A stretch of 64,000 nt of DNA from a candidate division WWE3 bacterium (lineage in GTDB: Bacteria; Patescibacteriota; WWE3; UBA101185; UBA10185). The translations under genes were made by a program, and so were the position numbers. Below are positions 1 to 64,000 of the stretch, in pieces; positions within the stretch are counted from its first letter, which is position 1, and each line of letters starts with the position of its first letter. The notes under the pieces are model-generated. The model ran no database searches. It was not told where the DNA came from and saw only the letters and a list, made by a program, of their open reading frames with translations. The stretch covers positions 863 through 64,862 of the forward strand of contig QZJF01000016.1 in the NCBI GenBank assembly GCA_003599255.1, in the 5' to 3' direction.

Positions 1-243
1 TTATCGGGGAACCTCAGCCTGGACGTATACAGGGCCTCAAAGATCGATGAGATCGCCAGCTATGTCTCCGCTATGATCGTCAAGGGCATCAACGCCGAGG
101 TTTCGAAGGAAACTTCTGCTGAAGTCCAAAAGGCCTTCAACGAGATGCTCTCCGAGCTGCGGAAAGATCCGGACTTTGACGCAGATGATGAAGCACGACT
201 CATGTCGCTCAAGGATCTGATCTCCGACATTGCCGCGCTCTAG
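1..243 (+). CDS. 3' end of a GC-rich (approx 55% GC) CDS truncated by the window edge; hypothetical protein
   Basis: Open frame 1 runs from base 1 to TAG at 241-243. Composition is much more GC-rich than the rest of the window. No recognisable motif. Confidence 0.4.
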   Translation, partial: LSGNLSLDVYRASKIDEIASYVSAMIVKGINAEVSKETSAEVQKAFNEMLSELRKDPDFDADDEARLMSLKDLISDIAAL

Positions 244-264
244 TTAGACGCCATCCACCCCCAT

Positions 265-320
265 TGCATAGGAAGGTAAAAATTTTTATTACCTTACCTT
301 CCTATGCATCTCGTTCCTTT
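265..320. terminator. Perfect 15-bp inverted repeat (265-279 / 294-308) with 14-nt loop, followed by T-rich tract; likely bidirectional terminator between convergent genes
   Basis: gcataggaaggtaa ... ttaccttcctatgc read directly, then tctcgttccttttccttt. Sits between the stop of the + strand CDS (243) and the stop of the minus CDS (302). Confidence 0.5.
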
Positions 321-2509
321 TCCTTTAGAAAAAAAATAACTTCATTTAACCATTCCTTGCTGTGTGTCACGAATGTATTGTGTCCTGCGTCTTTGATTAC
401 CACAAAATTCGAATTTTTAATACCCTTGTGCAACTTTTCCCCTTCGTATAACGGGGTCATGGTGTCCTTATCGCCCCAGATTATTAGTGTCTTCGAGTCA
501 ATACTATTCAGATATGCTGTAAGATCCATGTTTACTACTTTATTTAATGTTTTACGCATTAGTGGTGTTGCACGTTTATAATCGGGGGACCCCATGAATT
601 TCACATAAATTTCAAGCAGGCGGTCATACAATTTTTCCGGCAACATAGTCCTAAGAAACTTTTTAATATTTTTAACAGAAAAAGATTTGGATATTTCAGT
701 TTTAACATCTTTTCTGTTTGCTACACCCGCAGCATTTGTAAGTATTAATTTATTTACAAGATCAGGATACTTAGAGGCGATATAAATTGCGAGTCTCCCT
801 CCAAAAGAATGCCCGATAAAATTGTAAGGTTTTCCGATATTCATTTGGCTTAATTTTTGGATCACAAAATCCGCATATTCAGGAATGCCCCAAGCCTCTT
901 TTGGTTCTTCGAGATCAAAACCTGGAAGCTGCATACTTACAGTCGGTAATCCTGCTGTATTAAGTGAGTCTTCAATTAATTTCCACTTCTTGGCCGAGGT
1001 GCCCCAACCGTGAAGCAGCACTGTTGTATTTTTGTTAGTTGTATCCATAACATGTAAAAAATCATCAACCAATTCCGAATGTTTAAATTCTAAATTTCCG
1101 TTAACGACAATATAAACTCTTTCGTTACCCGCTGACAGAGCTTGCATTTTTTTAATTGTCGATCCCTTATCATTTACTGTAATGATTTTTACGTTATCTT
1201 TAAGATGCCCGGCATACTTGACAGCTTTTATTCCCGAAAGTATTACATAATCAAACTTTGAGTTAATAATGTTCCAAGCTTTCTCATCCATTTCTTCTTC
1301 TTCATGAAAGTCAAAGTCGCCAAGTACAAGTATACGTTTGCCCGTCCAATGAAGCTCGTCAATTAATTCAAGTAAATGTTTAGTGTTTGTAGGGGTACCT
1401 TTAGCATAGTTGCTAAATAACTTAATACGTCCGTTTTCTAATATATGCCAGTTCATTCTTCCGGGCATAGGAATAAAATTAGTCAGACTGTCCATTATGG
1501 TCTGCGGATTGATTTTTAGTACATATCCTACCGATACCGCTGCTAAAGCAGTATACAGTCCTGATTTTCCAAGCAAAGATATGTTGCCGCTCACATTTTT
1601 GCCCGAAACGGAAATTTGATATAGGGTTGATATATCGAATTGTTCGAGTACTTTGCCTTTAATATCTCCATCTTTAATACCGAAAGTTACGATTTCTTTT
1701 TTTAACTCGTTACTTAATTTCAACGACTTGGCAAGATTTGGATCGTCTTTATTTAAAATTACCGTACCTTTTTCTTTTTGACATTTGATAATCTCGTTTT
1801 TAGCCTCAATTATACCTTCGACTCCTCCCAGAGTTTTGGAATGCGCTTCTTTAATGTTGAATACAAGCGATATATCAGGAGGAGCAATTCCACAAAGTTT
1901 TTCGATGGCTCCTTTTCTATCGGCAGGCAGTTCTATTACTAAGTAATAAGGTACTCCGGCGGTACTTAATGCTAGGTTAAAGACCATTTCCGGCAAAGTA
2001 ATTGGTGTAGGACGGGTTGTATATAACTTGTTTATATTTAACCCGGAGTTTTGTAAAACGGTATTTATACAATGAACCACAGTGGTTTTACCGGAGGATC
2101 CTGTAACCGCAATAATCTTTGTATTTAAATTTTCCAATAGGGCCTTTGCGGCTATTCCCATAAATTCTATTACGTTAGCCACTTTGAAATACGCGACTTC
2201 AGAATCTATTTTGTCAGGAAACTCCTCACAGACAATAATTTTGGCGCCATTTTTTATGGCATTATCTATAAAAGGTTGTCCATCAAAAAAGTATTTTCCG
2301 GGATTAGGTTTATACATGTACCAATATCTTTCTTCATATTTTTCTATAGGAAGTCTCGTTGCAAAGAAGACTGAGTTCACCACGCATTTTCTGCTGTCGG
2401 AAGTTGCCAACACAGGTCCAATTGTTTCAAGATCTACTGATGTATTTTTAATGTTTGTGCAGTGATCCCTTAGTATCTGCACTAATAGCTTTTTTTGGTT
2501 TAAATTCAT
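302..2509 (-). CDS. Mur ligase family protein (MurF-like, UDP-MurNAc-peptide ligase) fused to a C-terminal alpha/beta-hydrolase domain
   Basis: P-loop IIAVTGSSGKTT typical of MurF (GSSGKT) in the N-terminal ~480 aa. C-terminal ~240 aa has HGWG and GHSFGG nucleophile elbow and is ~50% identical to the standalone hydrolase at 3900-4628. Confidence 0.7.
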   Translation of the reverse strand: MNLNQKKLLVQILRDHCTNIKNTSVDLETIGPVLATSDSRKCVVNSVFFATRLPIEKYEERYWYMYKPNPGKYFFDGQPFIDNAIKNGAKIIVCEEFPDKIDSEVAYFKVANVIEFMGIAAKALLENLNTKIIAVTGSSGKTTVVHCINTVLQNSGLNINKLYTTRPTPITLPEMVFNLALSTAGVPYYLVIELPADRKGAIEKLCGIAPPDISLVFNIKEAHSKTLGGVEGIIEAKNEIIKCQKEKGTVILNKDDPNLAKSLKLSNELKKEIVTFGIKDGDIKGKVLEQFDISTLYQISVSGKNVSGNISLLGKSGLYTALAAVSVGYVLKINPQTIMDSLTNFIPMPGRMNWHILENGRIKLFSNYAKGTPTNTKHLLELIDELHWTGKRILVLGDFDFHEEEEMDEKAWNIINSKFDYVILSGIKAVKYAGHLKDNVKIITVNDKGSTIKKMQALSAGNERVYIVVNGNLEFKHSELVDDFLHVMDTTNKNTTVLLHGWGTSAKKWKLIEDSLNTAGLPTVSMQLPGFDLEEPKEAWGIPEYADFVIQKLSQMNIGKPYNFIGHSFGGRLAIYIASKYPDLVNKLILTNAAGVANRKDVKTEISKSFSVKNIKKFLRTMLPEKLYDRLLEIYVKFMGSPDYKRATPLMRKTLNKVVNMDLTAYLNSIDSKTLIIWGDKDTMTPLYEGEKLHKGIKNSNFVVIKDAGHNTFVTHSKEWLNEVIFFLKEKERDA

Positions 2510-2548
2510 ATGCCTTTAATACTAATGTATTATTAAGATATCGTATTT

Positions 2549-3205
2549 ATGAAAAATCTAAAGATCCTGCAACTCGATCAAGTACCTCATATAGACACTA
2601 TCGTTAGCATATTTGAGATTGTTGTGCTTTTGGCAATATATTTCTACGGACCGAGAACCAACAATGTTACTGAAATGATGTTTTCTATGGGAAGTTATTT
2701 CATATCATTAATTGTGATACTTCTCCTTTTTGTTTTCACTCTTATACAACAAAATCCGTATGGGGCAAACAATTTGAGCGACGCTCCGGAAATGTCGTAC
2801 AAGGCATTTGTGGAAACTTTTAACATCTTTAAGATAAGGTGGTTGGTACTTGGTTTTAGGATGATTGTGTTTGTTGTATTTCCTGTTATGTTTCCTCTGA
2901 TTTTCATCATATTGTATGGGATAGGAAGGGAACCGATATTAATGGGATTGTGGGTTTCGTGGTTTGCGATAAGTGAATTTATTCCTATTGCTTTCATACT
3001 AAAAGTTGCGGCGGATCCAGGAACTACAAGATTACAATTTTTTTTGCTGGCGGTAATTTTGGCAATTCCCGTTTTTTTTGACCGAGGTCTTATTTCTTAT
3101 ATACGCCCAACGGATACTTTACGTTTTGTTTCACTTCTGCCCTATCTGTACATCTGGATAGTGCCCATATTTAATACAGTGGTGAAACGGCCTAAAAATA
3201 TCTGA
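2549..3205 (+). CDS. hypothetical polytopic membrane protein
   Basis: ATG start. Several long hydrophobic segments. Divergently oriented to the MurF-like gene. Confidence 0.45.
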   Translation: MKNLKILQLDQVPHIDTIVSIFEIVVLLAIYFYGPRTNNVTEMMFSMGSYFISLIVILLLFVFTLIQQNPYGANNLSDAPEMSYKAFVETFNIFKIRWLVLGFRMIVFVVFPVMFPLIFIILYGIGREPILMGLWVSWFAISEFIPIAFILKVAADPGTTRLQFFLLAVILAIPVFFDRGLISYIRPTDTLRFVSLLPYLYIWIVPIFNTVVKRPKNI

Positions 3206-3216
3206 GGTTATTAATG

Positions 3217-3714
3217 TTATTCCCTATACGGCGTCAATCTTAAAAGTGTTTTCGCCCCGTCTCTGCTTAATCCGTCCCTAATCACTTTTTTCACCGAATT
3301 TCTCATCTTGCCGAGCGCCTCGCCCGAAGCGGTTTCGGCCGGACCAAACTGAGATGTTAGTTTGTTGTTGTATCCTCTAAGGCTGGATTGATCAAGTTCT
3401 GATAGTTTTCCTGTGGAATCTAATTGAAGCTGAAGTGCTTCGGCTTCAATAGCATACCCCATTGCCTGTTCAAACATAGTGTCAGCATTCATACCGGGGT
3501 TGAGTTCCCCCCAGACAAATTTTCTCTCCGGAGCTGTTCTATCTTTTTGAAGTGCTGCAAGATACTCTTTGTAATGGACAGGTAGACTTTCGATAAATTC
3601 TTGCCTGGGGCTTTTTACGACTTCAACAGGTTTTATCTCTTCTGCAACGGGTAGTCCGGTTAAATCCATTTCTTCGACTTCTGGTTTATATGTTTCTGTC
3701 ATAGTTACTTTCAA
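3217..3714 (-). CDS. hypothetical protein
   Basis: 165-aa ORF with AT-rich codon usage. No recognisable motif. Confidence 0.4.
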   Translation of the reverse strand: MKVTMTETYKPEVEEMDLTGLPVAEEIKPVEVVKSPRQEFIESLPVHYKEYLAALQKDRTAPERKFVWGELNPGMNADTMFEQAMGYAIEAEALQLQLDSTGKLSELDQSSLRGYNNKLTSQFGPAETASGEALGKMRNSVKKVIRDGLSRDGAKTLLRLTPYRE

Positions 3715-3899
3715 AAATTTAGTACATTCATGTATCAGTGATAATTATACAGGATTTACAAGGGTGGAAGATTGTTAATATGAAGAAACGTTCGAACTTT
3801 CTGCCGTATTTTTATAAGTCTTAATAATATGTTATGTTGTAACGAATGTAATCCCTAAGTACACACGTTTAGAACATTTTAAGGAGTTAGTACTATATT

Positions 3900-4628
3900 A
3901 TGAGCAACCAAGAAAGCTCTACCGTAATCCTGTTACATGGTTGGGGAGGCGTTGCTTTTTCGTGGCAGACCATAGAGCAAAGACTTAAGCAAATCGGGTA
4001 TCAATGCCTGAGTATTAGATTCCCCGGATTTGACCTGCCGCAGCCTTCAGAGCCTTGGGGTGTTCCTGAATATGCGGATTTTGTGTTGAACAGGCTTGAA
4101 CACCTTCAGTTAAAGCCTCCGTTCACATTTGTAGGACATTCGTTTGGTGGCCGAATAGCAATATATATTTCAGCTACCCGTCCGGATATGGTGGATAAAC
4201 TGATACTCACTGATTCAGCCGGTGTTGAGAATAGGCGTACACCGAAACTTCTTTTTGTGAGTACACTTTCCAAAGTGTTCAAGAAGCTGGATGGAGTACC
4301 GGTTGTGAATAAAATCAGCAGATCATTGCGTAAAATTATCTGGCGATTCACAGCCTCGCCGGATTACAGCAATGCCACCCCCATGATGCGGGAAATATTG
4401 AAGAAGGTTGTTGCCTTAAATCTTGAGCAATACCTTCCGAGTATTTGTGCTGATACATTAATAATATGGGGAGATCAGGACGAGGTGACCCCTATCAGGG
4501 ATGCAAAGGTTCTTAACCGCGGTATAAAAGGTTCAAGCCTTGTTGTGATTAAGGGTGCCGGTCATCATTCTCATATTTCGCATGTCCACGAATGGATGAA
4601 TTACGTCATTCATTTTCTGCGGAAGTGA
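3900..4628 (+). CDS. alpha/beta-hydrolase fold protein (paralog of the C-terminal domain of the MurF-like fusion)
   Basis: ILLHGWGG, VGHSFGG nucleophile elbow, C-terminal GHH. High similarity to residues ~495-735 of the 302-2509 protein. Confidence 0.8.
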   Translation: MSNQESSTVILLHGWGGVAFSWQTIEQRLKQIGYQCLSIRFPGFDLPQPSEPWGVPEYADFVLNRLEHLQLKPPFTFVGHSFGGRIAIYISATRPDMVDKLILTDSAGVENRRTPKLLFVSTLSKVFKKLDGVPVVNKISRSLRKIIWRFTASPDYSNATPMMREILKKVVALNLEQYLPSICADTLIIWGDQDEVTPIRDAKVLNRGIKGSSLVVIKGAGHHSHISHVHEWMNYVIHFLRK

Positions 4629-4633
4629 TACGC

Positions 4634-4672
4634 ATAGACTCGCCATAAAATTATGACGAGTCTATTTTCTTC
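4634..4672. terminator. rho-independent terminator hairpin (9-bp stem atagactcg/cgagtctat, 14-nt loop) plus T-tract, between convergent genes
   Basis: Read directly at 4634-4642 / 4657-4665, followed by ttttcttctt. Confidence 0.5.
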
Positions 4673-4716
4673 TTAAATTTTCCATGTATAGACGAGAGTC
4701 AAACTGCATTGATTTT

Positions 4717-5262
4717 TTAGTAAGGTACTGATTTTATTTTTAATGTGTATCCGATAAGGTTAGAAATAATATGAATGAAGAAAAACAAAAAAATTACCGT
4801 TAAAACAGCCTGTATCGACACTCCATAGAAGACCATTGCCATAGTCATACTTAATGTTGAATGATCTATTTCATCAAAAGGTATCCACGGTTTATGCGGT
4901 GCTATGTTAAATAGCCTTTTCGCCACACTTTTAAGAACATCGCCTGCTAGGGCGCAAAATGACATTAACAAATACAGTACCGTGTTTTCCGTAAAATCTA
5001 AATTTAGCAGTTGATAATCTTGCAGATGTTTGTCAAACACCAGGTACTTAATAATTCCCGAAGCCATTCCAAAGAGTACCCCAAACAGGAAACCGCCGAC
5101 TGTTTTATGATCCCCAATGATTCTAATCCCATTGATCGATTTACCTAAATCCAAAGGTGTATTAATAGCGTTGAAAAACGGTATAAAGCGACTAATAACA
5201 GCACCCATATTGGCGAATGCGGCAGGCAAGTAGAAATACACGCAAGAAATCAGAAAACCCAT
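4717..5262 (-). CDS. CTP-dependent cytidylyltransferase-like membrane protein (CdsA/CarS-like, DUF46-type); assignment tentative
   Basis: 181 aa with multiple TM segments. Motif GDVLKSVAKR resembles the GDxxxSxxKR of the CTP:phosphatidate cytidylyltransferase family, but the PGHGG motif is absent. Confidence 0.35.
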   Translation of the reverse strand: MGFLISCVYFYLPAAFANMGAVISRFIPFFNAINTPLDLGKSINGIRIIGDHKTVGGFLFGVLFGMASGIIKYLVFDKHLQDYQLLNLDFTENTVLYLLMSFCALAGDVLKSVAKRLFNIAPHKPWIPFDEIDHSTLSMTMAMVFYGVSIQAVLTVIFLFFFIHIISNLIGYTLKIKSVPY

Positions 5263-5266
5263 GACA

Positions 5267-5719
5267 TCATGTTACAGTAATTACTATTAAATAGAGTAGG
5301 TAGCAGAATCTTATAGCTATCAATATGTGTTTTCCTGATTTAATGCTGTAGTAAGAACCTATTATGTTAAACAAATATAAAGAAAAGAATAGGTTCCCCA
5401 CAAAAGTGCCTAAATATGCTACGAACATAAGTCCCTCGGAGATCCTGTCTATCACAACATCAAGCATCCATCCCTCTCTGCTTGTGAGGTTGTATTTTCT
5501 TGCCGCAGCCCCATCCATCCAATCAGATAGCAGTATTAAGGTAATCAAGAAAATGCCCAAAATGGGTTGTGGTTTGAATAGAAAAATAGCTGATAGAAAT
5601 ATAGAAAGAATTTGGTAGAAATTTGGATCCTTAATCGGAAAAATCAACTTACCCTCATACTTATCAAGTATATCCCTGTATATTTTTGCTAATTTACTAC
5701 GTTGAGGTATTTTATCCAT
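5267..5719 (-). CDS. CDP-alcohol phosphatidyltransferase family protein
   Basis: Motif DWMDGAAARK...G...LDVVIDR matches D-x2-DG-x2-AR...G-x3-D-x3-D. Small membrane protein. Overlaps the upstream gene by 31 nt. Confidence 0.7.
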   Translation of the reverse strand: MDKIPQRSKLAKIYRDILDKYEGKLIFPIKDPNFYQILSIFLSAIFLFKPQPILGIFLITLILLSDWMDGAAARKYNLTSREGWMLDVVIDRISEGLMFVAYLGTFVGNLFFSLYLFNIIGSYYSIKSGKHILIAIRFCYLLYLIVITVT

Positions 5720-6171
5720 AATATTGCAAAAATAATTATTACTGTAACATCAAGAAAGATTTTTATAGTTTTCTTTTGGGGTATCAACTGTATTTCGGTT
5801 TTGTCAACGGGGCTAAATGGTAAAGAAATGCCTACAAGCAAATCTTCAATTAAGTGAATCATTGCAGGAAGACCCAGAACTAACGCTAGTTTAGGGTTAA
5901 AGAAAGAAACAGCAAGCATTACCACACCTATTATCAAGAAACCCAAAAGTTCGTGTATAGGGCTTCTTGCCTTGTGTAAATGTCCACTAAACCCAACTTT
6001 CTTAAAGATTTTTCTATCCCGTATTAAAAAAAATAAATGATCAAGGTCTAAAATACCCGCAGAAATAAGCGATGTGGCTATATAGTCAAGTTCGTTAGGG
6101 GCCACATTTGCGACTTTAAGTGTAATGTAGGATGCCGAGACGATATGTGCGACAGTGGTCATGCTTTTCAT
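5689..6171 (-). CDS. hypothetical membrane protein
   Basis: 160 aa with 3-4 hydrophobic segments. First gene of a same-strand lipid-enzyme trio. Confidence 0.4.
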   Translation of the reverse strand: MKSMTTVAHIVSASYITLKVANVAPNELDYIATSLISAGILDLDHLFFLIRDRKIFKKVGFSGHLHKARSPIHELLGFLIIGVVMLAVSFFNPKLALVLGLPAMIHLIEDLLVGISLPFSPVDKTEIQLIPQKKTIKIFLDVTVIIIFAILWIKYLNVVN

Positions 6172-6233
6172 TATCGCATCTGTATCTTAAGAATAACAGC
6201 GTTGGGAGTTATGGTGAGGTTGTATGCAAATTA

Positions 6234-8087
6234 TTACAGCTCCCACGTCACCGGCAGCTTGCCGGTAAAGGGATAATCTCCGAACAAAACATCAGCCACA
6301 CCCTGGCCTTCACTTCCGGGCAGCCACGCTGCCACAACGGCGTTCCAATCATTGTGGAGTCCTTTTATATCAAGAGGTCTGCCGGATACTATTATCACCA
6401 CCAGCTTCTCAGATCGTGCCTTTGTCTTCTCGATAACCTCAAGGTCGTCTTTACTTAACGCCGGATGTGCTAGGTCTCCCCATCCCTCGGCATAAGGTTT
6501 TTCTCCAACAACGACAATACCTATATCCGCCCTTTTGCCGCTTGCTGAAAAATTTCCGGCTTCGTTGTATTCGATATCAGTACTATCCGAGACTGCGGCT
6601 TTAATTCCGGCTAAGATTGTTGTTCCCGGAATCCAATTTCCGTCTATACCCTGCCACTCAACCGTCCACGCCCCGGACTGCCTGCCGATATTATCCGCAG
6701 CTGATCCGGCTACAACAATACGGTCTACCGATTTTGATAATGGTAGTGTTTCGCCCGTATTCTTAAGAAGCACGAGTGACTTGCGAACCGCTTCCCGCGC
6801 TATATCCCGGTTAGCTTGAGAGCCTAGGACAGATAAGTCCGGATTATTAGATACATCGCGGTCAAAGAGTCCTAACTCAAATTTGACTAAAAGTATTCTT
6901 CGTGTCGCGTCATTGAGCCGTTCTTCACTAATATCTCCGGATTGCACTGCTTTTTCCATATAGTACATAAAAGATTTGTAATCGAAGGGAAGCATAATCA
7001 TATCTACACCGGCATTGACCGCGGTAACCAACGATTTATATTTGCTAATTGAAATTTCATATACACCATACCAGTCGCTTACCACAAAACCCTGAAAGTT
7101 TAATTCCTTTTTTAAAACGTCAGTCAATAGATAGCTGTTTGCCGCCATTTTTTTGTCTTCCCAGGTATTTAAACCTGCCATAACGCTTTTGGCACCTCCC
7201 TCAATTGCAGCTTTAAAAGGCGGAAGGTGAGTGCTTATCAAAGTATCCTCATCCAGTCTTGTTACACCTTGGTCTATGGCAAAGTTTATGTTTTTAGAGC
7301 TTCCCCATTCCATAGATCCGTTGCCGAGGTAATGTTTAGCGGTGGATAATACACTAAGACCTTCTACATATGCTTTTCCTAATTCCGCAACCGTATTAGG
7401 ATCAGATCCAAACGTTTCATACGTGCGACCCCATCGGATATCAGAAACCACATCTAAGTTTGGTGAAAAACTCCAATAAATATTTGTAGCCAGCATTTCT
7501 TCACTTGTTGCCTGAGCCGTTCGACGGACAAGGTCCGGATCGCTTGTTGCGCCAAGGCCGATAAAATGGGGGAAAATAGTTGCACCGGGAACGTTGCTGT
7601 GCCCGTGATTAGTGTCAACCCCATACAGTATTGGAATTCCAAGGCGGCTATATCGTGCCGATGACTCAAATCCGTTAACCATGTCCAACCATCCTTGGGG
7701 AGTATTAGGTTCAGGCTTTCCGCCAAACCCGCTCATCACTCCTCCCAGTCCATATCGGGAAACGTCAAGTGGATCATGAATGCTGTTTTTTTCCACCAAA
7801 GCCATCTGGCCGATCTTCTCGTCGGTAGTCATTCTGTTTAGTAAATCATCGACTCTTTGGTCAATAGGCAGGGACTTGTCTAGATACGGATAGTTGCTTT
7901 TTCTAAACTCATCTTGTGCGTAGATCTCAAAACCGGGGTGTTGCGGGGAAGGGAGTTGTTTATAGAGAAATATTATGCCTCCTATTCCGATACCAACAGC
8001 GATAAGTATAGTAAGGATGAAAATTTTACTTTTTGAAAGTTGTAGAAATCGCATAAATGTTGAGTGCATGCAGTTTAATTTTAGCAT
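6234..8087 (-). CDS. glycoside hydrolase family 3 (beta-glucosidase/beta-N-acetylhexosaminidase-like) with N-terminal signal anchor
   Basis: GFQGFVVSDW motif, two-domain GH3 length, N-terminal hydrophobic segment. ORF track starts at a TTG (8099); the first ATG is at 8087, with alternatives at 8069 and 8054. Confidence 0.75.
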   Translation of the reverse strand: MLKLNCMHSTFMRFLQLSKSKIFILTILIAVGIGIGGIIFLYKQLPSPQHPGFEIYAQDEFRKSNYPYLDKSLPIDQRVDDLLNRMTTDEKIGQMALVEKNSIHDPLDVSRYGLGGVMSGFGGKPEPNTPQGWLDMVNGFESSARYSRLGIPILYGVDTNHGHSNVPGATIFPHFIGLGATSDPDLVRRTAQATSEEMLATNIYWSFSPNLDVVSDIRWGRTYETFGSDPNTVAELGKAYVEGLSVLSTAKHYLGNGSMEWGSSKNINFAIDQGVTRLDEDTLISTHLPPFKAAIEGGAKSVMAGLNTWEDKKMAANSYLLTDVLKKELNFQGFVVSDWYGVYEISISKYKSLVTAVNAGVDMIMLPFDYKSFMYYMEKAVQSGDISEERLNDATRRILLVKFELGLFDRDVSNNPDLSVLGSQANRDIAREAVRKSLVLLKNTGETLPLSKSVDRIVVAGSAADNIGRQSGAWTVEWQGIDGNWIPGTTILAGIKAAVSDSTDIEYNEAGNFSASGKRADIGIVVVGEKPYAEGWGDLAHPALSKDDLEVIEKTKARSEKLVVIIVSGRPLDIKGLHNDWNAVVAAWLPGSEGQGVADVLFGDYPFTGKLPVTWEL

Positions 8088-8157
8088 GGGGTGGGGCAAG
8101 TTGGTCTTGTTTGGCTCTGCGGAGGGTACGATTTCAGAACTATGTTAAACTTTACTT

Positions 8158-9201
8158 ATGCTTTCCACGAAGGCTAACGAAAACCCCAACTCACAAGATG
8201 AAATAAATGAAAAAGTGGCCCCGGAGGGGGATGACGAAAAACAAAAACCTGATGAAGAATTGGGTTCGGGTACCGGAGAAGTCGTCAATAAGAATGAAGA
8301 AGAGGAAAAAAATAAGCTGGAGGAACTTAGAAAGGCCTGGTTTAATTCCAGTTTGCGCTCCACTTTGGCAACCGTTGGTGCAGGAGGTGCCTTTGTCGCC
8401 CGCGAGGCTTTGTCCAGTTATGCATCTGTAATTTCAAATCGTGAATATTGGGCTAGATATTATTATTTTGCACAAGATATATTTCAGAAGGGATTGCCTG
8501 CCACTTCTATAGAGGTTCAAAACCTGCTTCAGAATGCAAATACGGGTGAAGTGGCATTATTGGTAACAGGTGTAGCTTTAGCAGGATACGCTGTGTACGA
8601 AACTTACAAATCGTACAAGGCTGAAAAGGAATTCAAAAAGGAAAAACTGGTTCAACTGCATGAATTTTCAGATACTGCAGAAATGACTACTGAAGAGCTT
8701 GAGATGGTACAAGCAAAAGAAGATTGGTACGGCAATAGAATTAAGGCTGTCGTTGCCGCGGGATCCTCAGGTGTTGCTCTCATAGCAAAAAAATATCTTT
8801 CAGAAATTGCCCACAGCACTTGGTGGCAAGCAGAAAAGCAAGCAAGACTATTAGATGACTTAAGATACCACGACAAAGAACTTCCCGCAGAGGTTATTCA
8901 AAAATTTTATGCACTTTGTGAAAAAGTACAATATGCGGAAACCGGTGCTGCTGCAGCATTAGCTGCCGCAGTAGCGTTGGCAGGCTATTCTGCTTATAGT
9001 GCTTATAGGGCATTTAAAGCAAAAGAGGAGCTTAACCCCAAACCGGAACAGGAACCAGAACCTGAACCGAAACCGGAAACGAAACCAAAATCTGAACCAA
9101 AATCGGAACTTGTAGCACTAAGTTGTCCCGCTTGCGGCGCACCAGTGTCGTCTGCTGATAGCGTATGCCCTTATTGCCAGTCTGGTCTTGAAAGAAAGTA
9201 A
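8158..9201 (+). CDS. hypothetical Ala-rich protein with Pro/Glu/Lys linker and C-terminal CxxC...CxxC zinc ribbon
   Basis: ATG start. PEPEPKPETKPKSEPKSE repeat linker. C-terminal CPACGAPVSSADSVCPYC. Confidence 0.5.
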   Translation: MLSTKANENPNSQDEINEKVAPEGDDEKQKPDEELGSGTGEVVNKNEEEEKNKLEELRKAWFNSSLRSTLATVGAGGAFVAREALSSYASVISNREYWARYYYFAQDIFQKGLPATSIEVQNLLQNANTGEVALLVTGVALAGYAVYETYKSYKAEKEFKKEKLVQLHEFSDTAEMTTEELEMVQAKEDWYGNRIKAVVAAGSSGVALIAKKYLSEIAHSTWWQAEKQARLLDDLRYHDKELPAEVIQKFYALCEKVQYAETGAAAALAAAVALAGYSAYSAYRAFKAKEELNPKPEQEPEPEPKPETKPKSEPKSELVALSCPACGAPVSSADSVCPYCQSGLERK

Positions 9202-9224
9202 AAGTTTTTTTGAAAGGATTATTT

Positions 9225-9632
9225 ATGAAAGATAATAGATTGCTACCTACTCTTACCGAGTTGTTAAAGGAGATTGATCCAAAAGATGCAATGGATCGTG
9301 CTGAAGTAGGTATGAATATAGCTACACTCTCATTAGTAAAAGCTATACAAATTACCTCCGAGGAACTAACAGAAGAACAAAGAAAGGTAGTAGAAGGTAT
9401 ATTGAACAAAACGGAAAACAAAACGGATAGTACAAAGGAAATAATTGAATATCTGGATAGTATCTCAAAAAAGGATATATACCTTAAGAATCTGGCTGAA
9501 GCCACGAATTATTGGACCATTGATTTTATGCTCATGCTATATAAAAAAGTTGCTAAAGAGAAAAAAGAGCTGATTGATGTCTTATGGCCTAAACTAGGTG
9601 ATATAGCTGACGGTAAGCTTGATTATTTCTAA
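9225..9632 (+). CDS. hypothetical protein
   Basis: ORF track begins at a TTG (9210). The first ATG is at 9225 with an aaagga SD-like sequence upstream. Confidence 0.4.
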   Translation: MKDNRLLPTLTELLKEIDPKDAMDRAEVGMNIATLSLVKAIQITSEELTEEQRKVVEGILNKTENKTDSTKEIIEYLDSISKKDIYLKNLAEATNYWTIDFMLMLYKKVAKEKKELIDVLWPKLGDIADGKLDYF

Positions 9633-9890
9633 AAACTTTGTAGTTTGGGAAAACACGCCCCTATTATGCGAATTAACATTTGAATATACTCTGTTTCCTG
9701 GTTCGCTTCTGTTCCTTGCAAACATAAATATCTACAAGAAAGTTTTTAATAATTGTGAGAAGAATAAAATTGCTGATTATGAGTTGTTAGGGGAGTTTGA
9801 AACATTGATATCAAAGGATTTCGTTCGGATATCGTATACTTGGCTCCCCATTCAGGTCTTTATCCGAAGTTTATTTCCTGTTTTATATTG

Positions 9891-10424
9891 TTAACTGTAG
9901 TTGGGATCTGGCTTATAGTCTTTTGGTAAAACTACTTCGGGAGAAAATCTTTTTGCGTAATTGGCTAAAGTATCTAGTCCTACAAAAAATCTTCTTTTAT
10001 CTACTTCTTGAATGTTTTCTATACTATAAAATTCCATTTTTCCCTCTGAGTTAGATTTTATTTGTGAACCATATACTTGTGGTTTACCTAAGTACATATT
10101 CACACGGTCTTCTAATAATGCAGTATTTTTTGGCGAAACTTTGTCCTGATGAGATAGCATTAAATATAGGTATTTTTCCATAAACTCGATATCACTTTTG
10201 GGAGCATGTTGAACAATTAACCAGGCCGATTTAGAAATCTCTTCGCCAAAGCGTGGGATATCTATTAATCCGTATTTTTCTACAACCTCCTTTAATATAT
10301 TGGTATGTTTTTGATCTATTTTGGTAAGCTCATCCCAGTCGATATTTGGGCTATTACGCATTTCTTGATCGACTTTTTTCATATCTAGGATGGTTTTTTT
10401 GATTTGTTCGAATGTATTATCCAT
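9891..10424 (-). CDS. hypothetical protein, probably co-transcribed downstream of the ATP-grasp ligase (possible accessory protein of the graspetide locus)
   Basis: 177 aa with no TM segment. Lies 46 nt downstream of the ATP-grasp gene on the same strand. Confidence 0.4.
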   Translation of the reverse strand: MDNTFEQIKKTILDMKKVDQEMRNSPNIDWDELTKIDQKHTNILKEVVEKYGLIDIPRFGEEISKSAWLIVQHAPKSDIEFMEKYLYLMLSHQDKVSPKNTALLEDRVNMYLGKPQVYGSQIKSNSEGKMEFYSIENIQEVDKRRFFVGLDTLANYAKRFSPEVVLPKDYKPDPNYS

Positions 10425-10469
10425 AAAAAAAGAGAGATGTTGCAGGCAAGTTACAACATCTCCATGTTA

Positions 10470-11429
10470 TCATATCGACCCTTTACTCAGCATTTCGGCC
10501 ATTGCTTTGGAAATAACGATATTAGTATTTTCCTCCACGAATGCCCATTGTCCATTTGGATTCAGCTCTAAGAACCAATATATGCCTTCGGCATCTCGAG
10601 CTAATTCAATAACGCCAAACGGTAATCCTAGTTCTCTGAGATATCGTACACACTTGTCGGAAATCTCCTCCGGTAATTCAATCGGATCATAAGCTACTTG
10701 TCCGGTTGTAATCCCAGTCCTCCAGTCGGCTTTATTTTCCATTGAGCCTAAAGGAGTTGTGGAACATGCGAAAACTTGGTTACCAACGATAGTAATACGA
10801 ATATCCAGCTTTGGTGATATCTCCTGTTGGAATATCGTAGGTGTCAGGTGTAGCCCGCTAGTGTTTAAGGGCATTCCCTTGGCAATAGACGTAGCATAAA
10901 ACGCCTTAATACTGTTTCCGTCCTCAGACAGGAGTGGTGTGAATTTCAACGGCTTTGCCACTATTGAAGGAAATCGATCCTGAAAGTCTTCGATCTGCGT
11001 GCTATCGTTTGTAACAATTGTCTCCGGAACACAAAAACCCAGTCTTTGCGCTATTGCCAGTTGTAAAACCTTGTTATTTGCACGCATATGATTCTGGTAA
11101 GGCGATACCCAGAATTTGTCAGCAAGTAGATCGAAAAGCAATTTAACTCCCGAGGAATAGGCGTTATGGGCATACTCCTTATACTCTTCAGGTACCGGGT
11201 ATTGTGCTCGCTTTATGAAAGCTGGTTTTCTATACCATACAGAGCGCACAGAACTTAGATCTATACCGTTGTAAATCACACTAACAATTCCATCTCTGGT
11301 TACGTAGGTTAACTTCCCAGTTTCCGGAAAAGTGAATGTGTCGATTATAAGCATTTGTTCATCAAGGTGCTGTTGGACAAAGGGTAAATGCGAATCATCA
11401 GCTACAGATACTACAAGTATCGATGCCAT
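10470..11429 (-). CDS. ATP-grasp ligase of the microviridin/graspetide maturase type (MdnC/MvdD-like)
   Basis: FLELNPNGQW, LDIRITIVGNQVF, KADWRTG and VWYRKPAF motifs closely resemble recalled MdnC motifs (FLEINPVGEFFW, LELRITIVGEQIF, KYDWRKEG, VWYRR). ATG start with AAGGAG SD. Confidence 0.7.
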   Translation of the reverse strand: MASILVVSVADDSHLPFVQQHLDEQMLIIDTFTFPETGKLTYVTRDGIVSVIYNGIDLSSVRSVWYRKPAFIKRAQYPVPEEYKEYAHNAYSSGVKLLFDLLADKFWVSPYQNHMRANNKVLQLAIAQRLGFCVPETIVTNDSTQIEDFQDRFPSIVAKPLKFTPLLSEDGNSIKAFYATSIAKGMPLNTSGLHLTPTIFQQEISPKLDIRITIVGNQVFACSTTPLGSMENKADWRTGITTGQVAYDPIELPEEISDKCVRYLRELGLPFGVIELARDAEGIYWFLELNPNGQWAFVEENTNIVISKAMAEMLSKGSI

Positions 11430-11459
11430 TAGTTTCTCCTTCTAGGATCATGTGAAATG

Positions 11460-11498
11460 GGGAAATAGGTCTCTGTTGTTACATAACACCTATTTCCC
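11460..11498 (-). promoter_or_regulatory. Intercistronic perfect 11-bp stem hairpin (gggaaataggt / acctatttccc, 17-nt loop) between precursor gene and ATP-grasp gene; no U-tract
   Basis: Read directly. Precursor-downstream stem-loops are common in RiPP operons and are thought to set precursor:enzyme transcript ratios. Confidence 0.45.
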
Positions 11499-11505
11499 TG
11501 CTGGG

Positions 11506-11631
11506 TTAATCGTCCTCGGCGTAGTCGCCATCATGGTCAGGTCCGACAGTAGTCGTGTTGGTTTGAGTTCCACCCACACAAGCAACTGTTACGGGAGCTA
11601 CGATCATAAGATCTGCACCAAACGGTTCCAT
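11506..11631 (-). CDS. candidate graspetide precursor peptide (41 aa): MEPFGADLMIVAPVTVACVGGTQTNTTTVGPDHDGDYAEDD
   Basis: Small ORF immediately upstream of and on the same strand as the ATP-grasp gene. Extended SD agaaaggagg 8 nt before ATG. Core has a Thr cluster (T22,T24,T26-28) followed by an Asp/Glu cluster (D32,D34,D36,E39-D41). Leader PFGADL is reminiscent of the microviridin PFFARFL motif. Confidence 0.6.
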   Translation of the reverse strand: MEPFGADLMIVAPVTVACVGGTQTNTTTVGPDHDGDYAEDD

Positions 11632-11664
11632 GGCTTATTCCTCCTTTCTTATGTGATAATCCTA

Positions 11665-11693
11665 CATATACAGCCTCGTGTGCCCTTAGTCAA
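11665..11693 (-). promoter_or_regulatory. possible sigma70-type promoter for the precursor-ATP-grasp operon (TTGACT-17-TATATG on minus strand)
   Basis: On the plus strand, agtcaa at 11688-11693 and catata at 11665-11670. About 30 nt upstream of the precursor SD. Confidence 0.3.
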
Positions 11694-11823
11694 CGATAGT
11701 CAAAAAGTTAGGGTTTTCGCCAGTTATTTATCCGTATATGAAGTAGCAGTTCGAATATAGTTTAATTTGGATTGTTATAGAAAAATCTGATTATTTGTTG
11801 CTATGAAAACTAAAAGTCGTTAC

Positions 11824-11898
11824 TGGCTCCCCCGGCTGGATTCGAACCAGCGACCTAGCGCTTAACAGGCGCCCGCTCTACCGCTGAGCTACAGGGGA
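11824..11898 (-). tRNA. tRNA-Asn (anticodon GUU), CCA encoded
   Basis: Cloverleaf folded by hand: U1-A72 acceptor start as in E. coli tRNA-Asn, D-stem GCTC/GAGC, anticodon loop CTGTTAA, T-loop GGTTCGAATCC. Confidence 0.85.
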
Positions 11899-11988
11899 TT
11901 AACCGCACTCTAGACAACACAACCGGCTGCCCTCGGTACATGCAAAATACTAACACATGGTCATATAGTCATCAATATACGAAGAAGC

Positions 11989-12912
11989 CTAGGCAGTGTT
12001 GGACGGAGGGTTGATGTCTTCAAGGTTCTTGGGTTCTTTTCTGTCCTCCGCTTTCTCGTCTTTTGCCAGATTCATAATTACCACCATGGCAAAGCCTATA
12101 TTTACAAGGGCAAACCAGAAGGGTAGATTCATATTAAATCCCACTGCATTGATCAAAACCTCGATTGTAATTGGCAAAGTCATGGCGTGCAGACATACTT
12201 GCATATTCTGCGTATACGTAAGCTTGGAACCGAAAATAAACGAACCCATCCAGGTAATGAACGCCGCCATCAAAATATAAATTGTCCTTAGTACGAGGTA
12301 GTAAAATAGTGTTCCCAAAAATATGAAGACTGCCAGTATGTATGGCAAATACTTGGTGAAAGATCGTACGCTTTCGACTGTGCTATCAAATTTCGATCTA
12401 TCAAATTGGGTGTCCGGGAGCTCTTCAATGGGATATACATCGTATTTGTTTGCCTGTTTAACTAACACATTCTTTTCGTTTACCAAAATAAGAGTATTGA
12501 GATTTTCAAAATCCTCTACAGTTCCGTTGTGGTCAAACACAATTAGATTTTCCGGAATTTCTGCTGCAGGGGTTTCAGGTGCCTGAGCCATGTCTTCCAG
12601 GCTTTCAACCTCAGGGAAAGGAATAATCAACGGTTCGGGTAGATTTATTGACCATTCGTTACCTTTAGTGGATATTACAAGCTCGGAAGGGAAGACATCC
12701 TTAATTTTTGTAAGCATCTCTTCCATTGTTCTGTTCAGCTCCGGATAAATATTAAATGAAACTGAAATAGTAATCAGGATCGAAGAAATAACGGCTAGTG
12801 AAAAGAAGTACTTTAGAGAAAAGGCAAGTGTAGTCTTTAGGACATCTTTGTAGTATCCTATAGATAGTAAACTGTTTTTATAAACGTAAACAAAGGCTTT
12901 GAGCTTATTCAT
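11989..12912 (-). CDS. hypothetical membrane protein
   Basis: 307 aa. N-terminal and C-terminal hydrophobic segments flank a soluble acidic region. Confidence 0.45.
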   Translation of the reverse strand: MNKLKAFVYVYKNSLLSIGYYKDVLKTTLAFSLKYFFSLAVISSILITISVSFNIYPELNRTMEEMLTKIKDVFPSELVISTKGNEWSINLPEPLIIPFPEVESLEDMAQAPETPAAEIPENLIVFDHNGTVEDFENLNTLILVNEKNVLVKQANKYDVYPIEELPDTQFDRSKFDSTVESVRSFTKYLPYILAVFIFLGTLFYYLVLRTIYILMAAFITWMGSFIFGSKLTYTQNMQVCLHAMTLPITIEVLINAVGFNMNLPFWFALVNIGFAMVVIMNLAKDEKAEDRKEPKNLEDINPPSNTA

Positions 12913-12940
12913 ACTTTTATTTTAACATCCCTATCTATAT

Positions 12941-12970
12941 TTGACAGCGTACCTAGATATAGACTATTAT
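12941..12970 (+). promoter_or_regulatory. near-consensus sigma70 promoter (TTGACA-N18-TATTAT) with overlapping short inverted repeat (tataga/tctata), upstream of regulator-suf operon
   Basis: Read directly. The annotated TTG start of the ArsR ORF coincides with the -35 hexamer. Confidence 0.45.
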
Positions 12971-13285
12971 CTATACGTGAAAGAAAAGAAAGTAAACCAT
13001 ACAGAAGTAAAACATACATGTTCCGCGTGCTTTGCATGCCTTGGAGTCCCATCTCGAATGGAGATATACAGGTTTTTGAAAGATAACGGCAAAAGCAACG
13101 TATCCTCTATTGTCGGTGCATTCAAGCTAACCCAGCCTACTATTTCCTATCATCTCAAAGAAATGCGCGACTCCGGTATTCTTATCTCAAAGAAAGTGGG
13201 CAAAGAAGTCTACTATAGTTTGAGCGGCCATTGCCCGTCTTTCAGTCAGGATTGTGTTTTAAATTCAATCGAATTTCCCGCTTAA
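12941..13285 (+). CDS. ArsR/SmtB-family HTH transcriptional regulator with N-terminal CxxCxxC; likely regulator of the downstream suf operon
   Basis: HTH LTQPTISYHLKEMRDSGIL with CSACFAC upstream. The true start is probably GTG 12980 or ATG 13058 rather than TTG 12941. Confidence 0.55.
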   Translation: MTAYLDIDYYLYVKEKKVNHTEVKHTCSACFACLGVPSRMEIYRFLKDNGKSNVSSIVGAFKLTQPTISYHLKEMRDSGILISKKVGKEVYYSLSGHCPSFSQDCVLNSIEFPA

Positions 13286-13286
13286 T

Positions 13287-14015
13287 ATGTTAGCTATTAA
13301 AAATCTACACTCTTCTATTGGCGGCAGCGAAATATTAAAGGGCGTAAATCTTGATGTGTTGGAAGGCAAAGTCCATGCACTCATGGGACAGAATGGCTCC
13401 GGTAAAAGTACTCTTGCTCAGACAATTATGGGTCATCCTTCATTTGAGGTGACTGCAGGTGATATTGAATTAAACGGTACTTCTATTTTGGATATGGAAC
13501 CTACGGAGCGCGCGAGAGCAGGTATATTCCTGTCTTTTCAATATCCAAGCGAAGTAGGAGGAGTCAATATTGCCAGTTATTTAAGGCTTATTTACAACAA
13601 AAGCCATGATGCGCACCTTTCCCCGGTAAAGTTCAGGGAAATACTGAAAGAAAAGATGGAGATTCTCCGCATGAAAGAGGATTTCCTCAGCAGGTACCTT
13701 AATGACGGATTTTCAGGAGGAGAGAAAAAAAGAATGGAGATGTTGCAAATGCTGGTGTTAGAACCAAAACTCGTAATTTTGGACGAGGTTGACAGCGGCC
13801 TTGATATTGATGCAGTTAAAATAGTTTCTGCAGCGGTACAGCACCTGCACGAAGCAACGAGGGCTTCAATTTTAATTATTACCCACTATAGCCGTATCCT
13901 TAAGTATATTGAACCGGATTTTGTTCATATCATGAAAGACGGCTTGATAGCCAAAACAGGCGGTGCGGAACTTGCCAATGAGCTGGAAGAAAAAGGCTAC
14001 GCACACATCGCCTAA
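13287..14015 (+). CDS. sufC: SufC, Fe-S cluster assembly ATPase
   Basis: ABC ATPase Walker A GQNGSGKST, signature LSGGEKKR, Walker B LVILDEVDSGLD. First gene of the suf cluster. Confidence 0.9.
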   Translation: MLAIKNLHSSIGGSEILKGVNLDVLEGKVHALMGQNGSGKSTLAQTIMGHPSFEVTAGDIELNGTSILDMEPTERARAGIFLSFQYPSEVGGVNIASYLRLIYNKSHDAHLSPVKFREILKEKMEILRMKEDFLSRYLNDGFSGGEKKRMEMLQMLVLEPKLVILDEVDSGLDIDAVKIVSAAVQHLHEATRASILIITHYSRILKYIEPDFVHIMKDGLIAKTGGAELANELEEKGYAHIA

Positions 14016-14026
14016 GTTTCTAAACT

Positions 14027-15463
14027 ATGTCTGAAAAACCTAAAGCAGTAAAAAAACAGAAATCTAACGTAGGTGACCTGCGAGCTGATTACAAGACAAA
14101 GTACGGTTTTAATATGCCGGATAAATCAGTTTACAGGACAAAGAGAGGCCTTAATGAAGAGGTTATAAGAGATATCTCAAAAACTAAAGATGAGCCTGAA
14201 TGGATGCTTAATTTCAGGCTAAGAGCATATAAAACATTCAAGGAAAGGCCCATGCCTCAATGGGGTGCTAATCTCAACGATATAAACTTTGATGAAATAG
14301 TTTATTATCTTAAACCTACGGACCAGGAAAAACGCAGCTGGGAAGATGTACCCGAAGAAATCAAGCAAACATTTGAAAGACTGGGAATTCCCCAAGCGGA
14401 ACGTGAGTTTCTTGCCGGTGTTAAGGCCCAATATGATTCTGAAGTAGCGTATTCGTCTTTAAGAGACGAACTTGAAGAAGAGGGTGTTATTTTTCTTTCT
14501 ACTGATGAGGCTCTTAGAAAATATCCGCAACTTTTCGAAGAATATTTCGGCAAGGCTATTCCACCGGCAGATAACAAGTTTGCTGCGCTTAACAGTGCAG
14601 TGTGGTCGGGAGGTTCCTTTGTATATATTCCAAAAGGCGTTGAGGTCAAAAGGCCATTGCAGGCATATTTCCGAATAAACGCAGCCAGGATGGGTCAGTT
14701 TGAACGAACCTTGATTATTGCCGAGGAGGGTAGTTTTGCCCATTACGTGGAAGGTTGTACGGCTCCGGTATATTCCAGCGATTCGCTTCATGCTGCTGTA
14801 GTGGAGGTTTTTGTAAAGCCCGGGGCACGTTTCAGATACACCACCATACAGAACTGGTCCAACGATGTTTACAATCTTGTTACTAAGAGAGCGCGAGTGG
14901 AAAAGGATGGGGTTATGGAATGGATAGACGGAAATCTGGGATCAAAAATTACCATGAAATATCCTTCATGCTATCTTGTCGGCGAAAACGCCCATGGCGA
15001 AGTGCTGTCCATTGCTTATGCAGGCCAGGGGATGCATCAAGACGCAGGAGCAAAAATGATTCACCTTGCACCTAATACCTCATCAACTATAATCTCAAAA
15101 TCTATAAGCGCCTACGGCGGAAGGACCAGTTACAGAGGCCTGGTAAATGTATCTCCGTTGGCAGAAAACTCAAAAAGCAGGGTTGAGTGTGACGCTTTGA
15201 TTTTGGATGCCGATTCAGCTTCCGATACATTTCCCGTTATGAAAATCAGCAACAGTTCGGCTCAAATTGAGCATGAGGCTACTGTCAGCAAGATAGGAGA
15301 AGAAAAACTTTTTTATCTGATGAGCCGTGGTCTTACCGAACCGGAAGCTATGAGTTTAATTGTTTCGGGATTTATTGAACCTATCGTAAAAGAACTTCCC
15401 ATGGAGTACTCGTTGGAGCTTAACAGATTAATTGAGTTGGAAATGGAAGGGAGTGTCGGTTAA
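14027..15463 (+). CDS. sufB: SufB, Fe-S cluster assembly scaffold
   Basis: 478 aa with characteristic SufB C-terminal beta-helix region. Located between sufC and sufD/sufS. Confidence 0.85.
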
Positions 15464-15464
15464 T

Positions 15465-16055
15465 ATGATTTCAAAAATAGTACATCCGGAAGAAAATACC
15501 AAATTTCAAGTTACTGAAAACACCCAGTTTATAGCATTATTTAATGATTACCCTGACGGGAAAGAGTGTAAGATCGAACTGGAATTTAATACAGAGGGCA
15601 TCTCGGCGGAAATCATATGCCTTTATAGATTACCAGAGAGAAAATCTCTTCATTTAACAACTGTTGCTAAACATATTGTTCCTCATACTTCCTGCAATAC
15701 GGTTGTGCGCGGTGTACTGGAATCTAAAACTGATTCTTACTACATTGGAAAGATACTGATAAAAAAGCAGGCACAGCAAACATCTTCGTACCTGAGTGAC
15801 CGGGTTTTGGTTCTAGGTGATGGTGTTAAGAACAATTCAGAGCCTATTTTGGAGATTGAGGCCGATGATGTCAGCGCATCTCATGGTGCCTCCACGGGCA
15901 GAATAAATCCTGATGAAATTTATTATCTTCAATCAAGAGGTTTGAACGAAAAAGAGTCGTCCGACCTAATAGTAGAAGGGTTTTTTAATAAAGTTTTAGA
16001 AACCATCGCCGATCCGGAAGTTAGGGAACTTGCGGCAAATGCGGTAAAATCCTAA
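15465..16055 (+). CDS. sufD: SufD-like protein (short form)
   Basis: Conserved SufB/SufD C-terminal region (HGASTGRINPDEIYYLQSRGL). ATG at 15465 lies 1 nt after the sufB stop and has a purine-rich SD. The ORF track's 15432 start overlaps sufB. Confidence 0.6.
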   Translation: MISKIVHPEENTKFQVTENTQFIALFNDYPDGKECKIELEFNTEGISAEIICLYRLPERKSLHLTTVAKHIVPHTSCNTVVRGVLESKTDSYYIGKILIKKQAQQTSSYLSDRVLVLGDGVKNNSEPILEIEADDVSASHGASTGRINPDEIYYLQSRGLNEKESSDLIVEGFFNKVLETIADPEVRELAANAVKS

Positions 16056-16057
16056 TC

Positions 16058-17278
16058 ATGGGGACCGAAGCATTAAAAAAAGACTTTCCTATATTTAAGG
16101 TAAAAATAAACAATCATCCGCTTATTTATTTGGACAATGCGGCAACAACCCAGAAGCCGAAGAAGGTGCTACAAGCTATTAGCAATTTTTACAGCTACTC
16201 TAATGCTAATGTTCATAGAGGTGTGCACACTCTTAGCGAGGAAGCTTCGGAAATGTATGACGAGGCCCGAAGAAAAATAGCACGCTTCATAAATGCCTCT
16301 CACGAAAGCGAGGTAATATTTACCAGCGGTGCTACGGACAGCCTTAACTTTGTTGCATCCACCTGGGCGAGGAATAATCTCAAGCCCGGAGATGTCATCC
16401 TGGTGACCGACGCTGAACATCACAGTAATCTCGTGCCCTGGCAGATAGTCGCGCAACAGACCGGCGCGGAACTTGACTTTGTGGAGGTTGGAGAGACACA
16501 GGAAATTACATTGAATAATTTTAAAAATAAGATCTCGGAAAAAGTAAAATTGGCAGCATTTTTCCATTGTTCAAATGTCTTGGGAGCAATGCTTCCGGTG
16601 AGGGAAATTTCAAAATTAGTTAAGAATAATGGCGGGATAGTAGTGGTTGATGGCGCTCAGGCTGTACCTCATGTGCCTGTGAATGTTCAGAATCTTGATT
16701 GCGATTTTTATGCCTTTTCTGGTCACAAAATGCTTGGACCAATGGGAACAGGTGTTTTGTGGATGAAGCGCGATCTTCTGGACAAGGTCGAACCTTACAG
16801 ATATGGCGGCGGAATGATCGATTTGGTCGAGATGAAACATTCAACTTGGGCTGATCCACCTGAGAAATTCGAAGCAGGCACGCCTAATGTTGCCGGAATC
16901 TTCGGATTGGGTGCCGCGGTCGACTATCTTACCGAGATAGGTATGGAAAATATTATGAAACACGAACGAGAAGTTATAAACTATGCCGCTTCGGAATTAA
17001 GCAAGTTTGAAAGAGTAAAAATTCTCGGTCCAAAGGATGTGAACGAAAGATATGGCATGATTACCTTTTACACCGAAGGAGCACATGCGCACGACGTAGC
17101 AACTGTTCTTAATTCTTACGGTGTCGCGGTCAGATCGGGGCATCACTGCACAATGCCGCTACATAAGAAATACGATATACCTGCATCACTCAGAGCGAGC
17201 TTTTATATATACAATAATAAAGATGATGTAGACGTGTTGACCGGAGCTTTAAAGAAAGCGTTCGAAATTTTAGGCTAA
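16058..17278 (+). CDS. sufS: SufS, cysteine desulfurase (class V aminotransferase)
   Basis: PLP-lysine motif SGHKMLGP and active-site GHHC near the C-terminus. 406 aa. Confidence 0.9.
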   Translation: MGTEALKKDFPIFKVKINNHPLIYLDNAATTQKPKKVLQAISNFYSYSNANVHRGVHTLSEEASEMYDEARRKIARFINASHESEVIFTSGATDSLNFVASTWARNNLKPGDVILVTDAEHHSNLVPWQIVAQQTGAELDFVEVGETQEITLNNFKNKISEKVKLAAFFHCSNVLGAMLPVREISKLVKNNGGIVVVDGAQAVPHVPVNVQNLDCDFYAFSGHKMLGPMGTGVLWMKRDLLDKVEPYRYGGGMIDLVEMKHSTWADPPEKFEAGTPNVAGIFGLGAAVDYLTEIGMENIMKHEREVINYAASELSKFERVKILGPKDVNERYGMITFYTEGAHAHDVATVLNSYGVAVRSGHHCTMPLHKKYDIPASLRASFYIYNNKDDVDVLTGALKKAFEILG

Positions 17279-17282
17279 ATAT

Positions 17283-17666
17283 ATGGATAACGAAATATAT
17301 AAAGAAGAACTCATGGACGTGTACAGAAACCCTTTAAACAAGGGGAAACTGGATAATCCGTCCGTTTCAATTCTTGAAAGAAACCCGATGTGTGGGGATG
17401 AGATTAATCTCCAGTTGTCTATCAAGGATGGAGTTGTGAGTGACGTAAAATTTGATGGGAGTGCATGTGCCATAAGCATAATCTCGTCCTCGCTGGTGAC
17501 CGAAGATATATTGGGAAAAAAGGTTAATGAGATTCGCGACTACGATAGGCAAAAATTATTGGATTTGGTGGGTTTGAACTTATCTACCAGTCGTGTAAAG
17601 TGTGCGACATTAGTTTTAACTGCCCTTCAAAAGGCAATAAAACAATATGACTCAGGAAAAAAGTAA
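17283..17666 (+). CDS. sufU: SufU/IscU-like Fe-S/sulfur-transfer scaffold
   Basis: NPMCGD ... GSACAIS ... KCA three-Cys pattern of the NifU/SufU family. Confidence 0.8.
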   Translation: MDNEIYKEELMDVYRNPLNKGKLDNPSVSILERNPMCGDEINLQLSIKDGVVSDVKFDGSACAISIISSSLVTEDILGKKVNEIRDYDRQKLLDLVGLNLSTSRVKCATLVLTALQKAIKQYDSGKK

Positions 17667-17901
17667 AACACAAAAGAATAAACAACAGATTAAAATAACC
17701 AAGGACATGAATCTTGGAGAAGTTGTATTTAAATATCCTGAAGTGGCAGAGATTCTCACAGATTACGGACTGCATTGTGTAGGTTGTTTTGCCAGCTCTT
17801 TTGACACCATAGAAATGGGGGCTAAGATTCATCAGATGACTCCCGAGGAAATTGACGAGATGATGGAACGCGTTAACGAAGTGTTAAACTACAAGGAATG
17901 A
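17647..17901 (+). CDS. DUF1858-type small redox protein (hybrid-cluster-protein-associated disulfide domain-like)
   Basis: 84 aa. GLHCVGC motif with the characteristic short helical domain. Overlaps the sufU end by 20 nt. Confidence 0.5.
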   Translation: MTQEKSKTQKNKQQIKITKDMNLGEVVFKYPEVAEILTDYGLHCVGCFASSFDTIEMGAKIHQMTPEEIDEMMERVNEVLNYKE

Positions 17902-18143
17902 GGCAAACCGATAAATTTCCAAAAAAGAAAACTATACATAAAGTTGTGGTAGACAGAAAGCTGTGTATTGGCGCTGCCACGTGTGTTGTAATTGCTCCGC
18001 GAACTTTTGAATTGGACGATGAAAAGATTGCGATAGTGTTACCTAAAGGAGAGAATGAAGACGATGATACATTATTTATGGCCGCTCAGTCTTGTCCGAC
18101 GCAGGCAATATTGTTATACGACGAGTTTGGGAATAAAATCTAG
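17898..18143 (+). CDS. small 4Fe-4S ferredoxin
   Basis: CIGAATC...SCP pattern of single-cluster ferredoxins. ATGA overlap with the upstream gene. Confidence 0.6.
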   Translation: MRQTDKFPKKKTIHKVVVDRKLCIGAATCVVIAPRTFELDDEKIAIVLPKGENEDDDTLFMAAQSCPTQAILLYDEFGNKI

Positions 18144-18149
18144 TTGATT

Positions 18150-18848
18150 ATGCGTATTCTCAAAAATGTTATTTCTCCCGTAATGTTTTTTTACTGTTTC
18201 ACTTTTTTACTTTTGGTAATAGTTATTATTCAACGATGGCAGATTGAGGATTTAGAAGAGGCATTAAATAACTCCAAAGTAGCTAATCAAAGTTATTTTT
18301 CCAGACTCAATGAACTTGAGAAGGAACTTGATGCAAAAGAACCCAATCCTGCTTATGATACTTACGGTACTTTTGAACCGCCAAACTATCCGGGCTATAC
18401 ATTGGACTGGAAGTTGCTGGTGAGCGAAGAAAACAACTTTCTTTTTCTTTATCCAAATGATTTATCTATATCGAAAAATTCAGGGGCCAAATATGCGGCC
18501 ATTGAACTGTCCGGAATTTCCAATGAAAGATACGTTTATGCCAGAAGGTTGGACAATCTTGAAATTACCAGCCACGAAAAAAGGCTTGAATTTGACAGTC
18601 TAATCGGGAAGATTAACGAACAGGCCGCGGTGTCTATAGAAAGCGGATACAGCGTATTTCCTAATCCTTTGCTTTCGTCTTCATCCGACATAATTTATTT
18701 CTTGGAGGTGGACACTGAAACAAATATGTCTTACAACAGTGTATTGATAACCAACCCCGGTTGGCCGGAGGTTACGTTGCTCAGGACACGCGGATTAAAC
18801 GAGACAGAAGTCGAAGAAGTGATAGGTAGCTTTAAGTATCTCCGCTGA
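18150..18848 (+). CDS. hypothetical protein with N-terminal TM anchor
   Basis: ORF track start is a TTG (18144). The first ATG is at 18150. Confidence 0.4.
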   Translation: MRILKNVISPVMFFYCFTFLLLVIVIIQRWQIEDLEEALNNSKVANQSYFSRLNELEKELDAKEPNPAYDTYGTFEPPNYPGYTLDWKLLVSEENNFLFLYPNDLSISKNSGAKYAAIELSGISNERYVYARRLDNLEITSHEKRLEFDSLIGKINEQAAVSIESGYSVFPNPLLSSSSDIIYFLEVDTETNMSYNSVLITNPGWPEVTLLRTRGLNETEVEEVIGSFKYLR

Positions 18849-18878
18849 TGCAATTTCCGGAAATGTTAAAATGGAATT

Positions 18879-19250
18879 ATGCAATATCAAATAACTTCAG
18901 ATAACATACAGCAAATTTCTCCCAGTATGGATGCTTTAGCAAAAGATAAGCTCCAAAAGTTATCGGGCAAACTACAACACGTAAATGAGGATCTCAAATC
19001 ATTCCGTGTGGTTATGAATACTATTCCTGACAATCAGTTTGAAGTTAAGATAAACGCAACTATCCACGGAAAAACATACTTTGTACATGAAAAGGGTTAT
19101 ACGTTGGAACAATCCATGGTAGCCGCGGTAGATTTACTTGCAAGAATGCTTCAAAAGGATAAAATGGTGTCTACGTCTGAGGAGTGGCAGGAGATACGTG
19201 ATGCAAAACGCGACGAACTAAGTGAAGAAGAACTCAACGAATTGATATAA
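18879..19250 (+). CDS. hpf: ribosome hibernation promoting factor / RaiA (S30AE family)
   Basis: 123 aa with the typical N-terminal pattern (MQYQITSDNIQQISPSMDALAKDKLQKL...). Confidence 0.7.
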   Translation: MQYQITSDNIQQISPSMDALAKDKLQKLSGKLQHVNEDLKSFRVVMNTIPDNQFEVKINATIHGKTYFVHEKGYTLEQSMVAAVDLLARMLQKDKMVSTSEEWQEIRDAKRDELSEEELNELI

Positions 19251-19271
19251 AATAAGTATGTTTCCGGGCGG

Positions 19272-19347
19272 GGGCGATTAGCTCAATTGGCAGAGCGCTC
19301 GTCTTATACACGAGTGGTTCCTGGTTCGATCCCAGGATCGCCCACCA
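19272..19347 (+). tRNA. tRNA-Ile with UAU anticodon (reads AUA), CCA encoded
   Basis: Cloverleaf with standard numbering: acceptor GGGCGAT/ATCGCCC identical to tRNA-Ile(GAU) at 56613-56689. Anticodon loop CTTATAC gives anticodon TAT. Confidence 0.75.
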
Positions 19348-19935
19348 TTAAAAGATTATGTCTGTGTTTGGAAGCCTTGTTCTCAACTCACTAACCATAT
19401 TTCCATCTAATGGATTTCCCTTAATGTTTAATTCATCCAGATGCGTAAGATTGTAAATCTCATTTGGAAGAGCAGTAATCTGATTGCCCGAGAAATCAAT
19501 CTTCTCGATTTTAGGCAGCTGTCCCACCTCGGCGGGAATTCCCGTCAGCTCGTTGTCATGTACATCCAGGATTCTCAGGTCGGTAAACATTCTAATTTCT
19601 CCCGGTAATGCCCTCAGTCCGCTGTCTACGATGTTCAACTCCCGAAGGTTTTTAAGCTTTCCGATTTCGGATGGAAGCGACTCGATGCTGTTCCCTGACA
19701 GGTCAAGTTTGGTTAAACCTGTGTCATTCAATATTTCCTTCGGAAAACTATTCAATCCCTTGTTTCTGTAATCTCCTGACCCTCCGGACTCAGTGACTTT
19801 TTCCACAACCTTATCTACTGTATCTACTGTGGCGATATTGGTTAATGTGTCTTCATATTTAATTTTTTGGTAGAAATATACTGAGAAACCTACTATCGCA
19901 CCTATTAAAATGTATGGAAGCAGGTTTTTGTTCAT
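19348..19935 (-). CDS. leucine-rich repeat (LRR) protein with N-terminal membrane anchor
   Basis: Repeats LxxLxLxxNxL (LTKLDLSGNSIESLP, LRELNIVDSGLRALP, LRILDVHDNELTGIP, IEKIDFSGNQITALP, LDELNIKGNPL). N-terminal hydrophobic segment. Confidence 0.7.
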   Translation of the reverse strand: MNKNLLPYILIGAIVGFSVYFYQKIKYEDTLTNIATVDTVDKVVEKVTESGGSGDYRNKGLNSFPKEILNDTGLTKLDLSGNSIESLPSEIGKLKNLRELNIVDSGLRALPGEIRMFTDLRILDVHDNELTGIPAEVGQLPKIEKIDFSGNQITALPNEIYNLTHLDELNIKGNPLDGNMVSELRTRLPNTDIIF

Positions 19936-19978
19936 AGGGTATTATACCCTGTATGTAGAGATGTTGCTTGGACTGACA

Positions 19979-21049
19979 TTATTCCTGTTCTTTGGAAAGG
20001 GTGTCTATAGTTATTATTTCGGTATCGGGATGAGCTGCCCTAATGCTCTGCAGTTCTCCGTTAGCTAAATCAAGTAATCTCTGCGCTCTTCTTATAGTCG
20101 CCAGATTAGCGGGGTTGTTAGAATTTAGCAAAGTGAGTTGTTTTAGTCTGTTCAGTAACTTTGGATTACTTAAAAGTCTGTCAAGATCCGTATAACTAAC
20201 TTCATTTAGAGAGAAGAGTTCGCTTGGCTTTAGACCTTCCTGAGTTTCCTGTGCTTTTGCTTCAAAGATATCAACTTCATCACTTATCTCATTGGTTTCG
20301 TTAACACTATCCAGGTCTTGAATCATAAGTTCAGCGTTTTCCTCGATACGCTCACTTTTTAGTGCCGGTGCCGCCTCTACAACCGCTGCCTGCGGAATCC
20401 CTACCTCGACCGGCATTGTTGAATTCAGGGAACCTACCGTTCCCGGTGAAAGCTTTTTGTTTCCTCTTCTGAGATATTGCTCAATTTCATCGTCTGACAG
20501 AAACTGTTCCAGCCGTGCCCGCATTGTTGCAGGTGTTTCACCGTTTGGGGTTAAATTCATGGGTATATTCACAATAGCTCGTGTAACCGGGTTTTCATCC
20601 GCTCCCGTTCCTGATTTTGATTCCGGGATCATAGAAATTTCCTGCGACATTCTGTCCTCAAATGTTATTTGCGCTCCGAGAAAATTTTCTTCAATTGAGG
20701 CAGGATCTGCTGCGGAAAGGTTCTCATTTAAAGAACCAATTTGGTTTAAGAGCATGGCGGCGTGTTTTCTTACATTTGGATCATGGGAATTGTTTGCCAG
20801 GTCTTCCAGTGAAACCACCAGAATTTCCTTTCGCATTACTTGTTGATTTGCTTCCACGGGATTTGCATTAGATGTTTCGACTTTGAACGACCCTTCGTTT
20901 TTGAGAGATTTCCGCGCCCTGTCTGCCAGGTCGTGAATTTCTTCGGTTGTCAATTCGTCATTCTTTTCCGGGGTAATGGACTCAGGTTTTTCCTCTGTGC
21001 CGGTTTCTTGTAATTCCTGATCCTCAATGTTCAGTTTCTCATCATTCAT
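19979..21049 (-). CDS. hypothetical acidic protein
   Basis: 356 aa, very acidic. No catalytic motifs found. Confidence 0.4.
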   Translation of the reverse strand: MNDEKLNIEDQELQETGTEEKPESITPEKNDELTTEEIHDLADRARKSLKNEGSFKVETSNANPVEANQQVMRKEILVVSLEDLANNSHDPNVRKHAAMLLNQIGSLNENLSAADPASIEENFLGAQITFEDRMSQEISMIPESKSGTGADENPVTRAIVNIPMNLTPNGETPATMRARLEQFLSDDEIEQYLRRGNKKLSPGTVGSLNSTMPVEVGIPQAAVVEAAPALKSERIEENAELMIQDLDSVNETNEISDEVDIFEAKAQETQEGLKPSELFSLNEVSYTDLDRLLSNPKLLNRLKQLTLLNSNNPANLATIRRAQRLLDLANGELQSIRAAHPDTEIITIDTLSKEQE

Positions 21050-21115
21050 ACAGTAATAAGTATAAGGGCCGTTTTAAGGCCCTGTCCACTTATCAAATAT
21101 GTTTAAAGGGAATAA

Positions 21116-21991
21116 TTAAAGAATTCCTAGGTCTGTCTTTTCTTCTTCGGTGTCACGCTCGATATACTGCAGATATCTTTCTGTGGTGGATATTCTTTTG
21201 TGTCCGGCTATTTTTGATATATGAATTATGCTCACACCGGTTGCCAGGTGATGCGCCACAAAAGTATGTCTAAGATCATTTACTTTTGCATTTTCTACCC
21301 CGGCAAGTTTGAAATACCTATTAATCGTTGAACGGATATTTCTCACAAGCAGCGGTTTGCCTGTTTTTGTAATGAATAAGTGTTTAGCGTTTTCTAATTT
21401 TGGTCTGTCCTCGTTTATGTACTCTTTGATAGCTTCAACAACAGCCTTGTTTAGAGGAACAGTTCTCGCGTCTTTGTTATTTTTCTTGGGTACAAACAAA
21501 GATCCGGACTCTTCGTCCAGACTTATGTCTTCCATCCGGATTTCAGCAAGCTCGGAAATAGTAATTCCCGTCTGCAATAAGACCTCTATCATAGCGTAAC
21601 TTCTTAAATCATCTTTTGCAGCATCTCTAAGTGCCCGATACTCAAGTTTAGAGAGTATTCTGGGGGCCTTGATGTCCACTTTTGGATGTTTAAGTAAATC
21701 GGCAATATTATCTTTAATATGGCCTTCTTTGTGAAGAAACTTAAAGAAAGTCTTTGTGGCATTTGTTTTTCTGGAAATTGATTTAGGGGTGTATTCTTCT
21801 TCGGAGAGTTTAGACATAAAGCCCTCCAAATGAACCAATTCAACTTCAGTTACAATATTTACACCTGATTTTGAAAGGTGTTCCATTAACTGTTCAATAT
21901 CTTTACTGTAGGCTATAAGGGTAGAACTTGACTTTCCCTCACTCTCAAGGGCCTCAATAAACTTTTTATGAGCTAAATCTAATTTAATCAT
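21116..21991 (-). CDS. tyrosine site-specific recombinase (XerC/XerD/integrase family)
   Basis: C-terminal catalytic region HDLRHTFVAHHL ... GHKRISTTERYL (R..HxxR..Y). 291 aa, XerD-like size. Confidence 0.8.
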   Translation of the reverse strand: MIKLDLAHKKFIEALESEGKSSSTLIAYSKDIEQLMEHLSKSGVNIVTEVELVHLEGFMSKLSEEEYTPKSISRKTNATKTFFKFLHKEGHIKDNIADLLKHPKVDIKAPRILSKLEYRALRDAAKDDLRSYAMIEVLLQTGITISELAEIRMEDISLDEESGSLFVPKKNNKDARTVPLNKAVVEAIKEYINEDRPKLENAKHLFITKTGKPLLVRNIRSTINRYFKLAGVENAKVNDLRHTFVAHHLATGVSIIHISKIAGHKRISTTERYLQYIERDTEEEKTDLGIL

Positions 21992-22114
21992 AATCCTTTT
22001 TTTCGGCAGTTATACGGTATTACTTTATAATAATACTAAACTTGGTACCTAATTCTATAGGTCATTTTAGCACCGAGGTTGAACCATGTCAATTATTTCA
22101 CTACAATCTATTTA

Positions 22115-22522
22115 ATGTACGGTGTTGCCTCAATAAAATATATAGCCCTATCCGTGCTTTTAGTGATTGCCTCAGTTAATTTTACTAAAACTACTCTTGA
22201 AATCATAAAAAGCAGTCAGAGGCTTGACGATCTTAGGGACGAGGTTTCCTTGATGGAACAGGAAAAAAACGATCTTGAGGGTTCTGTTGAGTTCAAAAAA
22301 AGCGACGAGTATGTTGAAGAAAAGGCAAGAAACGACCTGAACCTGGCTAAGCCGGGGGAAAAACTGTTTGTTGTGAAGGACAAGGGGGAACCACAGAAAG
22401 CACGGGACACGGATGAGCCCGAGGATTCATCAGTTTTATCCGCATTTGATAAATTGGAAAAGCAATCTGACTCAGACAAAAAGGAAAATAATCTTTATCT
22501 CTGGTATAGGCTATTTTTTTGA
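22115..22522 (+). CDS. ftsB: septum formation initiator FtsB/DivIC-like protein
   Basis: TM helix then coiled coil and hallmark ARNDLNLAKPGEKLFVV. ORF track start is TTG 22079; the first ATG is at 22115. Confidence 0.55.
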   Translation: MYGVASIKYIALSVLLVIASVNFTKTTLEIIKSSQRLDDLRDEVSLMEQEKNDLEGSVEFKKSDEYVEEKARNDLNLAKPGEKLFVVKDKGEPQKARDTDEPEDSSVLSAFDKLEKQSDSDKKENNLYLWYRLFF

Positions 22523-22580
22523 CAATTACGCGATGTTTTGCTAATTTAAGTAGTGCTTCGGCGTCGTCATGCAAATTCGA

Positions 22581-22654
22581 CGCGGGGTGGAGGAATGGCA
22601 CCTCGTCAGGCTCATAATCTGAAGGTCCCGGTTCGAATCCGGGCCCCGCAACCA
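22581..22654 (+). tRNA. initiator tRNA-fMet (anticodon CAU), CCA encoded
   Basis: CGCGGGG...CCCCGCAACCA with C1·A72 mismatch, as in E. coli tRNA-fMet. Anticodon loop CTCATAA. Confidence 0.8.
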
Positions 22655-22756
22655 AAAAATCTTAATCTTCGTATTTACCACAAAAAAGGTCTAATAGAGA
22701 TAGACATAGTATAATAACTTGGTTAGTATTACGTAAAAAGTTGGTTATTTGAGCCT

Positions 22757-22832
22757 GCCAACGTAGCTCAGTGGTTAGAGCGGGCGTTTCATAAGCGCTA
22801 GGTCGGTGGTTCAATTCCACCCGTTGGCACCA
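22757..22832 (+). tRNA. tRNA with CAU anticodon: elongator tRNA-Met or tRNA-Ile2 (lysidine)
   Basis: Acceptor GCCAACG/CGTTGGC. Anticodon stem GGCGT/GCGCT and D-loop AGTGGTTA resemble E. coli tRNA-Ile2 more than tRNA-Met. CCA encoded. Confidence 0.75.
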
Positions 22833-22838
22833 AGATAT

Positions 22839-23846
22839 ATGTTTAAAAAGAAAAGAATTTTAACCGGAGACAACCCTACTGGAAGGCTTCATTTAGGTCA
22901 TTATGTAGGCTCCCTTGAAAACAGAGTGCGGCTACAAAATGATTATGAGACCTTTATTTTGGTTGCCGATATGCACGCGTATGCCTATCCAAAATATGTA
23001 GGAGAGCCTGATATTGTTTCAAAGTCCGTAATTGATGTAACGGTGGACAACCTTGCAGTGGGACTTGACCCAGAAAAGTCCACAATATTTGTGGAGTCAG
23101 CGATACCGGAAATATATGAGTTGGGTATCATTTTCAGCATGCTGACCTCTCACGCCAGAGTTTTAAGGAACCCTACTCTCAAGGAAGAGATTAAAGTAAA
23201 AGAAATGGGAGACAATTACTCTCTTGGTTTTGTTAATTTCCCGCTTTTGCAGGTAGCTGACATACTGTGTGTGAGGGCAGATCTGGTTCCGGTAGGAGAA
23301 GATCAGCTTCCTCATCTGGAGCTTACGAATGAAGTTGTGAGGAAATTTAACGGAACATATGGTCTGACTTTTGAGGAAATTGAGCCGATGATAGGAAGGG
23401 TCAAAAGATTGGTGGGGCTGGACGGCAATGCCAAAATGACCAAGTCCCTTGGCAATACTATTTATCTTAGTGAGGATAGAGAAAGCCTAAAGAAAAAAGT
23501 CATGTCTATGTATACGGATCCTAACAGGCTCAGAGCCAGCGATCCGGGAAAGGTGGACGGAAATCCGGTATTCATTTATCACGATGCTTTTAACCAAAAT
23601 GAGGAGGAAGTGAAAGAACTTAAAGACAGGTATGTTAAGGGGAAAGTAGGTGACGTTGAGGTTAAAGAAAAACTATTTGTCGCTCTTGATGAGTTCCTCA
23701 CTCCGATCAGGGAGAGACACTCCTATTACGAGGGCCATAGAGATGAAGTCAGGGACATTTTAAGATCTGGTACAGATAAAACAAGGAATATTGTTCAGGG
23801 CACTCTTGATGATGTGAAGTCTAAAATGATGCTTTTTGGTATATAA
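22839..23846 (+). CDS. trpS: tryptophanyl-tRNA synthetase
   Basis: Class I motifs HLGHY (HIGH) and KMTKS (KMSKS), ~335 aa. ORF track start 22806 overlaps the tRNA; ATG 22839 used. Confidence 0.8.
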   Translation: MFKKKRILTGDNPTGRLHLGHYVGSLENRVRLQNDYETFILVADMHAYAYPKYVGEPDIVSKSVIDVTVDNLAVGLDPEKSTIFVESAIPEIYELGIIFSMLTSHARVLRNPTLKEEIKVKEMGDNYSLGFVNFPLLQVADILCVRADLVPVGEDQLPHLELTNEVVRKFNGTYGLTFEEIEPMIGRVKRLVGLDGNAKMTKSLGNTIYLSEDRESLKKKVMSMYTDPNRLRASDPGKVDGNPVFIYHDAFNQNEEEVKELKDRYVKGKVGDVEVKEKLFVALDEFLTPIRERHSYYEGHRDEVRDILRSGTDKTRNIVQGTLDDVKSKMMLFGI

Positions 23847-23870
23847 TGTATAATCTCCGAGGTATAGAAT

Positions 23871-25727
23871 ATGGCAAATAAAAAAAGTAACAACAGAAAC
23901 CAAAGAAAACCGGGTATGAAATCAAAAAGACAGCTAGGAATTTTTAACAATGTATTTTTTTACATCTTTCTTGTTTTTACGCTTTACATGCTTCTGGTTT
24001 CTTTTTCCCAATTTTCCGCAAGTTCAAAAGAAGTCCCGATAAGTGAAGTGATCACAAATATCAGAGAGGAAAAAGTTCAGGATATTGTTGTTTCGGATAA
24101 TGACATTGAGGTTTTGCTCAAAGATGGCACAAAAATTGTTGCCAAAAAAGAGAGCGCTATAAGTTTTGATGAAGTTTTGAAAAATAACAATCTCGATGCG
24201 TCCAAAATTGCCGGTGAGTTACGAGTTGAACATAGGTTATCCTTTGAACAGATACTGACACCCCTTATCATGTTCGGTTTTCCCATTTTGATTTTATTTT
24301 TGATTTTTAGGCAGATGAAGACTTCCAGCGGTGATATATTTTCATTTGGCAGGTCCCGCGCACGTGTCTTTTCTCACGGGCAATCTCGCATAACATTTAA
24401 TGATGTTGCGGGTATTGAAGAGGCTAAGAGAGAAATGATGGAGATTGTGGATTTTCTTAAGTACCCTCAAAAATACAGAAAATTGGGCGCACGAATACCA
24501 AAAGGTGTGTTGCTGGTAGGACCTTCGGGTGTGGGTAAGACACTTCTTGCCAAAGCAATTGCCGGAGAGGCAAATGTACCTTTTTTCAGTGCCGCCGGAA
24601 GTGAGTTTATGGAAATGCTGGTGGGTGTGGGTTCATCTCGTGTTAGAGATTTGTTCAGAATGGCAAGAGAAAGCCAACCCAGCTTGATATTTATTGATGA
24701 GGTCGATGCCATAGGCAGACAGCGGGGAATGGGTATAGGTGGAGGTCACGATGAACGTGAGCAGACTTTAAACCAGATTCTTATAGAGATGGACGGTTTT
24801 GATACCAGAACCGATGTTATTGTCTTGGCCGCAACAAACAGACCCGATATGCTTGATCCTGCATTAATTAGACCCGGCAGATTTGACAGAAAAATTACAA
24901 TTCCCCTTCCGGATATTAAGGAGAGAGAGGAAATCATAAAAATTCACATGAGAGGAAAGCCATTTACCGATGACTTGAAACTGGAACGCATTGCCAAAAA
25001 GACGGTGGGATTCAGCGGAGCGGATATAGAAAATATGCTTAATGAGGCTGCGATATTAGCTGCACGGGCAGGAAAAGAGTTTATCTCCCAGACAGATGTT
25101 GATGAAGCAGCGTTGAAAGTAACTTTGGGCTCAGAGAGGAAAACGCTTCAGAGCGAGGAAGAACGCAAGATGACTGCATATCATGAAGCCGGACATGCCC
25201 TTGTATCCGCTTATGTAAAAGACATGGACCCTGTCTTTAGAGTCTCGATAGTTGCAAGGGGCGGGTCGCTTGGACATACAAGTTTTCCACCCGAACGTGA
25301 CAGATACAATGAAACAAAAACAAGGCTTATGTCTGTTATTTCAACCATGCTTGGAGGAAGAAGTGCGGAAGAAATTGTATTTGGAGAACTTACTGTAGGT
25401 GCCGCTGATGACATTGATAAGGCAACAAAGATAGCCCGAAGGATGGTAACCGAATTTGGAATGAGCTCTTTAGGTCCGATTTCTTTCAATGGTAAAGAAG
25501 CAAATCCGTGGGTAGCACGTGAAATAGGCGAAGCCCATTCTATTAGTGACGATGTAGCTTCGAAGATTGACACGGAAGTGGAAAAGATAATTAACGAGTG
25601 CCACAGCCAAGCCTTGGAAATCCTTAGAGTAAATAGAGATAAGCTGGACAAGATTTCAAGTCTTTTGCTTGAAAAAGAAACAATCTACGAAGACGAATTC
25701 AAAAGCATAATAAATCCCCAGGAGTGA
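23871..25727 (+). CDS. ftsH: ATP-dependent zinc metalloprotease FtsH
   Basis: N-terminal TM, AAA module (GPSGVGKT, DEVDA, SRH region), HEAGH zinc motif. Confidence 0.9.
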   Translation: MANKKSNNRNQRKPGMKSKRQLGIFNNVFFYIFLVFTLYMLLVSFSQFSASSKEVPISEVITNIREEKVQDIVVSDNDIEVLLKDGTKIVAKKESAISFDEVLKNNNLDASKIAGELRVEHRLSFEQILTPLIMFGFPILILFLIFRQMKTSSGDIFSFGRSRARVFSHGQSRITFNDVAGIEEAKREMMEIVDFLKYPQKYRKLGARIPKGVLLVGPSGVGKTLLAKAIAGEANVPFFSAAGSEFMEMLVGVGSSRVRDLFRMARESQPSLIFIDEVDAIGRQRGMGIGGGHDEREQTLNQILIEMDGFDTRTDVIVLAATNRPDMLDPALIRPGRFDRKITIPLPDIKEREEIIKIHMRGKPFTDDLKLERIAKKTVGFSGADIENMLNEAAILAARAGKEFISQTDVDEAALKVTLGSERKTLQSEEERKMTAYHEAGHALVSAYVKDMDPVFRVSIVARGGSLGHTSFPPERDRYNETKTRLMSVISTMLGGRSAEEIVFGELTVGAADDIDKATKIARRMVTEFGMSSLGPISFNGKEANPWVAREIGEAHSISDDVASKIDTEVEKIINECHSQALEILRVNRDKLDKISSLLLEKETIYEDEFKSIINPQE

Positions 25728-25728
25728 A

Positions 25729-26535
25729 GTGGCCAGGAGTATTCTGCAATCCAATCCAAAATCACAAATTCTAGAACACGGTTATATTAATATTTATTCC
25801 GAATTAAATAGCAAGGAAAAACGTCAGATAAATTACAAGTTATTGTATAAATCTAAGCATCCCGGGTGGGACGAAACACAGGTATTTCTTTCCGGGAAAT
25901 TTAATGAACTTGTGATCAAAGATGCCATAGTTTTGGATGCCGGCTGTGGAAACGGAAATTACGTAATCGATGAGAACAGAAAAAATATAGCTTGGGCTGT
26001 CGGAATAGACACAGATTCCGAGTTCTTTTCAAAAAATATATGTCTTGATGAGGTTATCGTAGGTAATTTGGAGAACTTGCCCTTCGATAATAATTCTTTC
26101 GATGCGGTAGTAAGTCTCTGGGTTTTGGAGCATCTGGATAATCCGAAGAAAGTTTTTTCTGAGATTCATCGTATTCTAAAGCCGGGAGGAATATTTTTAT
26201 TCGCAACTCCGTACAAATATTATTTTCCTTTAGTTTTTGTAGAAATTATTAATTCGCTCAGGCTTAACAGTATTGTTAATAAGTTTTTGTTCGGTAGAGA
26301 TAAGAAAGATATTTTTAAAACCTTTTACAAAGCAAATACATTAAAGGACGTAAGAAGTTTATCCCGGGATACTTTCGACGAATTAGAGTTAAAACTCAAT
26401 CAAGATCCTTCATACACTTCTTTTAATGGGGTTACTTTTATATTGACCGATTTATTATTAAATCTATTTTCCAGAATGAACATTACATTAGGGAAGCCCC
26501 ACATTATCGGGATACTAAAAAAGAAGTACACATGA
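25729..26535 (+). CDS. class I SAM-dependent methyltransferase
   Basis: VLDAGCGNGNY glycine-rich SAM motif. GTG start immediately after the ftsH stop. Confidence 0.6.
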   Translation: MARSILQSNPKSQILEHGYINIYSELNSKEKRQINYKLLYKSKHPGWDETQVFLSGKFNELVIKDAIVLDAGCGNGNYVIDENRKNIAWAVGIDTDSEFFSKNICLDEVIVGNLENLPFDNNSFDAVVSLWVLEHLDNPKKVFSEIHRILKPGGIFLFATPYKYYFPLVFVEIINSLRLNSIVNKFLFGRDKKDIFKTFYKANTLKDVRSLSRDTFDELELKLNQDPSYTSFNGVTFILTDLLLNLFSRMNITLGKPHIIGILKKKYT

Positions 26536-26549
26536 GTTAAACTAAATGT

Positions 26550-27473
26550 ATGAACAAATTTCTTTTATTGGACACTTTCAATTTTTTACATAGGGCATAT
26601 CATGCTTTGCCCAAGTCCTTCAGAGATTCCAACGGCGAGCCCACAAATGCCGTTTACGGGGTAACCTCAATGCTCATAAATGTACTGGATCAGATAAAAC
26701 CAGCATATGTAGTTGCGGCTATGGATAGTATCGAACCTACTTTCCGGTTAGAAGATTTTACTGGTTATAAGGCCCACAGAAAACCAATGGAGGAAGATTT
26801 ATCATCGCAGATCCCAAAGGTTATTGAGGTTCTTGACGCTTTTGGTATCACAAGGATTATGGCAAACGGTTATGAAGCCGATGATATTATCGCCACCATG
26901 GTTAAAAAATTCGAGCCCGAATCGGAAATAGTCATCGTTTCCAACGACAGGGACTTATGGCAACTTGCGGCTAGAAAGGTGTTGATCATGTTGCCGACCA
27001 CAAAAGGACCTGCCGAGTGGCTGGGTCCTTCCGAAGTAAACACAAGGCTGGGGTTTGAACCTTCTTTGATTGCTGATTACAAAGGTCTGCGCGGGGATAC
27101 CAGTGACAATATACCGGGTGTTTACGGCATAGGTGAAAAAACTGCTGCAGCACTAATACAGAATTTCGGATCCATTGAAAATATTTATGCAAATATTGAC
27201 AAAGTAACACCTGAATCAACAAGGCAAAAACTATTAAACAGTTATGATCAGGCAATGATGAGCAAAAAACTTGCCCAGCTTATTTACGATGTTCCCGTCA
27301 CGGTCAGGTTCGACGAACTCAAATACTCAACGTTTAATAAATTGAACGTGAAAAGAGTTCTTGAAAGATATAATTTTAAATCATTAATAAGAAGACTTGG
27401 GTTTGATGATGAGACAAATAATAAAAAGCAGAAGAAGGACGAAGTATCAAAAGATCAATTGTCCTTGTTATAG
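26550..27473 (+). CDS. 5'-3' exonuclease (FEN/Pol I N-terminal domain family)
   Basis: LLLDTFNFLHRAYHAL start and acidic clusters typical of 53EXO. 307 aa. Confidence 0.75.
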   Translation: MNKFLLLDTFNFLHRAYHALPKSFRDSNGEPTNAVYGVTSMLINVLDQIKPAYVVAAMDSIEPTFRLEDFTGYKAHRKPMEEDLSSQIPKVIEVLDAFGITRIMANGYEADDIIATMVKKFEPESEIVIVSNDRDLWQLAARKVLIMLPTTKGPAEWLGPSEVNTRLGFEPSLIADYKGLRGDTSDNIPGVYGIGEKTAAALIQNFGSIENIYANIDKVTPESTRQKLLNSYDQAMMSKKLAQLIYDVPVTVRFDELKYSTFNKLNVKRVLERYNFKSLIRRLGFDDETNNKKQKKDEVSKDQLSLL

Positions 27474-27488
27474 CTTCTTAGTTATATA

Positions 27489-28133
27489 ATGGTTACCATG
27501 ACTGAACAGGAAAGAATTTTAAAAATTGCACAGATTCTAAAAAATGAACACCCGAGTCCTAAGACTGAATTGACTCACAAAAATGAATACGAGCTGACAG
27601 TTGCAGTTATGTTGTCTGCTCAAACAACTGATAAGAAAGTTAACCAAATTACTCTCGAATTGTTTAAGAAATACAAATCGTGGGAAGATCTTGCTAACGC
27701 AGAACTTACACAACTTCAAGGGGACATTCACGGTGTGAACTTCCACCTTGGAAAAGCCGACAGACTTATCAAGGCCGGTAAGTTTTTGATGTCCGAATAT
27801 GGTGGAAAGTTACCAAGAAATTTGGATGAATTAATTCTGATACCGGGAGTTGCCAGAAAAAGTGCAAATGTAATTTTGCAGGAATTGTGGGATGTGGCGG
27901 AGGGTATTGTAGTAGATACGCATGTAACGCGGGTCTCTCAACGTCTTGGTATAACCAAAAACACCGACGCTGTAAAAATAGAAAAGGATCTGATGGCAAT
28001 TGTACCTAAAGAATACTGGAGAAACTTTTCAGGTGCAGTTGTATTGCATGGTCGTTATGTGTGTATTGCAAGGAAACCGAAATGCGAGGAATGCGTACTC
28101 AACAAGGTATGTCCGAGTGCCTTCAAATTTTAA
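27489..28133 (+). CDS. nth: endonuclease III (Nth), HhH-GPD with 4Fe-4S cluster
   Basis: HhH motif LILIPGVARKSANVIL, catalytic D, and C-x6-C-x2-C-x5-C at the C-terminus. Confidence 0.85.
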   Translation: MVTMTEQERILKIAQILKNEHPSPKTELTHKNEYELTVAVMLSAQTTDKKVNQITLELFKKYKSWEDLANAELTQLQGDIHGVNFHLGKADRLIKAGKFLMSEYGGKLPRNLDELILIPGVARKSANVILQELWDVAEGIVVDTHVTRVSQRLGITKNTDAVKIEKDLMAIVPKEYWRNFSGAVVLHGRYVCIARKPKCEECVLNKVCPSAFKF

Positions 28134-29164
28134 GGCTGTACTACATATATGCTTCCGTAGTGTCTTTTACTTTTTTCCTTAAAGTTCCAAAGCTTTTCCT
28201 GTGTCATTCTTAGTTCAAAAGTACCATTTGGCGCTATTATTATAGGTTGTTCAAAGTCGGAATAAAGTTTTATCAACTGTTCCAGTTCGATGTCTTTGTC
28301 AGTTTTATTTGTCCATCGCACCAGCTGATTTTGTACCGCCTTTACATTGCTGGGGATAAATCCAGTATCCGTATATTCTATTTCGATAATTCCGTATTTC
28401 TGATCAAATGCGATTTGTGAGTAATCGGGAGACCCTACTGAAGTTGTAGATTCGGTTGTACTTTCGGTGGAGTCATCCCCGTTTTGGAGCGGATTTTCCT
28501 GAGGTTTCGCGAGTTCGGGGTACTCTCTTATTACTACATCTCTTATTTGAGTTCTAAAATCTTCTATAGATCTATATTGAAGTACGCTATTATTCAGGAT
28601 AAAAGTAGGAGTTCCGCTTACGTTGATTCTTGTGCCAAGAGCAATGTCATCGCTGACTTGTTTCTGAATTACGGAATCATCAATTTTCTGCTCAAATTGA
28701 ACTCTGTCAATTCCAAGATCCTCCGCATATTTAACCAGACTTTCTCTGTCGAGTTCTTCCTGATTGTTGAAAAGTATTTCTCCGTATTCCCAGAATTTGC
28801 CGAATTGTCCAGCAGCTTGGGCGGCGATTGCAGCTTGCCTGGCATCAGGATGTTGCGGAAGGGGAAAGTGCCTGTATGCAATTAGTACTTCGTTCGGATA
28901 TTGAGCGGCTATTTCGTTGACGTAGGGATAAATTTGTCTGCACGAGGGGCATTGGAAATCGGTAAATTCCACAAGAATTACTTTTGCGTTTTCACTGCCT
29001 TTAGTAAATGTATACTCGGCAATCATTTCCTCTTCCGTTAGCTTTTCGAGTGTTGGTCCTGCTACGCCTCCGTTTTTTTGCGCAAGGTATATTAAACCTG
29101 CAAAAAGAGCCAAAGTTGCAAAACCTATTATAAATACCGGTGAGTTTCTTCTAATAAAATCCAT
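28130..29164 (-). CDS. DsbA-like thiol:disulfide oxidoreductase with N-terminal TM anchor and C-terminal extension
   Basis: FTDFQCPSCRQ thioredoxin-fold CxxC within a DsbA-like domain. Confidence 0.65.
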   Translation of the reverse strand: MDFIRRNSPVFIIGFATLALFAGLIYLAQKNGGVAGPTLEKLTEEEMIAEYTFTKGSENAKVILVEFTDFQCPSCRQIYPYVNEIAAQYPNEVLIAYRHFPLPQHPDARQAAIAAQAAGQFGKFWEYGEILFNNQEELDRESLVKYAEDLGIDRVQFEQKIDDSVIQKQVSDDIALGTRINVSGTPTFILNNSVLQYRSIEDFRTQIRDVVIREYPELAKPQENPLQNGDDSTESTTESTTSVGSPDYSQIAFDQKYGIIEIEYTDTGFIPSNVKAVQNQLVRWTNKTDKDIELEQLIKLYSDFEQPIIIAPNGTFELRMTQEKLWNFKEKSKRHYGSIYVVQP

Positions 29165-29170
29165 AATGAC

Positions 29171-30169
29171 TTAAGAAAGTGAAGTTACTGAATTCTGGGC
29201 AAGATCTTTATTAACTAAATACCTTGGTGGTTTATTATTTATTAAAACATCAACCACATTTTCAGCTACCATTCTTGACATTTGTATTCTGGCTTCCCAG
29301 GTAGCACTTGCTATATGTGGAGATAGTACCACATTGTCCATTTTTATCAATTCCGGATTAATCTTGGGTTCTTCTTCAAATACATCAAGTCCGGCGCCGG
29401 CAATCCATTCTTCTTTAAGTGCGTTAACTAATGATTCCTCATTTACAATCGGCCCCCTCGCTGTATTTATTAAATATGCCAAAGGCTTCATTTTTTTAAG
29501 TTCCTGTTCTCCAATCATTCCTTTACTTTCTTCGGTTAAGTTGCAGTGAATGGACACAATGTCGCTGTTTCCCAGAAGGGTATCCAGATCAACTCTTTCT
29601 GCATCCAGAAGGCTTTCGGCTTCGGGATGGGGAATAGGATCAAAGTAAAGTATTCTCATATTAAATCCGTACCTGGCTATTCTTGCAAAGTGTTGCCCTA
29701 TCCTGCCAAACCCAATTAGTCCGAGAGTTTTGCCCATGAACTTTGGTCCGATAAATTTCATAGGCTCCCAATATTTAAATTTCCCTGCCCTACAGAATCT
29801 ATCAGCTTCGGCGGTTTTTCTTCCCAGGGTCATCATCAGGGCTACAGAATGCTCGGCAACCGCCTCAGTCAGGTTACCCGGAGTGTTTCCCACAAAGATG
29901 CCCCGTGCTGTAGCTTCCTTTACATCAATGTGGTCATACCCCACCGAATACGTAGCGATAATCTTCAATTTCTCAGCACTATCAATAACATCCTTATCAA
30001 TTTCATCGGGTATCACAGGCACAATTGCATCCACTTCTTTTATGGCCTTTTTGAGTTCGGGTTTTGATAAAGGGGGACCTTGTCTGTAATCGATTTCAAT
30101 TCTATCTTTGTAAATTTCCAAGACTTTAAGTCCGGCCTGGGGTATTTCTCTTGTGATTAAGACTTTCAC
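29171..30169 (-). CDS. D-isomer-specific 2-hydroxyacid dehydrogenase (glyoxylate/hydroxypyruvate reductase-like)
   Basis: NAD-binding GLIGFGRIG, catalytic R/E/H pattern (RG...E...SPH). GTG start. Confidence 0.8.
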   Translation of the reverse strand: MKVLITREIPQAGLKVLEIYKDRIEIDYRQGPPLSKPELKKAIKEVDAIVPVIPDEIDKDVIDSAEKLKIIATYSVGYDHIDVKEATARGIFVGNTPGNLTEAVAEHSVALMMTLGRKTAEADRFCRAGKFKYWEPMKFIGPKFMGKTLGLIGFGRIGQHFARIARYGFNMRILYFDPIPHPEAESLLDAERVDLDTLLGNSDIVSIHCNLTEESKGMIGEQELKKMKPLAYLINTARGPIVNEESLVNALKEEWIAGAGLDVFEEEPKINPELIKMDNVVLSPHIASATWEARIQMSRMVAENVVDVLINNKPPRYLVNKDLAQNSVTSLS

Positions 30170-30220
30170 AGTTATATTCTATTAGATTTCGGAAGGTTTT
30201 AGAATAGTTAATCTATATAT

Positions 30221-31081
30221 TTAAGCTTTTCCGGTACTTCCGAATAATCCTATTTTGTATTCTACTACTTTTTGTACGGCTTCTATCGGCTTATCCATTA
30301 TTTTGTATACAGCCACCTCATTTGTAGAATTCAAAAGTTCCTGCAAAGACATTTTAAATGCGATGCGCATCTCGGAATTCACGTTAACTTTGACTATGCC
30401 CATGGTTACAGCCTGACGTACATCTTCATCAAATATTCCGGAGCCTCCGTGCAGTGACAAAAACGTGTCCGGTATAGTGGCCTTTATCTTTTTTAATAAA
30501 TCCAGATTCAAATGCATATTCGATGCATAAATGCCGTGCAAATTCCCAACGAAACTGGCAAAGACGTCAACACCAGTTTTTTCAACAAATTCCCGTGCCC
30601 TTTCAGGATCAGTAAATAATTTCGGATCCTGCAGTCGTGTAGGGTCCTCTGATCGATGGTCCGCGGAGCTTCCTTCAATGTGATCTATCTCTCCTTCCAC
30701 GGGGATACCGTGTTTGTGCGCCAGTTTCACGACCTCAGCGGCCTCCCGAAGAGCGTCTTCGAACGATGATTTACTTGCATCAATGTGCACATAATCAAAA
30801 CCCGCTTCAATGGCTCTTTTGCAAGATTCAAAGTCTTTCCCATGATCCAGATTTAAGATTATCGGAACACCGGTTTCTTCCATATAAATCTGTTTTAGGG
30901 CCACCATCTGCTTGTACCCTATGTAGGTTACTTCACCATCCGAAGCTTCTATGAGAATTGGGGATTTGAGCTTTTTTGCGGCATTGGTTATTGCCTTAAA
31001 TGTTTCAATATTGGCACAATTAAAAGCGCCTAAAGCGTAATTACCGTCGTCAGCCTTTTTTAAAATTTCGTAGACGTTCAT
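30221..31081 (-). CDS. fba: class II fructose/tagatose-bisphosphate aldolase
   Basis: LDHG, GEID and HGGSG zinc/catalytic motifs of class II FBA. Confidence 0.8.
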   Translation of the reverse strand: MNVYEILKKADDGNYALGAFNCANIETFKAITNAAKKLKSPILIEASDGEVTYIGYKQMVALKQIYMEETGVPIILNLDHGKDFESCKRAIEAGFDYVHIDASKSSFEDALREAAEVVKLAHKHGIPVEGEIDHIEGSSADHRSEDPTRLQDPKLFTDPERAREFVEKTGVDVFASFVGNLHGIYASNMHLNLDLLKKIKATIPDTFLSLHGGSGIFDEDVRQAVTMGIVKVNVNSEMRIAFKMSLQELLNSTNEVAVYKIMDKPIEAVQKVVEYKIGLFGSTGKA

Positions 31082-32031
31082 ATGTTTATGCTCTCAATTT
31101 CTTTTATCGTTAGCAATCCTTTAAAAGAACCTATGACCTTAATATTGGCACTGGCATTAATTGTTCCCCATTTCAACGCCGTTTCCAGGGATTTTCCATG
31201 TACAATGGCCGCCATAAAACCGGCTGAAAATGAATCACCGGCCCCCGTCATGTCTTCAACAGGTCTTCCATCATCGTATATGCCTTGATGAGTTATTTTT
31301 ATACCGTCATAGGCACTTGATCCGCTGCTACCGTCTGTAATTACCGACAATTTCGGGCCCAATTCTGCAAGTTTCTTATGAAGTTCCTCACCGGACAAAG
31401 CGGATTCTGTCAGCCTTTGCGCTTCTTCTTTATTTACAAATAATATATCTGTAACTTTTAAAATATCTCTTAAAGCGGCAAGCCCGGTCTTCATGTGAAT
31501 TGTGCCGGGATTAAAAGCCAATCCCGTCCCTCTGTGTTTAGAAATGTATTCGATCAGCTCGTGCTGAAAACTTTCAAAACCTTCGGGCATTGATGTGTAA
31601 TATATATATTTTGGTTGCGGCCAATCTTGCAACGTGTACTGTCTTTTCCCATGATAAGAGAATATAGTTCTTTCTCCTTTGAAGACTATTATGGTGTGAA
31701 GATCGGTAGGAGTATCTTTGTTTTTTTTACAGAAATCGGTGTTAATGTCCCATGATTTAAGTTCGGAGATTATCCGGTCTGTGTTGGCGTCGTCCCCAAG
31801 TTCAGTATAAACAGCAGCATTAAGTTTTAGCAGTTTTGCTCCGATGGCTACATTAATAGCGTTTCCGGCCACACTAGTTTCAAAACTTTCCACGGGAATC
31901 TTGCTTCCATGAAAAAAACAAAACTTTTCGGACGAACCGTCAGCCGATTCAGTGAGCCCGGAATTATCACCGATTTTCATAAACAGATCAATTGAACTAT
32001 CTCCGATTGTTAATAAGTCAAGTTTATTCAT
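31078..32031 (-). CDS. pfkB-family carbohydrate kinase (ribokinase/fructokinase-like)
   Basis: GAGDSF anion-hole motif and N-terminal GG motif. 317 aa. Confidence 0.75.
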   Translation of the reverse strand: MNKLDLLTIGDSSIDLFMKIGDNSGLTESADGSSEKFCFFHGSKIPVESFETSVAGNAINVAIGAKLLKLNAAVYTELGDDANTDRIISELKSWDINTDFCKKNKDTPTDLHTIIVFKGERTIFSYHGKRQYTLQDWPQPKYIYYTSMPEGFESFQHELIEYISKHRGTGLAFNPGTIHMKTGLAALRDILKVTDILFVNKEEAQRLTESALSGEELHKKLAELGPKLSVITDGSSGSSAYDGIKITHQGIYDDGRPVEDMTGAGDSFSAGFMAAIVHGKSLETALKWGTINASANIKVIGSFKGLLTIKEIESINI

Positions 32032-33013
32032 TATCTTTGAGTATACTTAAAATTTTGTTAACTAAATGGTGTGCGCTGAGTCCGAATTTGTCCAGTAAAT
32101 CACTGTAATGACCGGACTCCCCGAAAGTATCCGGCATTCCGATTCTGCGTATAGGAACCGGGTACTTTTCTGATAATAATTCGGCAACCGCTCCCCCCAA
32201 CCCCCCTGATACTTGATGATTTTCTATTGTTACAACTCTCTTTGTCTTTTTGGCCGAGTGAACAATTGTGACTTCGTCGAGAGGCTTTATGGTCGGGGAG
32301 CTGATTACTTCTACGTTGACCTTGTGCGCCGCTCTTAGGATTTTTGCTGCGGACAGAACCTCGTACATAATCGGACCGCTGCTTATCAGTGTGATCTCAT
32401 CCCCCTCTACCAGTACTTGAGCTTTGCCAAACTCAAAAGGGGTACTTTCAGTAGTAATTTCGGGAGTTCCTTCTCTGCCCAGCCTCATGTAGATTGGACC
32501 CTTGTGTTTTGCGGCGTATTTTGCCGCCGCTTTTGCCTGATGGAAATCTATGGGTTCTATGACCGAAAAGTTTGGGAGAACCCTGGTGAGTGCTATATCT
32601 TCAAGACATTGAGCCATGCCCCCGTCATAACAATGCATGAGACCGGCGTGTGTCCCGATAATTTTAACGTTTGTGTTTGAGAAACTGATACTTAATCTAA
32701 TTTGTTCCCAGTTTCTTCCCGGGCTGAATATGGCAAAGGAGGCCATAAACGGAATTTTTCCGCTTAATGCCAATCCTGCAGCTATGCCGGTCATATTCTG
32801 TTCGGCTACTCCTATTTCAATGTATCTGTCAGGGAATTTATGTGCGAATAAGTCAACTTTTGTAGATTCCTTGAGATCTCCACACAAAACCACAATGTTC
32901 TCGTCCTTTTCACCCGCTTCTAACAACCCCAACCCAAAACCCTCACGGGTGCTTCTTTTTTCCGCACTTTTCTGGAATAGCTCCTTATTTAATTTCAGCT
33001 TACTGTTAAGCAT
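32024..33013 (-). CDS. transketolase, C-terminal (pyrimidine-binding) subunit
   Basis: Split-transketolase B subunit pattern. 329 aa. Confidence 0.85.
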   Translation of the reverse strand: MLNSKLKLNKELFQKSAEKRSTREGFGLGLLEAGEKDENIVVLCGDLKESTKVDLFAHKFPDRYIEIGVAEQNMTGIAAGLALSGKIPFMASFAIFSPGRNWEQIRLSISFSNTNVKIIGTHAGLMHCYDGGMAQCLEDIALTRVLPNFSVIEPIDFHQAKAAAKYAAKHKGPIYMRLGREGTPEITTESTPFEFGKAQVLVEGDEITLISSGPIMYEVLSAAKILRAAHKVNVEVISSPTIKPLDEVTIVHSAKKTKRVVTIENHQVSGGLGGAVAELLSEKYPVPIRRIGMPDTFGESGHYSDLLDKFGLSAHHLVNKILSILKDNE

Positions 33014-33021
33014 TAGGCAGA

Positions 33022-33612
33022 TTAATTGCTATCTTCGCTTGGAGTACTTTGTTCGTCAGTGGCTTCGTCGTTTTCTTCTTCGCAGGGTTCTTCTTCTTTA
33101 ACTCTTTCAAAATCAATACTCCAATCTGTTTTATTTATTGCGACCATATCTACAGCAATGTGGGGACTTACCTCAACCGTACAGTTTTCTCTTGGGAAAG
33201 TTTCGTGTAAGGCTATTAAGAGGGATTTTTTATCCTTGTCCTCATAAACTTTCTTTATCTTGATTGCATGCGTTTCAGGATCTTCAACTTCTGTTGCTAC
33301 TCCGATGACATATTCTTTATTAAAATCCACAGTTTCCTTAAGAGTCACCAACCCGGCCGGATCAATGTAATTTAAAAAGTCGTTGAGTTCTTCTTCACTT
33401 TTAATAACTCTCCTCTGTTTTTCGTACTGTTTACCTTCTTCTGTGTAGATTATTGTGGGAAAGTTTTCCAGCCTTCTTATCTGTGTACCCTTGTTAAATT
33501 TAGGAAGTTTAATCTCGTCTGCCAGTAGGAAGTATCCTGCCCCAAAAATCAAAAGAACGATTATTACTAGTGGTAATAAAGATATATAAATGAATTGTTT
33601 TTTATCAGTCAT
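33022..33612 (-). CDS. hypothetical membrane-anchored acidic protein inserted between the two transketolase subunit genes
   Basis: N-terminal TM then a soluble acidic domain. ATGACTGA overlap with the tkt-N stop, and 8-nt gap to tkt-C. Confidence 0.45.
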   Translation of the reverse strand: MTDKKQFIYISLLPLVIIVLLIFGAGYFLLADEIKLPKFNKGTQIRRLENFPTIIYTEEGKQYEKQRRVIKSEEELNDFLNYIDPAGLVTLKETVDFNKEYVIGVATEVEDPETHAIKIKKVYEDKDKKSLLIALHETFPRENCTVEVSPHIAVDMVAINKTDWSIDFERVKEEEPCEEENDEATDEQSTPSEDSN

Positions 33613-34477
33613 AGTCGCAACTAATTTTTCCGTCGAGGGAGCGCAAATCCCTCAGGGCTTTCATGGCTTCCTTTTTATCGGGAACCTTGCCGTGCCACTC
33701 AACTTTATACTCCATAAATTCTACACCCTTTCCCGGTATAGTGTGCGCAATTATTGCCGTGGGACGCTGACTCACAGCCCTTGCCATGTTACAGGCATTG
33801 ATAATCTCTTCAATGTTGTGGCCGTCAATTTCAACCACAAACCAGTTAAAAGCTTCTAACTTATCTCTTAGACTTTCAAGAGGCATCATATCTTCGGTGT
33901 AGCCGCTAAGTTGTATGTTATTACGGTCAATTATCCATGTAATGTTGTTTAAGCCGCTGTTACCTCCAAACATTGCCGCTTCCCATACTTGTCCTTCGTT
34001 CAGCTCCCCGTCTCCGGTCATGACATATACTCTATAGTTCTTTTTATCTAGTTTTGCTGCTAATGCCATGCCAATAGCTTGTGAGATGCCCTGTCCAAGT
34101 GAGCCGCTTGTGTTCTCGACCCCCGGAAGGCTTCCGTAAGCAGGATGTCCCTGCAATCTCGAGTTAATTTTTCTTAAAGTCCAAAGTTCTTTTTTTGGGA
34201 AATATCCCCGTTCAGATAAACTAGCATACCATACGGGACAGATATGTCCATTCGAAAGAACGAATCTGTCTCTGTCTTCCCAATCCGGTTTTTTCGGATC
34301 AATGTTGAGTATGTGAAAATACAATGCAGCAAAGATATCGGCTGTGTCCAAGGAACCTGCACTGTGGCCTGAACCAGCCTCTAACAGCATTTGGATAACA
34401 GTTTTCCTCAAATCGTTTGCTTTAGTCTCTAAACTTGATATTACAGGATTTTGACAGTGAATATGTGTGTCGGGCAT
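33605..34477 (-). CDS. transketolase, N-terminal (TPP-binding) subunit
   Basis: TPP-binding GDG...NE motif region (MTGDGELNEGQVWE) and GHP/GH motifs. ORF track start is TTG 34495; the first ATG at 34477 (MPDTHIH...) is preferred. Confidence 0.85.
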   Translation of the reverse strand: MPDTHIHCQNPVISSLETKANDLRKTVIQMLLEAGSGHSAGSLDTADIFAALYFHILNIDPKKPDWEDRDRFVLSNGHICPVWYASLSERGYFPKKELWTLRKINSRLQGHPAYGSLPGVENTSGSLGQGISQAIGMALAAKLDKKNYRVYVMTGDGELNEGQVWEAAMFGGNSGLNNITWIIDRNNIQLSGYTEDMMPLESLRDKLEAFNWFVVEIDGHNIEEIINACNMARAVSQRPTAIIAHTIPGKGVEFMEYKVEWHGKVPDKKEAMKALRDLRSLDGKISCDYD

Positions 34478-34484
34478 TAAATTC

Positions 34485-34513
34485 AGTATATTCAATTAGT
34501 ATATTTTGTTCAA
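34485..34513 (-). promoter_or_regulatory. sigma70-type promoter TTGAAC-17-TATACT only 7 nt upstream of tkt-N ATG (leaderless or near-leaderless transcript)
   Basis: On the plus strand, gttcaa at 34508-34513 and agtata at 34485-34490. No SD between the -10 and the ATG. Confidence 0.4.
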
Positions 34514-34525
34514 GTAAAGTTTTTA

Positions 34526-34554
34526 TTGACGTAGCCTGTAGGATTAGGTATAAA
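34526..34554 (+). promoter_or_regulatory. sigma70-type promoter TTGACG-17-TATAAA at the start of a GC-rich ORF-poor island
   Basis: Read directly. It is followed ~40 nt later by GGAGG and a tiny ORF. Confidence 0.35.
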
Positions 34555-35029
34555 AAAAGATAGTTCCTACGAACAATAAAAAAAGAAAGAGGAGGTGCCT
34601 ATGGCGGTGGTTTTTACCATGTGTTTCGATCTTTGAATGACCCTGGTGCATCGACCGCCTACCGCTAAGCGGAAATTATAGGCAGGTCAGAATGGAGTTG
34701 AAAATGAGAGTTTCATCTACCTTGTGAGAGGAGGTGATCCATTCTCGGTCTCATCGCCGGTCGTTGGGACTGTATATCGTAAGACAAAAAACTCGTTCGC
34801 GAAAGGAGGTGAGACTACATATGGAAGCGGTAGTGTTCATGAGCTAACTCGTGGCGCCGTCGATCGTGATGAGAGAGTTTGGGTAAAAGCAGCGGATGTT
34901 GACTGCCCGAACGCCTTACGTTGCAGCGAGCGTTACTGAGGGGTTAAACACTGAAGCTCTATGAGGTTGGTTGATGGTAAGTCGATCGTAGGTTTCCTGG
35001 TGGACATCACTGCCCCTTCTAATGCCCCC

Positions 35030-35084
35030 GCCCCCGTGTCTGAAATGGATTAAATCCAAATCTATGGCACGGGGGCTCTTCTTT
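35030..35084 (+). terminator. rho-independent terminator: perfect 9-bp GC-rich stem (gcccccgtg / cacgggggc), 29-nt loop, then tcttcttt
   Basis: Read directly. Confidence 0.45.
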
Positions 35085-35086
35085 GC

Positions 35087-35114
35087 TTGACAACTATTTT
35101 CAATCTGATAGTAT
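35087..35114 (+). promoter_or_regulatory. sigma70-type promoter TTGACA-16-TAGTAT driving a ~450-nt ORF-less transcript
   Basis: Read directly. Lies immediately after the upstream terminator. Confidence 0.4.
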
Positions 35115-35119
35115 TTCAC

Positions 35120-35516
35120 GCACCCAGAGATTTTTAACAAGAAAATCTAGATAAAGGTCGCATTTTTGGCCTTCGCAAAACTGGCGATGTCGCGCCGTTG
35201 CCAGAATTCCAGATTCCGTTTTTACAGTAGAGGTCGGTCTGTCCGGATCGTCTGAGGGAATTTTGGAATTTTTTTAGCGCGCTCTGTTCTTCGCACTCTT
35301 TATGTGGAGATCGTGTGTAAAACAAACGTTTCTAGAACGTTTGCGGAATGGCGGCACCATTTCACTCACGAGCGGCCTACGCACGGAGAAATCGCAAAGC
35401 CTAGTTGCTTACCTCTTGTGACTAGTAACTTTGCCCAACCTTTTCACCCGGGCGAGAGATGAAACATAATGCGAGTTGGTTTCTACAACCCTCTCTCCCC
35501 GGTGATAAAACAAAAC
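35120..35516 (+). ncRNA. candidate non-coding RNA of unknown class (GC-rich, no ORF >26 codons, bounded by predicted promoter and terminator)
   Basis: Defined only by the flanking promoter (35087-35114) and terminator (35517-35570). No RNase P, tmRNA, SRP or riboswitch motifs were recognised by eye. Confidence 0.25.
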
Positions 35517-35570
35517 GGAGCCTTCTTGAGTATGCTTAACGCAAACTTGAAAAGGCTCCTTGTTTTTTTT
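35517..35570. terminator. bidirectional rho-independent terminator (stem ggagcctt/aaggctcc, then T8 on + strand and a U-rich tract on - strand)
   Basis: Read directly. Immediately downstream of the Rpe-LOG gene stop (35577). Confidence 0.55.
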
Positions 35571-35576
35571 AGAACT

Positions 35577-36806
35577 TTAATCTTTCTTTAGACTTTTTAG
35601 AAACTCAATAACTTCTTCGGGTGTTGTACAGATTTTTAACATATCCTCTTCGCTGTTTTTTAAGAGCATGTGTTTATGAATAACGTCCAAAAAGTCCTGC
35701 CAAAACGCCCCGAAAAGAATGATAGGTTTGTTATTTGGTTCATGTATCCATGAACTTATCCAGCTCATTCCAAACTCGCTGAGTGTTCCTATACTTCCTT
35801 TAAAAACGATATGAACCTGTGTAGTTTGCAGCATTACTTTAGTTCTGTCGAAGTAGTCCAATGTTATTACTTCGTCGTCAAAGTGGTTTTCCGGGTCAAC
35901 GCCTTCATAATGTCTTTTAGGTTTATTCGGGTGATAGGTGATTGCAAGTACCTTTCCGCCTCCTGCATGTGCTCCCTCTGTGGAAGCTCTCATTACCCCG
36001 GGTCCCCCGCCGTTTACTACTTCAAATCCTGCCTCTGCAACAGCTCTTGCTGTTTCATATGCTTCTTTGTAGGGTTGATCATTCTCAACCCAAGCCGCAC
36101 CTCCTAAGAAAGCAACTTTCGTTATTCTTTCCCGTTTTAAGGTAACAATAGTTTCTTCATTATTTATATCTTGTTTGTTTTGCATGCTTGTTAATTGTAA
36201 ATATTTTTTTCTCGGATTTGTACTACCAAATATTGCTGATCCTATTATCATATCATCTACGCCGGCATGTACTATTCCCGGAATGGTTTTCTCATTCACC
36301 CCGCCATCGACCTGAATTTGGACTTTAGGGTATGTGAGCTTGAATCTTTCGATTTTCTGCAGTACGCCCGGAATGAAATCTCTGCCCTGACCCCCGGGGA
36401 TTATGGTCATAAATTGGACAAAGTCCAGGTCTTTTACAAAATCCTGAATTATTTCAAAATCAGTGGTTGGTCCGAGAGACAGGCCAACTCTATAACCCAG
36501 TATTTTGGCTTTTTTTATGAATTCTTCGACTTCAGCTTTGCTCCCGAACCCTTCAATTTGGGAACATATTTTTACTGCATTTTTGATTTTTACAAGATAA
36601 TCAAGAGGATTTACTACAAGAAGATGCAGATCGTATTTGAGATTTGATTCCAAATTGTTTAGAGCTTCAATATCCTGAAAAGTGGAGCCCTCAAAGAGTT
36701 TACCGTCAACAAAATCTATCTGTACCATCTCCGAGAAGCTCTCCGCAATGCTAACTTTATCTTCAATATCCCTGAAGTTTTTTTCTAGAATGGCAGGAAT
36801 TATCAT
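35577..36806 (-). CDS. fusion protein: ribulose-phosphate 3-epimerase (N-terminal) plus LOG-family domain (TIGR00730, cytokinin riboside 5'-monophosphate phosphoribohydrolase-like, C-terminal)
   Basis: Rpe motif QVDGGVN...AGVDDMIIGSAIF. LOG motifs KVAFLGGAAW, NGGGPGVMRA and KGSIGTLSEF (GGGxGxM / PGGxGTxxE). Confidence 0.7.
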   Translation of the reverse strand: MIIPAILEKNFRDIEDKVSIAESFSEMVQIDFVDGKLFEGSTFQDIEALNNLESNLKYDLHLLVVNPLDYLVKIKNAVKICSQIEGFGSKAEVEEFIKKAKILGYRVGLSLGPTTDFEIIQDFVKDLDFVQFMTIIPGGQGRDFIPGVLQKIERFKLTYPKVQIQVDGGVNEKTIPGIVHAGVDDMIIGSAIFGSTNPRKKYLQLTSMQNKQDINNEETIVTLKRERITKVAFLGGAAWVENDQPYKEAYETARAVAEAGFEVVNGGGPGVMRASTEGAHAGGGKVLAITYHPNKPKRHYEGVDPENHFDDEVITLDYFDRTKVMLQTTQVHIVFKGSIGTLSEFGMSWISSWIHEPNNKPIILFGAFWQDFLDVIHKHMLLKNSEEDMLKICTTPEEVIEFLKSLKKD

Positions 36807-37249
36807 TATTGTCCAAAATTATTAACGATTTCCAGTCTTTTTCTGTGACGTTCTGCACCGCTAAAGTCCTCCTTAAGCCAGGAGCGGACTGTTTCCAAAG
36901 CCGTGGTTTTATCAATAAATCCGGAAGGTAAGGCAAGCACATTTGAGTTGTCGTCAATTCTTGACGATACAGCGTGATCCGGGTTCCAGGAGAGGGCAGC
37001 TCGAATATCTCTAAACTTATTTGCCAGCATGCTCACTCCAACACCATTCTTGCAGATGATTATTCCTTTATTGACCAAAATATCCCCTTTTAGCTTCTCC
37101 ACCAATCTTATAGTATAGTCCGGGTAATCATCTGATTCATCCAACCCGAAAGGACCAAGATCCTGTACTTCTACACCTTGTTCTTTCAAATATTTAATAA
37201 TTTCGGATTTAAGTTGAAACCCTCGATGATCTGAAGTTATATAAAGCAT
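36806..37249 (-). CDS. rpiB: ribose-5-phosphate isomerase B
   Basis: MLYITSDHRGF ... CKNGVGVSMLANK matches the RpiB/LacAB family. ORF track start 37357 extends into lgt; the internal ATG at 37249 gives a canonical 147 aa. Confidence 0.8.
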   Translation of the reverse strand: MLYITSDHRGFQLKSEIIKYLKEQGVEVQDLGPFGLDESDDYPDYTIRLVEKLKGDILVNKGIIICKNGVGVSMLANKFRDIRAALSWNPDHAVSSRIDDNSNVLALPSGFIDKTTALETVRSWLKEDFSGAERHRKRLEIVNNFGQ

Positions 37250-37260
37250 ATTGTTATATA

Positions 37261-38007
37261 TTATGCCACACTTTTTTTTTTGACTAAAGCTATTGCAGCA
37301 AATGTACCAGCGACCAAACAAATTGCTTGTGCCACGTTTATGCCGGCAATGCTCCATGGTCTTATACGGAGAAATTCCAAAAGGAACCTTATACAGCTAT
37401 AACCTGCTATATATAACCAAAAGATAATGCCCGTATGTTTTTTAGCTTTGGTTTTAATATGATACAAAAACAAGAAAAGTAGTAAATTCAACAGGGATTC
37501 GTATAAAAAGAGCGGGTGAAACCGTACAAATGATTCAAAACCTTCCGGGCGTTTTTCTTCAGGTATAAATATTCCCCAAAAGACGTCAGTCGGGAGACCA
37601 AAAATTTCCTTATTAAAAAAATTTCCCCACCTCCCTATTGCTTGTGCAAGGGGAGTAACTACAGCCGCGATATCAAGCCAGTAGATTATATCCAGCTTGT
37701 TTTTCTTTGAGTATATAAAAAGTCCAAAGACTCCGCCGAGTACGGCTCCGATTATACTCATTCCCCCCGACCACAACGCCGGAATGTAAAGGGGATGTTG
37801 AATATAATATTTGTAAAAGTCCAAAACATGATAAAGTCTTGCGCCTGCGATGCCTGCTACTAGTGTGTACAAAGTCAGACCCCAAAAATATTCCGGATTT
37901 CTCCCGTCTTTTTTGATCAGGTGTTCAGCCAAATAAACGGACAATGCAATGGAGATGGAAATTAATATTCCATAAATTGAAATCACAGGATGTATAGGCA
38001 GTAGCAA
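37261..38007 (-). CDS. lgt: prolipoprotein diacylglyceryl transferase
   Basis: Lgt signature IAGARLYHVL and GRWGNFFNKE. TTG start. Confidence 0.85.
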   Translation of the reverse strand: MLLPIHPVISIYGILISISIALSVYLAEHLIKKDGRNPEYFWGLTLYTLVAGIAGARLYHVLDFYKYYIQHPLYIPALWSGGMSIIGAVLGGVFGLFIYSKKNKLDIIYWLDIAAVVTPLAQAIGRWGNFFNKEIFGLPTDVFWGIFIPEEKRPEGFESFVRFHPLFLYESLLNLLLFLFLYHIKTKAKKHTGIIFWLYIAGYSCIRFLLEFLRIRPWSIAGINVAQAICLVAGTFAAIALVKKKSVA

Positions 38008-38531
38008 AATATAAAGACAAGTGCGGCTACATAAATCATAAAGCCTTGTTTACCGGGCTTCGTCTTGAAAGTCCAGAACCATTCGTCCAGTCTATTTCCA
38101 TAATAATACTCAAACATTACATACATCGTATTTGCAAATGTTGATAAAACTAACGCCTTGGGAAAGTAGGATCTGGTTGAGAAAACCACAAAAATACTCA
38201 CTAGGGCAATTACGATTTGAAACAGCGCGCTGTTGAGGGATTTTTCCTTAATTTCGTCTTTATGATACTGAATGTGTTTTATTGCGTTGGCAAAGTCGCT
38301 GTGTCTTATGAACGCCATCAGAGTTTTGGAAAAATCTTTCTGAGGTTCTACAAAAATTGCATTCAGTACGTACTCAAGATCAAGCACAAAAGCCCCGAGG
38401 AAGGTACCTACAAAGATGAATGAGATTTGCAGCGGATCTCGCTCTACTCCTAAGGCTGAAATGACAACTCCAAGAGTAAGGGAGATCAACAAAGGAATTT
38501 TGTAGAATGAAAAGGCACTATTTTTTCCCAT
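37983..38531 (-). CDS. hypothetical membrane protein
   Basis: 182 aa with 4-5 hydrophobic segments. Confidence 0.4.
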   Translation of the reverse strand: MGKNSAFSFYKIPLLISLTLGVVISALGVERDPLQISFIFVGTFLGAFVLDLEYVLNAIFVEPQKDFSKTLMAFIRHSDFANAIKHIQYHKDEIKEKSLNSALFQIVIALVSIFVVFSTRSYFPKALVLSTFANTMYVMFEYYYGNRLDEWFWTFKTKPGKQGFMIYVAALVFIFCYCLYIL

Positions 38532-38546
38532 TTAGTTAATGATATT

Positions 38547-38822
38547 TTATTTGTCCTGTTGTTTCAACTCTTTTTTCAGTTCGGTTAATTTCCACATAAA
38601 GAGCCTTCCTTTTGTATGTGCCTTTTCCGCACCTTTGACGTATTCCCTTGCCATTTCAAGTAGATTTCTAGGTTCCGATTTGGCGAGTTTAATATATAAA
38701 GCCCTGTGTTTAATGTCTCCAAGTTCCTCCGCAAGCATATTTCCATATGCCTGAAATTCATAACTATTTCGCTTGTCAGGCTTTAACGCTCTGTGATTTA
38801 GGATCTCGGAAATACTTTTCAT
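38547..38822 (-). CDS. hypothetical small basic protein
   Basis: 91-aa ORF on the same strand within the operon. Confidence 0.35.
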   Translation of the reverse strand: MKSISEILNHRALKPDKRNSYEFQAYGNMLAEELGDIKHRALYIKLAKSEPRNLLEMAREYVKGAEKAHTKGRLFMWKLTELKKELKQQDK

Positions 38823-38864
38823 ACCATTTGAGAAGAAACAATAAGGATTGTGCAGGAAATAAAA

Positions 38865-39233
38865 CTACCTAATTTTGTTGGCCTGATCTTTGGCAATCTT
38901 GCCCAGATAGGGAAGCTCATATTCCTCGTTGTTGTAGGCTTTCCAAATCAGGAACAACCAGAGAAGAAATGTGCCTATTGAAATTACGGGCTCCACGATA
39001 TAACCGATGTAGATGATGAAGAGTGACTGAGAAATCTTCCACAATGCATATCCCATTACCCCAAAGAGAATTGACTGGAAGGAATGGAATTTAACATACT
39101 TGTTATCTTTCTCCATTAGAAAGAAAACCACACCGGTGATGGGCGGTACCAAGTAGGAAAGAGCAGCGGCTACATTTGGTTCAAAGTATTCAAGAGGTGA
39201 CTTTGTTTCGTCCTTTTTATCGTGTTCTTCCAT
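38865..39233 (-). CDS. DUF4870-like small membrane protein
   Basis: AALSYLVPPITGVVFFLMEKDNKYVKFHSFQSILFG pattern. Confidence 0.4.
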   Translation of the reverse strand: MEEHDKKDETKSPLEYFEPNVAAALSYLVPPITGVVFFLMEKDNKYVKFHSFQSILFGVMGYALWKISQSLFIIYIGYIVEPVISIGTFLLWLFLIWKAYNNEEYELPYLGKIAKDQANKIR

Positions 39234-39285
39234 ACTGTATAAATTTTTTCACATATTTGAAAAATTATCAAATATATTAATGATT

Positions 39286-41073
39286 TTAGTAATGCCCCCG
39301 TTTTTGATTTTTGTACATTTTTTTAATTTCGTCCGTTGTTGTAGCGTCAGTTGCCCCTTTGTCCTTTCGGAATCGTAAAAGCCTCGGGAACCTCAAAGCA
39401 TATCCGGCACTATGAGAGGGAGACTCAGAGATTTCGTCCGCACCAATTTCCACAACGATTTTAGGAGAAACAATGGTGTCGGGCATGAAATTTTTTGGTA
39501 CGTCTACATTTTGGGGAAATTTGTCGATTTTTACTTTATCGCACATTAATTTTAATTCCGCCCAGTCAGAATCACTGAGGCCTGTTCCTACTTTGGAGAT
39601 GGTCTTGTAAGTATCTGTTTCCGGGTCATACACTCCAATTAGAAATCCCCCTATCCCAAACTTTGATCGTACGCCGCGACCTGCGTAATATCCCAATACA
39701 ATGCAATCTACGGAGTCGGTTAATAATTTCTTGTCTGCTTTCTTCAATTTTACCCACGAAAAGGATCTTGCGCCGGCCTGGTAGGGATCTTCCGGTCTTT
39801 TAAGAATTAATCCCTCCAAACCCTTTTCCTCCGCCAGCTCGAAATACTCTTCTATTTCTTCAAGACTGTCCGATTCTATATAATCGTCAACAATAATTGT
39901 TTCCCCATCTTTTACTATTTCTCTTAAAAGTTTCTTTCTTTCACGAAGCGTTTTGTCGACCAACGATTCCCCATTGAGGTAGAGTAGATCGAACACAAAG
40001 TATTTTAGTGGTATTTCCAAAGCAGTTTCAGAAATTCCATGCTTTCTTTTTCTCTGCATGGTTTCCTGAAAGGGTAAAAAGTCCCCGGTTTCCCTGTTAA
40101 AGCCTATTGCTTCTCCGTCAAGTATCACTGATTCGGCATCAATTTGTTCAGTCGCGGCACTTACAATGTCCGGGTATTGATGTGTGGTTTCTTCAAGATT
40201 TCTTGTAAATGTTTTAATGAGAAAACCAACCTTCTTGGAGGAAAAAAGGGGTGTTTGAGTAAGTTGGGTGTCCGTTATTGACTTAGTCCTATCCATATGT
40301 AGCTGTACCCTTGTTCCATCGAATTTGTACTCGGCCCATACGTTCTTCATTTTCTCCATTGCTTCTTCCGGACCGGATACTCTCTGTGCTTTTTGCGATA
40401 AAATAGGGACACCGGTTTCCACGACAATATTCTTCATCCCACCGATGCCACTTTTTCTTATCATTTTTGCAATGTAGCCAATATCAGGGTGAAGGCTATA
40501 CACCCGTTCGATTGCCGCCCCGGCTTTCGGATCCCCCGTAGATAATGCAAGGGCATCAGCAAGTGTTAGCTCAGTAAAGCCCAGCCTTGTAGTTCCCAGT
40601 ATTATTCTCACGACATATTTTGCTGATAACCTATTTAAATCCTTAAGCAACGCAGCAGTTTTCACCACCTTGTTATCCTGAGATCCGGATCCTTCAATCT
40701 CCGCAATTTCCTGAAGTTTTTTGTGTACTTCCTCTAGTGATAAGTTACTTTCTTTTTTCTGAGGCGCCAGTTCATAAGCAACATTACCAAGGTCTCCTGC
40801 TTTTTTGTATAACTCATTAATCTGAATTTCGGTTAGATGCCGGTTTGGAGAAGAGTAGGTTTGCAGCAATATTCTCAACATCATCCTGTCGGCAATATTG
40901 AATTTGGGATTTTCGTAGGAAGCCCTAAGATACCCGAGTGTCAAGTACACCCCTATATCGATTTCATTTGGGTCCAACTTGAGAATTAATTCAGATAGAA
41001 TGCTGGTAATTTCCAGTCGTTTGCTGGTTTTTTCCAGTTTTTCAAGATATTCCGCTAAATCAGAAAAAAGCAT
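39286..41073 (-). CDS. ATP-dependent DNA ligase
   Basis: Adenylation motif I EYKFDGTRVQ (KxDG). Ligase nucleotidyltransferase and OB-fold lengths. Confidence 0.85.
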   Translation of the reverse strand: MLFSDLAEYLEKLEKTSKRLEITSILSELILKLDPNEIDIGVYLTLGYLRASYENPKFNIADRMMLRILLQTYSSPNRHLTEIQINELYKKAGDLGNVAYELAPQKKESNLSLEEVHKKLQEIAEIEGSGSQDNKVVKTAALLKDLNRLSAKYVVRIILGTTRLGFTELTLADALALSTGDPKAGAAIERVYSLHPDIGYIAKMIRKSGIGGMKNIVVETGVPILSQKAQRVSGPEEAMEKMKNVWAEYKFDGTRVQLHMDRTKSITDTQLTQTPLFSSKKVGFLIKTFTRNLEETTHQYPDIVSAATEQIDAESVILDGEAIGFNRETGDFLPFQETMQRKRKHGISETALEIPLKYFVFDLLYLNGESLVDKTLRERKKLLREIVKDGETIIVDDYIESDSLEEIEEYFELAEEKGLEGLILKRPEDPYQAGARSFSWVKLKKADKKLLTDSVDCIVLGYYAGRGVRSKFGIGGFLIGVYDPETDTYKTISKVGTGLSDSDWAELKLMCDKVKIDKFPQNVDVPKNFMPDTIVSPKIVVEIGADEISESPSHSAGYALRFPRLLRFRKDKGATDATTTDEIKKMYKNQKRGHY

Positions 41074-41094
41074 ATTTACTATTTTACACCCGCG

Positions 41095-42117
41095 TTACTT
41101 AAGCTCATATCTGGAGGATTTTGTACTTCCCGCCTTTTCAATAATGTCCCTTTCTATAAGTACTTTCAAATCTCTGAGGACAGAATCTTCCGAAATGTTA
41201 GGGAATAATCTCTGAAAATCTTTATTCTGAAGCATGCCGTAGTTTTGGATAAATTCGATGATCTTTTCCTGTCTTTCCGTTAATTTATAACGGCCCGATG
41301 CCTTGGCTATTTTAGTGTCTTTTGCTAATGTTTTTACCTTTTCCTGTGTACTGGAAACTTGAAGTGCCATTCCCTCACTAAAGTACTCAATCCATTCAGT
41401 GTAGTCAGGGCTCTCGTGGGATATACTTGCCAAACCCCTTTCAAGTTCCCGTTGGGTTTTCTGATAATATCCCGTTATTACAACATAATCTTTAAAGGTA
41501 TATCCTGAGATTTTGAGAGCAAGGTGTACTGTGGTATCTATAGTTGCGGAATTAAAATTTTCGAAGGGCATTATTTCTTCCAGTCTGGCTTTTAGTATTG
41601 ACGCTGCAACAACAGGATGGTTCTCTTTAGCATCGAGACTGTTAAACCAGTCAAACAACTCCACGATATCGGCGAGTATACTTTCGGGTTCGGTTTTGCC
41701 TGAGACTTTGGTGCTTCTGTATACTCCCTGCCTGGTCTTAGGTAACAAATTTTGTGAAATGCTCTTGTGCATGTATTTAATATCCATTTCGTCAAGCTCT
41801 TTGCTTCTGGAAATTTCTTCAAGCATATCGTAAGTTTTGTCCAAATTAACAATCTCGCCTGATTTGTTCTGTTCAATATTATCTATAGTCCGTTTTATAG
41901 TTTCATCAGGGATATTTATCTTTTCAGCAAGCAAAACCGATCGAATAAAATCAATCTTTGCCTCTTTTCGTAACTGGGCTTCCCAGTTTTGCAGTATTAC
42001 CGTGTTATCAACAATAGCCCTGTAATATTCAATAAAGCCAATATTCTTCAATATTTTTTGAGTAATTGTAAATTCAGGGAAAAACATCGCAAGATAATTC
42101 TTGCATATTTCCCGCAA
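41095..42117 (-). CDS. Fic/DOC-like protein with degenerate active-site motif and C-terminal winged-helix domain (tentative)
   Basis: Central ENHPVVAAS...MPFENFN in place of HPFx[DE]GNGR. C-terminal wHTH-like segment. The TTG start at 42117 may instead be the ATG at 42087. Confidence 0.35.
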   Translation of the reverse strand: MREICKNYLAMFFPEFTITQKILKNIGFIEYYRAIVDNTVILQNWEAQLRKEAKIDFIRSVLLAEKINIPDETIKRTIDNIEQNKSGEIVNLDKTYDMLEEISRSKELDEMDIKYMHKSISQNLLPKTRQGVYRSTKVSGKTEPESILADIVELFDWFNSLDAKENHPVVAASILKARLEEIMPFENFNSATIDTTVHLALKISGYTFKDYVVITGYYQKTQRELERGLASISHESPDYTEWIEYFSEGMALQVSSTQEKVKTLAKDTKIAKASGRYKLTERQEKIIEFIQNYGMLQNKDFQRLFPNISEDSVLRDLKVLIERDIIEKAGSTKSSRYELK

Positions 42118-42134
42118 GTTTTAAATTGTTATTG

Positions 42135-43208
42135 TTACAACCTGATAATTTGGGGTTTCTTTTCTGCAAGTTTTGGTTCAAGTTCCTGAAGTTCTTCCGC
42201 ACTGGTGATTATAGTTTGTTGCTTGTTTATTACGTCCAAAACCGCCTTTCTGTGTGTATCGTCCAGCTCTGAGAATATATCATCAAGGAGAAGGACAGGC
42301 CGATGGCCCTTTTTTTGCTCCGAAAAATCGATTTCCAGTAGTTTCAACGCCAAAAGTACCGCACGTTGTTGGCCCCGTGAACCAAACTGCCCGAGATCAC
42401 TTTCGTTGAATTGTATAAGAAAATCATCTCTGTGGGGTCCTATGAGGGTAGTTTGAGCTCTTAGGTCAGCTTGAAGGTGTGCATCAAGTCTTTCTCTAGT
42501 TATTTCGTTCTTTTTGTATTTTATGTACACTTCAGTTTTCGGCGAGTCGAGTGTTGAAATAAGCTTGGGAAGCCTGAAATTCAAAAAATCTATTAGCTCT
42601 GACCTACTATTCTGAATAATTGTCCCGGTTTGAGTAAGTATATTATCCCAAAATGGCATCTGATCAGTATTTGAGCCTTGTATTCTTATGATTTCTAATA
42701 ATTTGTTACGTTGCCTCAGAGCCTTAGTATAATCAGATATGGCCTTTTTGTAACCACGATCGTTTTGAATCAAAATAAGATCAAGGTATTTCCTGCGTGC
42801 TCCGGGCGATCCTGTTATTACTTCAATATCCTGCGGGGTAAAGAACACCGCGTTAAATATACCTGTGAAATATGTTATTGATTTAACCGTTTTATTCACT
42901 CGCGTCTTTTTACTTGAAATGTTGTTGTTTCGATCAGGATTGCGTATAACTTGAAGTTCAAGGGATACGTTCTCTCCGTCAGATTGGATTTCTCCGTTAA
43001 CTGTAGCAAATTCTCTGAGCATGTTTATTACATCACTGTCATAACGTGATTTGGGTGATTTTGCAGTTGCAAGCATGAATATTGATTCAAGCAGATTTGT
43101 TTTTCCCGCACCGTTTTTACCTAAAATAATAGTCAAGTCTCCGTCAAAGGAACAATTGTAATCCGAATGATTTCTGAAATTCTTTAATCTAATAGAGTGT
43201 ATTCTCAT
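42135..43208 (-). CDS. recF: DNA replication and repair protein RecF
   Basis: Walker A GKNGAGKTNLLE and signature/Walker B near the C-terminus. The internal ATG at 43208 (MRIHSIRLKNF) avoids overlap with fpg. Confidence 0.85.
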   Translation of the reverse strand: MRIHSIRLKNFRNHSDYNCSFDGDLTIILGKNGAGKTNLLESIFMLATAKSPKSRYDSDVINMLREFATVNGEIQSDGENVSLELQVIRNPDRNNNISSKKTRVNKTVKSITYFTGIFNAVFFTPQDIEVITGSPGARRKYLDLILIQNDRGYKKAISDYTKALRQRNKLLEIIRIQGSNTDQMPFWDNILTQTGTIIQNSRSELIDFLNFRLPKLISTLDSPKTEVYIKYKKNEITRERLDAHLQADLRAQTTLIGPHRDDFLIQFNESDLGQFGSRGQQRAVLLALKLLEIDFSEQKKGHRPVLLLDDIFSELDDTHRKAVLDVINKQQTIITSAEELQELEPKLAEKKPQIIRL

Positions 43209-43218
43209 CTTTTGAGTC

Positions 43219-44070
43219 CTAAAATAGTTCTTTCTGGGCAGAGGGGTTGTAACCTGTTTTCTTTTGTTGACATTCAGGGCAGAAGTAGGTACCACGTCCC
43301 TGTATTTTTATATGTTGAACCTCGGAGAAGCACGTAGGACATTTTGATTTCATATATATTTTAAATGATTCCTGGTACTTTCCCGGTCTGCCAAATATAT
43401 CAACATACATTTTGTCGGGAAGGGTACTGCCGCGCTTTTCTATGCCCTCGTTCAGCACGGATCTGGCTGCTGTTAGCAGTTTTTCCGCGCTTTGGTAATC
43501 GATGTCTTTTGTCGGAGTTTCCGGGTGTATTCCCGATAGAAACAGCGCTTCCGTAGCATAGATGTTTCCTAATCCGGCAACAATCGACTGATCTAGAAGC
43601 GCGTTTTTAATTATTGTGTTCTTTTGTTTAAGCACCTCAAGAAATGTCTTTGTATCGAGATCAGTATTTATAGGTTCCGGCCCGTATTTTTGGGTAAGTT
43701 TTTCTACTTCTGACTTATCGAGCACTGCTACCTTGCCGAACATGCGCATATCGGAAAATACCATTACTTTATTAATAGCGTTTTTCTGCAAATAGAATAC
43801 AGCTCTTACCCAGTTAGTACCTTTTTCTTGTTTGTCCAATAATAATACCCTCCCAGTCATTGCTAAATGTATCAAGACAGTGTATTCGTCAGTCTCAACT
43901 AGAATATTTTTTGCGACCCGACGAATATCTCTTATCTCGCTGTCTTTAACTAAGGACGGTTCTCCCGATATTTTGTAACCGGCTTGAGCATTTAAACTCA
44001 CAATATTAAAGCCCAAAACGGTTTTTTTTAAATCACTTGTTATGGTGTGTACTTCTGGTAATTCCGGCAC
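43219..44070 (-). CDS. mutM: formamidopyrimidine-DNA glycosylase (Fpg/MutM)
   Basis: N-terminal MPELPEV. C-terminal zinc finger CPTC...CPEC. Confidence 0.85.
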   Translation of the reverse strand: MPELPEVHTITSDLKKTVLGFNIVSLNAQAGYKISGEPSLVKDSEIRDIRRVAKNILVETDEYTVLIHLAMTGRVLLLDKQEKGTNWVRAVFYLQKNAINKVMVFSDMRMFGKVAVLDKSEVEKLTQKYGPEPINTDLDTKTFLEVLKQKNTIIKNALLDQSIVAGLGNIYATEALFLSGIHPETPTKDIDYQSAEKLLTAARSVLNEGIEKRGSTLPDKMYVDIFGRPGKYQESFKIYMKSKCPTCFSEVQHIKIQGRGTYFCPECQQKKTGYNPSAQKELF

Positions 44071-45184
44071 TGCTAAAGCTTTCCCATTTATCTTCTACAA
44101 ATTTTTTAAATGCGGACTTAAATCTTTCTTTTGAGTACTTATGGACTTCGGAGAGGATTTTTTCCCGGTTGAAATAGCCATTTCTTACTGCGTTATCAAA
44201 CTTTTTCATTTTGTCTACTAAATCCTCCACGGTTAGATCGTAAAAAAACATGCCGTTCACGTTCTCCACAATGGTTTCCTTGTGCCCCCCTGAATAATGT
44301 GCGAGAACAGGAACACCGTGAGCCATAGCTTCAATGGGCACTATTCCGAAATCTTCGTCCTTAACCGGGTTTATGAGACCCAGTGAATTTGCAATAAGTC
44401 GGTGTTTTTCAATATCAGAAACTCTACCCTTAAAAACAACATTATTACCCGCAATTTTCTTGAGATTTTTCGCATAATTTCCGTCCCCTATAATAACCAG
44501 AGACATATCAAGCATACTAAACGCTTCTATAAGGAGATCAAAATTTTTATACTTTATCAGTCTTCCAACGGCTACATAGTAAGGCTTTTCCATGTTTTCT
44601 TTTTCTGATGCAACTTTTACATCAGTTTCAACAGGCGGATAAATAACCGTTGCGGCCCTTCTGTAGAATTTCTGTATTCTTTTTTGTGTTTCAACTGAAT
44701 TTGTCAGGATAAAGTCCGGGCGTTGCGCTGCTACAAAATCCCAAATTCGCAGGAGGTTATCGATATAGCTGAAGAAGAGTTTAAAATACCACCTATCCCT
44801 TTTAGTGCTTTCAGTTGAGTAATGATAGAGAAACCTTGGCGGCGTATGAATGTAAGTAATGTGAAGCTGGTCGGGTTTGGTCAGGATGCCCTTGTTCCAT
44901 GTATTACCGTCTGAGATTATTATATCGTAGCCGCTGAAATCAAAACTTTCAAAAACCGGCGCCATCATAAAGGTAAAAAAATACTTGGCAGCGCGATTGA
45001 TAAATCCGCTTTTTGGGGATATTACTTTCCTTTTTTTTATAACATCCGGCATTGACTCCGGAGTGTATTTTGCAGTAAAAATAGGTGCTTCAGGATAAAT
45101 CTCGGCAATAGCTTCTAGTGTCTTTTCCGCCCCGCCGTATTGGACCAAGAATTCATGTGCTAATGCAATTTTAGGTTTTTTCAT
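44033..45184 (-). CDS. glycosyltransferase family 4 (GT-B)
   Basis: EDFGIVPIEAMAHGVPV motif. ATG at 45184 (MKKPKIALAHEF) preferred over TTG 45208. Confidence 0.75.
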   Translation of the reverse strand: MKKPKIALAHEFLVQYGGAEKTLEAIAEIYPEAPIFTAKYTPESMPDVIKKRKVISPKSGFINRAAKYFFTFMMAPVFESFDFSGYDIIISDGNTWNKGILTKPDQLHITYIHTPPRFLYHYSTESTKRDRWYFKLFFSYIDNLLRIWDFVAAQRPDFILTNSVETQKRIQKFYRRAATVIYPPVETDVKVASEKENMEKPYYVAVGRLIKYKNFDLLIEAFSMLDMSLVIIGDGNYAKNLKKIAGNNVVFKGRVSDIEKHRLIANSLGLINPVKDEDFGIVPIEAMAHGVPVLAHYSGGHKETIVENVNGMFFYDLTVEDLVDKMKKFDNAVRNGYFNREKILSEVHKYSKERFKSAFKKFVEDKWESFSSAGITRSTHHNK

Positions 45185-45248
45185 ATTTTCGATTATATAC
45201 TGAAACAAAAGTGGTTACTAACTAAAGTCAATTTGATAATATTACCCC

Positions 45249-45779
45249 ATGAACCTGTCCGGCAAAAAGAACGGTTATATTTCCCCTGTAGTTCTTCTAT
45301 TTATCTTTCTATTCATATCCGTACCGTTGATTTACTGGTTTGTCAGTTCCGATGAGGGAAGCCCAGAGGATGTAAAAGGTAGTTCTGACGTTGTTACAGA
45401 AGAGACCGAGGGCTTGTTAGTTAATGTTACCTCGGAAAGCACCTGGGATATGTACGTATACTTGTGTAAAAATTCTGATGAATGTGATGAGTCGTTAACA
45501 GCCGGAAAGAGAGTCGGAGTGTTTAGCGGAGGTGTCGTTTCAAAATTTACGGTTGCAGTTCCTCTAGACGAAACTTGGACTGAGGGAAATGTTGTTAAGT
45601 TTTATATAAAACCTGGTTGGGGATCCTCCGGGAGAGTTTTTAGCGCGGAGTCAGTAGGTGATTCCGGTGCTGAAGTGAAAAGAATTAGGAATGACGGTAT
45701 GGAGTTGGAAACAATATTTATAACAGTAGGTGATGAGCATATCGGCGGTTCGTGGGTTGGTGAATTCTCGGATCGTTAA
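45249..45779 (+). CDS. hypothetical exported protein (N-terminal signal anchor)
   Basis: 176 aa. N-terminal hydrophobic segment. No motif. Confidence 0.4.
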   Translation: MNLSGKKNGYISPVVLLFIFLFISVPLIYWFVSSDEGSPEDVKGSSDVVTEETEGLLVNVTSESTWDMYVYLCKNSDECDESLTAGKRVGVFSGGVVSKFTVAVPLDETWTEGNVVKFYIKPGWGSSGRVFSAESVGDSGAEVKRIRNDGMELETIFITVGDEHIGGSWVGEFSDR

Positions 45780-45784
45780 AACAG

Positions 45785-46729
45785 TTAAAATTGAGTGTAG
45801 TATTCAAATAATACAAAGATAAAATAAAGGGCAAGCAGCGCAACCGACTCCTTTTTGTCCAGATTCCCTTTCGATCTTGTGAAAATATAAAAAAGCAAAA
45901 GTGCGATCAGAAGAAAGATATTTGAAGACACACTCAAATCCGGATCTGAAGTATTTATTGGGAAGATGACTGCCGTAATACCTAGTACAAGAGTTGTGTT
46001 TGCTACCACACTCCCCACCACGTCCCCCATAACATCTTTTTCGTGATGATTTCGTACTGAAGCAATCGCAAAAGCAATTTCCGGCAGAGACGTACCTATG
46101 GCGGTGATGGTAAGACCTATAAATCCGATCTCTAGTTTAAGCAGAGTGCTGAGATTTATTGCTCCTCTTACAATGCCTTCGCTAGCTATGAGTATTACAA
46201 GCAACGATACAAAAAATATTAACAATTGTTTTGCTACATTGCGTCGTTCAAAACTCTCAAGGAGCTGTTCAATCCTTGAACTTCTCCTTATAAAGGCTAT
46301 TGTGTACACGGCATAGCCCACAAGCAGAAGCATTCCGTCCCGTTTGCCAAGAGTTCCGTCAAAAGAAAGTACCAGAGAAACCAAAACAAATAGAATGGTG
46401 TAATAGATGTCCTTGGACTTGAAAATTGACTCGGTCTTTAATTTTGAATTTAGTAGGCTGGGAAGCGCTACTATGAGTGTGAGCAGGGCAATATTCGAAC
46501 CCAGTACATTTCCATAAGATAACACCGATTCTTGTTCGAGGGCTGCAGTGATCCCCACAAATGCTTCCGGCAGAGATGTGGCAATTGCTACCAACAAAAA
46601 ACTTACTGTATAGGAAGATATTTTCAGTGCGTGCGAAAGCTTAGTAACTGACTTAACAAAATAATCCACTGCTTTTATTAAGACTAGCGAAGCTCCCAAC
46701 AAGAGCAGCATATTGAGGAGTGTTTGCAT
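45785..46729 (-). CDS. CaCA-family cation/Ca2+ exchanger (YrbG-like)
   Basis: Two alpha-repeats containing ATSLPE / GTSLPE. About 10 TM segments. Confidence 0.75.
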   Translation of the reverse strand: MQTLLNMLLLLGASLVLIKAVDYFVKSVTKLSHALKISSYTVSFLLVAIATSLPEAFVGITAALEQESVLSYGNVLGSNIALLTLIVALPSLLNSKLKTESIFKSKDIYYTILFVLVSLVLSFDGTLGKRDGMLLLVGYAVYTIAFIRRSSRIEQLLESFERRNVAKQLLIFFVSLLVILIASEGIVRGAINLSTLLKLEIGFIGLTITAIGTSLPEIAFAIASVRNHHEKDVMGDVVGSVVANTTLVLGITAVIFPINTSDPDLSVSSNIFLLIALLLFYIFTRSKGNLDKKESVALLALYFIFVLFEYYTQF

Positions 46730-46777
46730 TAGTCAATAATACTACAAATAGGGTTTTTGCTGTGATACCATTTCCTT

Positions 46778-47302
46778 ATGCAGCTTGTAGATCGCAAGTC
46801 CTGGTTGTGGAATTACCTTCAGCCCGAAATTAAGAATCTTATAAGCGACGGTGAGATTCTATTAACATTTGTACGTAAGGGAAAAACCGGAGCAAAAATC
46901 ACTGACTATTCGTTCCTTGTTTTCCCATTTGCAAAGGCCTATGAGGGCTTCTTAAAAAAGTTATTTCTTGACTTAGGAATTATCGCCCACGATGAGTATT
47001 ATGGAGACGAGATACGCATAGGGCGACTGCTGAACCCCAGATATCAAAAAGAAGTTCGGAACGTATTCTCTCACGAATGCCGCAGTGCAACCGGGAAAAA
47101 GCCTTTAATGGAGGAGTTATGGGCTGTCTGGAAGAGGGGGAGAAATTTGGTGTTTCATTATTTTCCTCATAATTTCAGGAAACTTTCATATCAGGAAGCT
47201 ATGGATATTATCACGGAGATGGTCGATATTATGCACTCCGCCGTGGCTGATTGCGAACTTAACGTCAAAGTTAAGTCGGAGGAAGTTTCATCAATCCTCT
47301 GA
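46778..47302 (+). CDS. hypothetical protein
   Basis: 174-aa ORF. No motif. Confidence 0.4.
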   Translation: MQLVDRKSWLWNYLQPEIKNLISDGEILLTFVRKGKTGAKITDYSFLVFPFAKAYEGFLKKLFLDLGIIAHDEYYGDEIRIGRLLNPRYQKEVRNVFSHECRSATGKKPLMEELWAVWKRGRNLVFHYFPHNFRKLSYQEAMDIITEMVDIMHSAVADCELNVKVKSEEVSSIL

Positions 47303-47327
47303 ATTTTGTATCTAGTATAATTCCCTT

Positions 47328-48401
47328 GTGTTTATAAAGAAGAATAAAGGAAAAAAGAAAGTTGCGATAGGTTTAAGCGGCGGAGTCGATTCGTCGGTTG
47401 CTGCGTATCTACTAAAGGAACAGGGATTTGAAGTTGTAGGCGTGTATATGCAGTGTTGGGATGAAAAGGCCGACGGGTGTGTCGCTGATGTCGATAGAAG
47501 CTTTGCAGTAGCTACAGCCGCGTCTCTGGGGATAAAATTTATTCATCTGGACTTTAAAGATAGATACAAGTCCAAAGTCATTGATTATTTTTATTCCGAG
47601 TATGAGCATGGGCGCACCCCTAATCCTGATGTATTGTGTAATAAAGAAATTAAGTTTGGGCTTTTTTACGATTGGGCACTTGAAAAGGGTTACGATTTTG
47701 TAGCTACGGGACACTATGCGCGCGTCGAGACCGGAAACAATGAAATCCTTTTGAAAAGAGGAATAGATGAATCTAAAGATCAATCCTACTTTTTATATTT
47801 GTTAGAACAGAGGCATTTAGAAAAGGTTATTTTTCCGGTGGGTAATCACACAAAGGCTGAAATCAGAGAAATTGCAAAAAACACCAACTTGCCCCCTGCT
47901 AAGCGCCCTGAGAGTATGGGAATTTGTTTCATAGGGGAGGTTGATATTAAAGATTTTTTAAAAAAGAGGATTGAAGAGAGGAAAGGAGAGGTTATTTTTA
48001 AGGATGGTGAGAATATTGGAGAACATGACGGGGTTTGGTTCTACACAATAGGGCAACGTCACGGGTTTAGGGTAAATAAATACTTCGGAACGCCATTATA
48101 TGTTTTATCAAAGGATATGACACGCAACACGCTGACTGTGGGCAGGTATGATGATGCGTTATCAGAGGCTTTTGAAATAAGTGATATACACTGGATAGGC
48201 AAAAATTACCTGTCTGATTGTAAAGATTTGAAGTGCGATGTAAGAATAAGGCACTTGGGAGAGATTATTAATTGTAATTTGGTAATGATTGAGTCCGGAT
48301 TTCGCGTTGAGTTGACTAAACCGGTCTTTGCTGTTGCACCCGGACAGAGTGCCGTTTTCTATAAAGACGATGTGGTCTTGGGCGGTGGTGTAATAGTCTG
48401 A
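47328..48401 (+). CDS. mnmA: tRNA-specific 2-thiouridylase MnmA
   Basis: PP-loop SGGVDSS and catalytic Cys region. 357 aa. GTG start. Confidence 0.9.
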   Translation: MFIKKNKGKKKVAIGLSGGVDSSVAAYLLKEQGFEVVGVYMQCWDEKADGCVADVDRSFAVATAASLGIKFIHLDFKDRYKSKVIDYFYSEYEHGRTPNPDVLCNKEIKFGLFYDWALEKGYDFVATGHYARVETGNNEILLKRGIDESKDQSYFLYLLEQRHLEKVIFPVGNHTKAEIREIAKNTNLPPAKRPESMGICFIGEVDIKDFLKKRIEERKGEVIFKDGENIGEHDGVWFYTIGQRHGFRVNKYFGTPLYVLSKDMTRNTLTVGRYDDALSEAFEISDIHWIGKNYLSDCKDLKCDVRIRHLGEIINCNLVMIESGFRVELTKPVFAVAPGQSAVFYKDDVVLGGGVIV

Positions 48402-48403
48402 AC

Positions 48404-50785
48404 TTAGTTGGTATTAAAAGTCGCGGATCTGACTATGATTTTGTTTTTCCATTTTCCTTTTGTATCAATTTTTACAGTTATATTTCTGATTTCTTCAAGA
48501 TTATTATTTGCATCCAAAGACCTGAAAAATACCTCTACGATACCGTCTTGACCTATTGTTACAGGTAAATTGTATTCTTTCCATTCACTATCTTTGCCGA
48601 CTTTATAAAGGATGGTTGCATTCTCAACATTATTCTGTTCAGAAAGAGTTAAAACGGGGTATTCAGTAAACCATTCGTCCGTTTGTATACCGGTAATTTG
48701 AAACAAGGTAACAGGAGGTAACGAGTCATTATTTAGTCCAAATGCAGCAAAATGGCTTAGATGGTTGGTCTCAGTGCTGATTTTATTGTTTAAGGAATCA
48801 AATATTGTTTCCATGGGAATCCATCTTAAGCCGTTTTCATCTAAGTAGTATATCTTCAGCGTGTCCGGAAGAATGTCGTGCAAGTCTATTCCTGAGATGT
48901 CCAGTGTAATTTTTAATATACCGGACAAAATAGTTATCTTGTTTCCCACAGTATCGAAGAAATCCAAGAAAGCCGAGGTGGAGGGAACGTACTTAAGTTC
49001 TTTTTGCGAATCATCAAGAGTAGGTTTATTTCCGGATTGCAATAGTATCGTACCGGGTAATGTAGAGTTTAGGTTTGTATAGTGTATCTCTTTATTGTCC
49101 ATCGTTATGGTTTTGTCTATTCCGGGTACGACGAACTCGGAAGTATTATGTATATCGTGTTGCCACAAGTATCTACTTCTATTACCTGTTCTTAAAAGGC
49201 TTTCGTCCTGCCATGAGAATTCTTTCCATGGATCGGATAGATTGTTTGTTAACCAGCCAAACGGGTCAACCCGCCCGTCAATGACGTTATCGCTAAAGGT
49301 GCCATTAAAATTTTTGTCCTGTAATACAGCAAAATGTAAGTGGGGTCCAGTCGTGTTTCCGGTTAAACCAACCTTTCCTATTGTCGTACCGGTGTCAATC
49401 CAAACCTTTGTGTTAGTGGTGATAAGTTCGTCCTGTTGAAGATGCATGTATGTTGTTCTGTATCCGTTTTGGTGATCAATATGAATTGTATGTCCACATG
49501 CAAAACAATAATAGTAAGTTGCATATCCCGGAGCCGGCGCTTTGATGGGTGTTCCATACGGAAGCGCAAAGTCTATTCCGTCATGACTACTATAAAAGAG
49601 TCTGGGTTGGGGAGCTCTTTCCCCCCAAAAGTTCAGAGTAGTATTTTTTGATGCGTCCGGTTCAGGCATGCCAGTTCCTAAGAATGGGTACTCGTGGTCA
49701 AAAAATGAGTACACTTTGTCGATAAGTTCGTTTTCGTCGCTGTATTCCCAGGGTATTTCCAGAAAACTAAACTTATCATACGAATCTTGCGGTACTGTGT
49801 ATTTATATACTCCGGAATCCAAGGTGGAGAAGTAGATGAATCCTGGGTATGAAAATACCCATGTTGCGTCGGAGCCAGTTGTACCGGAGTACGGAAGATT
49901 AAGTCCTGTATCCTCCCAGCTCACTCCTTCGTCAGAGCTTCGAAAGACCGTAAATGCATTTGAGTTGGGACTTATAGTTCCAATATAAATATCGTGTCTG
50001 TATTTTGTCATACCTCCAATGCGATGATTTTCAAAATTTTCCAATTTTTGCCAACTTTTCCCTTGGTCTATTGACCTATACAATCCGTCATTGTTGAATG
50101 TACCGATCATTGCCGTTGTTTGGTCAATATATCCGGACCTGATTATCTTGCCCGATAATTCGGGGACATCTGTCCAACTTTGGCCTTTGTCATGAGATTT
50201 GTATACCTTGTTGTTTGTCGCGACCAGTGTGAAATCTTTTGAAGTCAGAATCATTTCAATTTTTGGCCCATACCATCCTGTTCCAATCATTTGTGTCCAG
50301 GTAGTTCCTTCGTCAGATGATACCCATAATCCGTTGCTGTATGTTCCCAAATATATTGTGCTTTCATCTCTGCCGATTTTAGAGGCAGAAACGTTAGGGC
50401 CGGTATGTATCCAAACACCCCCAGGATTCTGTGAGAAAAACAATCCTGTCTGTGAATTGACTACATTGTATGTTGTTGCGTAAACAATCCCTTGTTGATA
50501 ATTGAGATCCGTCACGCCCCTTTCGCTCAGAGAAAGGTCTGTCCAGGTTTCTCCGCTGTCATAAGAAATCTTTATACCGTTAAAACTATTACGATATACG
50601 CTTGTATTGTTTTCTCCAAGCATAAGGCCCCATTTCGTATTCTCTACGCTTGAAACGTAGGGAATATTAATAACGTGTTTCCAGGAAGGCTCCGCATTTG
50701 TTGCAGGACTGTAGAAATAAAATATCCACATAAGGAATACAAAACACGTAATTACAAATCGACTTATTCGGGTAAAGTTTTTCAT
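48404..50785 (-). CDS. secreted multidomain protein: BNR/Asp-box repeat beta-propeller plus M23 (LytM-type) metallopeptidase domain
   Basis: Signal peptide. Five S-x-D-x-G-x-(T/S)-W Asp-boxes (SYDSGETW, SSDEGTTW, SHDKGQSW, SIDQGKSW, SSDEGVSW). M23 motifs H...D and GPHLHF. Confidence 0.7.
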   Translation of the reverse strand: MKNFTRISRFVITCFVFLMWIFYFYSPATNAEPSWKHVINIPYVSSVENTKWGLMLGENNTSVYRNSFNGIKISYDSGETWTDLSLSERGVTDLNYQQGIVYATTYNVVNSQTGLFFSQNPGGVWIHTGPNVSASKIGRDESTIYLGTYSNGLWVSSDEGTTWTQMIGTGWYGPKIEMILTSKDFTLVATNNKVYKSHDKGQSWTDVPELSGKIIRSGYIDQTTAMIGTFNNDGLYRSIDQGKSWQKLENFENHRIGGMTKYRHDIYIGTISPNSNAFTVFRSSDEGVSWEDTGLNLPYSGTTGSDATWVFSYPGFIYFSTLDSGVYKYTVPQDSYDKFSFLEIPWEYSDENELIDKVYSFFDHEYPFLGTGMPEPDASKNTTLNFWGERAPQPRLFYSSHDGIDFALPYGTPIKAPAPGYATYYYCFACGHTIHIDHQNGYRTTYMHLQQDELITTNTKVWIDTGTTIGKVGLTGNTTGPHLHFAVLQDKNFNGTFSDNVIDGRVDPFGWLTNNLSDPWKEFSWQDESLLRTGNRSRYLWQHDIHNTSEFVVPGIDKTITMDNKEIHYTNLNSTLPGTILLQSGNKPTLDDSQKELKYVPSTSAFLDFFDTVGNKITILSGILKITLDISGIDLHDILPDTLKIYYLDENGLRWIPMETIFDSLNNKISTETNHLSHFAAFGLNNDSLPPVTLFQITGIQTDEWFTEYPVLTLSEQNNVENATILYKVGKDSEWKEYNLPVTIGQDGIVEVFFRSLDANNNLEEIRNITVKIDTKGKWKNKIIVRSATFNTN

Positions 50786-50879
50786 AGACCCAACATAGTC
50801 GAGTCGGTATTTAATTAAAATATGGTTTCGGCTACTTTACTTGGAGAAGTGTTTTTTCCTGTGTTCCAGCCATTTTCAG

Positions 50880-50908
50880 TTGACCGAACCTATAGTATAT
50901 AGTATAAT
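50880..50908 (+). promoter_or_regulatory. consensus sigma70 promoter TTGACC-17-TATAAT upstream of the GC-rich gene
   Basis: Read directly. Followed by AAGGAGAG SD and ATG at 50956. Confidence 0.5.
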
Positions 50909-50955
50909 TACCTTATCAAAAGTTCTTTTAATCAGCATAGAAAAAAAGGAGAGAC

Positions 50956-51918
50956 ATGTACCAGTTTTATTTCCCGTATCAGTACGAACGCCTGCAGGCA
51001 ATTCGGCGGATGACGAATGTTCTGATCGTCATTGCCATTTTGCTTGCTGCCCATCTCTTCGTCACCCTGTTCGATGTGACCGGCGATGAAGTCATCGGGT
51101 TTGCGCGCAACGCGTATGCCTGGGTGGGAGATCAACTTTCACAGGCCATTAATGATGTGCGCGCCGCAGATACGGTGATCGCAGAGGAGGCCAATCCAAC
51201 CCAGAGTGCCGAACTTTATATGAATGTTCACAACTTTGAGGATGGTGAAGATACGCTCTACTACATGCAGCCTGAGGCGGTTGAGGACATCATGAAATAC
51301 AATGAGATCGGACTGCCCGAGCCCACATACGTAGGTCGTGATGACTTTGACCTCTTGGTTCCCCATTACGCATACCGGGAGCTTCCACTGGCTGAAACTT
51401 GGGTCGTCAACAAATCGCAATTCCCGTGGTTATGGGTAAACCCCATTGACCATTTCAACGCCGACGACGAACCCTATGTTTCCTGGCAGATTGGCACATA
51501 CATGGATGGGCAGGTGTTCACCGTGGTTGACTCGGAGTCTGAGGGTTATTACGAACTCAGATGGACCGCGACTGATGGTGAGCACGTGCAAATGGTTCCG
51601 GATAACAACATGTTCAAAATCTCCACCTGTGACCAGATCGGCAACTTTCCTAATAAGTTTGCTGCTTATATTCAGGTTAAAGACGACGGCATGTTGGTTT
51701 TCCATGAGCCCGCAGGGGAACCTGTCTTCTCAATGCACGCTGTATCCTGCGGATATGGAGCATACTACCTTGCGTGGGATGCACCTTTGAGGATACCGTT
51801 TGGCGTCATTGAGCCTGACTCACTCCTTAAGTACTACTGGCACAACCAGATGATGTGTCGGGAATATTATTGGAATCAGGGACTTTGTTGGTCTTACGAG
51901 ACAGACGTCGCCCGCTGA
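50956..51918 (+). CDS. hypothetical Cys-containing exported protein encoded by an anomalously GC-rich (~50%) gene; probable horizontal acquisition
   Basis: 320 aa. N-terminal TM/signal anchor. Codon usage (CGC, CTG, GGC) unlike neighbouring genes. Confidence 0.5.
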   Translation: MYQFYFPYQYERLQAIRRMTNVLIVIAILLAAHLFVTLFDVTGDEVIGFARNAYAWVGDQLSQAINDVRAADTVIAEEANPTQSAELYMNVHNFEDGEDTLYYMQPEAVEDIMKYNEIGLPEPTYVGRDDFDLLVPHYAYRELPLAETWVVNKSQFPWLWVNPIDHFNADDEPYVSWQIGTYMDGQVFTVVDSESEGYYELRWTATDGEHVQMVPDNNMFKISTCDQIGNFPNKFAAYIQVKDDGMLVFHEPAGEPVFSMHAVSCGYGAYYLAWDAPLRIPFGVIEPDSLLKYYWHNQMMCREYYWNQGLCWSYETDVAR

Positions 51919-52018
51919 TTCCTGCTATGCTGACCGACCGGGGTCCGAGAGAAAGATCTTTTTTCACTCTTGGGCTCCGGTTTTCAGTTTCCAGACTCTT
52001 TTACTGTATAATACTCAC

Positions 52019-53338
52019 GTGAATCAGCTAATTTCAAAAATTAAAGAACACAATAAAGACCTTAAAAACAGGGAAATAGAGGGTATTTTGTACCTGCTGA
52101 TCTCTAATCATGGTATCTCGAGCATGGATTTGATAAAAGCAACCGGATTACCCAAAGAAACTTTGAGAATTTTTAAAACTTCCATTTCGCATTTACTTGA
52201 AAAAAATGATGAGGATAGACTGCAATTTACGGAAGAGAGTCTAAAAGTACTTAGGGAGTCCAATCTTCGTCCATATGATTGGAGTACTGTGAAATATGCA
52301 AACGCAGCCGCTGAAGCCGGGCTCGTTGACATAAGGAAAAAATATAAACTGCAGCCTAAGAGGGAGTTTGATCAGTTTTTTGCTACCGAAAGCACTTCAA
52401 TAGCCAAAACGATGGTGATGGAAAATAAATTAGGTCTGGAAAATAAAGATGTAGTGCTTCTTGGAGACGACGATCTAATTTCTATAGCACTTCCGTTGTT
52501 GGGAATTAAGCCAAAGAGCGTAACAGTGCTGGATATAGACAAGGATTTGCTTTCCGTTATAGAGGACATAACCGCCGATATGGGTATAAACAATACCCAC
52601 ACCTCTGTATACGATTTCAGAAAGGACCCTGACAAAAATCTTTTAAATAAATTTGATGTAGTTGTAACTGATCCGCCATATACATCGTCAGGCGTAAAGT
52701 TATTTTTAAACAGAGGGGTTCAGTTGCTCAAGAAAAAAGACGATCACTCTGGGAGTTACATTTTCTTTTATTATGGAAACAGTTTCAAATCACCGGAAAA
52801 GACTTTAAAAGTTCAGGACATTATAGGTAGATTCAATTTGGTAATTGAAGACAAGATAGACAAGTTTGCGCGGTACAATGGGGCGGAGTCTATAGGCAGC
52901 GCCAGTTCTTTGTATGTTCTTAAGTCCACATCAAGTACCTTTGAACTCAGTGACTTATCGGATTATTCCGATATTTATACGTACTCGTCAACTTCCGAAG
53001 AAAAGTTTCCGTACGTGGATCACTTTACCTTCAAGCTGTATAACGTTCCTGCGAACATGCTGAAATCAAAAACCGCTATTTTCAAGGCTGCCGGAGATTT
53101 TTGCACAAGACACAAGTTAAAGGTTGTTGACCAAAAGGTTACGAAGTTTAAAGGACAGGGGTTAACAGTAACCTATGTGCTTTCAAATTCAAACCTCTTG
53201 CTTCATACCTGGCCTGAGCACGGAGCACTGCATGTGGATCTTGTAACCTGTTCTCCCATATATGATAAGGAAGGACTTTCATACACTCTCATGAAGGTAT
53301 TCGGAGCTAAATCCATAGATACTAGGAAAATTGAATAA
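52019..53338 (+). CDS. putative bifunctional polyamine enzyme: aminopropyl/methyl-transferase-like domain (GDDDL, DPPYT motifs; DUF43/BpsA-like, tentative) fused to C-terminal S-adenosylmethionine decarboxylase (SpeH-type)
   Basis: C-terminal HFTFKLYNV ... LLLHTWPEHGALHVDLVTC matches the SpeH hallmark HTWPE...D.FTC. Middle region has VLLGDDDLIS and VVVTDPPYT. GTG start. Confidence 0.55.
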   Translation: MNQLISKIKEHNKDLKNREIEGILYLLISNHGISSMDLIKATGLPKETLRIFKTSISHLLEKNDEDRLQFTEESLKVLRESNLRPYDWSTVKYANAAAEAGLVDIRKKYKLQPKREFDQFFATESTSIAKTMVMENKLGLENKDVVLLGDDDLISIALPLLGIKPKSVTVLDIDKDLLSVIEDITADMGINNTHTSVYDFRKDPDKNLLNKFDVVVTDPPYTSSGVKLFLNRGVQLLKKKDDHSGSYIFFYYGNSFKSPEKTLKVQDIIGRFNLVIEDKIDKFARYNGAESIGSASSLYVLKSTSSTFELSDLSDYSDIYTYSSTSEEKFPYVDHFTFKLYNVPANMLKSKTAIFKAAGDFCTRHKLKVVDQKVTKFKGQGLTVTYVLSNSNLLLHTWPEHGALHVDLVTCSPIYDKEGLSYTLMKVFGAKSIDTRKIE

Positions 53339-53554
53339 AGGTTGTTATAATGAACAGGAATAACTGTTGACTTAATGATATTAAGTTGCTATCTTCCAGT
53401 TTGCTAGCAAATATATGCTAGAATTATTCGTTGTTTTGTTAATTCCGAAGAGAACTTTGAAATATACATAGATAGAGCAATCCTTGAACAATTAGTTTGA
53501 GTACCTTAAGTAACTTTGAAATTTTCGAGGTTCAAGAGGTAAGAAGAATATTTT

Positions 53555-55024
<1,470 letters not shown>

Positions 55025-55253
55025 CTAGGGAGAAAACACGTATCTTTGATTGATGGAATCTTGTGTTTGCTATACGCAAACAAAGGCCATTGAAATAGAA
55101 GATACAACATATATCCGATAGCTCTGAGGATATGTGTTTTAGGCTGTTATGTGTTGCCTCACAACAGCTGAGCAAGTTCGACAGTAAGCTTAAACTGTCA
55201 AAAGAAATATTCTTCTTGCCTTTTGGATCTTGAAATTTATATTGTTTGAAACT

Positions 55254-55622
55254 TTAGGACCTGGCTCTATCTCTGTATTCGTAACCAAGCATAATTAATT
55301 TTTGCTTCTGTTCATCATTTAAGTCTTTCCCGATTTCCTGCAGGAAGTCCTGCAACATTACTCTAATTGATTCTTCCAGATGTGTTTGGATTTCATCCTC
55401 TTTCCAGTATTTTTTAATAACCTGAGTTAATTCTTCAATATTGGCTGTTGGTGTAAAAATTTCATCAGAGCCTATTTTAGATTTAGTATCAGCCCCAAGT
55501 CTTAGAACAGCATTCCTGAATATCTTATCTGCAACATCTGTGGAAACTTCGTCTGCATTGTCAATTCCAATGCCGTTTAATAAATCAAACAAAAATTGTT
55601 TTAAAAGATTTTGATCATTCAT
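55254..55622 (-). CDS. hypothetical protein (antisense to rRNA orientation, in 16S-23S interval)
   Basis: 122-aa ORF whose start overlaps the upstream ORF stop (ATGA coupling). Confidence 0.35.
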   Translation of the reverse strand: MNDQNLLKQFLFDLLNGIGIDNADEVSTDVADKIFRNAVLRLGADTKSKIGSDEIFTPTANIEELTQVIKKYWKEDEIQTHLEESIRVMLQDFLQEIGKDLNDEQKQKLIMLGYEYRDRARS

Positions 55623-56035
55623 TACGATTCCTTTTCCTGTTGATTTTCAAAATGTTCTGCTGCTCTGCCGAAATATCTCGACATTCCATAGCCTACTGCG
55701 GCGCCGATGCTGCCAGAGATCACTCCGGCAGGGTTCCCGGTCACGGCTCCAATTGGAACTGTACCGGCTGACATGCTTCCCGTAACCAAAGTGCCTTTGC
55801 TTAGCGATTTAGCCAATTTTGCTCTTTCTTCATCTGTTTCTGCCCCTTTCTCAATATACTTTATTGCCATCCCTAATGCCGCTTCATCCATTCTTTCCAG
55901 CCAACCGCCTATAGTTTGCTTAATAGTTTCCATGTTACTAAGTTGTTCGGGTTGGGATATATCCGCAACACTTTCTGTTGCGTCTTCCGCCGAAAAATTC
56001 TCGTGTTCTGCGTCGTCTTTTAAAAACTCACTCAC
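55622..56035 (-). CDS. hypothetical protein with C-terminal glycine-zipper hydrophobic segment
   Basis: Acidic N-terminal half, then GTLVTGSMSAGTVPIGAVTGNPAGVISGSIGAAVGYG (GxxxG repeats). GTG start; start uncertain. Confidence 0.35.
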   Translation of the reverse strand: MSEFLKDDAEHENFSAEDATESVADISQPEQLSNMETIKQTIGGWLERMDEAALGMAIKYIEKGAETDEERAKLAKSLSKGTLVTGSMSAGTVPIGAVTGNPAGVISGSIGAAVGYGMSRYFGRAAEHFENQQEKES

Positions 56036-56109
56036 CTAATTATTATCAAACGGGCGGTAACTGAAGTCAACCGTTGTCGTGACTTGATTTAATGGTGTAA
56101 AATGCACCT

Positions 56110-56529
56110 ATGACAATAACTAATGGTAAAGAAAAAGGAATTGCAGTCGGAGTTGTCAAGAATCCTGCAGGAAAAGTGTTGATAATGGATAGGATAAGAA
56201 AAGAAACCGGTGCTGACGGAAGCAAGCTTACCTGGGTCTTTCCAGGGGGAAAGCTTGACGGTTCCGAAACGTTTGAAGACGCAGTTGTCCGCGAAATTTT
56301 GCTGGAAACAGGGTTTAAGGTAAAAGTTAACAAACTTATCTCCGAAAGAGTTCATCCGCAATTTGAGGTCCCGATCAAATACTTTGCCTGCGAATTAGCC
56401 GAATTTCGGACAAGGCCCATACAGGAAATTCACGAAGTATCAACAATAAGATGGGTAGATGTCTCAGAGCTACGCGATTACTTTACTACGGATATTGATC
56501 CCAACGTCGCGAAGTTTTTAAAGATTTAG
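56110..56529 (+). CDS. NUDIX hydrolase
   Basis: Nudix box GGKLDGSETFEDAVVREILLETG (Gx5Ex7REUxEExGU). Confidence 0.75.
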   Translation: MTITNGKEKGIAVGVVKNPAGKVLIMDRIRKETGADGSKLTWVFPGGKLDGSETFEDAVVREILLETGFKVKVNKLISERVHPQFEVPIKYFACELAEFRTRPIQEIHEVSTIRWVDVSELRDYFTTDIDPNVAKFLKI

Positions 56530-56541
56530 CCTAAATGTTCT

Positions 56542-56564
56542 TGGTGGGCGATCGTGGACTCGAA
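56542..56564. repeat. 23-nt direct repeat identical to the 3' end (T-loop to CCA) of the adjacent tRNA-Ile(GAU); att-site-like duplication
   Basis: tggtgggcgatcgtggactcgaa occurs at 56542-56564 and again at 56613-56635 (the tRNA 3' end on the minus strand). The copies are 48 nt apart. Confidence 0.6.
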
Positions 56565-56612
56565 GACGCTCGCTTCGTTCGCTTGGTTCTCGTTGAGTAG
56601 ACCAAAAGTATA

Positions 56613-56689
56613 TGGTGGGCGATCGTGGACTCGAACCACGGACCTTTCCCTTATCAGAGGAATGCTCTAACCACCTGAGCTAATCGCCC
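56613..56689 (-). tRNA. tRNA-Ile (anticodon GAU), CCA encoded, antisense to the rRNA genes
   Basis: Cloverleaf: GGGCGAT acceptor, anticodon loop CTGATAA, T-loop TTCGAGT. Confidence 0.85.
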
Positions 56690-56765
56690 TAGAAACAGAT
56701 GAATTCTACCATGTGATTTCTCCGGAAGTCTACGCTAGATCAATATATTATGATAACATTTTGGT

Positions 56766-57821
56766 ATGTACAAGCTTTTTGCTTTACTTTTTTTCTCTCT
56801 ACCTCCACTGTTACTATTTGCCATTCTGCTTAGAGTGGACGACAATCTTGGTTTTGGTCTGACAATATATCTGTTTTTGGCAATTCTGCTCCTTTATGTG
56901 ATATTTTTTGTTCTGGTCATTTTTCGCAGTATGTTTCAGATGAAAAAGGAACTCGCCGTAAGCCGTTTCATGAAGCTTCTGTCTGATGAGTTTCACATTG
57001 TATCTAAAAAATACTCTTTTTTTGTCAATTCCTTGTTGTTTTCCTGGTTGGTTGTTTTGGTTTTTATCATGTTTTACACAGTGAGTTTTATGTTTGCGCA
57101 ATATGTGGGAAAGCATTATGGAGATGAGATTAGAAATTTCCTGAAACAGCCTACGGTTAGCACATCGGACTTGTTGAATACAACTGAGGAGATGAAAGAT
57201 GAGTTGCGGGACCTCAAAACAAAGTTTTACGAACAAAATCAGTTAGATTTTTTTTCCAATAATTCTAGTACTTACTCTGAGGAGGAGGCACCTTACATTG
57301 TATTCTTAGATTTCAGCTTCCGCGAGGATTCCTCACCGGGGTTCAAGAGTTATTTTCTGTACTCTGTAAACATCTGTGCCGACGATGATCCGGAAAGTAT
57401 TGGGGTAGAGAGATGTTTGGATATCAGAGGTCCCATGGATTCTGAACTAAAGTTTAAATTCGCAAAGGAAGAAACTGTGTCGAATATTAATTTACGGGAG
57501 ATTTATGCCGCGGATTTTAACCAGCCATTCTTTGTACTCGAAATTGAAACAAATCTTAGGGATGCAGCGGTGCTGGTATATCCTGTCGATACTGATGATC
57601 TAAGCTACTCATACATTCCAAATACCAGTATCAACTCCGAGGCGAAGTTCGCAACATATGTGCAGGTCAATCAAATACAGAACGGTATTGTTTTTCTCGA
57701 ACGTATCAGGGACTTAGTAAACGGAGTAGTTGATGATACCGGAAAAGATCTGCATGTCACTGTTTTTAAAGAGAATGGTATTGTGAACTACCAGTATTCT
57801 CCGGTTAACGTCCAGCCCTAA
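56766..57821 (+). CDS. hypothetical membrane protein
   Basis: 351 aa. Four N-terminal TM segments followed by a soluble domain. Confidence 0.45.
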   Translation: MYKLFALLFFSLPPLLLFAILLRVDDNLGFGLTIYLFLAILLLYVIFFVLVIFRSMFQMKKELAVSRFMKLLSDEFHIVSKKYSFFVNSLLFSWLVVLVFIMFYTVSFMFAQYVGKHYGDEIRNFLKQPTVSTSDLLNTTEEMKDELRDLKTKFYEQNQLDFFSNNSSTYSEEEAPYIVFLDFSFREDSSPGFKSYFLYSVNICADDDPESIGVERCLDIRGPMDSELKFKFAKEETVSNINLREIYAADFNQPFFVLEIETNLRDAAVLVYPVDTDDLSYSYIPNTSINSEAKFATYVQVNQIQNGIVFLERIRDLVNGVVDDTGKDLHVTVFKENGIVNYQYSPVNVQP

Positions 57822-57830
57822 TTTTAATTT

Positions 57831-58829
57831 ATGAAACAATACCCCAAAGTAGTAGTTATAGGCGGAGGAACAGGAACATATGCTGTTCTTTCGGGTTTAA
57901 AGAAATATCCGGTCCATTTATCTGCAATTGTTACCATGATGGATTCCGGAGGTTCGACCGGAAGATTAAGAGACCAATTAGGTGTGCTGCCTCCAGGAGA
58001 TTTGAGACAGTCATTGGTAGCGCTTTCAGAATCTACTGAAATATGGAGAAACCTGTTCGCATATAGGTTTGATAACGGTGATCTGGAGGGGCACAATTTT
58101 GGAAACATATTTTTGTCGTCACTTGAGATGATAACTGGTTCAAATGAACGCGCTATTCATTACGCTGCAAGACTATTGAAGACAAAAGGAAAGGTAATTC
58201 CCGTTACGTTAACAAAATCCACTCTATGTGCAAAATATTCTGACGGAACAATCCTTGAAGGGGAAAAGCTAATAGATTACGCGCCGGCACCCAGAGCGCG
58301 TATAAATTATGTTTATCTTTCCCCTAGAGCCGTAATAAATCCTAACGCCAGAAAAGCCATAGAAACAGCCGATTTCTTGATATTCGGACCGGGAGACCTG
58401 TATACAAGCATTATTCCTAATTTAATAGTGGACGACATGGATGATGCAATTAGAAAAAGTAAAGCGAATAAAATATTTTGTATAAATTTAATGACTAAGT
58501 TGGGCCAGACTGATGGATTTAAGGCCTCCGATTTTGTCACTGAGCTATATAAGTACCTGGGCGGGGCAATGGTAGATTCTCTGGTTGTAAACAATAAAGA
58601 ACCGGATAAGGAAGTGGTAGATTGGTACGCACGATCGGGGGACGCATTCCTGGTTGAAGACGATCTTGATTCAATTGGCGGGGACATAGAGGTTTTTAGG
58701 GGAGATTTGCTTAGTGATACGCGCTATGAACAGTCTTTGTCTGATAGGATCCAAAGGAGCTTAATCCGACACGATCCGGACAAACTGGCAAAAGTGCTAT
58801 CCGAAGTTATCCAGAAAATCTTAGGTTGA
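57831..58829 (+). CDS. YvcK/CofD-like (UPF0052, gluconeogenesis factor family) protein
   Basis: N-terminal VVVIGGGTGTYAVLSGLK and family-typical length. Confidence 0.7.
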   Translation: MKQYPKVVVIGGGTGTYAVLSGLKKYPVHLSAIVTMMDSGGSTGRLRDQLGVLPPGDLRQSLVALSESTEIWRNLFAYRFDNGDLEGHNFGNIFLSSLEMITGSNERAIHYAARLLKTKGKVIPVTLTKSTLCAKYSDGTILEGEKLIDYAPAPRARINYVYLSPRAVINPNARKAIETADFLIFGPGDLYTSIIPNLIVDDMDDAIRKSKANKIFCINLMTKLGQTDGFKASDFVTELYKYLGGAMVDSLVVNNKEPDKEVVDWYARSGDAFLVEDDLDSIGGDIEVFRGDLLSDTRYEQSLSDRIQRSLIRHDPDKLAKVLSEVIQKILG

Positions 58830-59088
58830 CATCACTTTATACCGGTGCTAGAGTATCAGGTACGGAATGGGTAGTTCAACTTCCATATGGACTTTCTTTG
58901 CGTTTTTATGCGCAGGAATCTTAAAAAGATTCTTCAGGAAGCTCTGAATATCTATGTTTTAAACAATTGAATGTGAATAGTTTTACTTGTTGATTAAGTG
59001 TGCTACATTAGTGAGACCTGCAGTATGTTAGGCCAATGAGTGCATTCTCGGTCCTGCCTACGCGGGCTTGTACAGTCCCGTAAGTTTA

Positions 59089-59164
59089 CGGGCCTGTAGC
59101 TTAGTTGGTAGAGCGCCGCATTTGCATTGCGGAGGTCACGGGTTCGAATCCCGTCGGGTCCACC
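59089..59164 (+). tRNA. tRNA-Ala (anticodon UGC), CCA encoded
   Basis: G3·U70 identity pair. Anticodon loop TTTGCAT. T-loop GGTTCGAATCC. Confidence 0.9.
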
Positions 59165-59254
59165 AGATTAGTAAGTGCCCTTTGAAAACTGAATAAAAGT
59201 ATCTGATTTCGAAAGAAGTCAGGATACGAAAACTCTAAATTTTATGACAACAAT

Positions 59255-62385
<3,131 letters not shown>

Positions 62386-62514
62386 TATGAAGTCATAGAG
62401 AAGAGTTTTTGTATTCGGCTTTAGCCGCTTTACGCGCTTGCGCGAAAGGGGCCGGAGGCCACTTTTATTCAGTTTTTAGAGGGTACGAACATTAAAAATA
62501 AGTTTGTGTTCAGC

Positions 62515-62631
<117 letters not shown>

Positions 62632-62648
62632 ATTGGATACAAGCTTTT

Positions 62649-63011
62649 TTAGTTTTGAATCGGAGGTGTTACGGGTTGTGGTGTCTGGCTGCTGTTCCCG
62701 GAACGCGAGGTAAATGGTTCTTTCGGCAGCTTGCCGGAGCTCAACTTATCAAAATCCTTTTTCAATTCGTCCATTTGTTCTTCAAACATGGCGTTTTCAA
62801 ACTCCAAAGCATCATAGCCTTCAGCCCTGATCTCCATCTCCTGCACTCCCATAATGAAAGTTACAAGCGCGAAGATCAACATGTTAAGGTCATCTACATT
62901 GTTTCCGTCATAACTATCCAGGAAAACCTTAATCTCATCGATGAGGGGACTATCATAGTTAAGACTATTAATTAAGTTTTTTAATTTTTCTTTATCTTCC
63001 GGATTTAGCAT
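62649..63011 (-). CDS. hypothetical acidic protein
   Basis: 120-aa ORF. Confidence 0.35.
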   Translation of the reverse strand: MLNPEDKEKLKNLINSLNYDSPLIDEIKVFLDSYDGNNVDDLNMLIFALVTFIMGVQEMEIRAEGYDALEFENAMFEEQMDELKKDFDKLSSGKLPKEPFTSRSGNSSQTPQPVTPPIQN

Positions 63012-63013
63012 AA

Positions 63014-63961
63014 TTAAATTGTTACTCCTTTCCTTTGCAACATTTGATCTATTAGCTGTTCGGGATCGATATCCTCGTCACGAACCACTCTTGCCGCATA
63101 ACTCGAGACATGCTTTCGTATTCTGGCAATCTCTTTCGGATCTCCACCTGCTGTTATCTTTTCTACCAGCCACATAAAATCGGGGTTATTCATTATCGCT
63201 TCGTTTCTTGTTCTTGTTTCTTTTGCCTTCAGTGCTACCTCAGCCATAATCTGACTTCTTCTTTCCTGAGCTTGCTGAAGTTGCTCGTTGTATTGGGTAG
63301 TTAGTCTCTCCATTAACTCCCCCTTATATCTGTCTGATTCGGCTGCGCGGAGATCCCTGTCAAGCATTTGATCCCATCTTTCCCAGTGTTCCTGAGGCGT
63401 TACCCCATTATTATTTGTGAATTCTGTTTGATACGAGTCAAGAGTCATTTCTCCTCTTGCCAGTTTAGCCTGCAGTGAGTTATCCGCATATGCGCTGACA
63501 CGTCGGGTTCTCGTTTTTAACGGGCCTTTGTCTTTTTCACTTCGGTATTGCTCTCTTACATTCCTTCTTTCCTGGTATCCTTTGAAATCCTTTTCGGTCA
63601 TGAGTTCCATTTCTGATCTCGCGTTTAGATTAATACGATTGTTCTCGTATTTAAAAACCCCGGACAACACGGTATTGTCGTCTTCTGTTTTGCCGTTGTT
63701 CATGACAATTGTTACCGACACTTCGCCTGTAGGTTTCGCAACCAGTTTTGCAGGGTCCGGTTTATAAGTCTGGCCTTTCCTTTGGGCTTTCCAGGTAAGA
63801 TAATTATCTCTTTGTTTTTCAAGCCAGTTTCTCTTGTCATCGTATTCCATCACCTGCCTGATAAATATTTGCGGACCGTTTTCGTTACGGACAGCATCAA
63901 AGTCAATTTCCTGTCCTTCCGCCAATACCTTGGCAAATCCCAAGTGCAGTTCTTTTCTCAT
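63014..63961 (-). CDS. hypothetical charged/coiled-coil protein
   Basis: 315-aa ORF with ATG start. Confidence 0.4.
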   Translation of the reverse strand: MRKELHLGFAKVLAEGQEIDFDAVRNENGPQIFIRQVMEYDDKRNWLEKQRDNYLTWKAQRKGQTYKPDPAKLVAKPTGEVSVTIVMNNGKTEDDNTVLSGVFKYENNRINLNARSEMELMTEKDFKGYQERRNVREQYRSEKDKGPLKTRTRRVSAYADNSLQAKLARGEMTLDSYQTEFTNNNGVTPQEHWERWDQMLDRDLRAAESDRYKGELMERLTTQYNEQLQQAQERRSQIMAEVALKAKETRTRNEAIMNNPDFMWLVEKITAGGDPKEIARIRKHVSSYAARVVRDEDIDPEQLIDQMLQRKGVTI

Positions 63962-64000
63962 GGCGGCCTCTCCTTCGGGCTCGTTGGCTTTATCTCTATT

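Follow-up and report, generated by a model that had tools for sequence, protein, structure and literature searches.

Few antibacterial targets have been studied as thoroughly as the Mur ligases. In lipid II isoglutaminyl synthase, MurT-GatD, a Mur-family ligase is complexed with an adjacently encoded, small hydrolytic partner, and GatD docks on the C-terminal side of MurT. The Mur family also extends to non-murein substrates, examples being FolC, CapB, cyanophycin synthetase and CfbE. To our knowledge, the described partners and fusions of Mur ligases are all enzymes of the same pathway. Natural Mur chimeras include MurE-MurF, MurC-Ddl, MurC-MurB, MurG-MurC, MurD-FtsW and MurF-Alr; the survey of these chimeras lists no hydrolase partner and uses the word 'hydrolase' 0 times (PMC10214165). 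Two NCBIfam models, NF008896 and NF008897, are Mur fusion entries, and no description of ligase-hydrolase coupling was found in the literature searched.

The locus described here resembles those chimeras in joining a Mur ligase to a second enzyme in one polypeptide, and differs in that the partner is not a known peptidoglycan-pathway enzyme. Within the 64-kb stretch of DNA analysed (the window), a reading frame that opens with ATG and is unbroken over 302..2509 (minus strand) encodes 735 residues. The database record containing exactly this protein is assigned to candidate division WWE3, with contigs from two JGI samples. The initial annotation had described the frame as continuous and its product as a MurF-like ligase joined to an alpha/beta-hydrolase. 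Domain scans bear this out: Pfam finds Mur_ligase_M (PF08245) over residues 135-327 (E 1.6e-28; 100.5 bits against a cutoff of 24) and Abhydrolase_1 (PF00561) over residues 497-716 (E 1.4e-23; 84.3 bits against 25.8), and the top NCBIfam match is TIGR01143, murF, over residues 75-471. The motifs GSSGKT, HGWG and GHSFGG occupy residues 137-142, 500-503 and 566-571, respectively. This frame is best explained, with an assigned probability of roughly 0.7, by a lineage-specific event in which the two genes of a conserved module genuinely fused in frame.

The ligase module comprises residues 1-487 (1049..2509, minus strand). As seen from PDB matches and AF2/Foldseek comparison, it has the three-domain fold of MurF (TIGR01143; PDB 3zl8, 4qdi, 4cvm): a MurF-type N domain, which unlike that of MurF carries an insertion of ~19 residues, a central ATPase domain and a divergent C domain. 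MurF is the best match by HMM, by PDB sequence (the best matches are all MurF; 3zl8, E 7e-27) and by fold, with MurF filling Foldseek ranks 1-9 (TM 0.66-0.84) for an AF2 model (pLDDT 92, pTM 0.91) whose underlying alignment is mostly canonical MurF. The P-loop GSSGKT (2084..2101, minus strand) is conserved both in the clade of this ligase and in canonical MurF, as are the Mg/ATP residues E193, H223, K237, D255/D256 and R351, together with N218. Alignments with canonical MurF show no variation at G137, G140, K141, T142, E193, H223 and R351, and almost none at K237 and N218. The N domain also keeps the MurE/MurF-type signature DSR...F.A...DG...GA. The ligase retains every residue required for ATP-dependent acyl-phosphate chemistry.

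An intact catalytic core and N-domain signature, and best matches that are all MurF, would also fit a housekeeping MurF that is fast-evolving, like many CPR proteins, and that captured a neighbouring esterase, in which case the fusion would have no mechanistic meaning. Several observations make this improbable. Against the MurF cutoff of TIGR01143 (288.6 bits), the window fusion scores 191 bits and the other clade members 146-202. In the C domain, the MurF motifs DDxYNANPxS, LGDMxELG and KGSR are replaced in the window ligase by SNYAKGTPTN, LGDFDFHEEE and NGNLE; across the clade, the counterparts are xN.AK...N, LGxFDxxE(H) and nothing conserved. The first replacement contains the clade-specific motif N367-Y-A-K370-G-T-P-T-N375 (1385..1411, minus strand), standing in place of MurF D-x-Y-N-A-N-P-x-S, and its N367, K370 and N375 are invariant across the 12-member clade alignment (A2). 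By sequence, the window ligase falls in a rare clade that is sharply set apart: the clade profile gives its members 574-677 bits and canonical MurF no more than 203. At 50% identity, 1.84 billion representatives contain only ~14 clusters of this clade, a number much too small for the housekeeping enzyme of a large phylum, and clade members also occur in taxa that normally have a canonical murF (one is on a contig whose neighbouring genes include a T9SS-type, Por_Secre_tail gene, another in a MAG labelled Hyphomicrobiaceae).

The genomic setting likewise differs from that of MurF. The fusion lies outside a dcw/mur cluster, which is the customary though not compulsory location of murF, among membrane, lipid and GH3 genes, and tblastn with MurE, MurF and MurE-MurF queries detected no further Mur ligase in the 64 kb. 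A tRNA-Asn gene (11824..11898, minus strand) and DUF1189 (11989-12912) together form the conserved boundary of the variable region holding the module. In the closest relatives (L001/L002) this anchor is directly upstream of the ligase, and in L006 it precedes a different set of genes; the module is missing from the corresponding site of a related WWE3 contig that has the same tRNA-Asn anchor. Rare, situated in a variable region and missing from the related WWE3 site, the ligase looks like an accessory paralog and not the housekeeping MurF. Its recurrent pairing with a hydrolase, including the independent fusions described below, also argues against the latter.

The alpha/beta-hydrolase module, supported by Pfam, the family alignment and AF2, comprises residues 488-735 (305..1048, minus strand). 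Its AF2 model (pLDDT 87.5) has the canonical alpha/beta-hydrolase fold with a poorly modelled lid, and its structural neighbours are generic esterases and C-C hydrolases. Family-invariant columns predict a triad of Ser568 (806-808), Asp682 (464-466) and His710 (380-382); in a 71-sequence alignment (A5), the invariants are H-G-W, the S in GHSFGGR, WG..D and H. BioH, EstV and MenH share with this module the length of ~245 residues, the fold, the HGW oxyanion motif, the GxSxG nucleophile elbow and the canonical Asp and His. In contrast to them, the window family has a conserved lid motif of its own (S.DY..A...R..L..VV..D) and is linked to a ligase. Its scores are below the cutoffs of all three families (EstV, NF058580, 101.7 against 300; BioH, TIGR01738, 79.7 against 206.95; MenH, 61 against 209). 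The hydrolase family is far more widespread than the ligase and frequently occurs alone.

One such standalone hydrolase, a 242-aa paralog belonging to a sister clade (clade B), is encoded nearby at 3900..4628 (plus strand). Its start, preceded by AAGGAG, is 1.39 kb from the start codon of the fusion. The paralog had been described as about 50% identical to the fused domain, in good agreement with the 47% identity to residues 488-730 found here (115/243; E 9e-81), which is far beyond chance. It clusters with P0121-P0129; one of these, P0124, is partnered with ligase P0003 in L005, suggesting a ligase link for clade B in at least one further genome.

In relatives, the two modules are encoded by separate, overlapping genes. 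The ligases of L001/L002 and L005 (68% and 46% identical to that of the window) each overlap a hydrolase gene by 8 nt; the overlap is 11 nt in L009 (35% identical) and 1 nt in L012 (32% identical). This overlap of the hydrolase start with the ligase stop, by 1-11 nt, indicates translational coupling. The hydrolase is fused or immediately downstream in 5/6 clade contexts examined, and one distant member, L011, has a ligase without a hydrolase. A predicted functional coupling of ligase and hydrolase is strongly backed by these overlapping neighbours, which extend down to 32% ligase identity. In these relatives the module is an operon, in which a divergent MurF-type ATP-dependent ligase is followed by a small Ser-Asp-His alpha/beta-hydrolase.

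The fusion junction preserves a trace of this arrangement. The codon for M488 (1046..1048, minus strand), now internal, aligns with residue 1 of the 242-aa paralog and with the separate hydrolase start codons in L001, L005, L009 and L012, marking it as the ancestral hydrolase start; the initial annotation had placed the junction, correctly, at ~1040-1100. An SD-like sequence was looked for upstream of this codon and none was seen. A T6 run lies at the junction (1056..1061, minus strand). When it is extended in silico to T7, the frame splits into a ligase of 491 residues and a hydrolase of 248, overlapping by 14 nt, so a single T separates the fused state from the unfused one. On the favoured reading, a T was lost from the run in this WWE3 lineage, which brought the two frames into register and left the hydrolase tethered to the C-terminal domain of the ligase.

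The same single T could instead reflect a sequencing or assembly error, the true sequence being T7 with two overlapping genes. Such a homopolymer difference is the commonest type of indel error, all four unfused relatives have separate overlapping genes, and no other close relative has the fusion. An artefactual read-through, raised earlier as an alternative, is nevertheless unlikely because the identical T6 junction is present in contigs from two independent metagenome assemblies (L003 and L004; samples 3300007354 and 3300038436). These contigs differ elsewhere, by 31 mismatches and 2 gaps over 12.7 kb, and have unlike flanks. Furthermore, the frame remains open for 248 more codons, with all family-invariant residues intact. 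A genuine fusion is preferred over an error in the T-run.

A search of relatives for the same fusion, proposed with the initial annotation, gives a divided answer: the closest relatives have the unfused overlapping pair, whereas more distant ligases show fusions of independent origin. The same hydrolase family is also joined to two further MurF-like ligases, which are membrane-anchored and come from high-GC organisms; both domain orders occur. P0277 runs from ligase to hydrolase and P0269 from hydrolase to ligase, the cluster of the latter having 10 full-length 864-aa members from several sources and assemblies. With these two cases, the ligase-hydrolase coupling is recurrent, and independent fusions in unrelated bacteria point to an undescribed two-enzyme module.

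The arrangement recalls MurT-GatD, in that the partner is encoded either by a gene overlapping the ligase stop codon or as a C-terminal extension of the ligase itself. The components differ. In place of a class-I glutaminase there is a Ser-Asp-His alpha/beta-hydrolase, and the ligase has a MurF-type N domain and lacks DUF1727. Consistent with these differences, the window proteins have no MurT or GATase match in Pfam or NCBIfam, and P0244 reaches only 28 bits to MurT.

The initial annotation had envisaged a coupled step in cell-wall synthesis or remodelling. The coupling is upheld by overlapping genes and independent fusions; the cell-wall role is a prediction from homology to MurF. The module might conceivably be unrelated to peptidoglycan, acting as a mobile accessory system that applies Mur-ligase chemistry to another carboxylate (for example to make and trim an amide-linked polymer or conjugate, or for resistance or defence), as Mur-family enzymes with non-murein substrates do exist. 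Contexts are variable and island-like (a tRNA gene at this locus; EcoRII/Vsr/AAA_23 in L011; Mrr/CoiA in L012; a recombinase and M78 peptidase in L009; a DNA methylase in L010), and the fused gene is AT-richer than the window average (0.36 against 0.41). This reading is nonetheless given little weight. The fusion, the paralog, their neighbours, P0277, P0269 and P0249 match 0 families in PADLOC-DB 2.0, the viral contigs searched yielded no match, and the plasmids searched carry no fused architecture. The MurE/MurF-type N-domain signature kept by the clade is missing in other non-murein Mur-family enzymes, and in NCBIfam, MurF and MurE outscore cyanophycin synthetase, CfbE and MurT by a wide margin. 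In addition, one independent fusion is tail-to-tail with a bona fide ddl, and another is near a gene for a YkuD L,D-transpeptidase.

The carboxylate substrate of the ligase is most likely still UDP-MurNAc-peptide-like, and the amine to which it is coupled is most likely not D-Ala-D-Ala. The hydrolase would act on the molecule handled by the ligase or on the donor that comes in, and would unmask or trim a substrate or supply the nucleophile, in a manner resembling MurT-GatD. We tentatively suggest, as a possibility that falls well short of the confidence placed in the fusion itself, an unrecognised two-enzyme system with MurT-GatD-like logic. Here, ligases of a distinct MurF-type clade would attach to a muropeptide precursor, carried on a nucleotide or a lipid, a group that is not D-Ala-D-Ala, and an obligate, dedicated alpha/beta-hydrolase would unmask, trim or supply its substrate. 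Such a system would spread as an accessory cassette among CPR, Bacteroidota-like and high-GC bacteria, and its two enzymes would have become one polypeptide on at least three occasions.

What is new is a separate MurF-like clade consistently coupled to an esterase-type hydrolase, through overlapping genes at the loci of four relatives and through three independent fusions. The coupling suggests that a chemical step on a muropeptide-like molecule has gone unrecognised, such as one that gives the stem peptide an alternative terminus or that protects or edits a precursor. The fusion offers a practical handle on this step, as a single polypeptide with both predicted activities at fixed stoichiometry. 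Should the module prove unrelated to murein, it would still extend the reaction range of the Mur-ligase scaffold. CPR bacteria are host-attached and have a pared-down metabolism, and such envelope editing could bear on their interaction with the host or on resistance to lytic enzymes.

The fused ORF (302..2509, minus strand) opens with ATG and runs through 735 codons without interruption. Pfam assigns residues 135-327 to the Mur ligase central domain and 497-716 to the alpha/beta-hydrolase fold, and the motifs GSSGKT, HGWG and GHSFGG lie at residues 137-142, 500-503 and 566-571, respectively. The paralog (3900..4628, plus strand) encodes a 242-aa alpha/beta-hydrolase with 47% identity (E 9e-81) to fusion residues 488-730, the alignment beginning exactly at M488. 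The observation made in the initial annotation is borne out throughout: the ORF is unbroken, both domains and all three named motifs are present, and a hydrolase paralog lies nearby. The window protein belongs to the Mur ligase superfamily and to the alpha/beta-hydrolase fold, and the exact 735-aa sequence is recorded as candidate division WWE3 (Patescibacteria/CPR).

The closest ligase relative, P0002 (489 aa, 68% identity), ends where the hydrolase domain of the fusion starts. On its contigs (L001/L002), a separate 244-aa hydrolase gene comes next, its ATG overlapping the ligase stop by 8 nt (ATGAATAA). Hydrolase genes likewise overlap the ligase genes P0003 (46% identity to the window ligase; contig L005) by 8 nt, P0244 (35%; L009) by 11 nt and P0247 (32%; L012) by 1 nt. 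Judged from gene arrangement, ligase and hydrolase appear to be either translationally coupled or fused; that they form a conserved gene pair is effectively certain.

The window's junction sequence is gat gaT TTT TTA cat gtt ATG gat. Adding one T in silico to its T6 run (1056-1061) yields a 491-aa ligase ending in DDFFTCYGYN and a stop, together with a 248-aa hydrolase gene overlapping that stop by 14 nt, as in the relatives; removing one T gives no overlapping two-gene arrangement. Because the added T restores the arrangement of the relatives, the fusion appears to represent the loss of a single T from the homopolymer, with M488 as the former hydrolase start codon. This is a simple evolutionary route, yet it is also the sole site where sequencing error could mimic the fusion. 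A sequencing or assembly artefact would need only a single-T difference within the homopolymer. The fused gene is present on contigs of two different JGI metagenomes, L003 and L004, with the same junction sequence in both. The window is identical to L004 across 12.5 kb and differs from L003 by one base in 11.8 kb of common sequence; between L003 and L004 there are 31 mismatches and 2 gaps overall, and their flanks are dissimilar. As T6 is agreed by two independent assemblies, an artefact is improbable, and the fusion is taken to be real with a probability of roughly 0.85-0.9.

Separate hydrolase synthesis by re-initiation within the fused gene seems unlikely, since the stop codon has been lost and no Shine-Dalgarno-like sequence was found upstream of M488; AGGAG precedes both the paralog and the nearby ATP-grasp gene. 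The junction also carries an in-frame T TTT TTA (1055-1061, minus strand), a canonical X XXY YYZ slippery heptamer; a -1 slip there would reach a stop after 7 codons, so that only the 491-aa ligase is made. Programmed -1 frameshifting at this site was dropped because folding of the RNA downstream is unexceptional (z -1.1, not significant; the hairpin begins about 36 nt away).

The ligase portion is MurF-like in sequence and predicted fold. Its best solved relatives by sequence are all MurF, led by the T. maritima enzyme (3zl8, E 7e-27), with MurE next. MurF structures fill ranks 1-9 among the matches to the ligase model (pLDDT 92, pTM 0.91), the highest TM being 0.84, and MurE and MurC come after them; as canonical MurFs made up most of the modelling alignment, the predicted fold may be biased. 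Ligase and hydrolase were modelled separately, a full-length model from one alignment having been dropped because MAFFT threaded MurF C-halves onto the hydrolase domain. Alignment with canonical MurFs indicates retention of the P-loop, E193, N218/H223, K237, D255/D256 and R351, together with the N-domain signature D38-S-R40 ... F48.A50 ... D76-G77 ... G88-A89.

The window protein is nevertheless not MurF as curated, failing both the TIGR01143 score and the C-domain motifs. TIGR01143 (murF), the top NCBIfam model for the fusion, aligns over residues 75-471 and scores 191 bits, short of its 288.6 cutoff. Unlike MurF, the clade of rare ligases to which it belongs carries an N-domain insertion of ~19 residues with a W/Y motif. 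The DDxYNANPxS motif of MurF is replaced by x-N-x-A-K-x-x-x-x-N, in which N367, K370 and N375 are invariant; LGDMxELG becomes LGxFDxxE(H), with a 6-residue deletion; and KGSR is absent. In Mur ligases, LGDMxELG and KGSR belong to the C-domain region where the incoming amino acid is held. The intact catalytic core, combined with a C-domain pocket that is altered yet conserved, suggests an active enzyme whose second substrate is a different one.

An exhaustive phmmer search of 1.84 billion representatives returned about 14 clusters of 470-520-aa relatives; the clade clusters (P0002, P0003, P0242-P0253, P0267, P0291 and P0294) outscore canonical MurFs, and Pfam finds only their central domain. 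A 12-member clade profile separates the groups among the matches listed, which include at least four clade members: 574-677 bits for clade proteins, no more than 203 for canonical MurFs. The source names of two members are 'Candidatus Brocadia' and 'Hyphomicrobiaceae' MAGs, and contig L012 has a Por_Secre_tail neighbour; the clade is thus not confined to CPR. A clade-profile scan of reference genomes, keyed on the generic P-loop peptide alone, recovered 80 canonical MurF loci (22-30% identity) and is uninformative on the clade. The DNA pattern GRM.W-10aa-[FY].N..K-4aa-N matches the window and every clade locus in hand, and is hence valid; in metagenome contigs it gave 10 chance matches without ligase similarity and missed even the window's own JGI contigs, and in viral contigs it gave 0 matches. 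P0249, the farthest of the clade ligases examined (30% identity, Hyphomicrobiaceae-labelled MAG; L011 4336-6572), has no hydrolase neighbour; its start is overlapped from upstream by a 223-aa ORF lacking a family match, and AAA_23/SMC-like, EcoRII and Vsr genes adjoin the ligase gene.

The hydrolase belongs to a family common as a standalone protein of ~250 aa (1317 matches at E<=1e-20), with hosts in WWE3, Woesebacteria, Nealsonbacteria, Bacteroidales and Bacilli. Alignment identifies as invariant H-G-W, P-G, the GHSFGGR elbow, A-G, W-G..D and a C-terminal His, and the predicted triad in the fusion is Ser568, Asp682 and His710. At TM about 0.7, the hydrolase model (pLDDT 87.5, with a low-confidence lid) resembles numerous esterases as well as PHB depolymerase, BioH, MenH and C-C hydrolases, none prominent. 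Every NCBIfam equivalog score falls far under its cutoff, and the protein is excluded from both BioH and EstV.

In a rough NJ tree, the fused domain groups with the L001 partner, P0130 and P0241 (clade A), and the paralog with P0121-P0129 in a sister clade (clade B). One clade-B member, P0124, matches at 100% identity the partner fragment that follows ligase P0003 in L005. Given these separate sister clades and the P0124 match, the paralog is not a recent duplicate of the fused domain but belongs to a sister lineage with a ligase link in at least one genome. Four contexts contain the hydrolase only (P0122, P0123, P0126 and P0132), and no ligase remnant was found beside the paralog or in the three hydrolase-only loci with readable DNA (L006, L103 and L104). 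Clade-B hydrolases lacking a ligase can be coupled to another uncharacterised gene. At L103 4216-5729, such a hydrolase has a 4-nt overlap with a 262-aa ORF lacking a family match; at P0126, a 454-aa ORF without a Pfam match stops 26 nt upstream.

No second Mur ligase was found within the 64-kb window. L001/L002 carry DUF1189, tRNA-Asn, ligase and hydrolase in that order. The window has the same anchor of DUF1189 (11989-12912) and tRNA-Asn (11824-11898), with ~9.3 kb of further genes between it and the fused gene: ATP-grasp, DUF6624, a zinc-ribbon protein, GH3, YdjM, CDP-alcohol transferase, CarS-like, the paralog and two unknowns. L006, a third WWE3 contig, has the same anchor followed by a different gene set with a clade-B hydrolase only, and neither a ligase nor a ligase remnant behind the anchor. 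The stretch behind tRNA-Asn resembles a tRNA-associated island of variable content (window 2549-11898; L001 6680-8001; L006 6001-12729, all WWE3-type contigs). Other clade members adjoin restriction, recombination or methylase genes. The GC content of the fused gene is 0.36-0.37 against 0.412 for the window, similar to that of L001 (0.35). Taken together, the absence of Mur neighbours, the variable anchor contents, the island-like contexts and the AT-richness mark the module, in the window and compared loci, as putative flexible-genome content and not core murF. The ligase is thus probably an accessory paralog rather than the housekeeping MurF. No fused architecture was found on plasmids. Two further assignments were rejected: a defence system, for which there was no PADLOC match, and a foreign origin of the paralog by higher GC, its value of 0.449 being near the window mean and the fused gene being the AT-richer.

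Several other features of the window merit description. Adjoining the paralog, genes for CarS-like (CDP-archaeol synthase family), CDP-alcohol phosphatidyltransferase and YdjM membrane proteins stand in a row (4717-6171, minus strand). In a 347-aa ORF (8158-9201), the two halves resemble each other; it also has a low-complexity tail rich in Glu, Pro and Lys, and a zinc ribbon at the C terminus. At 19272-19347 lies a tRNA-Ile whose anticodon, TAT, is uncommon in bacteria, and two CAT-anticodon tRNA genes lie at 22581-22654 and 22757-22832. Another two-enzyme fusion, in polyamine synthesis, is a 439-aa ORF (52019-53338) joining a branched-chain polyamine synthase C-terminal domain (BpsA_C) to an S-adenosylmethionine decarboxylase domain. 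In the rRNA operon (53553-62630), 4.2 kb separates 16S (53553-55024) from 23S (59257-62387); the spacer contains an opposite-strand tRNA-Ile(GAT), an ORF without a Pfam match (56766-57821), a CofD-family ORF (57831-58829) and tRNA-Ala. With a match of 3131 nt to a model of 2925 positions, the 23S may contain an insertion.

The exhaustive search also recovered two proteins, P0277 and P0269, in which the same hydrolase family is joined to a different MurF-like ligase with central and C-terminal Pfam domains. P0277 (869 aa) carries the ligase (241-577) before the hydrolase (635-859); P0269 (864 aa; a cluster of 10 full-length members from several sources and assemblies) carries the hydrolase (20-254) before the ligase (521-854). 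In both, the N domain of MurF is replaced by a multi-TM region with an LQLE(G/E)Y motif, MurF is the nearest model at 224-229 bits, under cutoff, and the contigs are high-GC (0.66-0.70). The opposite domain orders imply at least two fusion events besides that in the window. These membrane-anchored fusions adjoin cell-wall genes: P0277 (L008 6001-10661) lies tail-to-tail with a bona fide ddl (343 bits, cutoff 262) and a histidine kinase gene, and P0269/P0391 (L010 6001-10260) lies ~700 nt upstream of a YkuD L,D-transpeptidase gene.

Recurrent fusion and conserved overlapping operons are classic evidence of a functional partnership between ligase and hydrolase. By alignment, the ligase catalytic core and the hydrolase triad both appear complete, and the hydrolase is joined to the ligase C domain in two of three fusion architectures. 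As the N-domain signature is kept, the ligase may activate the carboxylate of a UDP-MurNAc-peptide-like molecule as an acyl phosphate; as the C domain is altered, it may join this carboxylate to an amine other than D-Ala-D-Ala. The hydrolase would act in the same pathway, either by removing a protecting group from the acceptor or donor or trimming one of them, or by producing the nucleophile close to the C-domain pocket. In the proposed likeness, it would serve the ligase as GatD does MurT; the module is not itself a member of MurT-GatD. A synthesis-and-degradation pair seems less likely, since fusing antagonistic activities would give a futile cycle. The membrane-anchored versions suggest a lipid-linked substrate in the organisms that have them. 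Action of the module on a murein precursor, with a second substrate other than the canonical one, is a tentative proposal, somewhat more doubtful than probable.

Surveyed natural Mur chimeras comprise MurE-MurF, MurC-Ddl, MurC-MurB, MurG-MurC, MurD-FtsW and MraY-MurG, with a hydrolase never mentioned (PMC10214165). Searches for a Mur-ligase/alpha/beta-hydrolase pair found no description in the literature consulted. Here, a Mur-family ligase is accompanied by a new kind of obligate partner, in an association that is solid, recurrent and apparently undescribed.

Follow-up and report, generated by a model that had tools for sequence, protein, structure and literature searches.

A stretch of 64,000 nucleotides from a candidate division WWE3 bacterium (hereafter the window) very probably carries, at 9891-11631, a self-contained three-gene graspetide cassette composed of a precursor peptide, an ATP-grasp macrocyclase, and a DUF6624 protein; we put the probability of this reading at roughly 0.8. 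Graspetides are stapled peptides that are often protease inhibitors. CPR bacteria have tiny genomes with few natural-product loci, so each such cluster offers a clue to the dealings of these episymbionts with hosts or rivals. The cassette, which has a single ligase and a single DUF6624 besides the 41-aa precursor, measures about 1.75 kb and is among the most compact known examples. Its features and their closest neighbor are listed below.

9891..10424, minus strand: DUF6624 (PF20329) protein, 177 aa, without signal peptide (Pfam match)
10425..10463, minus strand: terminator-like hairpin with a 12-bp stem and a T7 run, abutting the DUF6624 start codon (scan match)
10470..11429, minus strand: graspetide synthetase (ATP-grasp macrocyclase), 319 aa (HMM scores, PDB sequence matches, AF2/Foldseek)
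11460..11498, minus strand: stem-loop in the precursor-ligase spacer, with an 11-bp perfect stem, GGGAAAUAGGU / ACCUAUUUCCC (folding energy)
11506..11631, minus strand: precursor gene, 41 aa, MEPFGADLMIVAPVTVACVGGTQTNTTTVGPDHDGDYAEDD (ORF and Shine-Dalgarno; leader conserved upstream of homologous ligases)
11640..11645, minus strand: Shine-Dalgarno AGGAGG, 8 nt 5' of the precursor ATG (read from the sequence)
11665..11693, minus strand: candidate sigma-70-like promoter, TTGACT-17 nt-TATATG (read from the sequence)
11824..11898, minus strand: tRNA-Asn(GTT), neighbor of the cassette (ARAGORN and Rfam)

Profile scores and fold prediction both identify the 319-aa enzyme as an ATP-grasp macrocyclase of the graspetide (MdnC/MvdD) type. 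The initial annotation had preferred this assignment to a RimK or glutathione-synthetase type on the strength of the motifs FLELNPNGQW, LDIRITIVGNQVF, and KADWRTG. All three are present in the translation, and when the HMM check was run the RiPP maturase models were far ahead: NCBIfam E-values were 1.5e-61 for TIGR04187, 5.9e-48 for TIGR04185 (MvdC), and 4.3e-46 for TIGR04184 (MvdD), versus 2.6e-12 for RimK (rimK_fam) and 2.5e-05 for glutathione synthase. The MvdD pre-ATP-grasp N-terminal domain (PF21068) scored 29.4 bits at residues 11-113, above its gathering score of 27. The fold agrees with this assignment. Foldseek comparison of the AF2 model (pLDDT 93.4) with the PDB returned only graspetide macrocyclases at ranks 1-32, namely MdnC, PruB (PDB 9BOU in the Foldseek table), CdnC, AMdnB, MdnB, and PsnB (E 4e-25 to 1e-17, TM up to 0.86). 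MdnC matched at TM 0.86, E 4e-25, and 25% identity, and RimK entered the ranking only at rank 33. The same six enzymes were the PDB matches at the sequence level, and the ATP-grasp hallmarks K159, R211, D235, R237, and E288-x-N290 are invariant across 33 ligase homologs. All scores nevertheless fall below the curated cut-offs (208.3 of 350 bits for TIGR04187, 163.6 of 425 for TIGR04185, and 157.5 of 475 for TIGR04184). By this measure the ligase is a relative of the three subfamilies but a member of none, and its substrate chemistry could therefore differ in detail. The protein is identical to NCBI RJR27100.1 (candidate division WWE3 bacterium), and only six database proteins (P0002-P0006 and P0008) reach an alignment score of 70 or higher with it, the sequence-similarity-network level for membership of graspetide group 42 (see below).

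The precursor gene had been proposed as a 41-aa ORF with an extended Shine-Dalgarno sequence, 76 nt upstream of the gene for the ATP-grasp enzyme, and all of these elements were found where they had been placed. Judged by its sequence and conservation, the ORF is a genuine graspetide precursor. Its leader reads M-E-PFGADLM...VGG, and the core is predicted to span T22-QTNTTTVGPDHDGDYAEDD-41, with the pattern TxTxT(T)T-VGP-DxDxD. A PFGxxL leader is present upstream of all close ligase homologs, where it is likewise followed by a Thr/Ser-then-Asp/Glu core. Of 390 small co-directional frames immediately upstream of ligase genes, 14 contain the motif P[FY]G..[LFMY][LMFT], versus 3 of the 12,516 remaining small frames of these loci (Fisher p = 2.6e-19). 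This p-value is optimistic because the motif was refined after the data had been seen; the motif was first noticed in 4 loci and later recovered in 10 more independent loci. With the HMM scores, the N-terminal domain, the fold, and the conserved precursor all in agreement, the original description of a compact graspetide locus with an MdnC-like ligase stands.

The order precursor-ligase-DUF6624 recurs in WWE3 and Dojkabacteria relatives whose neighborhoods are unrelated to each other (dnaG/rpoD, a ribosomal-protein operon, hrcA-grpE-dnaK). At least eight independent loci share it with entirely different flanks, and no flanking gene is common to the window and any related cassette locus. The adjacent 177-aa gene, previously labeled uncharacterised, is a conserved member of the cassette as well as a DUF6624 protein (55.1 bits to PF20329 against a gathering score of 27): a DUF6624 gene lies immediately 3' of the ligase gene in L001-L008, L013, L017, and L020. 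In Saccharibacteria and Chloroflexi, sister loci combine PFG precursors with ligases of 35-40% identity, and no DUF6624 gene was found within 4 kb of these ligases. No dedicated exporter or C39 peptidase was found in the window, whose large ORFs encode FtsH, DNA ligase, a Mur-ligase/hydrolase fusion, an M23 peptidase, and a BpsA/AdoMetDC fusion.

Taken together with the established chemistry of the family, these features suggest how the peptide would be made. The 41-aa precursor would be translated from its strong ribosome-binding site; a sigma-70-like promoter might lie at 11665..11693, though the consensus scan missed it on account of a base other than T at position 6 of the -10 hexamer. The stem-loop 3' of the precursor stop codon (-23.4 kcal/mol, z = -3.5) has counterparts in the five other loci examined (L001, L005, L008, L013, and L009), so that all six have one. 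It is probably an attenuator or mRNA-stabilising hairpin that keeps precursor mRNA in excess of ligase mRNA. The hairpins in the other five loci mostly have a U-tract; a clean one is missing in the window, and attenuation by the window's hairpin is uncertain for that reason. The ligase would then recognise the N-terminal PFGADLM leader, which corresponds to PFFARFL in microviridin and to the Phhx(1,2)h signature of graspetide leaders in general. Using ATP, the ligase would phosphorylate Asp side-chain carboxylates within the C-terminal DHDGDYAEDD, and the Thr hydroxyls of TQTNTTT would attack the acyl-phosphates to form omega-ester macrolactones, by analogy with the rest of the family. The core fits the equal-spacing rule of stem-loop graspetides, and because T-x-T-x-T(T)T / V-G-P / D-x-D-x-D matches this rule, three nested esters are predicted: T28-D32, T26-D34, and T24-D36, or the same set moved by two residues, with E39 or D40 as a possible acceptor for a fourth. 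Such a product would be a beta-hairpin stapled by these esters, with a predicted loss of 54-72 Da, and the Gly-Gly immediately before T22 is a plausible site of leader cleavage. Both the number of rings and their connectivity are predictions only.

CPR graspetide clusters with a DUF6624-type partner have already been described bioinformatically, with the "cluster 23" protein in Makarova et al., Biol Direct 2022 (PMC8939145) and as group 42 in Carter, Ramesh, Saad, Mubarik & Mitchell, ACS Chem Biol 2026 (PMC13097080). The suggestion that the locus may represent a new graspetide group is therefore only half right: its core fits neither the microviridin nor the plesiocin pattern, but its architecture is already catalogued (Makarova 2022 branches 1/2, Carter 2026 group 42). 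The window locus fits an existing class and is otherwise ordinary. Group 42, whose members include MFW0837389.1, is predicted only, with a representative from Ca. Komeilibacteria and a minimal BGC of precursor, graspetide synthetase, and DUF6624 (82% of 22 BGCs) that has no transporter and in which no other protein co-occurs in a conserved way (PMC13097080). The window locus likewise has a candidate-phylum host (WWE3), a DUF6624 gene adjoining the ligase gene, and no transporter. On the other hand, the group 42 representative precursor, MKKNSTPKPLILDRLRQPIEDIYKGGEKAMEGFTTHGTPNDPDSGGTD, has a KPLILDRL leader, and a tblastn comparison of it with the window peptide found no significant similarity, with only the generic leader, the GG, and the Thr...Asp layout in common. 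Its IYKGGEK element is nearer to the cores of L004 and L005 than to the window core. This precursor was absent among the loci collected and in the protein collection, and the accession of the locus was not found in the supplements searched for Makarova 2022 and Carter 2026.

Branches 1 and 2 of Makarova et al. are CPR branches with an uncharacterised "cluster 23" protein whose properties (conserved His and Arg, often a lipoprotein) match DUF6624 (PMC8939145). The window shares with them a CPR host and a Phhx(1,2)h leader, which P3-F-G-AD-L8 fits only approximately, with Gly at the second "h" position. Its core also fits the branch 1 signature TxxxTx(6-10)Dx(1-4)D through T22-QTN-T26-x7-D34-G-D36. 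Branch 1 differs in its Parcubacteria hosts, its ligases of 329-331 aa, and its precursor families (e.g. MLKQQEMPFALRF...TVQTTVYATGKYGADSKSDPD), while the WWE3 loci of that study, which belong to branch 2, differ in having 309-aa ligases and unrelated precursors of ~97 aa (PMC8939145).

The locus also has parallels among the stem-loop graspetides, which include OEP6-1, fuscimiditide (made by ThfB), amycolimiditide, and albusimiditide (GsaB), and among their ligases, including the SAV_5884-type ones of TIGR04187: TIGR04187 is the best HMM match of the window ligase, and the window core shares the Thr-rich N-stem, the short loop, the Asp-rich C-stem, and the T-x-T / D-x-D spacing that gives nested esters in these peptides. 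However, the loop of the window peptide is much shorter (a predicted 3-5 residues versus ~10), its leader is very short (~21 aa), its ligase lies below the TIGR04187 cut-off (208 versus 350 bits), and its host belongs to the CPR, not the Actinomycetota. The graspimiditides (group 13) combine a PIMT-type O-methyltransferase with a loop Asp-Gly, and the cassette does not match them. No methyltransferase family was matched in the flanking ORFs scanned (8158-9201, 9210-9632, and 11989-12912), and the D34-G35 pair of the precursor is within the predicted C-stem. As the cassette has no PIMT-type O-methyltransferase, its product should not carry an enzymatically formed aspartimide.

The ligase fold is the same as in the microviridin pathway (MdnA, MdnB/MdnC = MvdC/MvdD), PFGADLM is analogous to PFFARFL, and the ATP-dependent side-chain esterification chemistry would be the same. 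Unlike microviridin (group 1), however, the cassette has one ligase rather than two and neither a GNAT acetyltransferase nor an ABC transporter. Its core contains no Lys donor, no PSD, and no TxKxPSD, and the predicted topology is a nested hairpin rather than an interlocked cage. The repeated TTxxxxEE of the plesiocin type (group 2) is not matched either, as the core TQTNTTTVGPDHDGDYAEDD has no TTxxxxEE and no repeats. The earlier placement of the core outside both consensus patterns is thus correct.

This leaves the role of DUF6624 ("cluster 23"), a question raised by two surveys and for which the compact cassette is a convenient system. The AF2 model of the protein is all-alpha with a pLDDT of 97, and the search for relatives of the fold in the PDB found none; it resembled no known enzyme. 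By this confident model, DUF6624 is a new fold without a solved relative. Nine positions (D37, Q72, H73, D106, R107, Q116, G119, Q121, and R145) are invariant in 67 DUF6624 sequences, and such a set of polar and Gly residues suggests catalysis, being superfluous for a pure binding or immunity role. The family is large (13,562 representatives), with any ATP-grasp gene in only 3 of ~84 sampled loci. The closest relatives of the window protein, at 70% and 50% identity, are stand-alone with no ligase nearby, and they nest within the ligase-linked clade. What is new here is the fold, the large and mostly unlinked family, the orphans nested among linked copies, and the sister clades without DUF6624, which together limit the plausible roles of the protein. 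A 62-aa ORF 3' of orphan DUF6624 copies was considered as a precursor and dropped because it is not precursor-like. The idea of the cassette as a defence system was also discarded, since PADLOC found no defence-system match for the ligase, DUF6624, and two neighbors.

Our analysis favours DUF6624 as a conserved accessory component that acts after cyclisation, either in immunity (self-protection) or in processing the leader or the ring, rather than as an obligate partner of the ligase, because the family is mostly unlinked to ligases, the nearest relatives stand alone, and sister ligase loci lack DUF6624. In its more specific form, this becomes a tentative proposal: DUF6624 may, with its new fold, act on mature graspetides or against them, either as a self-immunity factor or as a ring- or leader-processing hydrolase. 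If so, the many DUF6624 genes that stand alone, in CPR as in other bacteria, would provide "orphan immunity" against the graspetides of neighbors, and the minimal WWE3 cassette would be a toxin/immunity-style module in CPR-CPR or CPR-host competition.

It is conceivable, though doubtful, that DUF6624 is instead an obligate biosynthetic partner, without which the ligase would be inactive or unstable, or a new tailoring enzyme that adds a secondary modification to the cyclised peptide. Its invariant residues resemble an active site, its gene is directly 3' of the ligase gene in all WWE3 and Dojkabacteria cassettes and overlaps it in L004, and ligase and DUF6624 distances are correlated (r = 0.72). 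CPR copies are also without signal peptides and therefore share a compartment with the ligase. The model for such a partner is rosaritide, in which MirB reportedly needs MirC. Like rosaritide MirB-MirC and corallotide CorC-CorD, the cassette encodes a small conserved extra protein beside the ligase; MirC, however, is PpiC-type and chaperone-like, and DUF6624 has an unrelated all-alpha fold that is unlike any known enzyme. Other graspetide ligases can depend on partner proteins (Carter 2026; PMC13097080), so a partner role is possible in the CPR clade. Unlike the partner-dependent systems, DUF6624 is dispensable in sister ligase clades, some of which have similar TxTxT...DxDxD cores (e.g. L009), and most DUF6624 genes have no ligase near them. 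Moreover, the N-terminus is signal- or lipoprotein-like in about two thirds of the family, and extracytoplasmic copies cannot serve an ATP-dependent cytoplasmic ligase.

It is unlikely that DUF6624 has no functional tie to the graspetide and is simply a common gene of CPR bacteria, standing beside the ligase gene by chance and transcribed separately from it in the window. The terminator-like hairpin with its T7 run just before the ATG (-16.4 kcal/mol, z = -3.6) would fit such a separation, as would the difference in GC content (0.32-0.35 versus 0.42 for the ligase gene) and the many DUF6624 genes without ligase linkage, nearest relatives included. No Shine-Dalgarno sequence is recognisable upstream of the window DUF6624 gene, and L001 has an analogous hairpin in its ligase-DUF6624 spacer. 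Together, the hairpin and the missing Shine-Dalgarno sequence make co-expression of the two genes in the window uncertain. Chance adjacency is nevertheless hard to square with a gene order repeated across loci with wholly different flanks. In addition, 82% of the BGCs in group 42 carry DUF6624, which shows enrichment in groups 18, 20, and 23 as well (PMC13097080), and Makarova 2022 places it among the top three graspetide-associated families by abundance (PMC8939145). A conserved accessory component remains our preferred reading of DUF6624.

The tRNA-Asn gene had been pointed out as a possible landing site for acquired DNA, but integration of the cassette there as part of a genomic island is improbable, and we dropped the idea. 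The cassette does start only 192 nt downstream of the tRNA gene, and its non-syntenic contexts in other genomes imply that it has moved. Yet the tRNA 3' end is not repeated anywhere in the window, even when 3 mismatches are tolerated, no notable flanking direct repeats were found, the neighboring genes include no integrase or recombinase, and the GC content of the precursor and ligase genes equals that of their surroundings. None of the homologous cassettes examined was reported beside a tRNA gene, except for a possible tRNA-like stretch upstream in L001. Apart from the tRNA, Rfam recognised no known RNA element in the cassette.

Finally, the notion that the ATP-grasp protein is RimK-, glutathione-synthetase-, or cyanophycin-like rather than a RiPP macrocyclase, with a spurious small ORF, can be set aside as highly improbable, since the weak secondary matches to RimK (PF08443, 1e-05) and GSH-S_ATP and the label "glutathione synthase/RimK-type ligase-like" given to homologs by some databases are set against RiPP maturase models that outscore RimK by ~50 orders of magnitude, a fold search led entirely by graspetide ligases, the MvdD-specific N-terminal domain, and a precursor conserved down to its leader motif. 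The precursor peptide itself is already in public databases, where it is annotated as a hypothetical protein, and an E2T variant of it is present in a second metagenome.

The window encodes a genuine graspetide cassette, that is, a CPR graspetide locus with a DUF6624 gene. All of the features described in the initial annotation were recovered at their positions, including the Shine-Dalgarno sequence (AGGAGG, 8 nt ahead of the precursor ATG) and the 76-nt spacer between precursor and ligase. The elements of the locus are listed below.

Features of the graspetide locus in the window
11824-11898, minus strand: tRNA-Asn(GTT)
11506-11631, minus strand: precursor ORF, 41 aa (ORF reading)
11460-11498, minus strand: stem-loop after the precursor stop codon (-23.4 kcal/mol, z = -3.5)
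10470-11429, minus strand: ATP-grasp ligase ORF, 319 aa (ORF reading)
10425-10463, minus strand: terminator-like hairpin, 12-bp stem and T7 run, abutting the DUF6624 ATG
9891-10424, minus strand: DUF6624 ORF, 177 aa (ORF reading; PF20329 match)

The 319-aa ligase has the same sequence as NCBI RJR27100.1, which is recorded as a hypothetical protein of a candidate division WWE3 bacterium; the window accordingly derives from a CPR/Patescibacteria genome. It had been read as MdnC-like rather than as a RimK or glutathione-synthetase type, and HMM searches bore this out: RiPP maturase models in NCBIfam (TIGR04187, 1.5e-61; MvdC, 5.9e-48; MvdD, 4.3e-46) scored far above the housekeeping ATP-grasp models (RimK, 2.6e-12; glutathione synthase, 2.5e-05). 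Because the protein reaches the curated NCBIfam cut-off of none of the named subfamilies, it is best described as related to them without belonging to any. Its MvdD-specific pre-ATP-grasp domain exceeds the Pfam gathering score. Sequence matches in the PDB were PruB, MdnC, MdnB, AMdnB, CdnC and PsnB, and the same proteins filled ranks 1-32 when the AF2 model (pLDDT 93.4) was searched with Foldseek; MdnC aligned with a TM score of 0.86, and RimK did not appear before rank 33. Residues K159, R211, D235-W-R237 and E288-x-N290 are invariant among 33 homologs, and we take these to be positions typical of ATP-grasp catalysis.

Small ORFs were also found just upstream of each of the closest ligase homologs (44-47% identity). 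They start with (K)PFG[AV]xL[LM], and at their end an Asp/Glu cluster comes after one of Thr/Ser/Lys. When species-representative genomes were scanned, 80 loci were obtained; in WWE3, Saccharibacteria, a Chloroflexi MAG, Actinoallomurus and others, the ligase is preceded by a leader of the window type. The leader motif, which was refined after inspection of the data, occurred in 14 of 390 upstream co-directional small frames versus 3 of 12,516 other small frames (p = 2.6e-19). In the precursor alignment P-F-G is invariant and the core consensus is GxTxTxT...DxDxD. Databases already list the 41-aa peptide, annotated as a hypothetical protein, and an E2T variant is present in another metagenome. 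Two Dojkabacteria cassettes (L017, 3800-3895; L020, 3806-3901) have unusually short precursors of 31 aa, MFAVKYFTQIESTDANATSTVDTSSGQTDFD, with MFAV[KN][YF]F in place of PFG.

The window core offers donors T22, T24, T26, T27 and T28, a turn at V29-G30-P31, and acceptors D32, D34, D36, E39, D40 and D41. In the stem-loop graspetides characterised so far (OEP6-1, fuscimiditide, amycolimiditide and albusimiditide) the Thr-Asp esters are nested and equally spaced along the two stems, as in the T19-D32, T17-D34, T11-D40 and T9-D42 pairs of albusimiditide. Applying this rule to the window core predicts three nested esters, which would be T28-D32, T26-D34 and T24-D36 or the same set displaced by two residues; there may also be a fourth. 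Similar patterns occur in the precursors of three related loci (L008, TNTGTGTSQPDADHD; L013, TRTHTHTGMGDSGQDSETDSD; L009, TATQTHVTDGHHDADTDD). A candidate site of leader cleavage is the G20-G21 pair that immediately precedes T22; the 64-kb window was found to contain neither a C39 exporter nor another dedicated protease or transporter.

A stem-loop follows the precursor stop codon in all five of the other cassettes examined (5/5). Most of these structures are terminator-like with a U-tract, and their position is conserved while their sequence is not. In a common RiPP arrangement, partial termination or mRNA stabilisation raises the precursor over the enzyme, and we infer that the window stem-loop may operate in this way. 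The second window hairpin, which abuts the DUF6624 ATG, has an analogous strong counterpart in locus L001; no Shine-Dalgarno sequence was found before the DUF6624 start codon in the window.

Hairpins in other cassettes
After the precursor stop: L001 ~3931-3965; L005 ~3934-3972; L008 ~3940-3976; L013 ~3933-3951; L009 ~1685-1710
Ligase-DUF6624 spacer: L001 4960-4990, plus strand

The DUF6624 gene lies directly downstream of the ligase in the window and in loci L001-L008, L013, L017 and L020, with hosts among WWE3, Dojkabacteria and one MAG labelled Pseudomonadales. Their neighbourhoods differ each time (dnaG-rpoD, a ribosomal-protein operon, hrcA-grpE-dnaK), and no flanking genes common to the window and the other cassettes were found, indicating that the three genes travel as a cassette. 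Distances among ligases and among DUF6624 proteins are correlated (r = 0.72). The cassette has clearly moved between genomes. A tRNA-targeted island, raised by the earlier proposal of tRNA-Asn as a landing site, was rejected as unsupported: the tRNA 3' end is not repeated anywhere in the window, no notable repeat flanks the cassette, no integrase lies among the neighbouring genes, and the precursor and ligase have the GC usual for the window (lower, 0.32-0.35, only in the DUF6624 gene and the spacer beyond). Upstream of the L001 precursor (~3540-3640, minus strand), reverse-strand frames read like a tRNA gene region ("GFEPTTLKL"), a hint from sequence that a tRNA may be close to this cassette as well. 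In the window, a 347-aa protein (8158-9201, plus strand) combines an acidic N-terminus rich in Lys with hydrophobic segments, a tandem PEPKPE-type repeat (9028-9087) and, at its C-terminus, a zinc ribbon; no counterpart of it is conserved beside other cassettes.

The 177-aa gene had been called uncharacterised. It can now be assigned to DUF6624 (PF20329, 55 bits). An AF2 model built with a 67-sequence alignment (pLDDT 97.2, pTM 0.91) has eight helices and a small beta element, and nine positions are invariant (D37, Q72, H73, D106, R107, Q116, G119, Q121 and R145). At E ≤ 1e-3 the family comprises 13,562 cluster representatives, many of them fusions or proteins with tandem domains. Among database proteins P0258-P0283, many have DUF6624 domains in tandem (two or three copies, 330-660 aa) or TPR-like extensions at the N-terminus, which suggests a modular unit for binding or catalysis. 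Signal or lipoprotein-like N-termini were seen in roughly two thirds of sampled members and in none of the CPR copies, and an ATP-grasp gene of any kind was present in only 3 of ~84 DUF6624 loci, some of them redundant. In most bacteria, DUF6624 appears to act extracytoplasmically, and it is often retained where there is no ligase. The nearest relatives of the window copy, P0122 (70% identity) and P0123 (50% identity, from another WWE3 genome), are stand-alone proteins, and in a neighbour-joining tree these orphans nest within the clade of all ligase-linked copies. In sister ligase loci from Saccharibacteria and Chloroflexi, PFG precursors are present, in some cases with a nearly identical core pattern, but DUF6624 is not. 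The protein is therefore probably not strictly required by the ligase clade of the window.

The pattern is similar to that of bacteriocin immunity proteins, orphan immunity genes among them, and we would liken it to lipoprotein LanI-type immunity proteins. A cofactor-independent processing hydrolase would also fit. An obligate ligase partner suits the pattern less well. The invariant polar residues leave room for an enzymatic role; that DUF6624 is a ligase partner or tailoring enzyme seems rather unlikely. Stand-alone DUF6624 genes (P0123 in L088/L089, P0128 in L091, and L005) have small DUF4440/SnoaL, AHSA1, NUDIX, DUF4256 and alpha/beta-hydrolase-type genes as neighbours.

CPR graspetide clusters of branches 1 and 2 were described by Makarova et al. 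2022 (PMC8939145), with the leader signature Phhx(1,2)h and, for branch 1, the core TxxxTx(6-10)Dx(1-4)D, to which the window core conforms. Their WWE3 loci differ from ours in having a different 309-aa ligase and ~97-aa precursors unrelated to the window peptide. The same study listed "cluster 23", a graspetide-associated protein of unknown function, often a lipoprotein, with conserved His and Arg; judged by this description, it is DUF6624. Among the 43 graspetide groups of Carter et al. 2026 (PMC13097080), DUF6624 is frequent in groups 18, 20, 23 and 42, and when their alignment-score threshold of 70 was applied, only six database proteins were linked to the window ligase. No characterised DUF6624-linked graspetide was found in the literature, the sole study of a group 18 cluster having dealt with other enzymes. 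The locus is thus of a catalogued but uncharacterised kind and would not surprise a specialist. Its value is as a minimal system for studying DUF6624 function and the role of graspetides in CPR biology. Graspetides typically act on serine proteases.

Several other window genes deserve mention. In a 735-aa ORF (302-2509, minus strand) a Mur ligase middle domain is joined to an alpha/beta hydrolase domain at the C-terminus, and a 439-aa ORF (52019-53338, plus strand) combines a branched-chain polyamine synthase BpsA C-terminal domain with an S-adenosylmethionine decarboxylase domain. The genes for tRNA-Ile(GAT) (56613-56689, minus strand) and tRNA-Ala(TGC) (59090-59165, plus strand) are separated by 2.4 kb and face opposite ways; usually the two form a co-directional pair within the rRNA spacer. 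Finally, a tRNA-Ile with anticodon TAT (UAU) is encoded at 19272-19347 (plus strand); this tRNA is uncommon in bacteria, where AUA is usually decoded by a lysidine-modified CAU tRNA.

Follow-up and report, generated by a model that had tools for sequence, protein, structure and literature searches.

TilS and the lysidine modification are usually regarded as near-universal and essential in bacteria. In that canonical system, a tRNA-Ile2 gene is transcribed with a CAU anticodon and modified to lysidine, and AUA is thereby read as isoleucine without AUG being read. A tRNA-Ile with a UAU anticodon is found in the archaea Nanoarchaeum and Korarchaeum. It also occurs in Mycoplasma mobile, which has no tilS and in which AUA is read by a UAU tRNA that bears no modification; the isoleucyl-tRNA synthetase (IleRS) of this organism has Arg865 where a Trp is otherwise conserved (Trp905 in E. 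coli), and AUG is rejected by the ribosome itself (PMC3575796). Bifidobacterium and Neorickettsia are likewise without tilS and depend on tRNA-Ile(UAU) together with a eukaryote-type IleRS2 (PMC3575796), and their case is explained by this IleRS2, which naturally accepts UAU. Finally, a U34 tRNA-Ile rescues AUA decoding in suppressors of a Bacillus subtilis tilS deletion (Fabret 2011; Kohrer 2014, PMC3919564). These suppressors are laboratory mutants in which tRNA-Ile1(GAU) has undergone G34U; given that they rescue AUA decoding, the switch from lysidine to UAU is evolutionarily accessible.

The locus described here lies in a 64-kb stretch of DNA from a candidate division WWE3 bacterium, analysed as a whole and referred to below as the window. 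From its sequence and its comparative setting, we consider it probable that the gene at 19272 encodes a functional tRNA-Ile(UAU), which is devoted to AUA and most likely has no second tRNA beside it for this codon in the bacterium. The features that bear on this proposal are collected in Table 1.

Table 1. Features of the window that bear on AUA decoding, with the basis of each assignment
Feature	Position	Strand	Basis and remarks
HPF/RaiA ribosome hibernation factor gene	18879..19250	+	Pfam PF02482; synteny
tRNA-Ile(UAU)	19272..19347	+	ARAGORN; Rfam; cloverleaf fold; 76 nt, CCA encoded
LRR protein gene	19348-19935	-	Pfam; variable cargo between tRNA 3' end and xer
356-aa protein without known family	19979-21049	-	Variable cargo between tRNA and xer
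XerC/D-type tyrosine recombinase, 291 aa	21116..21991	-	Pfam Phage_integrase family; homologues; synteny
Initiator tRNA-fMet(CAU)	22581..22654	+	ARAGORN, Rfam, alignment, sequence
Second CAU tRNA, putative elongator tRNA-Met	22757..22832	+	ARAGORN, Rfam, alignment, census
MnmA, tRNA U34 2-thiouridylase	47328..48401	+	SGGxDS motif; Pfam PF03054/PF20259/PF20258
tRNA-Ile(GAU), AUU/AUC decoder	56613..56689	-	ARAGORN, Rfam

ARAGORN calls six tRNA genes in the window; one of them, a tRNA-Ile, spans exactly 19272-19347 of the forward strand and has the anticodon TAT. With the Rfam covariance model for tRNA, positions 19272-19344 score 69.1 bits (E 5.7e-13; gathering score 29), and no non-canonical pair is flagged. 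The centroid fold is a cloverleaf of -29.5 kcal/mol, while the minimum free energy is -30.7 kcal/mol, with z = -3.4 relative to dinucleotide shuffles. The RNA reads GGGCGAU-UA-GCUC-AAUUGGCA-GAGC-G-CUCGU-CUUAUAC-ACGAG-UGGUU-CCUGG-UUCGAUC-CCAGG-AUCGCCC-A-CCA, in which the anticodon loop CUUAUAC supplies C32, the anticodon U34 A35 U36, A37 and C38. The initial annotation had described a clean cloverleaf with anticodon TAT and had named programs of this kind as the check; the gene finder and the covariance model agree with it, upholding the anticodon with a high Rfam score. A consensus scan for a promoter and a terminator of the gene's own gave results at chance level. The HPF/RaiA gene, which is the conserved upstream neighbour, ends 21 nt before the tRNA, and it is possible that the two are co-transcribed.

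Comparison with the tRNA-Ile(GAU) on the reverse strand bears on the identity of this tRNA. The acceptor stem (GGGCGAT/ATCGCCC) and the D-stem (GCTC/GAGC) are the same in both tRNAs, and C29-G41, A37 and A73 are also common to them. The D-loops differ, reading AATTGGCA in tRNA-Ile(UAU) versus AGGTGGTTA in tRNA-Ile(GAU); hence the earlier claim that acceptor stem and D-arm are identical holds for the acceptor stem and the D-stem, and is only half right for the D-arm. In a pairwise comparison the two resident tRNAs are 76% identical, and the identity of tRNA-Ile(UAU) with a marine Ile2(CAU) is 84%, in which case the acceptor was forced by the search pattern; on these figures the gene may have arisen from either type. 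In E. coli, A38 is an identity element for IleRS, and tRNA-Ile(UAU) has C38 there; save for this replacement, it carries the isoleucine identity elements that are shared with the major tRNA-Ile. Together with compensatory changes across WWE3 (see below), the matches in acceptor stem, D-stem, C29-G41, A37 and A73 support the isoleucine assignment made at the outset, and with it the view that the gene at 19272 is a true isoleucine tRNA whose anticodon is UAU.

Codon usage was counted over 60 non-overlapping ORFs of the window, comprising 17,000+ codons. AUA occurs 29.2 times per 1000 codons, and both AUC (15.2) and AUG (20.9) fall below it. AUA accounts for 37% of isoleucine codons and is present in 59 of the 60 ORFs. 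On a published scale in which fewer than 2 AUA per 1000 codons is low, 3-10 is medium and more than 10 is high, with Borrelia at 39 (PMC12514573), this is a high-AUA genome despite its GC content of about 41%. The expectation of an AUA-rich, low-GC genome is thus borne out for AUA and has to be softened for GC, which at about 40-41% in the window is only moderately low. A dedicated Watson-Crick decoder fits such heavy AUA use, and tRNA-Ile(UAU) would explain how a genome of 41% GC affords AUA at this share of its isoleucine codons.

The window is 100% identical to the JGI metagenome contig Ga0104761_1000119 (78.6 kb), and its proteins are listed at NCBI under the name '[candidate division WWE3 bacterium]', with locus tag C4561. 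All 76 nt of tRNA-Ile(UAU) recur in a second, independent sample (L002), the DNA of which is 99.97% identical, and a relative on an ENA contig (L003, 88% identical) has one T-loop substitution in this tRNA and keeps TAT. A sequencing error in the anticodon loop had been named at the outset as something that reads could reveal, and these two sources leave TAT unchanged. We then scanned one genome per GTDB species for the combination of this acceptor with TAT. Four of the MAGs returned bear on WWE3: two are named as such, and two others carry the label Saccharibacteria but encode Xer, TrpRS and FtsH proteins 68-74% identical to those of the window. The scan also returned one Chloroflexota MAG and five archaeal MAGs. 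Through homologues of Xer and HPF, three more sources were reached, namely GCA_001773215.1 (897-kb contig), a genome like GW2011_GWF2_41_45 and a relative in which HPF is only 44% identical. The matches listed in the Xer, CofD-like and HPF searches belong to one syntenic lineage, with only 9 matches for HPF; the named homologues are mostly WWE3, and a few are labelled Saccharimonadales or Patescibacteria group.

Synteny with the window extends to L003, L125, L128, L129/130, L133, L257/258 (GCA_001773215.1), L259/260 and L261. In all nine WWE3-lineage loci the order is SufS-NifU-DUF1858-(Fer4)-HPF, tRNA-Ile(UAU), variable ORFs, xer, divIC, the initiator tRNA(CAU), the other tRNA(CAU), (trpS) and ftsH. 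The site of tRNA-Ile(UAU) is kept even where Xer is only 66% and HPF only 44% identical. For the structure statistics, eight WWE3 sequences were aligned over 21 stem pairs, and the ninth locus (L261) was treated separately. All 168 of the 168 pair cells are standard, with no broken pair, and five pairs (4-69, 6-67, 27-43, 28-42 and 51-63) are altered on both sides. None of 500 shuffles reaches the observed percentage of cells paired, the cells changed on both sides or the covariation score; the number of pairs changed on both sides is reached by 2 of 500 and that of further pair types by 1 of 500. The covariation signal collapses in slid-partner controls. L261 contributes more compensatory changes, and the loop CUUAUAC is invariant across the WWE3 tRNA-Ile(UAU) sequences.

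The Xer recombinase gene lies 1.8 kb downstream of tRNA-Ile(UAU) in the window, and across WWE3 it is 66-89% identical and constant in position. What stands between the two varies. The gap is almost nothing in L130 (17 nt) and L125 (about 100 nt); it holds one LRR gene in L128, an LRR gene and the 356-aa protein in the window, three ORFs without known family in L258, a GT87 glycosyltransferase in L259 and an 84-aa ORF in L261. The cargo at 19348..21049 is context only and has no part in the function of the tRNA. GC content is flat around tRNA-Ile(UAU), and a search for an att-like direct repeat of its 3' end found none. A generic pattern for tRNA(UAU) has matches in more than 120 viral contigs. 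The phage UAU tRNAs mostly have A38 or U38, with C38 in 15%; the tRNA-Ile(UAU) sequences from WWE3, Chloroflexota and archaea all have C38.

Both CAU tRNAs of the window lie on the far side of xer from tRNA-Ile(UAU). The tRNA at 22581 has the initiator hallmarks of a C1xA72 mismatch and A11-U24, and shows only one of the three canonical initiator G-C pairs in its anticodon stem. The tRNA at 22757 has the acceptor GCCAACG, which is wholly different from the acceptor common to both isoleucine tRNAs, an elongator-type D-stem, and the anticodon arm GGCGU-UUCAUAA-GCGCU with U32. Its best E. coli match is a gene annotated as tRNA-Ile (82.6-84.1% over nt 8-76), and over the full length it is 78% identical to E. 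coli ileX and 67% to E. coli tRNA-Met. It carries C29-G41 and G27.U43, as does E. coli tRNA-Ile2. Nearly the same stem (GGCGY/GCGCU) is found in the tRNA-Asn of this genome, and the anticodon stem is therefore not specific to Ile2. U32 is also what the elongator Met of locus L230 has, while tRNAs of the Ile2 type have C32. E. coli TilS reportedly requires the pairs C4-G69/C5-G68 (Ikeuchi et al. 2005); the 22757 acceptor has A4-U69 and A5-U68 in their stead.

A published table gives tRNA counts for 95 complete Patescibacteria genomes (PMC13011429 Table S2). For the complete WWE3 genome GCA_000503835.1 (RAAC2), ARAGORN counts two Ile and two Met(CAU), and tRNAscan-SE 2.0 counts two Ile and one Met; canonical Saccharimonadia have one Ile and three CAU (PMC13011429 Table S2). 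The lysidine system calls for three CAU tRNAs, and the published census shows one fewer in the complete WWE3 genome. It also calls for an AUA decoder transcribed with CAU, and the anticodon at 19272 is TAT in all assemblies. From the nine other WWE3 loci, we infer that the Ile pair of RAAC2 is GAU plus UAU and that its CAU pair consists of the orthologues of the 22581 and 22757 tRNAs. Given that there are only two CAU tRNAs and that one is the initiator, the other must decode internal AUG. Hence, despite its Ile2-like body, the tRNA at 22757 most likely serves as elongator tRNA-Met. The CAU tRNA that had been described as Ile2-like is present, and its body does resemble E. coli tRNA-Ile2, whereas the two-CAU census points to methionine. 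If the two CAU tRNAs are initiator and elongator, there is no tRNA for TilS to modify, and with no lysidine substrate left, AUA is most likely read by the UAU tRNA alone.

The gene content of the locus was searched for tilS. A six-frame scan of the 64-kb window for the SGGxDS PP-loop motif recovered only the MnmA ORF and no TilS, and the remaining 14 kb of the 78.6-kb contig hold S1, Clp, RadA and PIN-TRAM genes, with no TilS (PF01171) or IleRS. An IleRS gene is likewise absent from the window and from each of the loci compared. In Firmicutes and Actinobacteria, the gene that typically follows tilS-hpt is ftsH. Upstream of ftsH in all WWE3 loci are trpS or directly the two CAU tRNAs, and the WWE3 loci with gene tables show no PF01171-annotated gene near ftsH. 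We infer the absence of tilS from the tRNA census of a different WWE3 genome, RAAC2, and from this local gene content. The initial annotation had left a choice between loss of the lysidine pathway and a supplementary decoder; the two Ile and two CAU tRNAs of GCA_000503835.1 favour loss and speak against a supplement.

Four other readings have to be weighed against this proposal. One C-to-T change suffices to turn a CAU anticodon into UAU, so a sequencing or assembly error, or a decaying copy of tRNA-Ile2, might be suspected. This is scarcely conceivable, in that the same anticodon is found in independent JGI, ENA, NCBI and Logan assemblies and in species whose HPF is only 44% identical, and the tRNA combines compensatory changes and zero broken pairs with its high Rfam score. 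Independent assemblies, synteny, compensatory pairs and the invariant loop therefore exclude a sequencing error, a pseudogene and a recent mutation. That this is an accessory tRNA which arrived with a phage or an integrative element is very improbable too. Such tRNAs are common in phages, as the viral contigs attest, a gene of the Phage_integrase family lies nearby, and variable cargo genes separate it from the tRNA; however, tRNA and recombinase are core genes whose position is fixed in nine WWE3 loci, the recombinase is of the XerC/D type and conserved class-wide, the 3' end of the tRNA has no direct repeat, the GC content is unremarkable, the neighbours are housekeeping genes, and the acceptor stem is that of the host tRNA-Ile(GAU). 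The WWE3 tRNA shares its anticodon with the abundant phage tRNA-Ile(UAU) genes, which sit in tRNA arrays with varied acceptors and mostly A38 or U38, unlike the chromosomal, syntenic WWE3 gene with its host isoleucine acceptor. The mobile-element reading was accordingly rejected on the conserved Xer, the lack of att repeats and the fixed synteny, and tRNA-Ile(UAU) is a core chromosomal gene of WWE3.

There is similarly little chance that the tRNA differs from this in its identity or in the codons that it reads, with U34 modified to read both AUA and AUG, or with charging by a synthetase other than IleRS. Its loop has C38 in place of the E. coli IleRS element A38, and MnmA is encoded within the window, so that s2U chemistry is available; the known substrates of MnmA are the Lys, Glu and Gln tRNAs. 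Against this reading, the acceptor stem and D-stem of tRNA-Ile(GAU) are retained along with C29-G41, A37 and A73, AUA stands at an isoleucine-like frequency in 59 of the 60 ORFs with no sign of recoding, and the ORFs translate normally with table 11 and give full-length Pfam matches. A supplementary role, in which TilS and a lysidine tRNA-Ile2 (22757) are kept and the UAU tRNA adds capacity for AUA, is unlikely, although it has more in its favour. The 22757 tRNA is closest to E. coli tRNA-Ile2, with the C29-G41 and G27.U43 of the latter, and given this Ile2-like body and stem it could still be a TilS substrate. Both systems are present in some bacteria, and such a supplement corresponds to the 'redundant' stage that Taniguchi et al. 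put forward as an intermediate (PMC3575796). Within the phylum itself, 10 of the 95 complete genomes have at least two Ile and at least three CAU tRNAs, from which it follows that both systems do coexist there. Nevertheless, the complete WWE3 genome has two CAU tRNAs only, one of which has the C1xA72 and A11-U24 of an initiator; were the 22757 tRNA an Ile2, the genome would be left without an elongator tRNA-Met. The same tRNA moreover lacks the C4-G69/C5-G68 pairs that E. coli TilS reportedly uses, its acceptor is unlike those of the isoleucine tRNAs, its U32 is that of the L230 elongator Met rather than the C32 of the Ile2 type, and its stem recurs in tRNA-Asn and is hence not Ile2-specific.

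In the proposed scheme, with tRNA-Ile(UAU) as the dedicated AUA decoder, IleRS would charge this tRNA through the identity set that it has in common with tRNA-Ile(GAU), namely the acceptor stem, U12-A23, C29-G41, A35, U36, A37 and A73; this step is modelled on E. coli identity rules. A37 would be expected to carry t6A, as in other ANN readers, and U34 would form a Watson-Crick pair with the A of AUA. AUG would be left to the two CAU tRNAs 3.3 kb downstream, the initiator at 22581 and the presumed elongator at 22757, although an unmodified U34 could wobble onto AUG. The lysidine route of tRNA-Ile2(CAU) and TilS would thus have been replaced in the WWE3 lineage, as in Mycoplasma mobile.

The likeness to M. 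mobile lies in a genomically encoded UAU tRNA-Ile that stands in place of tRNA-Ile2(CAU), in the frequent use of AUA, and in there being no lysidine substrate, which for WWE3 is read from the census of a complete genome. The two differ in that M. mobile represents a single species-level event in Tenericutes, whereas the WWE3 trait is fixed class-wide and perhaps extends through much of the phylum. In M. mobile the state of U34, the Arg865 of IleRS and the ribosomal rejection of AUG have been demonstrated, while the WWE3 likeness is drawn from the genes. The WWE3 genome, at about 41% GC, is also not extremely AT-rich, unlike that of M. mobile. With the canonical system, WWE3 would share the task of reading AUA as isoleucine without reading AUG, and its 22757 CAU tRNA has a body like that of E. 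coli tRNA-Ile2. It departs from that system in having UAU in the gene, so that no modification of C34 is needed, in the two CAU tRNAs of the complete genome, and in the lack of TilS in the 78.6 kb and beside ftsH. Bifidobacterium and Neorickettsia, as tilS-less bacteria that depend on tRNA-Ile(UAU), would resemble WWE3 in both respects. Unlike the B. subtilis suppressors, the WWE3 tRNA-Ile(UAU) is an old gene that evolves separately and is 76% identical to the resident GAU tRNA.

The archaeal MAG loci found in our scan (L124, L126, L127 and L132) resemble the WWE3 gene in the acceptor GGGCGAU, the loop CUUAUAC and a near-identical anticodon stem (UCGU/ACGA). They differ in having D-loops of the archaeal type, other T-arms and no full encoded 3'-terminal CCA, and overall identity is only about 75%. 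The resemblance may reflect constraint, convergence or an old transfer. A scan of metagenomes for a CAU version of the tRNA gave at least 120 matches, and those listed are mostly marine or phage-like arrays of CAU(Ile2-type)-Leu(UAA)-Arg(UCU); among the matches listed there is no syntenic CPR relative with a CAU version.

To place WWE3 within its phylum, the 95 complete genomes of PMC13011429 were tallied by their ARAGORN counts, the table itself being without anticodons. At least two Ile with at most two CAU tRNAs are found in 39 of the 95, which include all Dojkabacteria, Microgenomatia, WWE3, UBA1384 and Doudnabacteria, most Paceibacteria, and some ABY1 and Gracilibacteria. At most one Ile with at least three CAU tRNAs is the pattern of 45 genomes, among them 29 of the 36 Saccharimonadia, all JAEDAM01 (SR1-type), Kazan-3B-28, and some Paceibacteria and Gracilibacteria. 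Apart from the 10 genomes with both sets, a single genome shows neither pattern. The split between Ile and CAU is nearly exclusive (Fisher's test 7e-16, uncorrected for phylogeny), and PMC13011429 itself does not discuss it. By this tally, some 40% of the complete genomes of Patescibacteria may have the same pattern, with the extra 'Ile' verified as UAU only for WWE3. The rarity first ascribed to a UAU isoacceptor accordingly applies to bacteria in general, but not within Patescibacteria if these counts are a guide.

It is an even chance, in our estimate, that this reflects a rewiring on the scale of the phylum, in which most classes (Microgenomatia, Dojkabacteria, WWE3, ABY1, UBA1384, Doudnabacteria and most Paceibacteria) dropped the lysidine system for tRNA-Ile(UAU), with Saccharimonadia, the SR1 type and some others having kept lysidine. 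The WWE3 elongator tRNA-Met could then be a former tRNA-Ile2 gene that was recruited to methionine identity upon the loss of lysidine. A search of the accessible literature found nothing that links lysidine, tilS or tRNA-Ile(UAU) with Patescibacteria, CPR or WWE3, and the papers on ava2C and on TilS kinetics contain no CPR data. What is new is thus the lineage and the scale, class-wide and possibly phylum-wide, the mechanism being already known from Mycoplasma mobile. If true, class-wide reading of AUA by a plain UAU anticodon, possibly in a large share of CPR, would be the largest natural exception to the essentiality of TilS. It would also offer a natural test case for how misreading of AUG is avoided without lysidine, be it through adaptation of IleRS, discrimination by the ribosome or the C32/C38 loop. 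For annotation, the CAU tRNAs of such genomes should not automatically be labelled Ile2, and marker sets based on tilS will under-score these genomes.

The rRNA genes of the window show features regarded as hallmarks of CPR. At 1472 nt and with one helix deleted, the 16S rRNA is short, and the 23S rRNA is 3131 nt long with insertions relative to the 2925-position model. The two genes lie 4 kb apart, with protein-coding DNA between them.

We tallied the tRNA counts of 95 complete Patescibacteria genomes (PMC13011429, Table S2) and found them to be bimodal: most genomes carry either 2 Ile and 2 CAU tRNAs or 1 Ile and 3 CAU tRNAs, and the division is mostly class-wise. This bimodality passes without comment in PMC13011429, and it suggests a phylum-scale substitution of tRNA-Ile(UAU) for tRNA-Ile2(CAU). 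The tRNA-Ile(UAU) genes on four archaeal MAG contigs (L124, L126, L127 and L132) match the WWE3 tRNA in the acceptor stem, in the loop CUUAUAC and over most of the anticodon stem. The UAU tRNA of a Chloroflexota MAG (L131, Tepidiformaceae) has the same acceptor as the WWE3 tRNA, together with C38. These likenesses may reflect convergence, shared constraint or old transfer.

The only elongator-type CAU tRNA of the window has a body closest to E. coli tRNA-Ile2 (82.6–84.1%), joined to a Met-like acceptor. It may be a former tRNA-Ile2 gene that acquired Met identity after lysidine was lost. In Firmicutes and Actinobacteria, a tilS-hpt pair usually lies upstream of ftsH; in the window, this place is taken by trpS and both CAU tRNAs. 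The succession of divIC and then the tRNA-Met gene is reminiscent of the divIC...tilS-hprT-ftsH region of B. subtilis. In two WWE3 MAGs, the T-loop of the elongator CAU tRNA reads UCCGAGU or UCCGAUU (L128, 2922-2997, minus strand; L130, 1854-1928, plus strand), so that position 55, universally U in tRNAs (pseudouridine 55), is C.

Three consecutive G-C pairs (29-41, 30-40 and 31-39) are near-universal in initiator tRNAs, and the initiator gene of the window retains one of the three, its anticodon stem being U27-A43, C28-G42, A29-U41, G30-C40 and G31.U39. The reduced set is common to the close WWE3 relatives (L125, L128, L130 and L133); a further syntenic WWE3 locus, L261, has G29-C41, G30-C40 and G31.U39. 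The 3'-terminal CCA is gene-encoded in all four window tRNAs that were aligned (of six tRNA genes), and the ARAGORN coordinates, taken as coordinates only, likewise run 3 nt past the Rfam match for tRNA-Asn and tRNA-Ala.

Among the metagenome matches listed, many marine contigs (L136, L137, L144, L146 and about 50 more) carry a compact array of a CAU tRNA with the Ile2-type acceptor GGGCGAU, tRNA-Leu(UAA) and tRNA-Arg(UCU), which looks like a phage-style kit for rare codons ending in A or U. In a few array loci among these matches (L160, L168, L212 and L239), tRNA-Ile(UAU) adjoins the Ile2-type gene.

Between tRNA-Ile(UAU) and the conserved xer lies a slot that varies from 17 nt to 3.2 kb across the window and seven syntenic WWE3 loci (L125, L128, L130, L133, L258, L259 and L261). 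Its cargo differs genome by genome and includes an LRR protein, unknown proteins and a GT87 glycosyltransferase. An att-like repeat was looked for at the slot in the window and was not found.

Coordinates of window features
Feature	Position	Strand	Remarks
Mur-ligase middle domain + alpha/beta hydrolase fusion	302-2509	-	
Hypervariable slot	19348-21049	-	tRNA-Ile(UAU) 3' end to xer
Initiator tRNA(CAU)	22581-22654	+	C1xA72, A11-U24
Elongator-type CAU tRNA	22757-22832	+	Ile2-like body, Met-like acceptor
trpS	22806-23846		class Ib synthetase, upstream of ftsH
ftsH	23871-25727	+	
ATP-dependent DNA ligase	39286-41073	-	archaeal/eukaryotic-type
BpsA-like branched-chain polyamine synthase C-terminal domain + AdoMet decarboxylase fusion	52019-53338	+	
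rRNA operon	53553-62630		
16S rRNA	53553-55024		only 1472 nt
23S rRNA	59257-62387		3131 nt, with insertions

The layout of the rRNA operon is unusual, with 16S and 23S lying 4.2 kb apart. The spacer between them holds five ORFs, NUDIX and CofD/YvcK-like among them, as well as an oppositely oriented tRNA-Ile(GAU); immediately ahead of 23S is tRNA-Ala(UGC), and the BpsA-like/AdoMet decarboxylase fusion gene is directly upstream of 16S.

Follow-up and report, generated by a model that had tools for sequence, protein, structure and literature searches.

The exceptionally long Shine-Dalgarno (SD) elements of two Bacillus mRNAs are the closest described systems to the locus reported here. The hbs SD of Bacillus subtilis forms 10 Watson-Crick and 2 G-U pairs; it has been termed 'exceptionally strong' and acts as a block to RNase J1 (PMC5737220). 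The STAB-SD stabilises cry3Aa mRNA though it is not adjacent to the start codon (PMC12970973). In these systems, bound 30S subunits or ribosomes stop 5'-to-3' decay (PMC5737220, PMC12970973).

The locus under study is an ORF-free gap in the genome of a candidate division WWE3 bacterium (Patescibacteria/CPR). Its first predicted transcript, Unit A, resembles these systems in bearing, on a long structured RNA, SD-type elements that complement the 16S 3' end over an unusual length, and one of the elements (S2), like the STAB-SD, does not lie beside a start codon. Unlike hbs, Unit A has three such elements, one of which pairs over 15 nt, longer than hbs; and unlike both systems, the RNA downstream of the elements lacks a protein-coding gene and the host, a CPR bacterium, makes weak use of SDs. 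The STAB-SD mechanism requires RNase J, and this enzyme was not among the window ORFs checked.

Other classes of regulatory RNA offer partial parallels. SR1/SR1P, RNAIII/hld and SgrS/SgrT are dual-function sRNAs that bear small ORFs; like them, Unit A is predicted to be a structured promoter-to-terminator RNA of a few hundred nucleotides with a short ORF preceded by its own SD, whereas its ORFs have only 8 and 11 codons and no family-level homology, and no pairing target stands out except the 16S tail. Leader-peptide attenuators, such as the erm and cat leaders and the leaders of amino-acid operons, share with Unit A short hydrophobic ORFs with strong SDs, placed within hairpins upstream of a terminator-like hairpin, but here the same strand carries no regulated gene further on: it leads into another non-coding unit and from there into a convergent gene at its 3' end. 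CsrB/RsmZ-type sponges are similar in their repeated SD-like purine motifs, non-coding nature and fast primary-sequence evolution. They differ in that the Unit A repeat is the full AGGAGGUG rather than GGA in hairpin loops, and a CsrA sponge was rejected because GGA is not enriched (10 vs 10.5 +/- 2.8 expected in Unit A, 7 vs 5.7 in Unit B). The two units are like the OLE, GOLLD, ROOL and HEARO RNAs in size (450-530 nt), in being richer in GC than the genome and in their strong predicted structure; they differ in giving no covariance-model match at E<=10 and in being conserved in one sister species only.

CPR/Patescibacteria genomes are about 1 Mb in size and contain hardly any spare DNA. To our knowledge, almost nothing is known of regulatory RNAs in these bacteria. 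Literature searches on their non-coding and small RNAs yielded no regulatory RNA of the Unit A/B kind, and a search for 'anti-Shine-Dalgarno' together with Patescibacteria found no paper.

The gap between tktN and rpe-LOG

The window, i.e. the whole stretch of DNA that was analysed, comprises 64 kb. The first-pass annotation had described an ORF-less island between the transketolase and rpe genes with two promoter-to-terminator units, and the island was borne out, with tktN and rpe-LOG as its flanks. The sister species (locus L010), whose tktN has 85% amino acid identity to that of the window, carries a gap of similar length (1192 nt). The features of the region are as follows:

33605-34495, minus strand: tktN (start at 34477 according to other gene callers)
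34485-34513, minus strand: tkt promoter TTGAAC-17-TATACT, a conserved island at the same site in L010
34496-35576: ORF-free gap between tktN and rpe-LOG
34526-34554, plus strand: Unit A promoter TTGACG-17-TATAAA, divergent from tkt, read directly in the sequence
34561-35088, plus strand: predicted Unit A RNA, about 530 nt, structured and G-rich (G 28%, C 21%)
35030-35088, plus strand: GC-clamped hairpin GCCCCCGUG...CACGGGGGC (35030-35076) and U-rich tract, a putative Unit A terminator or processing hairpin
35087-35114, plus strand: Unit B promoter TTGACA-16-TAGTAT, extended upstream by a TG
35121-35570, plus strand: predicted Unit B RNA, about 450 nt, folding into some 11 successive stem-loops
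35444-35505, plus strand: long hairpin UCACCCGGGCGAGAGA / CCUCUCUCCCCGGUGA, immediately ahead of the terminator
35507-35569, both strands: bidirectional intrinsic terminator, an inverted repeat with 29-nt arms, common to Unit B (plus) and rpe-LOG (minus) and kept in L010
35577-36806, minus strand: rpe-LOG fusion gene

Apart from rRNA, the gap is the sole long non-coding stretch of the window; the other gaps in a crude ORF map correspond to rRNA/tRNA regions or to real ORFs of 81-283 aa. Its GC content is 46% against 41.2% for the whole window, so that the earlier figures of 50% against 38% were overstated, and 50% is reached only in the core (34650-35100). The longest ATG-initiated ORF within the gap has 39 codons (35302-35421) rather than the 26 first given, and ORFs of up to 74 aa appear when GTG and TTG starts are allowed. 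The gap interrupts an otherwise single pentose-phosphate operon, and beyond it the plus strand continues antisense into rpe.

The -10 box of the tkt promoter ends 7 nt short of the ATG at 34477, which implies a leaderless tkt mRNA and hence that the gap does not serve as its 5' UTR. The corresponding pattern, CAT-N7-AGTATA, was present in all nine loci whose extracted sequence starts at the tkt start codon. Promoter A lies exactly where the first-pass annotation had placed it; it was missed by the promoter scan, which demands T at position 6 of the -10 box. Its counterpart in L010 (TTGACA-17-TATAAA) is in the same place, and the type TTGAC[AGT]-16/17-TAnnn[TA], directed away from tkt, was found in nine WWE3 loci (L010 and eight further). 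Promoter B, also noted previously, is present and was the top match of the scan (10/12). It has no counterpart at that point in L010, so the gap may yield one transcript rather than two. Promoter-like matches numbered seven in 2 kb against 3.3 +/- 1.8 expected, which is weak taken alone.

The strong stem terminator that had been proposed for Unit A stood in part: the hairpin at 35030-35076 is followed by a U-rich tract, but the terminator scan did not call it, since its loop is above the limit of the scan. It is no textbook terminator. Its 5' arm (CCCGCCCCCrTGT) is kept in L010, and one of its pairs is G-C in one species and A-U in the other, both sides having changed. The inverted repeat at the end of Unit B agrees with the bidirectional terminator proposed there.

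Known RNAs, genes and foreign DNA were searched for in the gap. Rfam 15 at the gathering score returned only rRNA and tRNA across the whole window, and no family matched the gap at E<=10 (the best hit scored 21 bits, the gathering score being 49) or the 13 related loci; the families covered included RNase P, tmRNA, SRP, 6S, riboswitches, OLE/GOLLD/ROOL/HEARO and ribozymes. This covariance-model scan agrees with the earlier inspection by eye, in which no tmRNA, RNase P, SRP or riboswitch motif was recognised. ARAGORN found neither tRNA nor tmRNA in the gap. Its stop-free translations contained no Pfam domain, and all eleven stop-free pieces of at least 40 aa, joined into one query, had no match at E<=10 among 5.8 billion protein clusters. 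Comparison with phages and plasmids by blastn gave no match. Codon periodicity was absent, with period-3 z values of 1.5 (Unit A) and -0.7 (Unit B) against 3.5-8.3 in the neighbouring genes. The suggestion of a decayed, horizontally acquired cassette is thus not supported, there being no protein or DNA homologue and no period-3 remnant. A repeat or guide array (CRISPR, TIGR, type III antitoxin) was rejected, as the only repeats were three copies of the 12-nt SD motif and trivial ones 8-13 nt long.

Complementarity of Unit A to the 16S rRNA tail

The most distinctive content of the gap, on which the first-pass annotation was silent, consists of three extended SD-type complements to the 16S tail and two micro-ORFs:

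34587-34597, plus strand: S1, extended SD AAGAGGAGGUG, about 27 nt from the predicted 5' end
34601-34636, plus strand: micro-ORF 1, MAVVFTMCFDL-stop, with Met at codons 1 and 7
34726-34746, plus strand: S2, GAGAGGAGGUGAUCC (element 34726-40) with a conserved UUCU
34801-34812, plus strand: S3, extended SD GAAAGGAGGUGA
34821-34847, plus strand: micro-ORF 3, MEAVVFMS-stop (L010 orthologue MEAVFSMVTI-stop)

The 16S tail of the organism reads GGAUCACCUCCUUUCU. All three elements are located in the 5' third of Unit A and complement 10-15 nt of this tail, whereas the SDs of ordinary genes in the window do not exceed 6 nt. The predicted tail duplexes have energies of -17.2 kcal/mol for S1, -29.8 kcal/mol for S2 (15 contiguous pairs) and -23.7 kcal/mol for S3. 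With the 16S antisense excluded, 34726-40 and 34801-12 are the top two 16S-tail sites on both strands of the 64-kb window, and perfect matches to the tail extend over 13 and 12 nt. No perfect complementarity of the Unit A RNA within the window is longer than that to the 16S 3' end (55010-55022). An inverted fragment of the 16S gene was ruled out as the source, since similarity ends after GGAGGTGATCCA. The motif AGGAGGTG occurs in seven copies in 64 kb, three of them within 220 nt of Unit A, and this clustering has P of about 0.003 by shuffling. S2 is not the initiation site of a protein gene: no AUG, GUG or UUG start lies within 3-12 nt, and the only candidate is AUU, six nt downstream of the element. 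S1 and S3 precede only the 11- and 8-codon ORFs, respectively. The distances between SD and start codon, 5 and 11-12 nt, are usable. When the RNA is folded in isolation, most of the bases in the three elements are predicted to pair (unpaired probability 0.16-0.26).

Folding and conservation of the predicted RNAs

Folding of the gap is strand-specific. The plus strand of Unit A has a minimum free energy of -188.2 kcal/mol (z -3.66 against shuffles), whereas its opposite strand is no better than shuffles (z -0.93). The corresponding values for Unit B are -153.2 kcal/mol and z -4.72 on the plus strand and z -2.53 on the opposite strand. The L010 counterparts also fold stably (z -3.07 for Unit A and -7.27 for Unit B). 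A secondary structure shared by the window and L010 was not recoverable from the two-sequence alignment, with consensus energies of -8.35 and -0.4 kcal/mol. The full-length duplex energy of Unit A with Unit B was no better than that of shuffles, and this test of pairing is therefore uninformative.

Conservation is partial. Islands of 18-30 nt survive in L010 against a saturated background, namely promoter A, the S2 counterpart GAGGAGGTGATCnnTTCT, an SD followed by ATATGGAAGCsGTA (the micro-ORF, with Met codons 1 and 7) and the hairpin arm; outside them, the two gaps are unalignable. Most of the gap sequence evolves at the rate of neutral DNA. A recognisable homologue of the gap was found in one lineage only, that of L010: blastn and nhmmer retrieved none from the related loci, and tblastn and blastn among the gaps of 10 loci linked only L005 with L006, in addition to the terminator. 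The motif GGAGGTG-N5-14-ATGGARGCNGTNNTNTNNATG had no viral match and four matches in metagenomes, two from the sister lineage and two by chance, and the motif GAGGAGGTGATCNNTTCT was unspecific, with 20 viral matches. Three contigs of the same species are identical and therefore give no information on strain variation. Nine related WWE3 loci carry the promoter directed away from tkt, followed by GC-rich, structured and ORF-poor content that is different in each species.

Interpretation of the locus

The absence of a coding signal, the strand-asymmetric folding and the promoter, motifs and hairpin arm conserved in L010 favour the first-pass proposal of one or two expressed non-coding RNAs rather than spacer DNA. 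Our preferred reading, held tentatively and with somewhat less than even confidence, is that the gap encodes structured, lineage-specific RNAs that bear micro-ORFs and STAB-SD-like elements for ribosome docking, with stabilisation as the proposed role. One or two plus-strand units that do not code for protein would be transcribed opposite to the flanking pentose-phosphate genes. The extended SD elements of Unit A would serve as docking sites for 30S subunits or ribosomes, so that the structured RNA body downstream would be protected against 5' decay, or its folding gated, or both. This body would end at the GC-clamped hairpin and U-rich tract, and the stem-loop chain of Unit B at the terminator common with rpe. 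We infer transcription, ribosome docking and stabilisation from these features.

Alternatively, Unit A may be a micro-peptide mRNA that makes functional or nascent-regulatory M(E)AVVF(T)M... peptides of 8-11 residues, with the SDs as very strong ribosome-binding sites. Three copies (two in the window and one in L010) retain Met1, Val4, Met7 and a hydrophobic core, and their third-codon positions vary (GCG/GCC, GTG/GTA, TTT/TTC) amid unalignable flanks; with only three copies, this codon-level argument is weak. The workable SD-to-start spacings, and a hairpin around the L010 start codon that is not kept in the window, also speak for translation. We nevertheless regard this account as unlikely: the strongest element (34726-40) is without an AUG, GUG or UUG start, the peptides are far shorter than known functional bacterial small proteins, no gene lies downstream for a leader peptide to regulate, and about 900 nt of structured RNA remain unaccounted for. 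Doubtful, too, is a non-functional variable spacer, in which the rpe-tkt junction would be a recombination or insertion hot spot filled with fast-evolving, GC-richer DNA and the motifs would be by-products. Its attraction lies in gap lengths of 0.3-2.4 kb among species, in contents that are non-homologous although the flanking proteins are 73-85% identical, in orphan ORFs within the gaps of L004 and L043, and in sister-lineage assemblies that break within the gap. A spacer would hardly be expected to keep at least 1 kb and the same architecture in two species of streamlined CPR, or a divergent promoter in nine loci; the persistence of conserved islands despite the saturated background, strand-biased folding far from random and the clustering of AGGAGGTG likewise argue against it.

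A quite improbable reading is that Unit A acts in trans, pairing with the whole free 16S 3' tail and thereby docking, marking or sequestering 30S subunits in a cell with mostly SD-poor or leaderless mRNAs; Unit A would then be a ribosome-titrating or ribosome-sensing RNA. This reading would fit the two top tail matches of the window (34726-40 with 15 bp and 34801-12 with 12 bp), one of which has no ORF, and the weak SD use and leaderless-type promoters seen elsewhere in the window. Three sites per RNA would require a very high copy number, pairing within the RNA is predicted to occupy most of the elements, and other WWE3 relatives are without comparable 16S-tail sites. A literature search on non-coding RNAs that sequester the anti-SD or 30S subunits found no such class, and we know of none. 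The location of the gap within a would-be single pentose-phosphate operon could point to a minus-strand regulatory leader of the tkt operon (a riboswitch or long 5' UTR) or to a degraded protein gene. This reading is largely refuted and very improbable: a long leader has no room, given the rpe terminator and a conserved tkt promoter that lies 7 nt away from the start codon, and was rejected on account of that promoter; the minus strand of Unit A folds like shuffles, no riboswitch matched, and a degraded gene is opposed by the lack of protein similarity and of a period-3 signal.

If the preferred reading of docking-capable structured RNAs is real, the locus would be a 1-kb non-coding region retained in one place, whose promoter is conserved and whose structured content is species-specific, and the strongest ribosome-tail complements of the region would sit in a genome that scarcely uses Shine-Dalgarno sequences. 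If the gap is only variable spacer, it would mark a recombination or assembly hot spot useful for the curation of WWE3 genomes. In WWE3 genomes, a conserved promoter beside tkt may drive fast-evolving, highly structured and lineage-specific RNAs. The gap, if real as an RNA locus, offers a concrete target for metatranscriptomics, and confirmation would make it, for CPR organisms, a first candidate RNA link to the translation machinery.

Genomic setting and content of the gap

The proteins flanking the gap (34496-35576) carry candidate division WWE3 (Patescibacteria/CPR) names in public sources. The minus-strand genes are ordered rpiB, rpe-LOG fusion, gap, tktN, a 196-aa unknown ORF, tktC, pfkB and fba, where rpe encodes ribulose-phosphate 3-epimerase and tktN and tktC are transketolase halves. 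The features of the gap and its borders are as follows:

33605-34495, minus: tktN (start at 34477 by other callers)
34513-34485, minus: tkt promoter TTGAAC-17-TATACT, its -10 box ending 7 nt before the ATG
34526-34554, plus: promoter A, TTGACG-17-TATAAA, read directly in the sequence
35030-35076, plus: GC-clamped hairpin, then a U-rich tract, at the end of Unit A
35087-35114, plus: promoter B, TTGACA-16-TAGTAT with TG, the top match of the promoter scan
35507-35569, both strands: inverted repeat with 29-nt arms, able to terminate Unit B and rpe
35577-36806, minus: rpe-LOG fusion, a single ORF of 409 aa

The ORF-less gap described in the first-pass annotation is real, and nowhere else in the window does a long non-rRNA stretch lack a credible ORF; the remaining 'gaps' of the crude ORF map were rRNA/tRNA regions or ORFs of 81-283 aa. 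Both promoters, the hairpin and the terminator were recovered at their annotated positions. The gap is GC-rich (46% vs 41.2% in the window, reaching 50% in 34650-35100), although the annotated difference of 50 vs 38% was exaggerated, and the longest ATG ORF inside it has 39 codons where 26 codons had been given as the maximum.

The Rfam covariance-model scan proposed in that annotation was run on the gap and returned no family at the gathering score or at E<=10, and ARAGORN found nothing. No Pfam domain was detected in the stop-free translations of the gap, and eleven stop-free pieces of at least 40 aa, joined into one query, had no similarity at E<=10 among 5.8 billion protein clusters. Three-base periodicity was missing (z 1.5 in Unit A and -0.7 in Unit B; 3.5-8.3 in four neighbouring genes). 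A degraded protein gene, named beforehand as one of the findings that would count against the annotation, was therefore not found. Phage and plasmid collections gave no blastn match to the gap, and no tandem or interspaced repeats were found in it.

Relative to shuffles, the predicted Unit A RNA (34561-35092) had a folding z of -3.66 (reverse strand, -0.93) and the Unit B RNA (35121-35576) one of -4.72 (reverse strand, -2.53), with about 11 hairpins in a string in the predicted Unit B fold. The plus strand of Unit A is rich in G (28% G, 21% C). The Unit A hairpin, which the terminator scan did not call, is an atypical terminator. On the minus strand, which also carries the rpe terminator, no long tkt leader is possible because the -10 box ends 7 nt before the ATG, and the tkt mRNA appears leaderless from this layout. 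A promoter-at-start layout, placed for leaderless mRNA, was found in 9 of the 58 window ORFs.

Several side observations were made in the window. The rpe gene is joined to a LOG/SLOG (TIGR00730-type) domain; the two are separate or overlapping ORFs in L005, L006, L015 and L004 (related rpe-tkt loci). The ORF between tktN and tktC (33022-33612, minus; 176-199 aa) is conserved in every WWE3 locus examined and had no Pfam or NCBIfam match. In the region 53553-62630, the 16S (53553-55024) and 23S (59257-62387) genes lie 4.2 kb apart, and the stretch between them contains several ORFs as well as two tRNAs on opposite strands; helices are deleted in the 16S alignment, and the 23S gene measures 3131 nt vs 2925 nt in the model, with insertions present.

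Complementarity of Unit A to the 16S tail

The 16S gene ends in GGAUCACCUCCUUUCU, and every 18-mer on both strands of the window was scanned against this tail. Three Shine-Dalgarno (SD)-type elements (S1-S3) and two micro-ORFs were located in Unit A:

34587-34597, plus: S1, predicted duplex -17.2 kcal/mol, ninth overall
34601-34636, plus: micro-ORF 5 nt after S1, MAVVFTMCFDL-stop
34726-34740, plus: S2, GAGAGGAGGUGAUCC, 15 contiguous predicted pairs, -29.8 kcal/mol, top non-rRNA site
34801-34812, plus: S3, predicted duplex -23.7 kcal/mol, second best site
34821-34847, plus: micro-ORF 11 nt after S3, MEAVVFMS-stop

The predicted S2 duplex nearly equals a perfect 16S antisense (-29.8 vs -30.3 kcal/mol). 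AGGAGGTG has 7 copies in the 64-kb window, 3 of them within 220 nt of Unit A, and AGGAGG occurs 3 times in Unit A vs 0.2 expected from shuffling. Within the window, the predicted Unit A and B RNAs have their longest perfect complementarity to the 16S 3' end (13 and 12 nt), and their other complementarities are at chance level. SD use in the window is weak: of the 58 ORFs (120 aa or longer), none has an SD of more than 6 nt at a distance of up to 20 nt from any possible start, alternative starts allowed, and complementarity to the tail is at most 4 nt in 47.

The sister species locus L010 has an orthologous micro-ORF, MEAVFSMVTI-stop. Codons 1 and 7 are Met and codon 4 is Val in all three micro-ORFs, which also have a hydrophobic core and differ at third codon positions. 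S2, the strongest element, has no AUG, GUG or UUG downstream; its conserved downstream UUCU can, as read from the sequence, pair with its own AGGA, leaving a looped GGUGAUC. In the modelled fold of the RNA alone, S1-S3 are mostly paired.

The rpe-tkt junction in related genomes

Syntenic loci were fetched using the flanking proteins, and all came from WWE3, Saccharibacteria or Patescibacteria MAGs. In L010 (WWE3 RIFOXYD1_FULL_39_9 lineage), whose tktN is 85% identical in amino acids, the gap measures 1192 nt and does not align overall with the window gap. Five islands are common to both: the tkt promoter; GTGAGGAGGTGATCnnTTCT; AGGAGGTGA with ATGGAAGCsGTA downstream, at a distance of 8 nt in the window and 9 nt in L010; a hairpin arm, CCCGCCCCCrTGT, with one pair changed from G-C to A-U on both sides; and the rpe terminator. 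Promoter A in L010 is TTGACA-17-TATAAA, and promoter B is absent. A metagenome scan for the SD and micro-ORF motif returned only the sister lineage again, chance matches aside, and no common structure was recovered from the window and L010, the only two homologous sequences. In the L010 counterpart of Unit B (4104-4121, minus), a GCCUU-UCCUCCUU-AAGGC hairpin has a loop mimicking the 16S anti-SD tail (CCUCCUU), near a 12-bp stem of GGAGGAUGGCAG and CUGCCAUCCUCC; window Unit B has no CCUCC equivalent to this loop.

A non-coding or ORF-poor spacer was always present at the junction, from 0.3 kb (L005, L006) to 2.4 kb (L043). Nine WWE3 loci have an extracted sequence that starts at the tkt start codon, and CAT-N7-AGTATA was found in each of them, the layout lying upstream of tktN in the window (34475-34513), L005, L006, L010, L014, L016-L018 and L043. 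A TTGAC[AGT]-16/17-TAnnn[TA] promoter faces away from tkt in 9 loci, 33-155 nt from its start. The spacers are not mutually homologous in DNA or six-frame translation, two pairs excepted (L005/L006 and window/L010). They mostly out-fold shuffles in the same orientation (e.g. L010B, z -7.27; L016 unit 2b, z about -9 from only 16 shuffles), and no tested spacer has a period-3 signal. For two relatives, L010 and L015, the spacer likewise contains the strongest predicted tail-binding site found anywhere in the 11-kb locus, and its strand is the same; the spacers of other relatives have no such site.

The divergent promoter is near-identical in L014, L017 and L043 (GGrGTTGACAAGA-N5-GTTATAGG), their spacers being otherwise unalignable. 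The distance to the tkt start is 33 nt in L014 and L017, so that the -35 of the divergent promoter would overlap that of the opposite-strand tkt promoter. L005 (7247-7548) and L006 (7250-7547), read on the minus strand, have in common a roughly 280-nt element, 71% identical, at the same junction. This element has a TTGACT-17-TAGyGT promoter, a 17-bp hairpin in L005 (GGGAGGGGAAUUCAUAG/CUAUGAAUUCCUCCUCCC) and no Rfam match, and looks like a separate candidate sRNA of two WWE3/Patescibacteria genomes.

Independent sister-lineage assemblies break at one point inside the gap, just past the Unit A hairpin (an N-run in L013, 4294-4372; a contig end in L040, at 9120), which suggests strain-level variability or hard-to-assemble sequence. 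The contig of another relative (P0020) begins 943 nt upstream of tkt.

Interpretation of the candidate RNA

The closest established precedent for the Unit A elements is the Gram-positive SD-type 5' stabiliser. The hbs SD, with 10 Watson-Crick and 2 G-U pairs, was called exceptionally strong, and ribosomes bound there halt RNase J1 (PMC5737220); STAB-SD, located away from the start codon, stabilises cry3Aa mRNA (PMC12970973). From these precedents we infer that S1-S3 would serve as docking sites on Unit A for 30S subunits or ribosomes. The effect of docking would be to stabilise, or to gate, a structured RNA specific to this lineage, and the micro-ORFs would either belong to the docking device or be products themselves.

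The docking reading is weakened by the predicted pairing of the elements, by the existence of two homologous sequences only, with no common structure recovered from them, by the atypical Unit A hairpin and by the missing promoter B in L010. The locus might be a micro-peptide mRNA or a ribosome-titrating RNA, or else a non-functional variable hot spot, a reading supported by the lack of between-species homology and by the sister-lineage assemblies that break within the gap. Essentially excluded are a leader on the minus strand and a pseudogene.

As a candidate non-coding locus the gap is genuine and unclassified; in its present form it is restricted to one small WWE3 lineage, as judged from the available sequences, and the same position in related genomes also keeps a promoter and structured, ORF-poor DNA. 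The candidate RNA belongs to no described family and resembles known SD-stabilised or dual-function RNAs in its possible mode of action. Its anti-16S complementarity is striking in an SD-poor CPR genome.
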